The notes under the pieces: generated by a model
Told to the model about the DNA's origin: nothing
Seen by the model: only the letters and a program-made list of their open reading frames with translations
Database searches by the model: none
From: Chrysomallon squamiferum
Taxonomy: Eukaryota; Animalia; Mollusca
Assembly (NCBI GenBank): GCA_012295275.1
Contig: CM022679.1
Span: 16,058,001 to 16,122,000 of the forward strand
Length of the DNA: 64,000 nt
Direction of reading: 5' to 3'
Part shown: positions 1 through 64,000 of the stretch, in pieces
Numbering within the stretch: position 1 is the first letter of the stretch
Layout of the letters: each line of letters opens with the position of its first letter
Made by a program: the position numbers and the translations under genes

Positions 1-3000
1 CTTGTTATAAAGTTTCTGTTTTGTTATTAAATAAAAAAATGTTAAGTGAAATAACTTTTGTTTGTCTGCTGTTCGTTTATTTTTCACCTTTTTCATTATT
101 TTTTTATATTTTATTATGTTGTTTGTGTGTGTGTGTGTGTGTGTATTTGTTGTTGACTTTGTTGTATTTTTTTGTTGTCATTTCCAGATTCCTTGAAAAT
201 GTTTACCGCAAATGCAAATTACTTTTCTTTTGTCATTCTAAATCATATCAGTTATGAATGAAATGTACACTTGAGCAGAGTGAGGACAATTACAAGCAAA
301 CATTAAAATATATTTTTGATTCCTGCCTACAACCCCCAGTTTATCAAAACCCTTTAACATGTTCTTTCGTGTCTATGGGAAGGTTATATTTCTTGCTGCT
401 AACAGAAACAGATCGGTCTACAGCATGGTAACAACTTTCCTCACTGATTATCTTGGAACTTTTAGCTAACAAAGTTTAATTAATATTTTAAATATGTTGT
501 TACTTGCTTCTTCCTTTCATTAATTTAGTTTCAGAATATGATTAACATTTCTTGTCAAAACACATTTATGATATATATGCTGTGAGATATTCTGAAGATA
601 AATAAAAGGTAACAAATAAATACACAGATTGATAGTTTATTTAAAACTGAACATATAAAGGAAATTATATTTAATTAGAATATTTATGATCACCTAGGTT
701 ACTTCATCTAAATAAAATTAATTTAAGGTCTGAATTAATGAGCACACCAAAGACAAAGAAATATTTTGATTTTTGTACACAAATACAACCAAATGAAACA
801 AAAATTTCATTCCAAAATATATAAATACTTTTTAAACAGAATTTCAAGATTTTGAACAGGTGAAATAAAGTTTGTTGAATGCAGATAAAACAATAAGTAA
901 ATGTTAGTTTTATCAGAACGAGAACCTCATTTTATAATTTAATCATGGGAACAAACAAAAACACTTCCAATATTATTTTCTCTTTACATCAAACTTTGTT
1001 CACAAAGATGCATGGTCTGTAACTTTCTCTTTTCAAAGACATTATTTAACGCAGTGATACAAAAAACCATCATGGGACTGAAGTAAGCAAAATAAATAAA
1101 AAATAGAGCAACTTTGCTTTGATATACTCAGTCCATTAGGGCTTTTTGTTCCGTTTCTTTTGACCATTTCTGAAGTCAGTGTTAGCCTCTGTGCACATAA
1201 CTAACAAAAACAACAAGTAAATATGTTACATGGAATTATATGGAATAATACAACATTTGTGTCATTTGTATCACTGACTAAACTTTAAGGAGCTACTGAA
1301 ATCCAATCAACTGCAGTCTGCTGTTCAACAGTTGTAAATCAGTGATATCAATAAACTGAATATGTAACACCAGTTTGTAAGTTTACTGATGTTCCCTAAA
1401 ACAGTAATCTTCAAACAAAGGTCAGGCTTTTAACAATGATTTCCAGTCAAGTTTAAGAAATGTTTAATCAAGCAGGATATCTATCTTCTAATCACAAAGA
1501 AACTTTCAAACAACTGCAAACAACAGGATTGAAAAATTTATGAATGCAAACACCATTTTGTCCTTTTCAATTATTTGTTCTGAAATTTTTAAAATAAATA
1601 TAAATAATAATAATAAAACAGAATAATAATAATTAGCAAAGGCCAGAAGGAATGTCCACATTACATTAACTACCTGAATCAAACAGTCTCAACATCAAGA
1701 TTTTTAAAATACAAAACTAAAAAAAAAAAAACAACATATAAAGCATCTAATCTAACTACTGAAATATAATAAATTCTGAATACAAGAATGATCTTTTAAT
1801 TATTTATTAACAGAACATACATGTAAAGAAAAAAAAGAAAAGGAATTTTTTCAAATACAAGAGAGCAAACTTAATTAAGGTATTTTTTTCATTCAAGATT
1901 CAAAGTATATTTCTCTAAGTTCCAAAAGCAGTGGATTGTCCAGAAAGAGAACTGATTCACCACTCCAGATTCTCACCATTCATCTGTGGGAAAATGTCAT
2001 GGCTTTGTCCTTTCTTACACTAGTGTTGTCAGCCTTCATCCTTTTCCCACAGTTTATTTTGTTTTAACTCTGTTATGTTTTAATTTCTAAGGAAAATCAA
2101 CAAAACATATTTACTTTGTACATCATATACAAACAATTTGGATATAAAATATTCACACTGTCTACTGTACAAAAATAAGCATTATTATTATTACTGAAAA
2201 AAAAAAAAAAATGTCCTATCTGTACAACAACCTATAAAGCATTCTGGTATTCAAGTTTTGATGAAGACAATGAAAATAAGCTTTGTGCTAATTACAAAGT
2301 TTGCCTTAGATCATCATAAAAAATTAACTACTGACTTGGTTGTTTTTTTAATTTATAAAAATTGCATAAAACATGAGTGAAAATGTTTCTGCATACAAAT
2401 GCTAAAAACTAAAAATATGTTTCTTAATAAAAGATTCCATTAATATGTATGAAATAATTCTCTTGGGAAGAATTAAATTTTAGTTTTGTACTGCAGACAA
2501 TATTTTTATAATGCAAACAAGTAATCCAAAGTGGTTATTTTCCCGGCTTGTTATTTACCTGTGTTAATAATTATAATATAGATATTTGGTCAAAACAGGT
2601 TTTAATAATATTAGCAAGTTATTATGCTAACTTAAATGAATTTCAAAGTTAATTTTTTTATCTTGTCTTTTAACTTATTAAATCAAAATTTAAATCATTA
2701 TGATTTTTAAATTATTAAGGGATATTTATGATAAATAACAAAAATCCAGGAAAATATAGGCACACAAATGAGATATGCAGAACTACTGAAAACAAATGTC
2801 ATAACACATTGAACACCTGACAAAATACAACACTTTAGCCTTTGATGTTCAATCTGCAAATCAACTGCCATTCATTATGTTATAAATCTTTTTGAGTGAT
2901 ATTCAGCATATGTCTTCAAATTATTTAATAATACATCCCAATTTTTTTTTCACTATCACATCTGTCAGATTTTACACTTGTATTTGGCTGATCACTTCAT

Positions 3001-3974
3001 GCATTCCAGTGGTATTAAATATATCAAACACAGATTTTGCTTCATTCACTCTCTTGTACTGTGAACTTGTAATGTGTATTTACAGGTGAGGTCACACACC
3101 TTTTGTGGATGAAAGAGTCTTCGGTAGTCATACCTAGCTACTGAAGTAGCAAAACAAAGTCATGAGGTCACAAAGCTGATAATTAATGCTTTAAGATGCG
3201 ACTAATACTGTGCCCATGAAGCACATAATGCAAAATGTATACACAAACTAGTGTTGACAACAAGTTCAAATTTATTATAGAAGAAAATCCAGAAAGCATT
3301 TAATTCAACAACAAAATGAACTGTTAACAACTTGGTTATTTTCCCCAAAACACAAATTTGATTGGTGAAGTTAAGTCTGAAACATTTTTATATCAAGTAA
3401 ATAATTATCATAAAATAACTCATATACACTAGTATTGTTATTTCTCATCTTTAAATTATTCCCAATTTACAAATATCTTTTAGACAAATATTTCTTTTTA
3501 CTTTCAGTTTTATGGTTATTTCATTAAAGTAACAAACAAAATTTTTATTCTTGTTAATTCTTACTCTGTAATTTGACCACAAAACTCTATTCACAATAAA
3601 ATATATCCAACAATAATTCATCTAAATATAAAATTATTTGTATTTACAAATGGAATAAATAACAAATAATTTTAGTATAATGTGTTTACATGTGTGTGTG
3701 GGTGTGTATATGTAGATACACACATACATATACACACATACACACACACACACACACACACATGCATCCATGTACACTTGAATTTTATTTTTATTTTAAA
3801 TAATAATAAATAGAGGCAATAAATTAATAGGAAATATCTTTCAACAAGTTTAGTGAGTATCACTATAGGAAAAACCAGCTTGGAGCAGATTTCTTTGACT
3901 TTGACCTCAAGACTCCAGCTTGCTACTTCGAAGTTCAGTGTTCAATTTGACAGTTTGCCTAACATGACCAAATC

Positions 3975-5724
3975 TCAGTTGATGAAGTTGGCCAACCACC
4001 TGAAACCTTCGCCGTAGCCTTGTCTCTTTAACACACTGCACATGAACAACTCCATTGGTCGACCGGGAAGATCACTACGACTTACATTTGCCTGAAACAG
4101 AATTAACATTCAGTGAATAATCAGCTGTTGGTTTTTATCTTTTTTCTGAATACACTAATATAATAAAGTACTATGAATGATGAATCAATAAATTAGCAGC
4201 AGTAATAATGAGAATTATTATTAAAAATGTATCAAGGTGAAATGGATGAAACACTGAAAGCCATAAAATCAAAAACAGAAATACTGATGTACTGAACTGA
4301 AACAGTATCAATAATAAAGTCATTTTTCAGCAGAACAGAATTCAACAACATTCAATTTGAGCAAAATAAATGAAAATAAATAATAAAATATTTAAGAGAC
4401 CCAGAGTATTACAAAGAAAAGTTCTGATTGTAAATTAACATGTGAACATTTGAAATATTATAAAAACTGTGTCAGATCAGAATGATTGCAGATATTATTT
4501 ACATATATTTATTTATTAATAATTTTACCTTTCCAGTCATTCCATATATGTGAAGTATTATAAAACCAATGACAGAATGATTATAATCGGCAGATAAAAA
4601 TATTAACATATAGATTGATTTATTCATAATTTTACCTTTCCAGTTGTCATTCCATGAAGACCGAACATATGTCTTACTTCATCCTCACTGGCTGCTCCAG
4701 GTTTGTCTATCTTGTTTCCTAGAATCAACACAGGAGCATTTGCAACCTGTTCATCAGCTAACAAACTCTGAAACATATACATTATTCATTTCTATTATTT
4801 TAATTACAAAAACAAAATTGTATTGGGTGACAGACAATAAATAATTTCATTAAATTAGAGGATTAATGCAAGAACATTACTTAGATATTTCATTTTAAAA
4901 AGTTAAAAAGTTTAATATAAGTTTTTTTTATAATATAGTTTTTGCTTCTAATATCCACTGAATGGATTGTTTCATTATCATCTTCAAATATTATCCAGTC
5001 ATAATTGTTTACTCACATCTAATTCAACCTTTGCTTCAGGAAAGCGTTCCCTGTCAAAGGCATCAATGAGAAAGACAATCCCATCCACTGCAGGAAAGTA
5101 ATCTTTCCACACTCGGCGAGCTGTAAGAAAACATGTCAAAATATAACCTGTCTGAACACAATGATTTTATCTTTACACAAAAATTAGAAAAAAATCAACA
5201 ATTATCCATTACTGTCAACACACAATATAAGACCCAATTGTATAAATTACATACATTGATTCTAAAGTTATATGTTGTGTTCTTGGATTTCAAAATATAT
5301 AAAACCAAAATGCCAAGTTCAAATGAATTTTTTTTAAATATTTTAATAATACTAATAATAGAATTATCGATATCAATTATCTTAAATGAATTAAGTTTTA
5401 AAACTGACAGAACTATAAATAAGCCACTGACACAGATGTATCCAAACACTGTAATCATAATCATATGTATTAAAAATATGATACAAAAACAATAAACTAA
5501 AAATATAATCACCTTGTTTGTGTCCACCAAGATCAAATGTTGTAAACTTCATCCCACCCATGGAAAGTTCTTCTGATGCTAGAAAATAAAGTTTTTGTAA
5601 ACTTATGAATAATAATCATATTGACAAGCATATTTATATTATTTGTTTCTCATTTTGAGCTGACCTTGTAATTACTGCCTTTTTTTATATAATCAACGTT
5701 AAATTTAATTTACTGTGTGTGTGC

Positions 5725-5807
<83 letters not shown>

Positions 5808-7308
5808 TCAGAGACAGAGAGCAAGAACTAAATGTTTCAATCAAACTGTTGTAATGTAATGATCTATATTATTCAAATTAAAAGTGCCTGTTATATTCCT
5901 ATAAACTACAATCGTAACAGGATAATCTTTACTGTCTAAACACCTGTTACATGAAAATATGATACATAATGCTACAATCTGAAAGCATGCATCAAAGTGT
6001 CAATGTTAATGCCATGCAAGTGTCAGGATTACTTCAAGAATACATTAGTTCTACTTAATATAAATAAAACAATGCTTTTAACATGTTTATAGTGTAGACC
6101 CACTTAAATATAACAATGGGAAATATTAGCAGTTAAGATTCTACAAAACACAGCCTAACAGAATGTCACAGATGGCCACAAAATATGCTAATACAGTTCA
6201 TATTTGACATACTTTTGCTTATGTATCTATCAAATATTATTACTGTTAAATAGAGCAGATGATCACAGAATATACTGCATTCAGGAGAGAGTTAATTAAG
6301 ATCATGTGAAGGTTTCTATTTTATTATTTAAAGGGATGAGATAGTAATAACAAAAATGGTAATGCAAGTTAAAAACATAACATTCAAAATTAAAATAAAT
6401 TACATTTTAGAATTCAGTTAATATTCAGTGTGGCTCAGAAGTAATCCATCAGACAAAGGATTCATCTTTATTAGCAAAAGAAACAGGACATTTTGAAGAA
6501 AAAAAAAACAGTTACTACAATTAAAACACATTTTTAAATGATTTGTAATTTGTCTCTTATCTAAATATTTTCATGCACATACTTTTTTTCTTCTGTTTCT
6601 TTATAAAAACATGAATGTTCCGACTTGGTGGCTTTTCTGTTACTTCTAAGCCACTCTGTATGTCAGTAAACACTGATATATATATCAGGAAAGTATACAA
6701 AATTATAAACTCAAAAACATATTTAAAGTCTGGGCTTTTAATTTAATTTATGTGTCAGTCTGTTTTATTATTATTACTATTATTATATACACACAAACAC
6801 AAACATAATATATATGTGTGTTTTTTAATATTAATTTTTTGTTTCTTTATTTGTTTTTTAATTTATTTTATTTTATCTATTTATTTAATTTTTTTTAATA
6901 TTAATTTTTGTTGTTGTTGTTGTTATTCTTGTTGATGATGTCCCACTAATTTGAATTATCGTTATTTTCTTACTTGGGTGAAGTGTAGGGACATGTTGTG
7001 CCATTCTGTCATCTTTGAGCATGTGCAAAAGTGTTGTCTTTCCTGCATTATCAAGTCCCAGAAACACAAGCTTACCCGATTTTTTGTACAAACCTACAAA
7101 ATCAAACACATGCTGTTAAAACAAACAGGCAAATGCAAAAAAACAAACAAAAAAACCCAGCTCAGTAGGATTAAGAAAGAACTGGAACGAAGCAGCCTGT
7201 AAAATAACATTCTAAAAATTAACAATGTGGATAATGGACAATTCAAAACCAAAAGAAACTTCATCACAGGCTAGAGATAAATTAATACCTTGTTTTAAAA
7301 TTCACCTA

Positions 7309-7340
<32 letters not shown>

Positions 7341-7936
7341 GGCTTGTTTGATAAAAAATCAAGCAATTTTTATCTTTCACACAGAATGAAAAGTATCTTT
7401 CACACTAGAATGTATTAAAAATTATATCAATGCCTTTGATGAAGTTAGAGTTATTAGTGTTTAACTTTCAACAAGAATGTTGTGCTTATAAATCCTCGAA
7501 ATCCAGACAAAAGACATGTAACTAAAATTTAATGCCTCTCTATTAACTATTTCCTTTCTCTACACAAAGTCTTAAATCTTGAATTTAAAAGTTTTATAAG
7601 CACAAGTCTGGGTTTTATAATGCAAGGTAAATTTCAACAGGCTGATGATCAACTCGAGCCTGGTTACCACATACTGGGGTGAAGTGTTGGAACTGGCTGT
7701 ACCATATGACCTTCTTTAAGAACGCCTAACAAAGTTGTTTTGCCAGCATTGTCCAAACCCAGAAGTATCAGTTTTCCTGATCGTTTAGTCAATCCTTAAA
7801 TAACAGTCAACATGTAGTAATTACAGATATATATATTTTTTATATCATTAAGATTAACAGAAACATCAGTTTGATCCTTTGGATGACCAAATTTATATTT
7901 TGTTATTGATTATAAATAAATAATCTTTCATTCTTG

Positions 7937-7994
<58 letters not shown>

Positions 7995-8716
7995 TAAATA
8001 AAATTTACATGTAATATAATAATAAATAAATATATATGAATTTATGACTTTTCTCATGTGTATCTGCAAAATGTCCTAAAAAGTATTTTGTTAGTATAAA
8101 GAATTTTGTGTCAGCTGTGCTCTTCCCCTATTTAGAAGAAAGGTGTTTTTATATGTATCGATCCAAGAAACAAGAAAGCACATTATATATACTCTGTGGG
8201 GGGGGGATATTTTGTTTTATTTGTCTTAATATACATGTTTTACTTGATAAGCTAATATTTTTCATTCCTGAAATGGAAACAATACAAAATTTACAAAATG
8301 TGAAAAATAAAAACAGCATTTATTTTTAACTGGAATACCTATGGGTCTCTATGTATGTATGTCAGTATTTGTTTGTATGTATGTATATCATGATCTAAAA
8401 TAACCAAAGATAATAATAATAATAATATCTGAAATGATACAAGTTTTCTTTTAAGTGAAGGTGTTTATATAAAAAGTTCATAAGATGTTGAGGTTTTTGA
8501 GTTTTAACTTTTATCTGTACACTTATTACAGAAAGAATATTATCTAAATGTAATTGGTTATTTTTTTTTTTTTTGCCTTGAACCTTGATGACCAAGAATG
8601 TCTAAAAAATATATGTCATATAAATATTATCTGAATAAATATGAATTGAGAATGCTATTCAATCACAACTTACCAAGAAAATTCAGCATACTTGCAAACC
8701 ATTCCCATAGAAACAT
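3975..8716 (-). CDS. SAR1: Small GTPase Sar1 (COPII initiator), 193 aa, 6 coding exons plus one alternative exon
   Basis: Exons (minus) 8716-8674, 7093-6974 (or 7794-7675), 5578-5513, 5120-5017, 4767-4636, 4091-3975 are all GT-AG bounded and total 582 nt. Translation [93 protein letters not shown]...[11 protein letters not shown]...[23 protein letters not shown] has the G1, switch I, DLGG and NKID motifs of Sar1. A probable 5'UTR exon donor (GTAAGT) lies at 9302-9307. Confidence 0.97.
4451..4655. repeat. Degenerate tandem duplication (about 100 bp unit) spanning the SAR1 exon 5 donor
   Basis: 4451-4545 and 4551-4655 both read TGAAxTATTATAAAA...CAGAATGATT...GCAGATA...ATAATTTTACCTTTCCAG(TTG)TCATTCCAT. 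Confidence 0.75.
5727..5805. repeat. (GA)n/(GACA)n microsatellite
   Basis: Direct reading. Confidence 0.95.
6974..7093 (-). CDS. SAR1: SAR1 coding exon 2, canonical version (P-loop and switch I)
   Basis: 120 nt, phase 1/1, ttgtag|GT...CCA A|gtaag. Encodes (G)[39 protein letters not shown](T). Confidence 0.95.
7675..7794 (-). CDS. SAR1: SAR1 coding exon 2, divergent duplicate (candidate mutually exclusive exon)
   Basis: 120 nt, phase 1/1, tttaag|GA...CCC A|gtatgt, no stop or indel. Encodes (G)[39 protein letters not shown](T). Not in the supplied ORF track. Confidence 0.85.
7940..7991. repeat. (TA)n microsatellite
   Basis: Direct reading. Confidence 0.95.
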
Positions 8717-9307
8717 CTTTGCTGACTGATAGAAAAAAAAAAGAAGAAAAAAGACGTCTATAATTTATTAATTCAAAATATATAAATCCTAAATAAAAAT
8801 GTTATAAAGAAATAATGGAATCAAATACGAAATATTGCATATACAGATGTAGTTCAAATATAAGTATATTGAATTTGATAAAGAAATTCATAATAAATGT
8901 TACACTCTGATGTCTTAAATATACTTGTAAATGTTTCATCATTCCATTTAGTAACAGTCTTTTAAAAATTTTAATTATTATTACATTCACTTTCGATCTG
9001 GTATAAATGAAATGGCAAATTAAGATTTCAATTTTCTCTAAATGAAAAACAAATTAGTTTACATATAAATAATGTGAATAGTTACTAAATATATTAAAAA
9101 TAATTTCTTGAAAGTGAGTAATGATAGTGAAACGAAAGTCCGATTTCCTAGTAATATTAGAATTTACTGTTATTCATTCGGTCGCTAATAATAATACAAC
9201 TATGACTATTCAGCATGGAAAGTGTGATGAAAGTGAAAGAAAGTTGACACCTTACATTATAATTACGAAAAAGGATATTTAAAGTAAGCTAACGAAAATA
9301 TACTTAC

Positions 9308-9526
9308 GTTTTAAAGCTTACTGTTTGTACAATATAAATATGATTCAGAAATATCTTACAAAACGCAGAAGAACTTTTATTTAGGTCTACAAAATAATAC
9401 GTGACACAAGATGGCCGAGATCGATGACGTATGTCCGCATTTCTGAATACAATTTTCCATTGGATAATTCGGTTATGCCGACAAATCGAAAGGCATTTAA
9501 CAAAAGCCAACAGAATATTCTACAAC
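9308..9526. promoter_or_regulatory. Probable bidirectional promoter shared by SAR1 and MRPS24
   Basis: The SAR1 5'UTR donor (9302-9307, minus) and the MRPS24 ATG (9527, plus) are about 220 bp apart and divergent. Local CpG enrichment and a YY1-like CAAGATGGCCG at 9407-9417. Confidence 0.6.
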
Positions 9527-10916
9527 ATGGTTTCCGCAATATGTCAGGTGTGTTTAGATCATTTCAAAAACCTCTTAAACCAGTTTTTAGGATTACAGTT
9601 TTACCTGTCTTCTTTCTGATTTTACATTTTACGATAAATATAAAATAATAATCTAATTTTTTCAGCAGCAGTTTGTGCATAAACTAATCCTACGGCAAAG
9701 ACATTGTGATTATCGGGTATACATGGTGATGATGATATTAATAAAATAATAATTAGCGATGATTATTATTTGTAATTTCAACAATGTATTGTATTTATAT
9801 CGATAGACATAAGTTAACTGTACTGGGGTACCATATTCTATATTAATCATTTAATATACTGGATTTTAAAAAAAAAAGGAAAAGAAGGTAAAATGTATTG
9901 TCTGACCTTAGCACGAAAACGTGACCTGTCATTTATTTATTTTTATTTATTTAGCTTCTTGCTAAAACTAGTAATATTAATTTTAGAAAAATGTATTAAC
10001 TGTTGTTCCTGATCAGCCAGCAATTTACGGCAAGAAATTATTTGAACAATCACAAAAAGCTGTATTTAACTATGCTCATGTAATTACTTGATAATAATAA
10101 TATTTGACTTATTTATATTTATTTTTGAATTGTAATTTTTTATTTTGTATTTTTTTGTATTTTTTTTAGTCACGATGCCAGCTACTTTCAACAATAAAAC
10201 AGCTGATGAGTCGTGGGTTGGCAACAAGTCAGTGTGCTTGTAAAAATATCCGTTCAGGAGTTGTAAAGGCTACAACTAGGGGAGATAAGCCTCTCACTTA
10301 CGAGCAAGCACTGCCACCATATCAGATTGGAGTCCGGAAATCATGGAATTCATGGAATACTTGTAAGTTCATTTAACACTATCTGAAACATTGGTCTTAT
10401 AAACATTAATTTTAAAGAGTTGATTCCACAGACCATCAGTATTTATACACATAATTAATTTAGCTAACATTCTGTTATTTAATGACAACAGAAGCATGTT
10501 GTCAAGTGTTTAAAAGTACTAATAAATAAAATTTGTTATACTTCTTTTTTTTTTTCTTAAACAATTCTAGTAATCATTTATATGATTTAGAAAGATTATT
10601 ATCATCATTTAAATTCTTTTCTTTAGCAAACTTAGCTGGTGAAGGACGACAGGCAGAAACTGTTGTAGAAGACATGTTTATTAGAAGATTCATAATGGGT
10701 ACTTGGCACAGACTGTTTTGTTCTGAAGTAATCATAAAACGACGTCATAACATGATAATCATTGCTGGACTTGTTTTGCAGAACACTGCACCACGTAAAC
10801 TCTATTTCTTATGGGGTTACTCAGAAGAACTTCTGTCACATTACTTAAAATGTCCCGTTAAACTGGAAATTCAAACTGTTACAGATAGGAGAGATATAGC
10901 TTTTAAATACATTTGA
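9527..10916 (+). CDS. MRPS24: Mitochondrial small-subunit ribosomal protein uS3m (MRPS24), 167 aa, 3 coding exons
   Basis: Exons 9527-9547, 10170-10362, 10627-10916 (GT-AG, 504 nt). Translation has KPLTYEQALPPYQIGVRKSWNSWNTSNL and EDMFIRRFIMGTW...EVIIKRRHN...YFLWGYSEELLS...KCPVKLEIQTV, characteristic of MRPS24. AATAAA at 11048-11053. Exon 1 is less certain than exons 2-3. Confidence 0.92.
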
Positions 10917-13656
10917 TCCTTTGTTACAATTTCTGAAATATATTTACTGTTTAAACAGAAGACAGTAACTCTGTGTGATAGTGAATAATATTTAAGTACT
11001 TCAGTGGATGTTGACCTAACTCATACGTAACTGATTTTTTGTACAGTAATAAATTTTAGATAAAAATAATTAGCTGAATTCTTTTTTTTTTTTTTTTTTC
11101 TCCTTCCTATATTTAAAATTTAAATCTGTTCACAGTATTAAAGATGATGTGAAAATATGCAAGTTTTTTATATACAGACACCAACTTGTACTTTTTAATA
11201 ATTAACAAAGATTTTAAGAAATGAAAATTAATAAACAAAAATCACTTTTGATTTGATGGTTTTTATTATTTTCCTATTAACAATTTTGAAGTGCATCAAA
11301 AACCTGTTGAAAGTGTTGGATGCATATTATGTACATTTTTGTCAGTGGTAGCAGCATTTACAAAATGTGCTCAAGTGCTTAAGAAAAAGCACTTGAGCAA
11401 TTAAAAACATTTACACACATATTTACAATGATGGAAGCAACATGTACTACTTGTTTGGCATGTTAGAGCTAAAAAAAAAACCAAAAACAATACATGGCCT
11501 TAGCACATGATAAATTCAAGCATAACTTAAGATAAAACTAACAGAATTTGATAAAAGATATTTAGAAAAAGGACAAATCAGCACAATTAAGAACTGAATT
11601 TGCTTGCACTTGCAATATGGAATATCCAACTTAATTAATTTAGTCTTAATTTTCATCATCTACAAATCAGAAAGGTTTTATAAATCAAATATTTGTTCAT
11701 TACACTGTTTAAAACAAATGAACATAAACAAAATTTAACAAAAAAAACCCAAATATATCAGCAAAAATAAAAAATCATGATGATTTTTTTAGATTATTAA
11801 TTTTTAATTATTTTTGGGTAATAAAATAATGTAGCAACATACTAAAAAATTGTAATACTTGTGATGACAATACATAGTGTGTAGATAGAGATAACTATTT
11901 AAAACTTTACTTCTTAACTGATTACAACATGCCACTATTAAAACAGGTTGAGCGAATAATCAAACATACATGTATGAAGATAGGAATATATTAAATAAAT
12001 TTATCTGAACTAAACGAGGAATATGAACAGAACAATAAAACTGCAACATTTAACAACATTTTACATAAAATTAAACGGATACATACACCTATACCCTAAT
12101 AAGAGAAACAGTTTGTATTAAAAAGAAAAAAGGTTATGCTTACATCTTGCCCTATTAATGACATTTGTACAATAATTAAACAAAAACATAAAGATAGATA
12201 AACTAGAACAGTATTACAGGCAAAGAAAATATTCAGGCATATTATTTTATACATTTTCTCCATCATAACATAAACACATTGACAAAATTATGATAACTTA
12301 AAAATAAGATTTTAACTGCCAAAAGTTATTTTTATCTAGTTATTTAGGGTATTTGGCAGAACATATTTACAAATCCCGAACAGAGCAAAGCAAATTTATC
12401 ACTTTTATAAGCACTGCTCAAAAAATGTTTCATCAATTCATCAATTTATTAATACCAAAAAATAAAGATGCTAAAGTGCTTCATCAAATTAGGTATTTAC
12501 ATAGTTTTCAACTATATAAATTTTAGGTCGCTAGAACATACTGATTTACAACATAAAAAAATTTCCCCTTGTTCTTTTTAAAATAAAATAGGATCAGTGC
12601 TTTAGAAAATAAATAAATAAATAAAATCCTTGATCAAAAATTTAATTTAATTCAACATAGCAGTAATTTATTATAACCCAAACATTTTGTCTGGTATCTA
12701 AGATTACTGAAAACAATTTTGAAAATGAGTTTTATAAAATGGAAAAAGTTGTTTATATTTGAACTGTCCCTTTATTAATTATGACATCATAATGCAAGTA
12801 ATAAATTTACATTTCTACAAGTACTTTACACTTAAGAATCAGCCGTGCATCCAAACTCAGTTAAAAGTTTTCAAATTACTTTCCAAATGTTTTATTTCCA
12901 TACAATTTCATACACACCAAAATTTCATTCAACCACATCTCAATTTATCCTTTTTTGTTCTCATTCCCTCATCTACATAATTATTTTAATGATCAAGGAA
13001 CATGAATCACAAAATATTTTATTACCATATCCATAATTTACTTGTAATTTACAAACATCAGCACCAATCCTATGGGTTAAAACAACATGCACACATATAG
13101 GGCATAAAACCAAAATGTTACATTTAACATTAAAAACATTTATCTTTTTTTTTTTTTTTTTTTTTTTTGAGATCAGTTATTTGCAATCACTAAGCAAATG
13201 CTGACCATTTATTTATTTAAAACCAGATTAGTGTTCTTTTTTGTGGTTTTTTTTTTTATCTTGCCACATACTGATTATCAAAGATGAGTTTAACTTGCAT
13301 AATAATGAATTCATGCCAGCTATTGAGCTTTGGTAATTTAACAGTTTGACAGTTCTGCAGTTTCTCATCATTACTGGTATGAATGTCTTTTAAAACAGTG
13401 TTCAACAACCATTTTGGTTTTTATTGTTTTTAGGTTTATTTGCACTTGTTTGTCCTTTTTAGTTTGGAAACATATTAAATTTAAAAAAAATAACAACAAC
13501 ATTTTTATCTTTCAGGAAGATCACTACTTTCTAATGTTTATCAACAGGTTCCTTTGTGCTTTACTCATTTGCTATTCACTGACACAACACGACTGACACA
13601 ATCACAATGGTTTAGTCTGCTGTGATGGTCATGCAGCTGCTAGATGAACAGTTTGG

Positions 13657-16600
13657 TTAGCTTTTGGTTCTTTGCTGCAAATACTGCAAAAATTCATAGT
13701 ACGACATGCTCGAATCAGTCCTGTCTTCAATCATATGTTCAAAAAACAGATATCGCATTTTGCTATCTTCCCTGGAAATAATTAAAAAACAAACAAGGGC
13801 ATTAAATTTATTTCTGAATATTAAGACCTTGAAAATAATTACACTTCGACACATTTTAAATAAAAATTAAAAAAGGCATTCAAATTCCAACAGTATAAAC
13901 AAAACAAAAATATTTTTTATCCAAATTATTTTATGAATTAAATAGAAATTTATAAAAATAATTTCAAGTAACAATTATTTAATACTAAACTTAAACTTAA
14001 AAAATAAAAATAGGAATTAAGCAGACAAGCTTTATTAGAGTGAGTATAAAACATTTCAATTTGTCATAAGTTTTGTAAGATAAAAACAACATTTTAATCT
14101 ACCTGAAGGCTGTGAGATAAAATGTGCCAGACAAGTTTAAAATGTGATCAACTCTGATTTCTTTACCTGATAATGTGAAATGTGGAACCACTAGGTGCAC
14201 TGTCTGTCAAATTGTTCACAAAGTTCCTCACATTTTCTGAAGTTGGGTTTTCAAGCTCTGGCAAATCAGTCTGAAACATTAAATATTAACAAGTTATATA
14301 ATATAAACTTACCATATAATGGAAAATCTCAAGCTTTTGCCAAATTCATGGAGAAAACATAAACATTATATTTGATGGTTATATTTAACAAATTTCTCTG
14401 TTATTTCATTGAAAACAAAGCCCTGCTATCTGTCCATGCCATGAGAGACTGCTGAGAAATTAAGAATATTTCAAGTCACATAACAGACAAAACGTTTCTA
14501 GTTGAACTCACCATGCCATCAGGTATGGACATAAAATTAGGTTTATCAAAGACCTGCTGACAGAAATGATCACTGACTGCGCCGCCCACCAACATCAACA
14601 TCTGTTCACTTGAGTCCATGAGGTACACCCCGTGACGGTCAATGTTTGCAGACGTCAGCTGCAACACTGGTGGTTTTGGAATGGTAACGCCATTCTTTGT
14701 TTCTGTTGGCTGAAACCAAATATCAATTATATAAAAGATATAAAATTAACCATGGCTTCGTATTTTTGGAATAACAATGACAACAACAATAATTTTAACG
14801 TAACAGTACTAAAAATTTGACAAAGATTTTTTAGTTTTTTTTAATCTTATTATTTCAGTAAACAATTGCAGAAAATCATCTGGAGTCTGAATGAAAATTG
14901 TTAAAGGCTGTTCATTTAAAATAAATAAGGCTGATAATTGTACCATAGAGCAATACTCACAAAAACATGAAAGAGAATATTTTTTATAAATGTTGATAAA
15001 ATAGAAATATTACATTTTACATTTTATTTCACTTTTCTTAATATATAGTCTTAACACATTAATAACAGATTCTGCAACAACTGTCTGAAAACTGCATCCT
15101 ACTATTTATAAATCTTACAAACCTCCTGTTCCAAGTTGTGTACTGGGTACAAGTTTGGATAAACAAGCTGCAGCAAGTAATTACATGGTAGTGACTTGAA
15201 CTGCTGCATCAGAAACACACGTTCATCCAGTTTGATAGACGGAGACAATCTAAATGCATTCTGAAAATAAAAATAAAAATTATTTACACTAATTTTTAAG
15301 ATTGTTATATTAATGACAGTTAAGATTCACCAGGCTTAAAAATAATTTTCAACTGGCTTTTTTGAGCTAATTGAAATAATATATACTTGCCTGACTATTG
15401 CACTTTCTAAATTTCAGTTTCAATTTCAATTATATCTATTATATTGGACTGTCTATTTTCATACTTTTAGCAACCTAATGCCTATCATATTTTAATCTTG
15501 AACACCTTGTGAGTTCTTAATATTTAATCCTGAATAATGCTAAATACATCTTTAGCAAGAAAATTGGTGAGACAAAGAAAAATAACACAAAACAATAAAT
15601 TTACAAACATTCAACAGATTTTCTAAAAAAAAAAAAAAGGAGAAACTTACACTTTTTATCAGAGCCAGAATAAAGAGAGGCATACATCGGAGAGTGAATG
15701 GGTAAAGAAGAGCTCCAACTCGCTGAGATGGTGCAACCTGGCCTGCATAGGCCTGCGTGGCATCAAGAGCTGCATTGATCATAGCATCTTTGGCATCCCC
15801 AACTGACGATGAAACTGATCTGTCAACAGCTGAAAAAGTAAAATACAAAATATGTGATAAATATAAACATTTAAAAATATCTGTTAATAAAGTGTCAGTA
15901 TCTGACTTTTTAATGAATTTTTTTTTGTTCTAAAAAGATTGTGCCAGAATTTAGTATTATAAGAAGAATAATGTGAAATGTATACACACCCATTTTGGCT
16001 AGTAGAGAAATAATAGCTTGTTGATCAGCTCCTCCAAACACATCAGAGATCTGACTAGTGACAGGCAAACACAAAGTATGTACACGTATCCGTCGTTCTC
16101 CTGCAAATGTAGTAAAAATTAAAACTGATATGCAGGTCAGAAGCATCTCAGAAATCCTATTTATTTCAAATATTTCAAATAGATAATAAACTAACATTTC
16201 TATAAAAGTCTGGTTTCACATGTGAACAAAAAGGGTTTTTTGAAAAAGGGAAAAAAAGAATATATTCCTTATGAAAAGAAATTGTCAGTCATGTAGATAG
16301 CCGTATGTCATTGAAAATGATAAACAATTTTACCTTTGCTAGATGTGTAGAGCAGAGCTGCCTGGAAACAGACCGTGGACACCTCAGTGAGGTTGTCCTC
16401 TATAGACATCTGCATTCCAAAACCTGCATCTGGGTTGATGTTAGGAAGTGAAAGCAAGTCAGTAGACCGTACAAAGAAATTGCCATGAAACGTGTGGATG
16501 CTGAGACCTATAAATAAAAATAACAAAAGATTTTTTTTTTTAAATGTATATATTAAACTTGGCAAAAATGATCTTTAACTACTCTATATAGTATTAGATT

Positions 16601-17576
16601 TTTACACCAAAAAATTTATTAAAGTAACTAAGAATAGTAATAAATTAGAGGCCTATTACTTTGCACTTTGATTTAAAAAAAATTCATGATGTTCATGTTT
16701 CTGCCTTATGATTAGGGATATAAAAATGCAAAAATAAAAAATTCTCAGAATTTTTTATAATTGCCCTTTTTTATCTTGTACTTCTGAGGAATGAAAAAAC
16801 CCCATCCAAAACACTAAATGGTTTCTTTACCTCTTGTACATCTAATTCTCATGACTGCTTCAAAACCAATTTTTCTTGTGAAGTATCGTCTCAGGTCCAT
16901 ATCAAACTTGTCAGCCAGGCTGGTGTTCTTCACAGTGTGGAACGAGGGGTAGTACTGAATACAGCCTCCCGAGTACTTTGATATACACGCTGAAACATGA
17001 AGAAAGAAAAATATATTTCTTAAAGGTTTTACTGATGTCAGTTATTTCAAATAAATATACATTTTTTTTAAAAACATCTACAGATTTTACTTTCAGACTA
17101 AAATACAAAAAAATACATAATAAACATAAAACTGTTATAAATAAAGTTACTGCTCTAATTGGACCGAAGTTTTTGAAAATGTTTACAAATTAGGTATCAC
17201 CAGAAATGTGCAAATAAACCAACCCAAAATATATATTTTATTATTGTATTATTAATTTAAAACACTTTGGTACACTGATCTTTCCACCAAGTTCAGCCTA
17301 CAGTTATAATTTACCAACTGTTTAGATGAAACATTGTTTTAAAACCACTGTATTTGGTCAGGTCCTATATTATATACCTAATGTGGCGAGATCAGCATAC
17401 TGGCCATTGAGCATGAACAAATCAACAGCTATCTGCTGTGCAGAAAAGTCAAGTGCTAACTTCTTGTAGAAATCTGTGGCTGGACCAAGATGAGGTATGT
17501 TCTGCAAAAAACATAAAAAATAATAATAATAATAAAAAATAATAATAATAATAATAATAATAATAATTAAAAAAAA

Positions 17577-17613
<37 letters not shown>

Positions 17614-20600
17614 CATAGTCATAATTATCATAACAATAAAATAAAATAAAATATTTTTTAACTAATTATATTTATATACAGAAATCAAATATTTTTAGTT
17701 TAATCATCTTCAAGCTTGTGCATTATTGAAAAAAAAAAAAAAAAAAGATACAGAAGTCATAAACTCATCATAAATATCTAAAATCACATTTGAAAGTATA
17801 ATCTCATATTTAACTCACTTTTCCTAGATCTTGTGTTGGCATCTCTCTTACTTGGAGAGCCCCTGGTCCAACTGTGGGTAAAACAGTCTGCATCACTGTC
17901 ACACGACCACCAGTAGCACTCTGTGGAAACAAAAACATAATAAATCATCTATGAAATACCTATCAAATAGCCTCATATCCACAACCAACTGTCTGTACAG
18001 TACACACTAGTATGTGTTTGTTGCTAATAACAACCAGCCAGTATATTCTGCCTACTTCCATGTGGCTGTTTTTGTTTTAACTTCTAATTTTACTTTTTTA
18101 GCAATAAATTAAGGCAGTGAAAAAAACAATTCCCTGACAGATTAATGAAATTAGTTTTGATTGATTTAGTTTTGCAGCTTCTCTAATTATTTAATGATTT
18201 TTATTTCTTTTTAAGTTTATATGAATCAGAAGTGATAATAATAGAGAAGTGTCATCTTCGTGCATTTTCATAAATTTATAATTTGATTGTTATACTTTTT
18301 ATCAGCAATCTATAATTCTGGTACTAAACAAAACAACAATTTAGAAGTATTCAAAATATATTAAACCAACAGAGATAATTCTAGGCTTTTATCATAGTTA
18401 ACACTGAAAACAATTTATTTACCATTAATTTAAAGGCAGCTTGCAAGGCAGCTCCCAAGGCACTTCCAGTTTCGCCATTCGATTCAAATAGAGTAGGCAG
18501 CTGAGAAAGTAGATCAATAACCAAGTCTTTAGACTCATGAAGATTCACTAACAAATTGTCTGGACATGGCAGGAAAACATCTGAAAAAGTATTTATCATT
18601 TTTAGTAATTTACTACAAAATTTAATGAAAGAAAAGAAAAAATTCATTACAATAAAAGAAAAGTAGACACTGACAAATACTTATCAAAAAAAAAAAAAAA
18701 AAATAAAATGAACTGACAGTATCAGCTAAAAGAATGAAAGGTCAATAAACAGGCAAAATTTTATTAAAACAGCTTCAAGGTTAGCTTTAACAAGCAAAGC
18801 AATATTCACAAAATACTGAAAATATAGTTCCTTATTTATATGTGACCAACCTCAAAATAACTAGCTAGTAATAACATCCTAACCTATTACAATTATATTT
18901 TAAAAATATTTTATTTTAATATTTGTTATTTAAGTAATTATTTAATTATATTAACCTTCTAGGTCTGGGACTATCATCATCTGTGGCTGGGCTAGACCCT
19001 CTTCCAGACTGAAGAAGTACAGGAATCGATCATAACCCACAAAACCAATCTGTGTTCGAGAATCTCCTGGCAGTTTATCCAGTTCATCCAACAACGTCTG
19101 ACAGAATAAACTTAAATAACCTGATTTTTAAAAAACAGAAAAACATTCATCAGTTCTCAGATAAAATATTCTCTACTAACAAGCAATTCCATGAAGCAAT
19201 ATTTCTTAAGAGTTTATTTTTAAAATATTGCTAATAGCCTTGGTTATTTTCTTAATATCAGAGGATGTAACACTGTAAGAATAAATATATTGTGTAATGA
19301 TACATATAAACCATTATTTGAATTTCATACAGGAAACAATTTAGACAGTTACCTTTTTAACATATAAGATTTACCTGTTTCAACGGCATTAAACGAGACA
19401 TCTAACAAAAATAAATACACAGCTGGCTGAGGAGGTCTCAACTGAAAAACAGAACAGAACACATTTACAAATATAAAATGTAATTATACAGTATAGTTAA
19501 ACTTATGTACATTTATTGATTAAATTCTAAATATTTAACAAATAAATAATAATAATAATAATCAGAGGTCCCTAAATATGATGCACCGTAAAAATAGCAT
19601 ATTCTCACAAAATATTAAATAAAAATATCTTAAATAATTTAAACAGTGATATATCACCATTATATTTTACATGGCTCTGTTTCAGAATAATATTTAAATA
19701 TAATAATGATAACACTTTTTTTGTTCTATTAATAAAAAAAAATGCACATAAACATAATATTTATGATAACAATAGGGAACTGATTGTAACAGTTCAATGG
19801 TATACCAAGAATGATGAATCCTGCAAACTACCTTTCATTATGCCATGATAAGCTCTACAACCTACAGACAATTTCATTAAAGCTCACAAGAGCAGGTTAG
19901 GAAAAACAAATCTCACCATATATTCAGAAGGTGCAATAAACTCGATTGTGGAGGACCTCACTTCAGGGCGTCGTTGTGGGTCGCCGTATGTTTTACTTAC
20001 AGGATCAAATGAAAACTCCTCTGGCACTAGAAATTAAATAAAATATTTTTAAAATATGCAATTCAAAAATCACTGAAAGAATCAGTTATATTTACAAAAA
20101 TCATTCTAAATATATTATATTAATATTGAAATAAAGTCATGTATAGTATTTTTATTTAAAATACTTACATTCATTAACCCTGTAACAAAGATTGCACTTC
20201 CACCTTCGCTGATCAAGGAAATGAACAAAAGGGTTGATGTAGGTTCTACATGAGCGACATCGCACTATCACACTTGACTGAATCACAGGCAATTGCTGAA
20301 AAATATAAAACAATACAAACCCTAAAAGTCTGCAAACAACAGAACGAAACCATACTAAATGAAGTTACAATTAAAACAACAGCTTTAACATTAATACACA
20401 TTGTAATCTAATCCTGAAACTGATTCCTAATTCATACAAACGGACAATCCAGAAGTGTAAGCTCAAAAATATCTCTCATAAAATGTCACTGATCACTTTT
20501 GGTATCAAAAACAAATATCATATCATTATGTCTACCATTTGAAACAGTAGAATAGCCCAAATAAAATATTAATAAAATTAAATTTCTGTCTAAAATATAC

Positions 20601-23600
20601 ATATGCATTAAGTATTATACAGGTTTGTGACTTACTAAATTTGTAACTTTATCATCTTACCTGCCAAAATATAACAACAACAGTATTTCCAAAGTGAAAA
20701 TACTATTAATAAATATGCATGTTTAGCTGTACTTTGTATTTAATTACAATGGTATTGAGAACTGAAACAAATGCTCAGATACAGCTTATCAGGAAAACAT
20801 TGAATTACTTAATACTATTTCTCTTATTCTTCGTTTTTAAATGTTACAATGAATTGTCTTAGGTATTATAAACAAAAAGCCTAACTACATAATCACTTTC
20901 AAGTAATTATTTTGTGTTAGTTATCAAACTATAATATGTTTTTATTTATTTATTATAATATATCTATATTTTTAATCTTTGACAATCTGAGGTATGACCA
21001 ATGTTCAAATTACAAAACATACTAAAACTGCTATTTTTGTTTGTTTTCTTTTTTCCTTCTTTTTTTTCTTCTTTTTTTCCTAATTTATCTTAGTTTCCTA
21101 TCAGAAAAGACTAGTACCAGTAAATCACTTGGTAGTGTGCTACATTTATTCAGGCTTTTTGCTACCATCCTGACAAGTACATTATATTAATTTTAAGTGG
21201 AGATCATTTATCTGTTATTTTCATGTTAATTCTAGACAGCGGCATACAATGCCTTACATAACAAAAAGAAAACTGGTAAACATAGAACACAATATTCTCA
21301 ACCATGCCAACAAAATTGGCATCCATCATTTTCACCAGATTAAACAAACACATACAAAATAATATCATTATGGTACATGATTTGCAACATGGACAGATTA
21401 AAATATTTTCTTTTTGAAAAAAGCTAATGAGAAGTTTAAACTTTAATGAATTGTAAAGTTTGTAATCCTGTTGGACTGTTTGCCAAACAGCTTTCTTTAT
21501 TCCATAAAATTCAAAACTTTATTATATATTTTTGTATTTTCAATAACAAAAAAAACCTAACAACATAACAAGTGTCATTTGTTCATCTTTAAAAGCAAAT
21601 GCTATTACATAATGTTTCTAGGTTAAGTCAGTGTAAATATATTTACACTGAAAATGAAACCAAACTAGCAGGTCATTAGTGACAAGGTATAACCTAATAT
21701 TTATACATCAGTCAAATAAAATTCCACTGATAATTTACACATCATAAGTTATTCTAGAGTTTCTTTCATCTTTCAACATAAAATATCAGTTAACATTTAT
21801 ACAATAACAGCTTAAAATATAATTAATTTCCTTCAGTATGAAGAAAAAGGAAAAAATAAATAAAAACCTGCAAAAGTGTTAGAAAATTTCTTATATACTG
21901 AAGAAAATATTAATAATAAGATAAAATATTTTATTTAAGGTGGATTCTGTAAATTAAATTTACTGATGACTTTCTGTTAACTGCTCACTGTAAATGCAGC
22001 ACTAAAATAATAAAATAAGTTATAATTCAAAGCTTTGTTTCAGTCCTCCACATAACATACATGTACTTAAATACTCAAGTTCATATTTTCAAATAAACAC
22101 AAGTAAAAATAATTTTAATGAAAATAATGAGGTGTTTTTGTTGTTTTTTTTCTTCTTGTTTTTTTTTTTTTTCAAGGGGTGTAAATATTATTATTATATG
22201 CATATATACATATATTTGTTTTATTTTTGTTGTATTTATTTACTTTCTATGAACATTCAAAAGATTTATTTCAGTTTTAAAGATAATGGAACAATAATAA
22301 TGTAACAAGGAAACAAAAACAATAATTGTATACAATACATACACAGTAAAGTGTATTTTATCAAATCTCATAATACCAGTTTACAATGTTTGTCCCACCA
22401 CAGATGTTAAATATGAAGGGTATATGATAAATAAAACTGGTGTAAAAACAAGCCTGACATGGTACACTTTACTATGTAAGTATAGATAAATAACAATTAA
22501 AACTACAAAAGACAAACAAAAATTCTTTTTTTAAATATAACTGTACTCCATTGGGTTTGATTCTGACAGTAACCTTTTAAATGGTTAACCGTGGAAAGCA
22601 AAAACTGCTATTCTTCATGAACTATCTAATTCAGTAATACTATTCATAAATAAATAAACTATAATATTCAACTGACAGACAGCTGATAATAGCTCAAGTT
22701 CATTATTCTTCATGCTAGTATCAATTTATTTGAATAACACACTAACAATGTGAGCAAGACAAAAAAAAGTACAGCAAACACATGCATTACAAGTGAAAGA
22801 CTTCAGGGAAAAAATAAATACTTGACAAAAGAAAAACATTTTATTGATGTGACAGCCAGACTGCTTACTACAAAAGCTATATATGTTATAATTGATTAAT
22901 AATAATGAGCATGCCAGGTGTAAAGTGCAAGACAAAATATCAGTTCTGATAGCAGTTTGAGCCACGTAAAAATAAAAAGGAATTCAAAACCAACAAACAT
23001 CTTGTAAATTTTAAAATAAGTCAGCTGAATATAACAAACTTTTATTTGTTATTTAACACTTAAGAAATAACAAAACTAAAAAGTTATTATGTATAAACTA
23101 AAACCAAAAGATATCAAAAAATAATAATTATAAAGTATAGAAAACAATTCTTTTTTTTCTTTCTTTCTTAAACACAAAAGATTGTTAATAAAATTAAATT
23201 TGTTTAGCATAAACTAGATTTGAAAACCTCCAGACAGTTTTCATCAGTTGTTGCTTCTGTTTCTTCTTCACTTCCTTCATCTGACTTTTTATCATAACAA
23301 ATATTTGGCCCCATGTCATCTTCCCAATATTCCTTCTGATCCATAGGTACATCGTTGTCAATGTCACCATCTAAATCTTGTGTCAAAGCTGACGGGGACA
23401 CATTATCATCCTCCTCACTCTATTTGGTTGTTATATTCAGAAAATACAAATCCTTTCTAACATCTATTACTTACACATTAAATTGTGGGGTTGTTTGCTA
23501 TTTTCTCTTCTTTTTTTTTTTTGTAAAAATATCTTAACAATTTAAATGGAAATAAAAAGCATGGAAATGAATTATTCAAATAAACTTCAAAATTATACTC

Positions 23601-26600
23601 ATATTCCATTACAGTTATTTCATGTACATTTGATTAAGTCTACATGCAACTGAGGAAATGCTAATTATTTTTAAATGTTTAAATAATCATGCCATTTCAG
23701 ATTTTATTATACTGTCATCAATAAATTAGCAGTTATCTCAGTAATAGCTAACTAAATTTTTTGCTGAATGGTTTTAGTTATCTTCAGTGAAAAAAAAAAT
23801 ATTTATTTTAAAATTTAAGAGCATTTCTTATGTATCAAATTAATTTTTAGAACTTAAAATTGTAAATCACTGATGTTTGTTTTTATTTCCACATTAATAT
23901 TTAGGAACATTTTAACCAAAAAATGCTTTGGAAATCAAATTAAAATAATACCAAAACACATGATTTACGACTTATTCATTTTTCTTTTATTCCATCTTAG
24001 TTTAAAATGTGTCAAACAAACACTATAATTTTTCAGTGTTAGAATATAATTAACAAATTATTCAATGTTGTTGCTGTTTTGGAATTATGTGTTATTTTTA
24101 TATGAAATTCCTGATTTTTCAAAACATTTACTAAGAATATTTTATCTACTTCCATTACCAAAACATTGATTTAGATGCATTATCAATCTTTCACCCAATA
24201 TATAAGACAATTTTTTATTGCAAGAGGGTACAAATTGTTTCAATAACCAGATACAGAATTTTAAGATGAAACCATATGCCCAAAGAATACACAATAAAAT
24301 TTAAATTTAAGAAGATATAAAAGATGAATGATAAATCAAATAAAAATATTTACTGTGAATGAACAGCCATGACCTTAACTTTTCTAACAAAGACAGGAGA
24401 TAATTCTGTTTGCCAGGTAATCTTTAACTTAATTTAAACAAACTGAAATGGTACTTACAAAATCATCAGGATAAGTCTGTAAAATAATGTTCAGTGTTTG
24501 CATTTCATAATTTACAGAGTTGATATATGTTTATTGGTTACTAACTGGAACACAATGGGTCAGGTTGAAGTGTATCAATGAAATAATGTTACTAATACAT
24601 AAAAGAAAAAAGGCAAGAAACAAAGCAAAGATATATGGAAGCATGCAACTAAGTTGTTATTGGAAAAATAAAAGAAACAATTAATTGTAGGATATGAAAT
24701 CAGTTAAGAATTTATAACCGATATATATAACTTGAATTATATGTACAGATTTGTAGGAGCCTAGCAAGATTTCTGGCCAGTCATGTGAATGATGTTTTCC
24801 ACATACAGACATCACCTTCTGGGTTAGTTTCACATTACAATTAATAGCCACCAACCTTTATATTTAGATAAGGCATCAAGCATCACTTACTTCATACAAT
24901 GAAACTTTTACTGATTTTATTCAATGTCTCACAGAAAGCAGAATTACAACTAAATCTTAAGTCTTACTGGTCTATTCTTTTTACATTATAATTCAAAAAC
25001 AAATAATAAATTTCATTTGAAATAAACTGCAATATGTGGACTATGAGTTTAAGAAATGACAGTTAAATTCACATTTAGCTCATGGTGTTACTCTTACAGG
25101 GTTATATTCTTAAAAATTTAACAGAATATATAAACTACATTCTTGCAATAGCATTTATTTGTGTAATTGCTTTATAGTTTATTAATACTATATTAATTCG
25201 TCTGTTGAATGCATTCATTTACTTTAAAAAATAGAAATATATATTTTGTTGTTAGTCAAATAAGCAATCATGTACCATAATATTCTACTAAATTATCACA
25301 TTCAAAATGTAACAGATGAATACTCACAGATAAATCTTTAAAAGGATGAATTAATATTCCAAGTGGCAATCTCGATTTGCTCAACAGAGATGCAGTCTGT
25401 GGAATGCATCTTAAAGTACACCTAAAAATTCTGTGGAGAAAATGTTTTTATTTTTTTATTATTATTGTCATACATGAAACTCAAATTACAAGGGTGAATT
25501 AGACTGTTTACAGAGGTGAAAAATTAACCAAAATTTGAAATGATTAATTTCTCAGAACTTGTAATAGAGAGATAAATATAAATAATATATTATGTTTCTT
25601 TTTTAACTGTTGCTATATGACATTTTGTAATCAGAATATGATAATTATAAACTGATATTTGTTTAAATACTTAAAATTTGATTTTGTATCATTTGTTGAC
25701 ATAAATAAATAAAGCTGTATCAATTAATATGCTTTTAAAAACACATACTCTGGATTGCAGTTAACATTTTTGAAGTCGTGCTGCAAGGTAGGTTTAACTG
25801 TTTCCAGACCATCAGGTGGTATCAATGTTTTCTCCTGCATTACATTCACTGTTCTCTCAGAATCCTGGAAAGCATAACATATCAAGTTTTCAAATAAGAA
25901 ACAACCTGGTTCTCCTGTTCTTTATCTTAAAATCATCTTTTAATAAAAAAAAAAAAAATTCTTACATAGTCAAATAAAAACAGATCTTTCAATCATCTAG
26001 CAAATGTGACTATATTATATTAAATTATCTCTTTGTTTTATTCAGTAAAAAAATGGATACAAAAAATTTGGCAATATACTAATATGAGATTAACTTATTT
26101 TAATAAAAGGAGAATTTATTTTCAGAAAGATTTTCACAAAAAATCTAACATGTTTTAATCAATTTTTCTAATACTAAAAACCAAAAAAAAAACCAAAAAA
26201 TAAAACAGTTCATAGAACATAAACAATAAGTGGATTATCTTGAAACTGAATGCATACAGTACTGATTAGAACTTTGTATCAGAAACAATACCACAAAATA
26301 AACAATAATGGGATTAATCAAAAACATAATGTGGTACCAAGGAAAAAGTATTGATTATAAAATTGAATTATTCAATCTTAAACATTTCTTGTATTTAATT
26401 TTATCAATTAAACAATGTAGAGACTAAAAAAATATCTCTGAACTAAATAATTTTTTGGATTTTGAGTTATATACAATTCTTGGCTATCTATTATTTAAAA
26501 TTCAGTGTATATTTTTTTTTTTTTTTTTTTTTATATAAAAATTTTAATTTAAACTTGTAACCAAAAATATATAAAGAAAAGTCAGCAGCAAAAATCATGA

Positions 26601-29600
26601 ACTGAAATTTTACAAAGGTCTGGGACTTAAGAAACGAAAAAAAAAAAAAAAAAAAATATCACACTGTTATACTTACAGTTTTATAAACAAATATTTAAAA
26701 ATTCAGACTTACATTGACGCCAAGTTTTCCAAATTCATATGCCATAGAATTTACACTGTTTTGCTGTGGCATCATTTTCTGCTGTCCAGGCTGAGGAAGA
26801 TTAAAGCCTCCTTGATTTACTGGTGGAAGCATTGGACCTGCTGATGGAGGCACATGACCTGCTGATGGAGGTACATGACCTGCTGATGGAGGCACATGAC
26901 CTGAGGTTGGAGGTACTGGTCCAGCCATTGTCCCCATAGGCCCTGACACAGACCCACTTTGTGGTTGGTTACTATATGGTTGTACAGGTTTCATCTGATT
27001 TGTCTGGTATGGTTGAGTTGCTGGTACTGCAAAATTCTGTGTTGGTGGAACTCCATATGTTGGTTGTGGATTCTGTCCATACATTCCTGGCTGGGGAACA
27101 GGTGGGCCACTCGTAGGTGGATAAGATCCCTTTAGACAGAAATTAAAATAAATTAATTTAAAATATTTTAAAACATCCTTTATAAGACACACAAAAAAGA
27201 TACGATTCAAGAATGATAATTAAGCAAATGAATCAGTGATAAAATTATCAAATAAAAAATGCAGTTCTAACTGTTTGAAAATAAATAACATTTCTTAAGT
27301 ATAATACTATACTTCTGCCGTATCTAAAAGAATGTAACAAAATATTATATCAAATTTCAACCATTACCATTTGTGGATACTGGCGCCTGCCAGTAATTCC
27401 CACATTCTTCTGACTTGTCTCCGTTTGTCCCGGTGTTGGTGGCTGCTTGGCAATCCCAGAAGATGGAGGCATGCCCGATCCACCTAAAGACAACAATTAT
27501 TCATTAAAATATTTGATATTTAAAAAAAAAATGTTTTTAAATAAACACAAATGACACATTAAAAATATGCAACATTAACTGAGCCAAAAAGAACTATTGA
27601 TTTATTCAAGACTATTATGTAAACACTGAAGTATAATTATAAATACTGGGCTGCTAATCACATGCACATCTGCCCCGTTAGAGAACATACAGTTTCTAGC
27701 AATTAAGGAAATAATAATTTCTCAATAAAACTAGTCCACCAGAAAAAACAATAAGACAAATTTCAAAAAGTAACATTTCACAGCAGTGCTGTTTGTATGT
27801 TGCTATTTTTGTTTTGTTTGTGTATGGTCTTTTTCAATATCCGATTAGTTAATCACATGGCTTAAAGAATTTTACAACTCTGATATTTCTAAAATCACTG
27901 TGAAAATTAAAGATAAAAAATTTCTACTTTTAGATTTTATTGTGTTACAATTGCATAATAAGAGTTACCTTGAGACGTTGGTGTGAACTGACCCTCCAGT
28001 GCGTCAATAGACTGCATGCTGACTGGAGACGGTGCTCTTGAAGATTTCTGGGAAGGTGGGTCTAAAAGAAATATTATTTAGAAAAATACTAACAATAGTG
28101 TGTTATACTTATAAATTCTTTCACAAACTGAAAATTTAAACTAATTTAATTTTATTATCAGCTGTATGACATAACAAAGTTTCATTAGCCAGAAAAATAA
28201 ATAAGTAAAAGACAAGCAAAACAAATGCATGGGAAGTCACACATGAAAAAGAACAAATTAAACAAACAGATCAGAATGACAACTTCAGAGATCTTGCTAC
28301 ATACTATAAAAGATGATGGCATGTTTATTTGGACTGGCTGTGATACCATTTTTGGGGTCAGCTGTTCACATGTCTTCTCCTTAAACAAAATAGATGTAAT
28401 CCAAAGCGGCAATTGTTGTATTCTTTGAAATCTGCTGGTACTCACATACCTGTTAATCAAGGCTACTATAGCAGACACTATATGGCTAAATTACTGCGCA
28501 TGAATTTCAGTGACTGCTACAAATGTTTTTAACATGCAATTGTATAAAGATACATAAATAACTTTTTAAAATATTATCTTTGTCATTCAAAAACAGATAT
28601 GTGCTTTATCCACACACTATAAAAATAATTATTATTAACAGTGCATCACCAACTCATAAATATTCATTATCACACTGCATGGCAATCTTCAACTTTCAGA
28701 GCAATAAAAACGATCTTACATTTCACACACACAATATATATACAAAAGGTTACAAAACAATATGTATATATATTATATGTATAAAATAAAAAATAAAAAA
28801 CTATATTATTTCGTAAAGAATATAATTCACAGAACAACCAGACAAAATTCGCCAACAATAGATCTTTGATTTTACTTAATTGCAAATAAAATAAACTTGT
28901 TAATAGTTAATGCATTTGATGCAATTATTAATAGGCATATTTTTGACAAACAAGTAATTTGAACATTGTTCAAAGTACTTGTACCCTGGAAATTTTCTGT
29001 ACAATTCCTTTGTTTAACTTGCACGAGATACACTGATTCCCACCGTCCCTTTCACAAATGCTGGGGAGACCACTGAACTTATCCAATCATTAGAGGTCCA
29101 TCACTAATAATATATTACACTTCATTATTTTTTCTTTTAATATTTTGTGCACTTCACTTTAACAAACTACTAGCTAAAAACTCTTTCACATGTGCTGCAA
29201 TTAACTGTCATGTGCATTCGCACTCTTTAAAGTATTCCATCATATTGCACCTTAAAAATAAACTTTTACACAACACACAAAAGTAATTTCTTTATGTATA
29301 TACTCTCCATATCAACCAATTCTAAATATTATACATTTTATAAATAGTACATTATTAAAATAGAAGAAATTCAAGAATAATCATCCCAAAAATAAAATGA
29401 TAATCACAATACGAAAATTATCAAATATGCCTGATTCAATTGAAAACAATTTGAAAATGACACAGTAAATAACCAATAAAAAATTATAATTAAAATATTT
29501 AAAGGTAGGGATTTGTTTATTCTCATATTTATTCTCATATTTATTCCAGAATTCATGCTGAAATAAAATGGAAATATTTACTTAAGAAGAGTTTAATTCA

Positions 29601-32600
29601 TTTCATTTCTTCAAAAAAGCAATAATTTGATATTTCATGCATTCAACTATAGGTACCAGACCAATTATCCGGCGTCATGAAATAAGGAAAGACCAGAAAA
29701 CAGAAGTGTTTTCCTGATGCTATTTTCATAATTTGCACATGTGGGTATTGTCCGCACCAGACCAGTACTACCCTTTCAAGCCACATGGAGTTCATTCACT
29801 TGCCATATTGTTTACGTGTGAAGTCACCACAGTTGTGTATCAAAAATTTTCTTTAAGTTTTTAATTTTAGAATATTTATGCCTAATTATTACGTATTTAG
29901 ATGCCTTGATACCAGAAAACCGGAATGCCTCAGGCCCCAAAGAGTCTGGATAACTGGTCCAGTACCTGTATAAATTTATTGATAACCCCAAGTTTTTCTA
30001 ATGCTAATAGTGATTTTAAATTAAACACAAAATATATGTAATAAAATGAATATCCACTGTGTGTACCTGAACTATTAGGCGTGAAGCCTGGGGTCAGTTT
30101 CAATGAAGCACCAACCTGATGTGAGTACTGACCATGGCCATGGTAAGGGACAGGTAATTCATTTGGACGACCTAGGTGACCAATAAACAACATGCAAATA
30201 AGCACTGACAAGAGAAAAATCACACGAAGTGAATGGATAAAAGGTATAATGCAATTTAAAAACTTGATAAATTCACTGCAATTGGGTTAGGGTTTTTTAA
30301 CAGCAAGATCAATCATTTAAATTAATTCAAAACCATTCTTCAATATTTCAAGTTTAACAAATAACAGTTGTAATTTATATATTATATAACTGCCTGCCAG
30401 TTTTATCCTGTTTAGTCATTTATGTTAAAAAAATATATTTTTTTAATGAATATGTACATTTTGTACACCTTATAATTCATTATGCACAAAATACATCTAT
30501 TTCTACAAAATTATAATTTAATTTTTTTTTTTTTTAAATTTAACATAGAAAGAAACTCAAAAGAGAAATCAGTCTACTCAACCTGTGTAGATTTACAAAA
30601 GGTCACTAACATAATTAAAATTATCTTTGACATACCGTGACTGGTACACAAAACATTATCATTAATCAACAATCCTGACAGTATTACAATGATAAACTTA
30701 AATTATTGGAAATTAACCAAATTACTTCAAATTTAAAAAGATCAGATGTATTTTACAATTATACTGATAAGATATATATAGAAAGAAAAATTTTTCCTCC
30801 TAAATAACAAGGTCAGACAAGCTTTGTATTTAATAGTTATCACTTGTTAGTAATGATATTTTAAAAAAACCAAACCAAAACAAAATTCTTCTTTCCTTTT
30901 TCTTTGATTCCACACAACTGTTCATATGATTTAGAATTTTTTTTTAGTTTAGGAGATATAATTTCTTATATATATATATATATACACACACACAAGTAAA
31001 TTTTAAAATTTAAAACATTATATAATATCAGAAGTTTATAATAATCAACTGCAAAATTTTTTTTTTTTTTTTTTTTTTTTTCTCTATTACATTTTAGGCT
31101 TATTAAAATAATAATATTGCTACTATTACAACCAACTGCAATTAATTTCTCAATTTTAAATTTCTTTCTTTTTTTTTTCTTAAAAAATTACTGATTCAGG
31201 TTTATTAAAATAATAATATTGTTACTTATTGCATTATGACTTATTTTATTAGTAAATTCCAAAGATACCAATAAAAAGAAAAAAATTCATAAACAACCCA
31301 AAATATAAAAGAAATGACACTCACTCGTTCCCTGCACTGGCGGCATCATGTTAGAAGGGGGCATATTTGGTTTGGGTGGACCACTACCTGGGACAGTCTG
31401 ACTAGGTATGGCTTGAGGAGGAGGTGGTGGCGCTGACACATTACTTGGAGGGAAGCCTGCCTTTGGAGGTGGAGGAAAGCTGCCACCCTGTGGAGGTTGA
31501 AAATTTGAACTTTGTGATGGTGATGGACCAGTCATTGTGCCTGCAGGTGGTGGTGGCATTCGTGTCTGCTGAGGCATTCCTCCTGGAGGAGGCATGTTGC
31601 TCTGTGAAGGGCCTGCAGGCATCAACGGCACAGGTGACATTCCAGTCTGTTGTTGTGAAGTAGGAATTTTACTATCCTGAGAATTATCCATCCTTCCAGT
31701 ATTAGGTGCCAACCCACCTTGAGGGGGGTTTTGTTGGTGCATGAACCTGTTCACTGATGTGTTCATCTGATTTTGACTTGCAGGAGCATTCCCATATGAT
31801 GGTGGAAAATTTGAAGGCCCATTCATAACTGAATTAGAAAACTGAGGCACTGGCTGAAACTGTCCTCCAGATGATCCTACAAAGCCAGCTCGGTTTGGAA
31901 TCTGGTTAGCTGAAGTCTGTGGAGATGGTTGATAAGCTGTTGCTTGATTTAGAAAGGGTGGCCTTGTTCCATCAGTAACTGGAGGAACAGAGCCTAGCAA
32001 TGGCGGTCGTTGACCTGGTGAGGAAATGCCATTTGCTGGTGGGGGATGATATTGACCTGGAGGCTGGTTTTTAAATTGTTGTGGCATATTCACTGCCTGC
32101 TGCAGCAGCTGCTGAGGATGCTGTCCAGGAACAGGAGAAGCATCCAAAGGGGATCCATTTGGATGCATATGAGGACTGGGCATTCTCTGAACACCTGCAA
32201 CAATTTAAAACAAAAACAAAATAAATATCCATTGCTCAGCCAATACATTAATTCAAATATCAGTATTAAACATTTACTATGATACTTTATTATTAGCAAA
32301 AAAAATGCTCTCTGAAAACAGTTACAAAATCATTTAGGTTTTATTTTATTATCACAATAGCTTCAGTTCTTTAATATAAAAGATAATTATAATCCATGTT
32401 AAGTACTGATTTCTTCAACAATATGTCTTCTACCAGAATATGACAATTACAAAAAAAAACACATGTTAAAATTCAAACAATGTTTATGTTGCAATAATAA
32501 TAATAAATTAAACGGTTTTGTAAAATAATTTATTTTTAAGGAATATTTGTATCAACATTAGACTGTATAACTTATTAAATATAAATGTGAGACATGAAAA

Positions 32601-32844
32601 ACCACATTACGATACACTGTGCTATATCACACTACAGTGATTAACTGAGTGATTCAGACATTCTGTCAGTGTGACAGTCAATTATTAATGGTTTAATAAA
32701 TCAAACAAATATTATGTACTTTAAATATAAAATAATGAAACAATTGCGATAGGTACCTGACACTACCGGTGTATGAGGGAAATCGCCTTGGCCCTGCTGA
32801 ATTTGGTGTTGCTGGTAATTCTGAGATGAGAGAGGATCGGCCAT
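13657..32844 (-). CDS. SEC24B: Protein transport protein Sec24, SEC24A/B subfamily (COPII cargo adaptor), 1277 aa from 22 core exons
   Basis: Exons (minus) 32844-32757, 32194-31325, 28061-27969, 27483-27368, 27129-26713, 25864-25749, 25430-25328, 20295-20169, 20026-19917, 19441-19375, 19120-18956, 18580-18423, 17920-17819, 17501-17378, 16989-16831, 16507-16334, 16100-15990, 15829-15651, 15260-15123, 14709-14512, 14270-14167, 13771-13657 give a continuous 3834-nt frame. Pro/Gln-rich N-terminus, zinc finger [14 protein letters not shown]...WKCNLC, trunk [19 protein letters not shown], beta-sandwich [13 protein letters not shown]...[13 protein letters not shown]...[10 protein letters not shown]-terminal [14 protein letters not shown] versus B cannot be resolved; probably the pre-duplication A/B orthologue. 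Confidence 0.95.
23228..23419 (-). CDS. Candidate SEC24 alternative exon encoding a 64-aa acidic insert
   Basis: caaatag|AGT...GAG|gttttc, 192 nt, phase 0/0, inside the phase-0 intron 20296-25327. The open frame begins exactly at the acceptor (in-frame TAG). 24 of 64 residues are D/E. Splice sites are weak. Confidence 0.6.
29650..29968. mobile_element. Non-autonomous DNA transposon (MITE), Tc1/mariner-pogo type
   Basis: Imperfect terminal inverted repeats TAGGTACCAGACCAATTATCCGG and CTGGATAACTGGTCCAGTACCTG (18/23 complementary), flanked by TA at 29648-29649 and 29969-29970. 319 bp, no coding capacity. Confidence 0.7.
30067..30171 (-). CDS. Candidate SEC24 exon (35 aa) in the N-terminal low-complexity region
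   Basis: cacctag|GT...TCA G|gtacac, 105 nt, phase 1/1 matching the phase-1 intron. GC-richer island encoding (S)[34 protein letters not shown](D). Confidence 0.65.
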
Positions 32845-33029
32845 TTCGAGTCAGATGTTCTGTTAATCGGCTGCTAGGGCTCACAAATGATCACAGCCTA
32901 CAGAGTGTTCTAACTAACGAGCTGAATAATAAGTCGACTTCAAATAAATCACAAAAATGTAAAACGGAATATCCCCTAGATAAATATTACAGCATTATAT
33001 TCATTTAAATTACTACAACATTTCCATAA

Positions 33030-33090
33030 GATATCTTGCCATTTTCCGGAAGTTGTTTCCGTTTTTAAACATGCGCAGTATAAACATACG
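33030..33090. promoter_or_regulatory. Housekeeping-type promoter motifs upstream of SEC24 (divergent from DCTN5)
   Basis: YY1-like GCCATTTT (33038-33045), ETS-type CCGGAAGT (33046-33053) and NRF1-like CATGCGCA (33070-33077), clustered about 200 bp upstream of the SEC24 ATG. Confidence 0.5.
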
Positions 33091-33943
33091 TGGCAAATTT
33101 CAAGGGAGATAATGTTTAAAAACATTTATTTTCTTTCTTTCTTTCTATTTTTATTTTATTTTTATTTTTTTATTTTTATTTTTTATTTTTTTTTTTTTTA
33201 TTTTTTTTTTTTTTTTAAATACGAATTTTGAAATGACGCGTTTGTTTACAGTTTGTTAGTATATCTCTGCAGCTTGATTTCGGCATACAAATAATAAATA
33301 TAGAATTTATGGGGCTATGTTTCTTTTTATATTATATTATTTTAATAACGATCCTCCTATGAACATATAAATTAAAATGATTATGCTGTGTATTCTTAAT
33401 TAAATTAATTATGCTCTGCATTCTTAATGTCATAGTACGATGTGTACTTATTTAGCCTGGATTATTGATCTTCATATTCGCAAATGGAAAACAGCAAACT
33501 TAATACTGTATAATTTTGTAGTTAGTCATGAATAGCTGAAATTTATGCCGTTAATATATCTGGATTTTATTTCATGCTATATTAGCCAGTCATGCCAGTA
33601 AGTCCAATATGTTGTTGAATATCAGTAATCTTGAAAAACAAACATATTACTAACAGTAGGTACTCAAAAGTGATTTTCATTTTGGAAAATACAAGCTTGA
33701 CTCCCAACTATAAGCGTAGATCTTTTTTATCCTGATTTTAGTGATAAAAAATTCAAAGTTGTCAGTCAAATAGTTTCAAAGGTATGAGCTTTCTAATATT
33801 TAATTTTTTGGTGGCGTTTGCGCCAAAAAATTATTAAGTCGTGCTTTCAGTATAAAGGAGGAAATTAAAAAAATTGTTACATATGGCTGACAGTGACTGA
33901 CGGATTCTAGATATTATTTGTAGAGTGGAATTGCAATATAATA

Positions 33944-37079
<3,136 letters not shown>

Positions 37080-39142
37080 ATATTATTATGCAAGTGATGG
37101 GTCATACTTATTTATTAGAGCTTTTAGTATAAGACTTTCAAGAATCTGACATTTGTTGAGTAACAACATCCATGACAGGAATAACATATAACTAGTCAAA
37201 AAAAGTTATTTATTCCAAGCGTTTCATTGAAATGTTTTGACTAGTTTGGATAACCAGTAATGGGGAAAAAAATAGTAAAACTGATTCATAAACTATCATT
37301 GTGCTTGGAATAGAATTGCTGCATAGCATTTATTTTTATCCTTTTGTCACTTGTTCTATTACTGATGACAACTTCATAATTTTCTAAGACCAGATATAAT
37401 CAATCAGCAGAATCTCCAGCATTTGGAATGAAGTTTCAGAAAACGGGGATCTTCTATAATGTTCACTGCACAAATTGTTAAATTATATTTCTCAGGCCCC
37501 TGTGTAAAATATACACATAAATAATAAACCCTTCATCCAGAAACAAGGCATATGTCATTCTTTCACACTGAAGAAAATGAATTTGATGCTACCAAAAAGT
37601 TGACTAAATTAAGCCATCTGTAAAACTAAACATCTGATTTGCATTTAAAATCCTACTAGAACTGGAACTAGTTCTCTGGTCCTACACATCAGAACTTAAT
37701 TTTGAAGAATTGTCAATATGTACATTTTGAGTTACATTATTACAAAAGTCACTGATAAAATTGGGTACACTTTCGAGTTATTGTTTGTCAGTGTTACAAA
37801 TTATTGCTCAAGTGTAACAGCAAAATAATATTACTGCTTGAATGTATTAAATGCTTTCATTTTCCTCATTAATTGTTGTCATGATTATCCAAATTTTCAT
37901 TTAGAACAACAGTTATTCATGAAATTAAGAAAAATGCACAAACACGTTTACAAATGCAACCGTGAAAGAAAGTGAATGTATTATTACCTGTATAACAGTT
38001 ATTCATAAGAAAGCATTATACTATTGTGAATGGTTTTTTCATAAGTAGTAATATTATTATTTTCGTTTATTTTTATTTTTATTTTTTATTATTTTTTTTT
38101 AATCTAGTGAAGTCTTGATAAATATTAATATACAGACATTTCAGTTCAAAACTGATTACAGTCTAAAAATATTTTTATTTTTTTATAAATGTGCAATAAT
38201 TTAAAGGTGTTTATGGTACTGATTTATTTCAGATTTAGCTTTCGTACATTTGTTTTCTGCAGAAAAATGTGTTACATTTTTAACATAATAACTGTTTCTC
38301 GTTTATGTTAATAAAATTTAATTATAAATGCTAATTTGTTGTTTTTCGTTATTGCCGTGATCAATCTATAGAATGTTTATCTCTCACATATTAAACCCCA
38401 AAAAAGAAAAAGAAAAACTCACCTGTATCTGATAATAGTTAATGAAGTGGGAAGTTTTCTTTTGAAGTCTGTTCACTCATTGATTTTTTATTCTGCATGT
38501 AACAGCTGTTTTGTTGCATCATAAAATATAGTTTTTGTTTCCCAAAATATTCATTTAATTATCACAGGAAAAATTTCGTATCATTCATGCGTAATACAGA
38601 TTAATTACATCCATCTAATTTATTTCAAATAAATATAGAAAATAAATTAATAATAAATGAGATGTATTTCACGAAACAATGAATTCCTATTTTATTTTAT
38701 TTTAGTTTTTATTTTATTTTTTAAATTTATTTATTTATTTATTTTGCTGAATAAATATATTTCTGCTCAGTTTCTAGTATTGACAGAAGTAATAGAGCTG
38801 TTACACAGTCTGGTATGTACGCGATGACGTCATGAATTCAGGGTTGAAATGGCGGCATTCGTACGCTTTATTACAGTAATATTTTGAAACTACTTTTGTA
38901 GCATTTTGCATTTATTTAATATTTTATTTAATTTATTTTTTATTTTTTTTTTTTTTTTTTTTTTTAAGACATTTTATACAGTGTTAAACAAAGTCCTTTA
39001 TCCCAAATTAAATTACAAAGTGTATGTGTATGTGTTTGTTGTTATTTTGTTGTTGTTTTGAGGGAAGACCTTTATACAGAATTTAATTAAAAAGTACCTG
39101 AATACTTGAATAACGTTTTGGACTCCCCTGCACATAAAATAA

Positions 39143-39184
<42 letters not shown>

Positions 39185-39502
39185 TAATAATAACAACAAC
39201 AACAACAATAACAACAACAACAACAAAGAGAAACAGTATTAAAAGCTTGCACGAACTTTATTTTTACTTCTTGGAAGAAATAATTATATTTGTAGATAAA
39301 ATTATTCATAAATTAAATAAAAGACAGAAGCATTGATTAGAGTTATTTCAAAATAAAATAATGTGTCAATAACTGTAACATTATCTTTTTGAATTTTTTT
39401 TTTTTTTTTTTAATCCTTTTCATAATCACACATTTATTTATTTATTTATTTAAATTGCGTGCTATTAATTTTAAAAGAATTTCCATCATCGTCTTCAGTC
39501 CT

Positions 39503-40507
39503 TCAAAGTGAACACGCACGTCTTTCTCTCGGGTACACACATTTCTTAGTGCACGGGTTGTACTCGTATCCACTGTAGCAGCTGCACAACAAACAGAAGG
39601 GTAGTCCAGGAATCTGCATCAGAGCAAATTTGCGAGGATGTCGTCTGAATGCGCGAGCTGGGTTGCACCATCGCTTTGCTGAAAGTTTAGTAAGTTAGAA
39701 CGAATGTATGGTTTAGTTTAACATCTCTTAAGATACTATTTTTTAATTATTATTTTTTTTTTTTTTTTTTTTTTATTATTATTATTTTTTTTTTTTTTTT
39801 TTTTTGTGGGTGGGAGGGGTGTGAAGTTTTAACAGTAATGACATGATTTTAAAAAAATAATAATAAATGCCAAAACAATCACAGTCGCCTCCTCCGAAAT
39901 CGCTCTTTAGTACTCTGGCGTAGTTCACATAGTGATTTACACCCGGGCATCTTCACACAGACAGGGAGACACACACTTTCAGACTGCTAGTTAAAAATGG
40001 ATGCAGTAAGAACTGATAGTGAAACCCACCATGCTATAGTGAAGTCAAATATTACACTGGTGTTACCTACTATTTGAATTAGTTTTATTCAAGGTTGCTA
40101 TATAAGTAGTAATATCAGTGGTGGTACTTACTGCTGGAAGGATAAACACCAAAAGTACATTAACTATAAATTATTAATTATGTTTCGTTTTTCCTGTATA
40201 AGAAGAGTATGCAGCTAGCGTTATTTCTACAGAAAATTGTAAACCAGCAAACAGATTTCAAGACGGGTTAATACAAATGTGCATGGGACAAAAACTGCTG
40301 TAATAACTAAATATATTAAATGTAACTTCCCAAAACGACGAAGAAGCAAGTTCGGTATAAAATAAATAAAGTTTAAAAAGCTATGAGACTGACGGTTAAA
40401 TCAAAATAGATTATACAAAAATACATTTTTATTAAAGAAAATAAACATTTTTACTGACTGGGTACTTACTATATAAACATTAATACATACATACATACAT
40501 ACATACA

Positions 40508-40540
<33 letters not shown>

Positions 40541-41962
40541 TTAATCTGTTCATTTTAGTTTTTCAAATGATTCCTGAGCGTGTCTCAGTAATTTTAAAAA
40601 TAAAAGTCTTACGCATGTACTGGATTTTACATCCAGCCCAGTTACGTTCTGATCGTCTTAGAGTTACTGTTGTTGTCCGAGTAGTCGGGTTACTTGTTGT
40701 TGATGCTGTTGTTGGTTTTGCTGTTGTTGTTGTTGTTGTTGTTGTTGAATCTGTTGCAGATTTTCTAGTCGTGAAATTTATCGTCGTTGCCGAAGTTGAA
40801 GTTGTCACTGGTGTTGTTACGGTACTGAAAAAAGAACACAAAAAAATGAGCTGGTGTTAGCTAATTTATTATATCTGCAAAATGATTTTAGTGTTTCTGA
40901 CGATTTTTCCCTCTCCACAAGAAAAATTAAATTATTTAATGAGTTAGTGATTGTAATTTACTATATTTGTATTTACTGTGGTAAATTTGTTTTCACAGTA
41001 TTACGTCACTTGTAATAATATTTAAACTTTTACCCATCAAATTCATTAGGCAGCGTTTCTTTAAGAGCGTTTGCAATAGGGTATTTTCCTTTGCCGCAGA
41101 CGTTGTCGTAGTCCTCGAAATCAAGACTCCAAAGCATCGAACCCGCCAGACCCTTTTCTTTGATGTAAGAGGCCTTGGGTGATATAAATAAATAACAACA
41201 GTAATAATAACACTAATAAACAATAATTAAACAGCTATAATAAAGAATAAAACATTTTACTTTTTTTTTTCTTTTTTTTTTTTTTTCCCTAATATTAAAC
41301 ATTTTGTTGTTCAGCACTTTAAATATTTAGAAAAATAATCCAGCAGCCATTGCTCCAAGGTAAAATAATCCATTACCTACAAGTGTTATTTTATTAGTAT
41401 TTTCTCACAGGGCATAAAATTATGAGTGCCTTTTTACGTTTAAATCGTCGAACACTGGAATCTGCAATTTTCTGGCGGACATTTCGAAGAAGATTAAATT
41501 GCGATACATCTCATTTAACAATCATCTACAACTATTTACAATAATCAATAGAACTAACTTACTAACGTGAACATATTTCTCCTTATTTTAATTTATACAT
41601 ACATAGATACACATTTATAATAACGAACTACACACAAGAGGAGATCTGAAAATAAATAAGAGATGAAATGAGGCTGTATGTGTGACACAGTTAAAGGTAA
41701 TGTATAATATAGTTTAAGATTTACTTTTCTTTTGACGCTGTCCACGTCGTCGTAGCCAACCCATTCCAAACCGCTGTCTGAAGGACCCCAGGCTGCCGTG
41801 GTCACTGACGTCTGCAGGTAGTGAGATTTCCAGCCTTTGTTCTTAATGTTCTCACATATCTGAAATGTTGACACAAATTTATGGTAATTCAGATAATAAT
41901 ATATAAAAGTATTGCACTCCTTTTCTTTCCCCCTTTACCTCGTTTTTATTTTTATTTTTTTC

Positions 41963-42011
<49 letters not shown>

Positions 42012-43481
42012 ATCTACTATTTGTTGTTATTTTATTAAATCTTTTATTACCCTTTGCATAGTTTATTTTGAATGTTTTTTTGTTGTTGTTATAAAAATTG
42101 TTGTTGTTGTTGTGCTGCTGCTGATGTTGTTATCCTTTTATTCATTTTTAAAAACATGCCCACTCGAAGACATGACAAACGTATGCGTGCATGTAACTTG
42201 TAAAAATGTAATGTTGACCTCTAAGATGAATTATTACCTCCAGATAGCTCAAAGTTCCACTCTGTAACAAGTAGGGACCTTTGCTCCCTGGTCCAATGGT
42301 TGGTTCTCCATCGCCGTAGTTCTTGGGTGGATTTGTATCCGATTTCAGTTTCTGCGTGTAGCCATAGGCGGGGATTCCCAGTGCAAGCTTTGACGGGAGA
42401 CCAGATTCTCTGATCCACCCGGTTACTGCGCGATCCTTAAAAAATTAAAAATAAAAATAAAAAAAAAAAAAAATAAATAAATAAATAAATAAATAAATAT
42501 TATTATTATTAATAAATGAAGAAGAAGAAGAAGAAAACTGAGCTGTTTAATTACAACAGGTACGTTTTAAAATCCAAAACCATACTACAGCGCAAAGGGA
42601 TAATACCAAAGCGTGTCTCAAAAATCAAATTTTTTCTATAATCTGGTCACTAGTGTTGATCTGTATTTTTCAAATGTTGTTGTTATTGTTGTTGTTAATG
42701 TTCAAGTTGAAAATAAATAAATAAATAAATAAAAAATTTGGCTTTACTTACTGTGTCTGGAAAAAGCTTTGAATGAGAATGAGCCCCAGAAGCAGCATCC
42801 CAGTTACCATGGTAGTCATACGTCATCAGATTGATGAAGTCTACAGTTCTTAAACGATAAATAAACAAATAAATAAATAAATAAATAAATATGTAACTTT
42901 CTCGAAAACGAAATCTAAACAGAAATAAAATCGCAAAACAACGCGCAAAATATCAGTATCGTTATCCTATTTCAAATCGAATATGTTTTCAGTATGGTAA
43001 CTTCGATCCCAGTTTATGATTTTCAAGTACATTTATTAAAGTTGCATATGTATTCTCCGAAAATTTAACATATATAGTTCCTAGGTAAAACTTACTTTGC
43101 TATCTCTGCAATTTCGTACATATTTTTGGCCCGTGATATCGAAGCCACTACAGCCAAAGTAATCAACAGTCGTGGTTGTTTTGTTTCTGCAGCTTCATTG
43201 TCAAACAGTTGTCGCAAACTCTGTAAAATAAGAGTACGTTGCTTTCAGCATCTGCATCTTCATAGATCGTGAATTACGTTATGAATTGGTTAAAGGCGAA
43301 ATAAGCTTTATTTTAACTAATTTAGGGCAAAATCCTTGTATTAAATTTTCTTAACAGATATATTTCAAATTACGAAATCGTACGTTTTACACGTTTTAAA
43401 AAGTGTATTTGTAACTATTTATTATTACCATTATTCTAATCATCATCATTATCCTCATAATCATCATCATTATCATCATAA

Positions 43482-43515
<34 letters not shown>

Positions 43516-44089
43516 ATCGAAACTTTAAAAATGGTAGGAATTATTTTTAATAAAGGTCCATCTTTTCAAAATTTATGGAACTTTCGAGTTTCAGCCTTAC
43601 AAAAGAACAAAATAAAGAGACCTGAGAAACGAAAGGAAAAACAAAACAAAACAAAAAGACACGAACAAACTAATTAAATAACAAAAAGATGTAGAAACCT
43701 TCAACCAAACAGTAAATCCTCTTCGGTCTTCTGGGTGACCGTCCCGTTCTGTGGGGTACTCCCAGTCAAAATCCAACCCATCGAAGTTGTACTTCCTGAG
43801 AAACGCCAAGGCGTTAGTATTAAACCTCTTCATTTTGTCACCACTGCTAGCAATCTTAGTGAAATGCGTGGACTTTGCATTCCAGCCACCCAAAGCTAGA
43901 ATAACTTTCAAATTAGGATTCACCTTTTTCAGAGACATGGTTCGGTTGTATCTGAAATAAATATATAAATGGCAGATGCTATGAAATAGTATGAAATGTT
44001 GTAATTTTATAAAGAACAGACTTTGGTTTTCAACGCAGAATATTATTGGACAGATCTAGGCTATATATTGTTCTGATGTACTTCATCTT

Positions 44090-44178
<89 letters not shown>

Positions 44179-44593
44179 CTCTCGTTCAACTATTAACATT
44201 TATAAAATTTATACACATAATTATATACAAGCAATATCTGCAATTATTAAAATAAAACTTATAACTAACTGACTTACAGATCTAAATCGTTCGCTTGAAC
44301 AGTTGATATACTGTCAGTGGTGGCGTTAGCGGCTCCAAATGCATAAAGAATGTGGGTGCATACGAAAGGATCAATTTTTTCAGGGAGGAACTTTCCCCTG
44401 CCAGGGCGGTACTGGGACCAATTAGTGTAGTAGCACATTCGTACGAAGCCTTCGCTAGCTGAAATACATTAACATAGGCATATATATATATATATACAGA
44501 CACGTATATTCTCCGAAAATTTAACATATATAGTTCCTAGGTAAAACTTACTTTGCTATCTCTGCAATTTCGTACATATTTTTGCCTATGTTA

Positions 44594-44646
<53 letters not shown>

Positions 44647-44774
44647 TGTTTGTGTTTATATGTACATAGTAAAACGATGATACTAGATTGTTAGTAGTAG
44701 TAGTAGTAGTGGTGGCAGTAGTAGTAGTAGTAGTGGTGGTAGCAGTAGTAGTAGTAGTAGTAGTAGTAGTATAG

Positions 44775-44822
<48 letters not shown>

Positions 44823-45578
44823 ACAGAAAGGAAGATAATCTTACTTACATAGATATACATAGGTATGATAACAGTAATTAGGAGTACTAGTAATAATAGT
44901 AGTAACAGAGTAATAGTACTAGTATTATTAATTGTAATAATAGTAACAGAAGTATTAATAATAATAGAAGACGTTGTGGTAGTAGTAGTAACTGTGATGG
45001 AGTAATAACAGTGGTAGTGGTACAGGTAGCAGCAATAGTTGTACGATATTTAACTGATACTTACTTGACAATACTGCCGCCAGTGCAACCAGGACAAACA
45101 AAAACTGGGCAGGGCTACTCCACTCAGTTTTCCTTTTTTCCTAAAATTAAATAATTCAGTACGGATTAAACAACATTAAAATAAACACAATTTAATTATT
45201 TTGTTTATTTATTTTATTTTATTTTTTATTTTCTATTTTTTATTTTTATTATTATTATTTTTTTTTTTTTTAATGTAGAAAGAAGAATAAAATTTAAAAA
45301 AGATGAAATTATCGTGATGAAAACGAATTAAAAGCAGTTTTATCGACAACCTCCCGTAGATTATGAAATTCATACCACGGTCTTCAGTAGTCCAGACCTG
45401 GGACATTGTTTAGATCGTAAAATAAGACAAAATTTAGATCCAAGAAAACTGATGCAGCGATACACCGCGATTTCATTCGTACAACCGACACAGGCCTACA
45501 ACCTGCTTGAACAAAGTTAACAATTCTACATCATATACATTTTTAAAAAGATATAATTAAAACTAAAATACATACCAT
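39503..45578 (-). CDS. Secreted GH18 chitinase (CHIT1/AMCase-like), paralogue 1, 531 aa, 11 coding exons
   Basis: Exons (minus) 45578-45576 (ATG), 45140-45065, 44458-44278, 43951-43699, 43220-43096, 42848-42752, 42435-42238, 41859-41725, 41173-41034, 40824-40613, 39678-39503 (1596 nt). Signal-peptide-like FLFVLVALAAVLS, then CYYTNWSQYR, LGGW, intact catalytic FDGLDFDWEYP, MTYDYHG, WVGYDD, MLWSLD, a Thr-rich linker and a Cys-rich C-terminus. Confidence 0.93.
44092..44170. repeat. (CT)n microsatellite
   Basis: Direct reading. Confidence 0.95.
44507..44584. repeat. 78-bp exact copy of 43051-43128 (3' end of chitinase 1 exon 5 with its donor) inserted in intron 2
   Basis: TATTCTCCGAAAATTTAACATATATAGTTCCTAGGTAAAACTTACTTTGCTATCTCTGCAATTTCGTACATATTTTTG is identical at both positions. 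Confidence 0.9.
44600..44822. repeat. (TG)n and (TAG)n microsatellites
   Basis: Direct reading. Confidence 0.9.
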
Positions 45579-45703
45579 TTCTTCTTCTTCTGGAACTGAT
45601 ATCTGAAATAAACGTATGTGAATTATCAGCAAACTCTTTCTTAATTTTAAAAATGTTTACAAAGTATTGCACCAAAAGTATATGTTGAAAAAGTTGTATC
45701 GAT

Positions 45704-45711
45704 CTTTTATA
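45704..45711 (-). promoter_or_regulatory. Candidate TATA box of chitinase paralogue 1
   Basis: TATAAAAG on the minus strand about 130 bp upstream of the ATG. The AT-rich background weakens this call. Confidence 0.35.
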
Positions 45712-46488
45712 GACACTTCGACTAGAAAGCTTTAAAAACAAGGTGAGACTAAATTATTTTCACAAAATGGTGCAAATAACAGTCGATGTGATTTATCGAA
45801 AAAAATGTTTTATCATCTGCACGTCCGTATAAACAGAGCTTTTCAGAAAATATGGGAAAAGCAAACATGTTAGTAACAAGAGGTTTGTGTCTGTTTATAA
45901 AGACAGTGAGAAAATTACACATTACATTTTTTTTTTTTCTAAGAATAAAAAAATGTATTAATGTGTCATCATTCGTGTGAAGATGCAGTTTTAGAATTAT
46001 TCACGAATGTTTGACGCCATGCGTCTTTTCAAACAACCCGCAATAATGTGTAACGACTTAGTCGTTTTTTCCAGATGTTACCTAAGTCGTATCATACGTA
46101 CAGTTAATTTCCCGTGGGTGTCATAGACATTAAGGTTTGTTGAGTGTGTAAAATTTATTGTTATGTGCCACATCACATTAATCGCTTACTTGCACATGAA
46201 AAACATGCTTGCAATGTTATGATACTTCAAAAGCCACCAGATCCACTGAAGGTACGAATGAATGAATTAATGTATCTGTTCCTTCGTCTGTCTTTCTGTA
46301 GGTGGGTATGTAGGAAGGTGGTTTACTTAGGAAGGCAGGAATGTAGTAAGGTAGATAGGCAGATTGGTAGGTATTTATCTATGTATGAATGTGTGAATGT
46401 AAGTATGAATATATGAATTTATGTATATAAATGTGTGTGTTGTATGTATGTACCTATGTACGTATAATTTTGTGCGTATATTTGTCTG

Positions 46489-46490
<2 letters not shown>

Positions 46491-46541
<51 letters not shown>

Positions 46542-46545
46542 CCTC

Positions 46546-46635
<90 letters not shown>
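46491..46635. repeat. (CT)n/(CA)n compound microsatellite
   Basis: Direct reading. Confidence 0.95.
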
Positions 46636-46641
<6 letters not shown>

Positions 46642-47237
46642 AGACAGATCTTTTCTATACTTCGTTTATTTCGTTTGAAAATTATCACCTCTAAATAATC
46701 CGATTAGGATAAACATCTTGTCAAGAGAGATAATCCTAATTATTTTAGTAGAAACCTAAAATAATTTAGCGGTTGTATCCCTTACAGAGCTAGCAAAAAT
46801 AATATATTTATACATACATATATACACACATATATTTATATATATATATATCATTAAATAGTACTGGACGTAGATAATCAAATTTAGAAAAAGAGATGAA
46901 CTGGTAAGAGATTAAATACAGCAAAATTATAATAATGTGTACTCGTTTTATTGTTCAAGAAAGTAAAAAAAAAATTGTATTGTTTGTAAATAACACACGA
47001 TGTACCATAACTTTCCTTATCCTTTAACTTCTTTTTTAATAATAACTGCTATTTCAAATAAAGAAATATGACTGACTATAAACAAAATATATTACTGTCG
47101 TTCCAGCATTTAATTAGAAAATTATTATTTTATCGACCGAAGTATGTTTTTTTCTTCACCATGAAATTCATGTGTTTTAAACACATTTCCCGTGACACAG
47201 ACTACGTCACCTCTGATGTTATGCATCCATTCTTGTT

Positions 47238-47610
47238 CTAACTGGATTCATACATTAATCAACACTATACTAACTGGATTCACACATTAATCAACACTGT
47301 ACTAACTCGATTCAAATATTAATTAACATTATGCTAACTGGATTCATGTATTAAACAACATCGTACTAACTGTATTCGAACATTAATCAAGTCGGTATTA
47401 AGTGGATTCAAATATTAATCAACAGTATACTAACTGGATCCAAAATGAATCAACACTATTCTAACTGGAATCACACATTAATCAACATTATACTAACTGG
47501 ATTCATGTATTAAAAAACATCGTATTAACTGTATTCGAACATTAATCAACTTGGTACTAAGTGGATTCAAATATTAATCAATTGTATTAAACAGATTCAG
47601 ATATTAATAA
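47238..47610. repeat. 32-bp minisatellite, about 11-12 degenerate copies, between the two chitinases
   Basis: Unit approximately CTAACTGGATTCACACATTAATCAACACTATA, starting at 47238, 47270, 47302, 47334 and onward. Confidence 0.9.
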
Positions 47611-48218
47611 AACTAAATTTTATTTCCGACCAAAGAAAAGTGGTTTTACACGCATGAAGGATTATTTTGTTTTATTTTATTTTATTCTTTTTATTGTTAT
47701 TATTCTTTTTTTCTTCTTCTCTTCTTTTGTTGTTGTTGTTCTTGCTGCTGCTGCTGTTGTTGTTGTTGATGTTGTTATTGATCAATATTGTGCGTAGTTA
47801 ACATTCAGTTTCAGTTTAAGAACAAATTATTAATGAAACAATAGAGACATTATGTCGATATAAAACTATTCAGTGGAAAATTAAAACATGTTAAGTAATC
47901 GACAGTACATTTTTACATTATCTGTTCTGACATCAAGCATCAGTATTACTGATATTAAATTTCATTATACTACATCGACATAAATAATATTCTAGTTATT
48001 TTCAGTTCTTTCTCTGAATATTTTTATTTATTTATTTATTTTTATATATTATTATATTATTTTATATTTATTTATTTTTATACACTAGTTTGTTTAATTA
48101 TTTTCTCTAATGGTTAAAAGCTGTTTGAAAACTATCTACACAATGTAGTAAAAAATAATCACGTATGAACATAATCCATATGAAGACTGTTTTTGAAATA
48201 AAGTTTCAGTCTATGTTT

Positions 48219-58504
<10,286 letters not shown>

Positions 58505-58796
58505 CTTTCAGTGTGACACGTGAAGCTAACAGTCAACAGGAAAACTCAACATTAACTAATCCGAAATAATTTCAATTTTTTCCTTGATTGCACTATGTAA
58601 GTAATGAAGGTTGAATAGCATGCTGGAAAAATAAAGTAAAACGAGCATTGCAGGTTTACGGAAATTTGTTGACGGAAGCAACACCAGGCATGTGGTTTTT
58701 AAAAGGAACAAACTGGTGAAATGAAATTGATAAGAATGTTAGTTGTATATTGTTTATGATTATGACGAATCGAGTGATAGTATGAATAGCGAGAGA

Positions 58797-58935
58797 AATT
58801 TAATTGAATGAATTTTTAAATTTATTTTTAAATTATATTTATGTTTATTTACTTTTTATTATTATTATTATTATTATTTAATTTAATTGAATGAATTTTT
58901 AAATTTATTTTTAAATTATATTTATGTTTATTTAC

Positions 58936-58960
<25 letters not shown>
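58797..58960. repeat. 83-bp direct tandem duplication running into (TTA)n/(TTG)n microsatellite
   Basis: AATTTAATTGAATGAATTTTTAAATTTATTTTTAAATTATATTTATGTTTATTTACTTTTTATTATT... occurs at 58797 and 58880. Confidence 0.85.
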
Positions 58961-59030
<70 letters not shown>

Positions 59031-60722
59031 ACTTTATTTTTATTTATTATTATTTTGGGTTTTTTTGTCATTTTCATTCTTTACTTTTGTTGTTACTTGG
59101 CATCATATCTTAAAAGCTCCTTATTTCCGTTTCTAATATATTTTAAAAGTGAGACTATCTGTAAAGTACGAACGGAAAAAGTGTGATTATCTCATCTGTT
59201 TTGTCCATGCACGCTAGTTGCATCTGTTACTATTTTACTCAGATATGATTCTGCATGTCAGTTATTCACCTACATGTTGAAAACAGCATATTGGAGATTT
59301 GTGAAATGAATTAAAACGTTAGCATTCCACCAGTTTGTAATAACCGAGTTTCTTCCTTTACTCACAGTGTCCCACGCCTGACATGTTAAAAAATATGGGA
59401 AGTGCTGGGTAAAATCTCCTGCTGCTAAACGACCTTTGTCGACCGCAAGCTTGCTAGTATGTGACCATGTGTTAGCACCACGACGTATGTTAACATCAGA
59501 GTAATTCAGGAATTAAATGACAGGTTTAAAATGTGATGTTATGACTGGAAACAACAGCCAAAAATAACAAACTGTCAATTGGAAAATGTAGGTTGAAGAT
59601 CGCAAGAAAGAATGAACGAGGTAATGAATGTATATTTATTTGACTGTTCCCCGAACATTTTAAAAGTAATGTTGACTGTTATATTATTATGACTCGAGAC
59701 TACAGAGTAAGAGATCTTTTATCCATGCCTTTTCATAGACATTACATAATAAGTAAATTATACAGAAGAGGAAATAACGGAAACATTACTGAATTCTGAT
59801 TCAGCGGCAGATAATGCTCCAAGCCATCTCACACCATCCAACTTTAAAAAAAAAAAAAAAAATAGCACTTCAATGTTAAAAGTAGACTGAGGATTTAGAT
59901 GAAGTAGTGAAGTGTATTTAACTTGCTGTTTCAAATGACAATATCACTGACTGACACTCAACCAGTTGAATGTCCTGAAGCGTCACGAAACTCCTTTCCG
60001 TTCAAACTATTTCACTTATTTTCTAAACCGACACTGGAGAAAACGCTACAAATAGGCATTGACGGTGTAATGGCTTAGTGGAATCAAAGTCAGTCGAGCA
60101 GAAATAGAAGTCTTAATAGTCTACTAACCACACTGAATGACGCACTGACCAGATCTTAAGATTTGCAAGTCATTCCTGAAATAGCCTTGAGATTACCAGC
60201 CCCTCTCCAGACCTAACGCAGAGTACGATCCTAATGTCCTTTTTCTCATCATCATCACACCTGCTCTTTAGCGCTGAATGCAAACACTTTCCTTTAACTG
60301 GATCGTGAAAAAACCTATAATTACCTATGATTAAGAATCAAACGATTATCAATTAATGTAGCATATTATTAATAATTAAGGAAATTTTTGATCCACAAAT
60401 ATAATGCTTTTAAATATTTTACATACAAGCAATAAAATATGTTTCAGCATCTTTAGTAATTAGCTACGTGCGTGCATCCTAACACCCACATAAATATTTA
60501 ACATGTTACCGACGTAAGAGGTTTAAGAAATGCGGTGTCAATCCGAGGCAGGTAAACATATAGATTCGTGCTTTTTTTCTGATCGGTTAAAATTTAACAG
60601 AAATAAACTTAAAGCCGTAAATAGCACACGTTTTACATAATATTGTTCAAGGTATTTTATCTATTTTTATTTGAGTTTAATTTCTGAAAGATTAAGTATT
60701 ATTATTTGTAGAAGTAATACAA

Positions 60723-60777
60723 AGTAGTAGTAGTTGTAGTAGCAGTAGCAGTAGCAGTTGTAGTAGTAGTAGTGATG

Positions 60778-60850
<73 letters not shown>
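60723..60850. repeat. (TAG)-like and (GA)n microsatellites
   Basis: Direct reading. Confidence 0.9.
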
Positions 60851-60853
<3 letters not shown>

Positions 60854-62328
60854 TAAAACCAAACAATATAACCTTTTTATTCATTTTGTCATTTTCAACA
60901 AATTACTTTTTTTCCACCATGATATCGTTTCTTTTTTAAATTTTACGCAGAATAAAAAATTGAAGAACTAATAAGATTTCTATTTTAATTTATTTGTTTA
61001 CTGTTTGACTTTTGTGAAATGAAATATAAACTAACGTGTGTCACATTACGACAGTGAGTTTGTTATTAGACCACGTTGTAACGCCATAAGAAATAAAATT
61101 ATGTATACATTTTTGTATTCAGAAATACCTTTTTGATAATTTTCTATTTCAGGCAAGAAGAGGACAAAAAGGTAGTTGTTATATACGTTTATCAGTATAG
61201 AATTACAAGACTTAATATATGTGCTTATTAATTAGCTATACAAATTTGTCAGAGTCGAGGAGACTGACTCGCAATTTTGAATTCTCCACAGGAACTTATT
61301 TATTAATTATTTCAAATTAGTTTCACATATATCTGAGTGGGTGCGTATTTGCTTCTTCTTCTTTTATTTTTTTTTTTTTGTTTTTTGTTTACAATTTAGA
61401 AAAAAAAAAATGTTAATGGTAAACTTCAAGTGTCGTCCTGTATTTGGTTTTTCATTTGTTTCCACCGTTAATTTCTTAACTGTTAGAAATCACAGCTTTG
61501 TGTGACCAGAAATAACACTGTAAGAATTCAGGATTAGAGTTGTACAGTCCTTGTTTTCTGCCACAGTAACACGACTGGTTCATACTTGTTTAAAGTATTT
61601 TTTATGATATTTAAAATTATTGGAATCTGTCGATATTGCCAGTGTAGAATCTTATTTAAGTAAAAAAGGTTTAATGGAAGATACTGAAAGAGTTTTAACG
61701 GATCTACCTAAGGCCGCATAATAAGGCTATAAAGTTTAAGAAATGTTTCTTTTTATAAAACTTTTATAAAGTTTTATGGAACTAATGGTCAACAATGTGT
61801 TTTAATATTCATTTTGAAATTATTTATTATTGAGTTACAGTAGAATTTGCTGATTTTGATTTTTTCTCAAATTGACTGTAGTTGTTATTGCTACTACAGC
61901 TCCGATTTTTAATTGCCTAGAAGGACTCAAATTATTTATTTACATATACAAACTGACGCACACTGAACTTCTGAAGGACATATGTATATTGTTTAACGTC
62001 CAACATAGCCATGGGGGATATTCAGTGAAGACAAAAACAAGATGTAAAATGTCGTCGATGACGTCATTGTCACAGCACTAAATACTTAAAACACAGATTA
62101 ATAAATATCATAGACACGACATGCAGAATTTATATAGCTATAGAGAAATAAATGGTAAATGTCACAGACATATTTCGCCTCAGGCATTCCCGTAACTCTT
62201 AGAGCTGGCCATAAACAACATGCGATGTACCGAAACACAACTAGTCAAGGACAAATGATAACACTTCACATTTATGGGATGGACATTCTCTAATGTTTCG
62301 ATATTGCGCAGCTGACAAATATCCCTCT

Positions 62329-62331
<3 letters not shown>

Positions 62332-62393
<62 letters not shown>
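62332..62393. repeat. (ATT)n microsatellite
   Basis: Direct reading. Confidence 0.95.
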
Positions 62394-62394
<1 letters not shown>

Positions 62395-62594
62395 TATATT
62401 TATATTAAGAAAAGGATCTAATGTTTTATTTTTAGTATTTAATGTGCATTCTGTAGACTTCATTTTAAAGAAATTAGTAAATAAATACATACAAACTTAA
62501 TTATTTTCTTTATAATGAAATTATAAATTATGAAAGGGAATTCCTACAAAGCAGCAGCTTCTCCTTTTTTAAAAATTCGTACCTGCTTAGTCTG

Positions 62595-62597
<3 letters not shown>

Positions 62598-62667
<70 letters not shown>
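62598..62667. repeat. (CT)n microsatellite
   Basis: Direct reading. Confidence 0.95.
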
Positions 62668-62669
<2 letters not shown>

Positions 62670-62981
62670 CACACACACATACACACACTCAAACAAACAC
62701 CAACTATGCACACGTACACACGCGCACACAGACTCGCACACAATGTCTAGGTGTAATTGACACAGTATACATGATGGTAATCTTCACATTTATAATGACT
62801 GTAATATGAAAAATAGGGATTACACTTGCAGTCTGATTTCTCAGTATTAAACAGATACACTGGTCCTTAATGAGATTCAGAGATCCGTCTGAGTAAAGAA
62901 TATAATGAAATTAATTAGCAGAACTGCACGTTCAAATCCAGTGTAGTACGCATAAATAGTTAATACAGTATTTAACATTGC

Positions 62982-63330
62982 CAGGTATGTTATTTAATTC
63001 TCTTACTAATATTAGCAGGTATGTTATTTAATACTGTTACTAATATTAGCAGGTGTGTTATTTAATACTGTTACTAATATTAGCAGGTATGTTATTTAAT
63101 TCTCTTACTAATATTAGCAGGTATGTTATTTAATACTGTTACTAATATTAGCAGGTGTGTTATTTAATACTGTTACTAATATTAGCAGGTGTGTTATTTA
63201 ATTCTCTTACTAATATTAGCAGGTATGTTATTTAATTCTCTTACTAATATTAGCAGGTATGTTATTTAATTCTCTTACTAATATTAGCAGGTGTGTTATT
63301 TAATACTGTTACTAATATTAGCAGGTGTGT
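62982..63330. repeat. 34-bp minisatellite, about 10 near-identical copies
   Basis: Unit CAGGTRTGTTATTTAATWCTSTTACTAATATTAG with period 34 (62982, 63016 and onward). Confidence 0.95.
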
Positions 63331-64000
63331 TTATGCTTATAATAATGATTTCGATAATGAAGTTGTTAGCGCGAATTTCCATTGATACAAAATACATAAG
63401 ATGTAAGAAAAGAAGCTCGATACCTTCATTATTATTAAATACTTTGACTTTTAAGATTTATCTGTTCCTTCCCTGCACGAGGTGTAGCTGGGCTTGACTT
63501 TGCCCTGAGAAAAAAATATCCTCTTGTAAAAAGTTAATTTTGCATTTTCAGCTCTTTGATGTTCTTCCCATGATAACCAGTTTCCACAAATTCTTTGTGA
63601 AAATTATATTTTCTTTGTTTTCCCTAGCTTGGAAACTGAGACGATATATTTAGGCTTTACATGGAAACATTCTGAAAATCTGAGAATATATTTTTTATTT
63701 TTTATCTGCCCGATTATAAGTTAAAGCTGCATGTGTATCGCCGTTGTCCACAATTTTTACTTCTAAAGCCTTTCCTGCCATCAGTCTTTCCGACCAAAAG
63801 AGGTCACATGATAATAATTCAACAATACATTCCTGAATGTCTCTAAAGCACAATACACTTCTTGATACTTAAATGTGAATTAAATAAATTAAATGATATA
63901 CATTTGTAAGGACTTATTCAATAAAATCAAATTATTACATTAAAAAAACATTAGGCCTTCATGTAAAATAAATGACTTTCAAAAGCACTTCCCGATTTTA

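Follow-up and report, generated by a model that had tools for sequence, protein, structure and literature searches.

A tandem pair of P-loop/switch I exons in molluscan SAR1 probably gives rise to two forms of the COPII GTPase

Tandem duplicated exons that substitute for one another are a described source of protein variants (PMC9741552, PMC8373072). The two members of such a pair are adjacent, equal in length and phase, ancient and conserved, and they exchange a patch on the protein surface; the sections of these studies considered here include the small GTPases RAB6A, CDC42 and RAB37. We analysed a 64,000-nt stretch of contig CM022679.1 of Chrysomallon squamiferum, hereafter the window, whose SAR1 gene carries an exon pair that belongs to this class. 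The pair differs from the described events in that the whole P-loop and switch I are swapped and in that gene models with both exons are on record. SAR1 has 0 occurrences in the main texts of PMC9741552 and PMC8373072, and no Sar1 match was found in the supplements of PMC7954323 and PMC9741552, as far as these sources were covered.

A second point of comparison is the vertebrate SAR1A/SAR1B system, which likewise supplies two near-identical Sar1 proteins per genome. According to the passages of PMC7307210 used here, small differences between SAR1A and SAR1B change GTP exchange and binding to Sec23/Sec31, and many invertebrates have one Sar1 paralogue. Invertebrate Sar1 is treated in the same passages as a single, nearly invariant protein. 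Whereas SAR1A and SAR1B result from a gene duplication and show conserved differences at residues 106-117 and 139-146 (PMC7307210, same passages), the mollusc pair is an exon duplication that covers residues 21-59. The initial annotation had described the pair as an intragenic alternative to SAR1A/SAR1B; the parallel of two Sar1 forms stands, but the analogy is loose, as the vertebrate differences lie outside this exon. In the parts covered of PMC4980449 and PMC12265942, splicing of Sec16 and SEC31A likewise adjusts ER export to the type or state of the cell. These events act on a scaffold and on the outer coat, whereas the SAR1 exon swap changes the GTPase core. Among the automatic RefSeq and GenBank isoforms of mollusc, spider and beetle SAR1, the B form is on record as isoform X1, X2 or X3 under generic names. 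Among the literature matches listed, which cover few subscription papers, there was no paper on the SAR1 exon pair, and a term look-up in the accessible text of PMC7835409 and PMC9714508 gave no mention of it.

The SAR1 gene contains two adjacent homologous exons, termed A and B, each of 120 nt, in phase 1/1 and bounded by AG and GT (Table 1). They share 28 of 39 residues, 18 of which are encoded by different codons. At the nucleotide level 78 of 120 positions are identical, with a pS of 0.79 and a pN of 0.21. On recount, the exon lengths, phases, splice ends, 581-nt spacing and both residue counts of the initial annotation proved exact. Eleven replacements separate B from A (Y22T, K24R, V29I, F30L, H43G, M44V, D47E, D48G, R49H, A51V and H53P; numbering of human SAR1B, from the structure-match alignment). 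Seven of them fall at positions 43-53, in agreement with the clustering in helix 1/switch I noted earlier, and the sequence confirms that B retains the GLDNAGKT P-loop and the switch I Thr. Either exon placed between E1 and E3-E6 yields an open Sar1 frame of 193 aa; including both leaves an open frame of 233 aa and including neither one of 153 aa. Two further features of the gene were seen on the minus strand. A candidate non-coding first exon lies at ~9430-9307 and could use a GT donor at either 9321 or 9307. The last part of exon 5, including its donor (4650-4610), recurs ~100 nt downstream in the intron (4548-4510), possibly providing a second donor via a short tandem duplication.

Table 1. 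Coding exons of SAR1 and the intron between the paired exons, in window coordinates.
Feature	Position	Strand	Remarks
SAR1 first coding exon (E1)	8674..8716	-	43 nt; N-terminal amphipathic helix; common to both forms
Exon B, divergent duplicate	7675..7794	-	beta1, P-loop, helix 1 and switch I; human residues 21-59
B-A intron	7094..7674	-	581 nt; single GCATG 20 nt ahead of the A acceptor; hairpin adjoining the B donor
Exon A, canonical copy	6974..7093	-	P-loop and switch I
SAR1 exon 3 (E3)	5513..5578	-	interswitch, DxGG, His79; common to both forms
SAR1 exon 4	5017..5120	-	switch II; common to both forms
SAR1 exon 5	4636..4767	-	NKxD motif; common to both forms
SAR1 last coding exon, with stop	3975..4091	-	common to both forms

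We consider it probable (roughly 0.68) that SAR1 holds two intact switch exons, conserved among molluscs and used one per mRNA, and that it thereby encodes the usual Sar1 together with a minor GTP-binding form with different timing. This reading builds on the exon anatomy, the selection acting on B, the splicing of E1 to B in this species and a gene elsewhere that retains B alone; all evidence for B-to-E3 splicing in a two-exon gene comes from database models.

A pattern scan of metagenome contigs revealed three related loci (L001, L002 and L003), all of which have the 43-nt E1 with its GT donor. L002 and L003 contain E1, B and A in the same order as the window, with 120-nt exons and GT-AG ends. 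A homologous pair of equal order, length and phase is thus found in two of the three metagenome loci, which excludes a chance origin of the arrangement. Exon A of the window matches its counterparts in L002, L003 and the chiton at 39 of 39 residues. L001 (561-2654) has E1, B and exon 3 but lacks an A exon. Once spliced, it encodes 76 residues identical to those at the beginning of the unnamed full-length protein P0011, which is divergent beyond the exon-3 part and sits on a long branch. A gene that has retained B alone argues that B yields a usable protein. Gene duplication may have resolved the pair in that lineage. A 41-row tree built from exons 3-6 placed neither the window nor the unnamed proteins.

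When exon B served as the query, B-type proteins ranked first (30 matches among 65 candidates). The protein set comprised 292 sequences besides the two window peptides, and clustering in this set hides isoforms and biases counts. B alone is joined to E3 in 14 of the 292 proteins, namely P0011 and 13 named mollusc records. The latter stem from the chiton Liolophura, the bivalves Sinanodonta, Mercenaria and Ruditapes, and the gastropods Patella, Haliotis (two records), Pomacea, Babylonia, Nucella, Aplysia, Physella and Biomphalaria. B orthologues are thus present in 13 named mollusc species and in L001-L003. A alone is joined to E3 in 198 proteins, and by this count of 198 versus 14, biased as it is by clustering, form B is probably the minor one. 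Pairs of A and B isoforms with a common E1 occur in Liolophura, Pomacea, Mercenaria, Ruditapes, Babylonia and Haliotis, all B isoform records of molluscs being automatic gene models. Unspliced open frames through a B exon make up 25 of the 292 proteins, and the read-through tail that follows B is not conserved among them. The closest named protein to form A, that of Gigantopelta aegis (185 of 193 residues identical), was retrieved as form A only. Records without B were also obtained from the molluscs Lottia, Mya, Dreissena, Solemya, scallops and Argonauta, and none of the named records from annelids, echinoderms, cnidarians, placozoans and vertebrates contained B; as clusters hide isoforms, these records are no test of absence.

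The initial annotation had suggested an old duplicate under purifying selection, and the comparison with orthologues agrees with this. Exon B of the window and three metagenome orthologues differ by a pN of 0.10-0.14 at a pS of 0.84-0.98. The A exons of the window and the metagenome differ by a pN of 0.02-0.03 against a range of 0.05-0.14 for B, meaning that B changes faster. Its variation is unevenly distributed. Among 22 aligned B rows, G48 and S/G43 are present in 22 and V44, E47, H49 and P53 in 21 each, with position 51 variable and residues 22-25 varying freely. The 21 canonical rows carry D47 in 21, R49 and M44 in 20 each, and G48 in 1. Fixation at 43-53, variability at 22-25 and the low pN therefore identify B as a second selected state. 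In a tree of 39 columns, a branch with an SH-aLRT support of 91 separates the B rows from the remaining rows. P53 is also found in 6 of the 21 canonical-type rows and is therefore compatible with a Sar1. Canonical-type exons with Pro53 were seen in Owenia, Tachypleus, Uloborus, leafhoppers, lamprey and Seison (proteins P0070, P0144, P0146, P0087, P0088, P0147 and P0022) and could have arisen by repeated change, through paralogy or by conversion from one copy to another. Exon B is at least as old as the Cambrian split of chitons from snails and clams. The exon pair is thus real, ancient and selected. The retention of a second switch I from chitons to snails and clams means that the most conserved part of the COPII initiator is kept by selection in two settings.

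To follow the pair in transcripts of C. squamiferum, we compared the stretch 7380-7900 with assembled contigs of four RNA runs from one study (X1-X4, one contig per run). In the X3 contig, which starts at the B acceptor, 28 nt hang over as a loose end; they equal the exact end of E1, their sole match in the whole window. E1 is therefore spliced to B, and the predicted junction 8674>7794 is seen in one of the four contigs. Three of the four contigs (X2, X3 and X4) run across the B donor into the B-A intron, so that X3 is spliced to E1 yet also crosses the B donor. X1 contains unspliced intron 1 together with B and stops one base short of the B donor. Reading through past this donor reaches a stop codon after 3 codons, for a 57-aa product. 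Within 7380-7900, the four contigs contain no B-to-E3 joint (7675>5578), although contigs do not show absence, and no loose end at the B donor that would mark a B-to-A joint (7675>7093). Because contigs lose rare forms and the libraries, being metatranscriptomic, may include pre-mRNA or DNA, these data neither show nor exclude a mature B isoform.

The proposal of mutually exclusive exons held up in part. B does replace A in database proteins, which supports use by substitution; strict exclusion is unproven, as both-exon models exist and no enforcing device was detected. Both exons are included in 10 records, three from molluscs (Pomacea, Lymnaea and Batillaria; P0034, P0042 and P0207) and seven from chelicerates (P0062, P0063, P0177, P0180, P0183, P0187 and P0188). 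Decay after a frameshift cannot enforce exclusion, because the 120-nt exons keep the frame and an mRNA with both has no early stop. Steric exclusion by a distant branch point was rejected, the AG-free zone ahead of A being only 17 nt long. A competing RNA pairing of 8 bp between the B donor and the A branch region has a probability of 0.29, lacks a counterpart in L002 and L003, and was also discarded. The B-A intron has a fold z of -1.56, and its inverted-repeat list is dominated by (TA)n. All introns are GT-AG, so incompatible spliceosome types are not indicated. The window thus shows neither a frame shift nor a distant branch point, nor any pairing conserved in L002 and L003, that would enforce a choice. 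Substitution is still the likely main outcome, since a doubled P-loop/switch I presumably cannot fit one G domain. Tissue-specific splicing factors likely govern which exon is taken, in a leaky manner and without mechanical forcing. A weak lead to such a factor is GCATG, presumably an Rbfox-type motif. It occurs 7 times in the three B-A introns of the window, L002 and L003 versus 2.1 expected (p 0.0025, uncorrected), a motif first spotted by eye, after the fact, that ranks fifth among 5-mers. The 5-mers TAACC and ATAAC are also enriched in all three introns (7 vs 1.2 and 9 vs 1.5 expected, respectively).

Form B is best read as an active Sar1 whose helix 1/switch I is remodelled, with a putative kinetic effect. 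Sec23 touches switch I and supplies an arginine finger, and we take position 53 to correspond to the Tyr32 lid of Ras. Form B retains D34, K38, T39, T56, L57, H58 and P59 and has exons 3-6 in common with form A. It therefore displays the P-loop GxxxxGKT with Asp34, Thr56, His58-Pro59, DxGG-His79 and NKxD; the Sar-defining residues given in the part of PMC3012027 considered here are all kept. For the chiton B form, the best solved-structure matches are SAR1B (E 1.6e-90). Taking switch I as residues 48-59, as in the relevant passage of PMC2150902, four of the seven changes at 43-53 lie in switch I and three at the end of helix 1. Across molluscs, the B swaps are H43G/S, M44V, D47E, D48G, R49H, A51V/T/I and H53P. 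Mutation of the retained L57 blocks budding according to the same passages of PMC2150902, where this is cited as unpublished. The passages of PMC3778437, PMC11919764 and PMC9974494 covered here hold no residue-level data on 43-53. In the initial annotation, switch I was said to engage Sec12. The literature excerpts do not support this and place the Sec12-binding surfaces of Sar1 outside switch I, on parts common to both forms, with the Sec23 surface overlapping that of Sec12. Recognition by Sec12 should therefore be common to A and B as well. Modelled with AlphaFold on alignments of 15 and 16 rows, the B and A forms of the chiton reached mean pLDDT values of 69.5 and 66.4, low in the exon for both, and the predictions are too weak for a comparison of switch I. 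A fold search with the AlphaFold model returned Sar1 first, as the sequence predicts.

We propose that splicing would select A or B in each mRNA and so produce either the usual Sar1 or the minor form B. Judging from the kept residues and exons 3-6, form B is predicted to bind GTP still and to be loadable by Sec12. The swapped region, from the end of helix 1 through the front half of switch I, would be the flexible segment closing over the nucleotide, where the likeliest effect of Gly48 and Pro53 would be an altered mobility of switch I. This could change intrinsic exchange or Sec23-stimulated hydrolysis, and in turn the lifetime of the coat. The two forms, 11 residues apart, offer a natural pair for testing how helix 1/switch I controls coat lifetime or cargo choice in strongly secretory animals.

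Arthropods also carry an exon copy at the corresponding upstream place. In spiders, a scorpion and a pseudoscorpion, this copy shows G/S43 and P53, as in mollusc B; for Argiope and Stegodyphus, models exist that include A alone, the upstream copy alone, or both. In the 39-column tree the chelicerate copies side with B against A with a support of 73, and they may be orthologues of mollusc B. Insects and a shrimp have a far more divergent SAR1 exon copy at the same upstream place, mostly without equivalents of T39 and T56; these proteins (P0289-P0294, P0064-P0068, P0071 and P0077) were left out of the exon tree. Six beetle RefSeq isoforms use the upstream copy in place of the canonical exon, with Ala at the T39 position in four and Thr in two, and the switch I Thr in none. 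Convergent tandem duplication is described as common in the passages of PMC9741552 used here. The degenerate insect and shrimp copy is a candidate for a natural pseudo-GTPase that would inhibit ER export, which could be tested in beetle models. It is conceivable, if doubtful, that the switch exon was duplicated in the protostome ancestor as a splice-controlled dial of ER export, which would have become a retuned active Sar1 in molluscs and chelicerates and, through decay, a nucleotide-defective pseudo-GTPase inhibitor exon in insects and crustaceans. If this is true, a single splice choice makes the essential COPII initiator its own inhibitor.

The arthropod copies also bear on whether form B is a brake or a Sar1 outside COPII, which would bind Sec12 and couple poorly to Sec23/24, thereby dampening ER export or serving another partner. 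The loss of the T39/T56 equivalents from most pancrustacean copies, the use of such a copy by the six beetle isoforms, and the concentration of changes in helix 1/switch I next to Sec12 surfaces common to both forms would all fit. Mollusc B, however, keeps every nucleotide-binding residue as well as L57, and the link from arthropod copies to B consists of the chelicerate support of 73, with the pancrustacean copies outside the tree. We regard either role as unlikely. That A and B are biochemically equivalent, B being a relaxed spare retained for expression reasons only, appears highly improbable. The higher pN of B and its freely varying residues 22-25 would be expected of a spare, but residues 43-53 are fixed in three mollusc classes in a state unlike the one fixed canonically from cnidarians to vertebrates, which points to a second optimum and not to drift.

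It is also very unlikely that B mainly lowers Sar1 output, its transcripts keeping the next intron or both exons and ending in decay or a useless protein. The crossing of the B donor by three of four contigs, once after E1-B splicing, and the 10 both-exon records are in line with such a role, as is an ATTAAA at 7533 in the B-A intron. Yet the X3 contig ends 46 nt beyond this signal with no poly(A) loose end at that point, and the cover of the intron is explained by pre-mRNA or DNA, since the libraries are metatranscriptomic and one contig spans unspliced intron 1. A role confined to lowering output also sits poorly with conservation at the amino-acid level when synonymous sites are saturated, with a read-through tail that is unconserved in the 25 unspliced B-type records, and with a B-only gene that has a full ORF. 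We favour the reading of form B as an active, second Sar1.

Two other genes in the window were recognised in part, both on the minus strand. A Sec24-type gene at ~13650-32200, oriented like SAR1, ends ~4-5 kb upstream of it. It was identified by Pfam matches to the Sec23/24 trunk, beta-sandwich and helical domains, together with a zinc finger and the last exon, and we take its fragments to be of the A/B subtype. Linkage of the COPII partners Sec24 and Sar1 may be ancient: mammalian Sec24a and Sar1b are adjacent, head to head, in the passage of PMC3575404 considered here. Exons of a glycoside hydrolase 18 (chitinase-like) gene occupy ~40500-55000, with at least 2 repeats joined by Thr-rich linkers.

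What the first reader, a model, noticed from the sequence alone, without database searches (positions are those of the whole stretch)
23204..23419. Hidden acidic exon in SEC24 just upstream of the zinc finger and cargo B-site
Seen: in the 5-kb phase-0 intron between ...IHPFKDLS and [17 protein letters not shown], a 192-nt phase 0/0 AG-GT block encodes [64 protein letters not shown] (24 D/E versus 3 K). The frame opens exactly at the acceptor. Established: Sec24 zinc-finger arginines in the IVRCRxCR segment help form the basic B-site that binds di-acidic and LxxLE cargo signals. Inference: inclusion would place many (D/E)x(D/E) motifs about 10 residues from those arginines, which could act as a built-in pseudo-cargo that retunes cargo selection. 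Alternatively the weak donor (gttttc) is read through to the stop at 23204-23206, with AATAAA at 23041-23046, giving a truncated isoform of the N-terminal region plus an acidic tail.
Basis: partly seen in the sequence, partly recalled or inferred. Interest (0 to 1): 0.72.

Follow-up and report, generated by a model that had tools for sequence, protein, structure and literature searches.

The report
Spliced acidic exon pair in SEC24
A 192-base acidic exon and an overlooked 18-base microexon are spliced into part of the SEC24 coat-protein mRNA of a snail close to Gigantopelta aegis; they would add a 70-residue acidic loop just before the cargo-binding zinc finger, which likely adjusts cargo selection.

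Summary
Positions 23228-23419 (minus strand) form a 192-nt, phase 0/0, AG..GT-bounded open block encoding 64 residues (13 D, 11 E, 3 K). It lies in the 5032-nt intron just before the zinc-finger exon of a SEC24A/B-type gene.

It is a real cassette exon. In 1 of 4 RNA runs (X1) a 252-nt contig joins the zinc-finger exon (20295) to 23228 and runs exactly to 23419. It then enters an unpredicted 18-nt microexon (24459-24476, TYPDDF) and continues into the upstream exon at 25328. The skipping junction 20295>25328 occurs in 4 of 4 runs. Contig depths suggest about 45% inclusion in X1.

No contig supports the proposed read-through/truncated isoform.

The microexon is conserved. Gigantopelta aegis RefSeq isoforms carry TYPEDP at the same junction. 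Abalones, a limpet, scallops, a clam and a planthopper carry other short, mostly acidic inserts there.

The 64-residue exon has no detectable relative and is absent from all annotated isoforms inspected.

The parts
23228..23419 (-). 192-nt alternatively spliced acidic cassette exon (64 aa, SEEDD...ENCLE, net charge -21). Acceptor ...AACAACCAAATAG|, donor GAG|GTTTTC.
   Evidence: Sequence and frame. X1 contig of 252 nt (depth 18.9) covers exactly 23228-23419 and is joined on both sides. It is the GC maximum of the intron.
24459..24476 (-). 18-nt microexon encoding TYPDDF, flanked by ttattttacag| and |gtaagt. It is spliced between the upstream exon and the acidic exon.
   Evidence: contig positions 223-240 of the 252-nt record map here. 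A 48-nt contig (depth 16.6) joins it to 25328-25357. Sequence. The G. aegis isoforms X1/X3/X4 carry TYPEDP at the same junction.
25328..25430 (-). Upstream constitutive SEC24 exon ending ...IHPFKDLS. Its donor TCT|GTGAGT is used both for skipping (to 20295) and for inclusion (to 24476).
20169..20295 (-). Zinc-finger exon ([23 protein letters not shown]...). The Pfam zf-Sec23_Sec24 match starts at its residue 10. Its R12 and R17 align with yeast Sec24 R230 and R235.
20296..25327 (-). 5032-nt host intron of the skipping isoform. In the inclusion isoform it is split into three GT-AG introns: 24477-25327, 23420-24458 and 20296-23227.
   Evidence: The other 15 core introns inferred are 142-502 nt long.
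23041..23206 (-). Present in the sequence, but no RNA contig shows them in use.
   Evidence: for the sequence. In one search the bin 23150-23227 has depth 0 in X1, X3 and X4. Absence from contigs is weak evidence.
13660..32844 (-). The whole SEC24A/B-type gene that hosts the exons.
   Evidence: tblastn of G. aegis Sec24A-like X1 (P0009): core exons 69-100% identical. Pfam zinc finger, trunk and beta-sandwich match individual exons.

Best explanation
The 192-nt block at 23228-23419 (minus strand) is a real alternatively spliced cassette exon of a SEC24A/B-type gene, spliced in series with an 18-nt microexon at 24459-24476; together they would insert 70 mostly acidic, predicted-disordered residues nine residues before the Sec23/Sec24 zinc finger, where they likely act as a tethered electrostatic modulator of the arginine-rich, carboxylate-binding cargo surface (B-site region). 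Shown: both splice patterns exist in RNA (skip 25328>20295; inclusion 25328>24476, 24459>23419, 23228>20295). All introns are GT-AG, the insert keeps the frame with no stop, and the same junction carries short acidic alternative inserts in other molluscs. Follows from the sequence: the insert has net charge -23 (-2 for the microexon, -21 for the acidic exon), three CK2-type S/T-x-x-D/E sites in the long exon, and weak splice sites next to a GAA-rich stretch, which is typical of regulated exons. Inferred only: that the isoform is translated, and that the acidic loop competes with or repels carboxylate-type export signals or the membrane at the basic face of Sec24. My odds: real spliced exon 0.95; selected, translated isoform about 0.6; electrostatic modulation of the cargo or membrane face about 0.45; specific pseudo-cargo occupancy of the B-site about 0.2.
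For: RNA evidence:
- in X1 the joint 20295>23228 has intron ends CT..AC on the plus strand, which is GT..AG on the minus strand, and the contig depth is 18.9. The skip joint 20295>25328 occurs in 4 of 4 runs.
- the same 252-nt contig consists of 30 nt identical to 20266-20295, then 23228-23419, then 24459-24476, then 12 nt identical to 25328-25339. A 48-nt contig (depth 16.6) joins 24459-24476 to 25328-25357. The 60-nt skip contig has depth 23.5. The two paths sum to 42.4, against 38.9 for the upstream-exon contig, giving about 45% inclusion.

Sequence evidence:
- the microexon has a strong acceptor and donor.
- exon-like GC (0.40), the maximum of the intron.
- the donor GTTTTC is weak, whereas 14 of 16 constitutive donors are GTR. 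Its polypyrimidine tract scores 0.45 against a mean of 0.69. The host intron is 5032 nt against 142-502 nt for the other 15.
- net charge -21, and purine content 0.88 at nt 145-168.
- AF2 gives no secondary structure, mean pLDDT 56.8.

Comparative evidence:
- alternative inserts at the identical junction in G. aegis (TYPEDP), Haliotis (EDEEDG/EVEEDG), Patella (EIESDN), Pecten/Mizuhopecten (M/ICDDFGENG), Ruditapes (GLSVADQV) and Lycorma (DVPTVDDKADE).

Link to the cargo site:
- zinc-finger exon residues 3-41 align to yeast Sec24 221-260, so R12 and R17 correspond to R230 and R235.
- PMC4831881 (passage read) names yeast R230A, R235A and L616W as cargo-binding-site mutants, citing Miller 2003.
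- PMC5464768 (passages read) states that the B site recognises carboxylates through clustered arginines.
Against: - Inclusion is seen in only 1 of 4 RNA runs. All four come from one study, and all are assembled contigs, not reads.
- The 64-aa exon is absent from all 4 annotated G. aegis isoforms and from every SEC24 protein inspected.
- It has no relative in the protein search of longer proteins, in Pfam, in the Atlas or in a metagenome scan. Conservation of the long exon is therefore unshown.
- It contains no strict DxE and no LxxLE-type motif.
- The key B-site arginines named for human Sec24a (Arg750, Arg752) are not in the zinc finger.
- The RNA runs carry a non-synonymous difference (M36L).
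- There is no protein-level evidence.
Confidence: 0.45

Rival explanations
1. Lineage-specific exonisation without a selected function. Intronic sequence with weak splice sites is included in some samples, happens to be open and in frame, and gives a tolerated or unstable isoform.
For: - No homologue was found.
- It is not in the annotated G. aegis isoforms.
- Both splice sites are weak.
- An ORF of this length is common by chance in this intron: 259 of 500 shuffles.
- Inclusion contigs occur in only 1 of 4 runs.
- The RNA carries a non-synonymous variant.
Against: - Inclusion is about 45% by contig depth in X1.
- The exon is a multiple of three and open, and is the GC maximum of the intron.
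- Its acidity matches the conserved alternative microexons at the same junction in other molluscs.
- It is spliced precisely downstream of the conserved microexon.
Confidence: 0.3
2. The exon is real and translated, but the acidic loop works as a docking or phospho-regulated module (for example CK2-type sites, aromatic-acidic motifs) for another partner, or for coat assembly or turnover, and not on the cargo B-site or membrane face.
For: - There are three S/T-x-x-D/E sites, and aromatic residues sit within acidic runs (EYWEDD; DDF in the microexon, a motif shared with the scallop insert CDDFGENG).
- No canonical B-site motif is present.
- A 64-70-residue disordered loop can reach far from its anchor (inference).
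Against: The conserved inserts at this junction are only 6-11 residues long in other species, so they can act only locally, next to the zinc finger. No partner is known or was tested.
Confidence: 0.15
3. The weak donor is read through to the stop at 23204-23206 and the transcript is polyadenylated after AATAAA (23041-23046). This would give a truncated protein made of the N-terminal region plus an acidic tail.
For: The stop and AATAAA are present, and the donor is weak.
Against: The only contig covering the exon stops exactly at 23228 and continues in the zinc-finger exon. No contig of X1, X3 or X4 covers 23150-23227. Contigs can miss rare forms, so this is weak negative evidence.
Confidence: 0.03
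4. It is not an exon of SEC24 at all. It could be an assembly artefact, a transposon or dispersed-repeat fragment, or an intronic C/D-box snoRNA (sub-threshold SNORD49-like match at 23228-23299).
For: Rfam SNORD49 scores 24 bits with E 0.021 in the 5.6-kb search. The RNA libraries also contain unspliced intronic contigs at depth 2-9.
Against: - The junction contigs have canonical GT-AG introns and exact exon ends.
- There is no second copy of the coding block in the 64-kb window.
- The snoRNA match is below the gathering score of 37, and its C box (UGAUAA) and D box (CUGG) are imperfect.
- The whole genome could not be searched.
Confidence: 0.03

Closest known systems
Gigantopelta aegis Sec24A-like isoforms X1, X3 and X4 (XP_041363024, XP_041363026, XP_041363027)
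   Same: Orthologous gene: core exons are 69-100% identical. A 6-residue alternative microexon lies at the identical junction HPFKDLS|QLPVIQ (TYPEDP there, TYPDDF here).
   Different: In the annotated G. aegis isoforms the microexon joins directly to the zinc-finger exon. None of the 4 isoforms carries the further 64-residue acidic exon. The G. aegis genome itself could not be searched here.
Short alternative inserts at the same junction in other animals (RefSeq models): Haliotis EDEEDG/EVEEDG, Patella EIESDN, Pecten/Mizuhopecten M/ICDDFGENG, Ruditapes GLSVADQV, Lycorma DVPTVDDKADE, gadid fishes VTL
   Same: Same insertion point, nine residues before the zinc-finger domain. The inserts are alternative (isoforms with and without them exist) and, in molluscs and the planthopper, mostly acidic.
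   Different: They are 3-11 residues long, against 70 here. They are database models only. I found no paper that describes them.
Human SEC24A/SEC24B and yeast Sec24 crystal structures (e.g. 3EGD, 3EH1, 1M2V, 1PCX)
   Same: The zinc-finger exon is near-identical to human SEC24A (E 1.3e-21). The B site binds carboxylate-bearing signals through clustered arginines (PMC5464768, passages read).
   Different: None of the solved constructs has an insert at this junction, as the alignments are continuous from QLPV. No structure or assay exists for an acidic-insert isoform.
Acidic D/E-rich disordered regions that autoinhibit basic binding surfaces (e.g. those discussed in PMC10250230; abstract seen in the listing)
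   Same: A tethered, strongly negative, disordered segment lies next to a basic ligand-binding surface. This is an analogy of mechanism.
   Different: The established cases concern DNA/RNA-binding proteins. Nothing of the kind has been shown for a COPII cargo adaptor, and it was not tested here.
Sec16 alternative splicing controlling COPII transport (PMC4980449; abstract seen in the listing)
   Same: A precedent that regulated cassette exons in COPII components tune ER export.
   Different: It involves a different protein and domain, and a mammalian T-cell context.

Membership tests
SEC24A/B-type COPII cargo adaptor (host gene) | Sec23/Sec24 zinc finger, trunk and beta-sandwich domains in order, with close identity to named Sec24A/B proteins | tested here: met
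   Pfam zf-Sec23_Sec24 (54.4 bits), Sec23_trunk (53.5 bits) and Sec23_BS (50.8 bits) match single exons. tblastn of G. aegis Sec24A-like maps along 32844-13660. The zinc-finger exon matches human SEC24A/B chains at E about 1e-21.
Alternatively spliced cassette exon | Both inclusion and skipping junctions present in RNA, with canonical splice sites | tested here: met
   The skip 20295>25328 occurs in 4 of 4 runs. The inclusion junctions 20295>23228, 23419>24459 and 24476>25328 occur in X1 only. All are GT-AG. The data are contigs from one study.
Alternatively spliced cassette exon | Frame-preserving and open, so that a full-length isoform results | tested here: met
   18 + 192 = 210 nt, phase 0/0, with no stop in either exon.
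Alternatively spliced cassette exon | Conservation of the exon in related species | tested here: inconclusive
   The microexon is conserved in G. aegis and has analogues in other molluscs. The 64-aa exon has no hit and is absent from annotated isoforms. No relative's genome could be searched, and the representative-protein search never left the queue (10 tries).
B-site cargo signal / pseudo-cargo (DxE, LxxLE, C-terminal hydrophobic class) | Presence of a canonical DxE or LxxLE/LxxME motif | tested here: not met
   Strict D-x-E: 0. [LIVM]xx[LM]E: 0. There are only 9 loose (D/E)x(D/E) triplets.
B-site cargo signal / pseudo-cargo (DxE, LxxLE, C-terminal hydrophobic class) | Physical binding of the segment to the Sec24 B site | not testable with these tools
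   The complex prediction queue was full at every try. No joined isoform sequence could be folded.
C/D-box snoRNA (SNORD49-like) | Rfam gathering score reached and intact C (RUGAUGA) and D (CUGA) boxes | tested here: not met
   24 bits against a gathering score of 37. The boxes read UGAUAA and CUGG.
Dispersed repeat / transposon fragment | Further copies elsewhere in the genome | tested here: inconclusive
   blastn and tblastn found no second copy of the coding block in the 64-kb window. The whole genome is not held.

The most novel reading that the evidence does not exclude
Alternative splicing at the HPFKDLS|QLPV junction is an old, conserved switch in molluscan (and some insect) Sec24A/B. 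It places a tethered acidic pseudo-ligand beside the zinc-finger arginines of the cargo B-site, so that cargo selectivity of the COPII coat is set by splicing. This snail lineage has enlarged the switch from 6 to 70 residues by adding a second, 64-residue acidic exon.
Probability: 0.15. Interest if true: 0.75.

Novelty: new member of a known kind. Interest (0 to 1): 0.45.

Why it matters
Sec24 is the subunit that chooses which proteins leave the ER. Known regulation of its cargo sites comes mainly from paralogue choice.

A regulated, in-frame acidic insert 11 residues from an arginine that aligns with yeast cargo-site residue R230 would be a new, splicing-based way to retune cargo capture. Three observations make this a concrete hypothesis:
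- The same junction carries short acidic alternative inserts in several mollusc classes.
- Those inserts exist only as database models, and my paper searches found no description of them.
- The hypothesis can be tested with recombinant Sec23/24 and standard budding assays.

The case also shows that a sequence-only reader can find a real unannotated exon, while missing the 18-nt microexon that links it to the upstream exon.

Tried and rejected
- Whole-genome repeat check: no genome is held for this window.
- Homologues of the 64-aa exon: the search for homologous proteins with 'longer' found none among 26 candidates. Pfam found 0 families. The metagenome scan found 262 pattern matches but none confirmed. 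The ESM Atlas gave no usable hit. Earlier scan findings gave nothing.
- Complex prediction of the G. aegis Sec24 core with the exon peptide was never accepted because the queue was full. There is therefore no result either way on binding.
- Run X5 (kind unknown) gave only pieces of about 20 nt belonging to unrelated contigs, so it is no DNA control.
- Runs X2-X4 show no inclusion contig. Contigs drop minor variants, so this does not show absence.
- No contig joins the microexon directly to 20295, so the microexon-only form annotated in G. aegis was not seen here. This too does not show absence.
- Read-through to the stop and AATAAA: no contig supports it.
- The SNORD49-like match is sub-threshold and was rejected.
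- Repeats in the intron are only T-rich low-complexity families.
- AF2 of Haliotis rubra isoform X4, which carries the 6-aa insert, places the insert (residues 434-439) in a stretch with pLDDT below 50. The whole model has mean pLDDT 59.2, too poor for any geometric claim.
- The paper PMC4334704 is not held. The original B-site papers (Miller 2003, Mossessova 2003) were not read, so the 'B-site' label for R230/R235 is partly recalled.
Full report
**Observation**

On the minus strand, 23419 is preceded by ...aaccaaatag and 23228 is followed by gttttc. The frame reads 64 residues (SEEDD...ENCLE), then VFKSSLC and a stop at 23204-23206. The in-frame triplet just upstream is the TAG of the acceptor. 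Composition is D13, E11, K3 and net charge -21. AATAAA lies at 23041-23046.

The flanking exons read ...IHPFKDLS|gtgagt (donor after 25328) and ...ttcag|[17 protein letters not shown] (acceptor at 20295).

**Is it more than chance?**

ORF length alone is not. An ORF of 71 codons or more appeared in 259 of 500 block shuffles of the intron, and the real intron has two longer ones on the sense strand.

Composition is more telling. The block has GC 0.40 against 0.24-0.27 for the three intron pieces. It is the GC maximum of the 5032-nt intron: 0 of 4458 non-overlapping 192-nt windows reach it, and the mean is 0.255 +/- 0.038. Constitutive exons of the gene have GC 0.33-0.49.

**Host gene**

tblastn of Gigantopelta aegis Sec24A-like isoform X1 (P0009) maps along 32844-13660 on the minus strand. 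Core exons are 69-100% identical and the proline-rich N-terminal region is much more diverged. Pfam finds the Sec23/Sec24 zinc finger, trunk and beta-sandwich on single exons.

The window therefore comes from a gastropod close to, but not identical with, G. aegis. No whole genome is held for it.

**RNA evidence**

One search found four RNA runs (X1-X4) from a single study, kept as assembled contigs, plus one run of unknown kind.

Laid on 19800-25700, all 4 RNA runs carry the skipping junction 20295>25328, with depths 23.5, 14.2, 11.9 and 36.3. X1 alone carries a junction 20295>23228, with GT..AG intron ends on the minus strand. This junction sits on a 252-nt contig of depth 18.9 whose aligned part is exactly 23228-23419.

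Laying 23150-25460 resolved the other end of that contig:
- Its positions 223-240 lie on 24459-24476.
- Its last 12 letters equal 25328-25339.
- Its first 30 letters equal 20266-20295. I compared both loose ends by eye.
- A separate 48-nt contig (depth 16.6) joins 24459-24476 to 25328-25357.
- A 60-nt contig (depth 23.5) is the skip path.

The lengths 252 = 30+192+18+12 and 60 = 30+30 are what a k=31 assembly graph gives for two alternative paths. The two path depths sum to 42.4, close to the 38.9 of the upstream-exon contig. Inclusion in X1 is therefore roughly 45%. This is a rough figure, because each contig has only one depth value.

**The overlooked microexon**

Positions 24459-24476 encode TYPDDF between ttattttacag| and |gtaagt. 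The inclusion isoform therefore uses three GT-AG introns: 25328>24476, 24459>23419 and 23228>20295. It inserts 18+192 = 210 nt, or 70 residues, in frame.

A 340-nt X1 contig (depth 3.61) is spliced 25328>24476 but runs on unspliced to 24149. An X3 contig (depth 3.5) crosses the acceptor at 23419 unspliced. Both look like splicing intermediates or background.

No contig crosses 23228 into the stop/AATAAA region. The truncated-isoform alternative has no support, although contigs can miss rare forms.

**Splice-site context**

Protein-guided mapping of 16 core introns gave these results. Two of the 16 were confirmed by RNA joints.
- 15 introns are 142-502 nt long. Only the host intron is 5032 nt.
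- 14 of 16 donors have GTR and 16 of 16 acceptors have YAG.
- The mean pyrimidine fraction at -22..-3 is 0.69.
- The acidic exon has donor GAG|GTTTTC and a pyrimidine fraction of 0.45, equal to the weakest constitutive site.

Its 3' part is GAA-rich, with purine content 0.88 at nt 145-168. Weak sites next to purine-rich sequence are typical of regulated exons; this reading is an inference.

**Conservation**

The four annotated G. aegis isoforms differ at exactly this junction. X1, X3 and X4 have HPFKDLS-TYPEDP-QLPV and X2 has no insert. None has the 64-residue block.

*First sample.* One search examined 125 proteins: the best 120 of 1934 hits plus earlier ones.
- 108 have the standard spacing.
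- 4 have HPY in place of HPF, with the standard junction.
- 2 lack the zinc-finger motif.
- 11 are non-standard:

| Protein(s) | Insert or feature |
|---|---|
| G. aegis, 3 proteins | TYPEDP |
| Haliotis rubra, 2 proteins | EDEEDG |
| Lycorma delicatula | DVPTVDDKADE |
| Unnamed Logan protein | ELS |
| Unnamed Logan protein | SENNQANS |
| Lepidogalaxias | VTP |
| Potamilus | two extra residues |
| Lutzomyia model | anomalous |

*Cluster members.* Twenty further clusters were inspected.

| Taxon | Insert | Members carrying it |
|---|---|---|
| Haliotis asinina | EVEEDG | 1 of 3 |
| H. rufescens / H. cracherodii | EDEEDG | 7 of 9 |
| Patella vulgata | EIESDN | 2 of 3 |
| Pecten maximus | MCDDFGENG | 3 of 4 |
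| Mizuhopecten | ICDDFGENG | 2 of 4 |
| Ruditapes | GLSVADQV | 3 of 4 |
| Lycorma | DVPTVDDKADE | 2 of 3 |
| Gadid fishes | VTL | 6 of 14 |

No insert was found in the clusters of Littorina, Babylonia, Dreissena, Saccostrea, Octopus, Mercenaria, Liolophura, Ostrea, Watersipora, Lineus, Periplaneta or Andrena. Apart from the anomalous Lutzomyia model, no insert longer than 11 residues was seen anywhere.

The junction is thus a recurrent site of short, mostly acidic alternative inserts. The 64-residue exon has no detectable counterpart:
- no hit among longer proteins;
- no Pfam family;
- no confirmed metagenome locus;
- no Atlas hit;
- no second copy in the window.

The exhaustive representative search and any search of a relative's genome could not be run.

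**Position relative to the cargo site**

The Pfam zinc finger starts at residue 10 of the downstream exon. Residues 3-41 of that exon align to residues 221-260 of full-length yeast Sec24 (1M2V chain B). If the start of the alignment is ungapped, the two arginines of VRCRSCR correspond to R230 and R235.

A passage of PMC4831881 names yeast R230A, R235A and L616W as cargo-binding-site mutations, citing Miller et al. 2003. That these define the 'B site' is my recollection of that uninspected paper.

Passages of PMC5464768 state that the B site binds LxxLE, DxE and C-terminal hydrophobic signals through carboxylate recognition by clustered arginines. For human Sec24a they name Arg750, Arg752 and Tyr496.

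**Properties of the insert**

AF2 of the 64 residues alone gives mean pLDDT 56.8 and no secondary structure. In a model of Haliotis rubra isoform X4, the 6-residue insert (434-439) lies in a stretch with pLDDT below 50, between two short strands. That model is too poor (mean pLDDT 59.2) for any geometric claim.

The long exon has 9 loose (D/E)x(D/E) triplets, no strict DxE, no LxxLE-type motif and three CK2-type sites.

**Interpretation**

*Shown.* This is a real, frame-preserving pair of cassette exons. It is included at a substantial level in one RNA sample and skipped in all four.

*Inferred.* The isoform is probably translated and carries a 70-residue, strongly negative, disordered loop anchored nine residues before the zinc finger. 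Related species place only 6-11 mostly acidic residues at this point. Inserts that short can act only locally, so the target of regulation is most likely the neighbouring basic, carboxylate-binding and membrane-facing surface.

*My odds.*
- Electrostatic modulation of that surface: about 0.45.
- Specific pseudo-cargo occupancy of the B site: about 0.2.
- Neutral, lineage-specific exonisation: about 0.3. This is the main rival.
- Partner docking or phospho-regulation unrelated to cargo: about 0.15.
- Truncated isoform: about 0.03.
- Artefact, repeat or snoRNA: about 0.03. The sub-threshold SNORD49-like match (24 bits against 37, with imperfect boxes) was rejected.

**Novelty**

I found no paper describing an insert at this Sec24 junction. 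The full-text searches were: 'Sec24 + alternative splicing + microexon' (1 irrelevant paper); 'Sec24 + splice variant + COPII + cargo' (39 papers, 12 listed, none on this site); and 'Sec24 + autoinhibit + acidic + intrinsically disordered'.

PMC9691287 (passages read) reports other SEC24C/D splicing events that cause frameshifts. The microexon isoforms already sit in RefSeq as models.

The 64-residue exon is a new, probably lineage-specific member of an ordinary class, the alternative cassette exon. Its interest comes from its position and charge, not from a new kind of mechanism.

Noticed in passing
window 4627-7115 (-): An Arf-family small GTPase gene lies about 6.5 kb downstream of the last SEC24 exon on the same strand (Pfam Arf on two exons). 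Its [18 protein letters not shown] motif looks like SAR1 to me from recall. Two COPII components would then be direct neighbours.
   Followed up: partly
window 20296-25327: The intron hosting the alternative exons is 5032 nt long. The other 15 core introns inferred are 142-502 nt.
   Followed up: yes
window 23228-23299 (-): A sub-threshold Rfam match to C/D-box snoRNA SNORD49 (24 bits, gathering score 37) lies in the sense orientation and ends exactly at the exon's donor. The boxes are imperfect (UGAUAA, CUGG). It is probably chance in purine-rich sequence.
   Followed up: partly
window 23314: The RNA contigs of X1 and X3 read A where the window has T on the plus strand. This changes codon 36 of the acidic exon from ATG (M) to TTG (L). 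It may be an allele or strain difference.
   Followed up: partly
window 24752-24943: This is the second GC peak of the intron (0.36). Low-depth RNA contigs lie nearby without joints. Long loose ends at 24990 in X1 and X2 suggest a repeat shared with other loci.
   Followed up: no
proteins P0175 (Mizuhopecten X3), P0187 (Lineus X3); P0198-P0207 (gadids), P0054: The same junction also shows single-residue (loss of Q) and 3-residue (VTL/VTP) isoform differences in a scallop, a nemertean and fishes. These probably reflect alternative acceptor or donor use.
   Followed up: no
window 10530-10913 (+); 35093-37076 (+): Neighbouring genes: mitochondrial ribosomal protein S24 (Pfam MRP-S24, 152 bits) and dynactin subunit 5 (Pfam DCTN5, 103 bits).
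   Followed up: partly
window 41593-44055 (-) and 51110-54746 (-): Two chitinase-like GH18 genes lie in tandem, with FDGLD(F/I)DWE(Y/F)P motifs and Pfam Glyco_hydro_18. Threonine-rich ORFs lie nearby at 40563-40856 and 48960-49358.
   Followed up: partly
window 24149-24476 (-): An X1 contig (depth 3.61) is spliced from 25328 into the microexon acceptor but continues unspliced past its donor. It is a probable splicing intermediate, which would mean the upstream intron is removed first.
   Followed up: no
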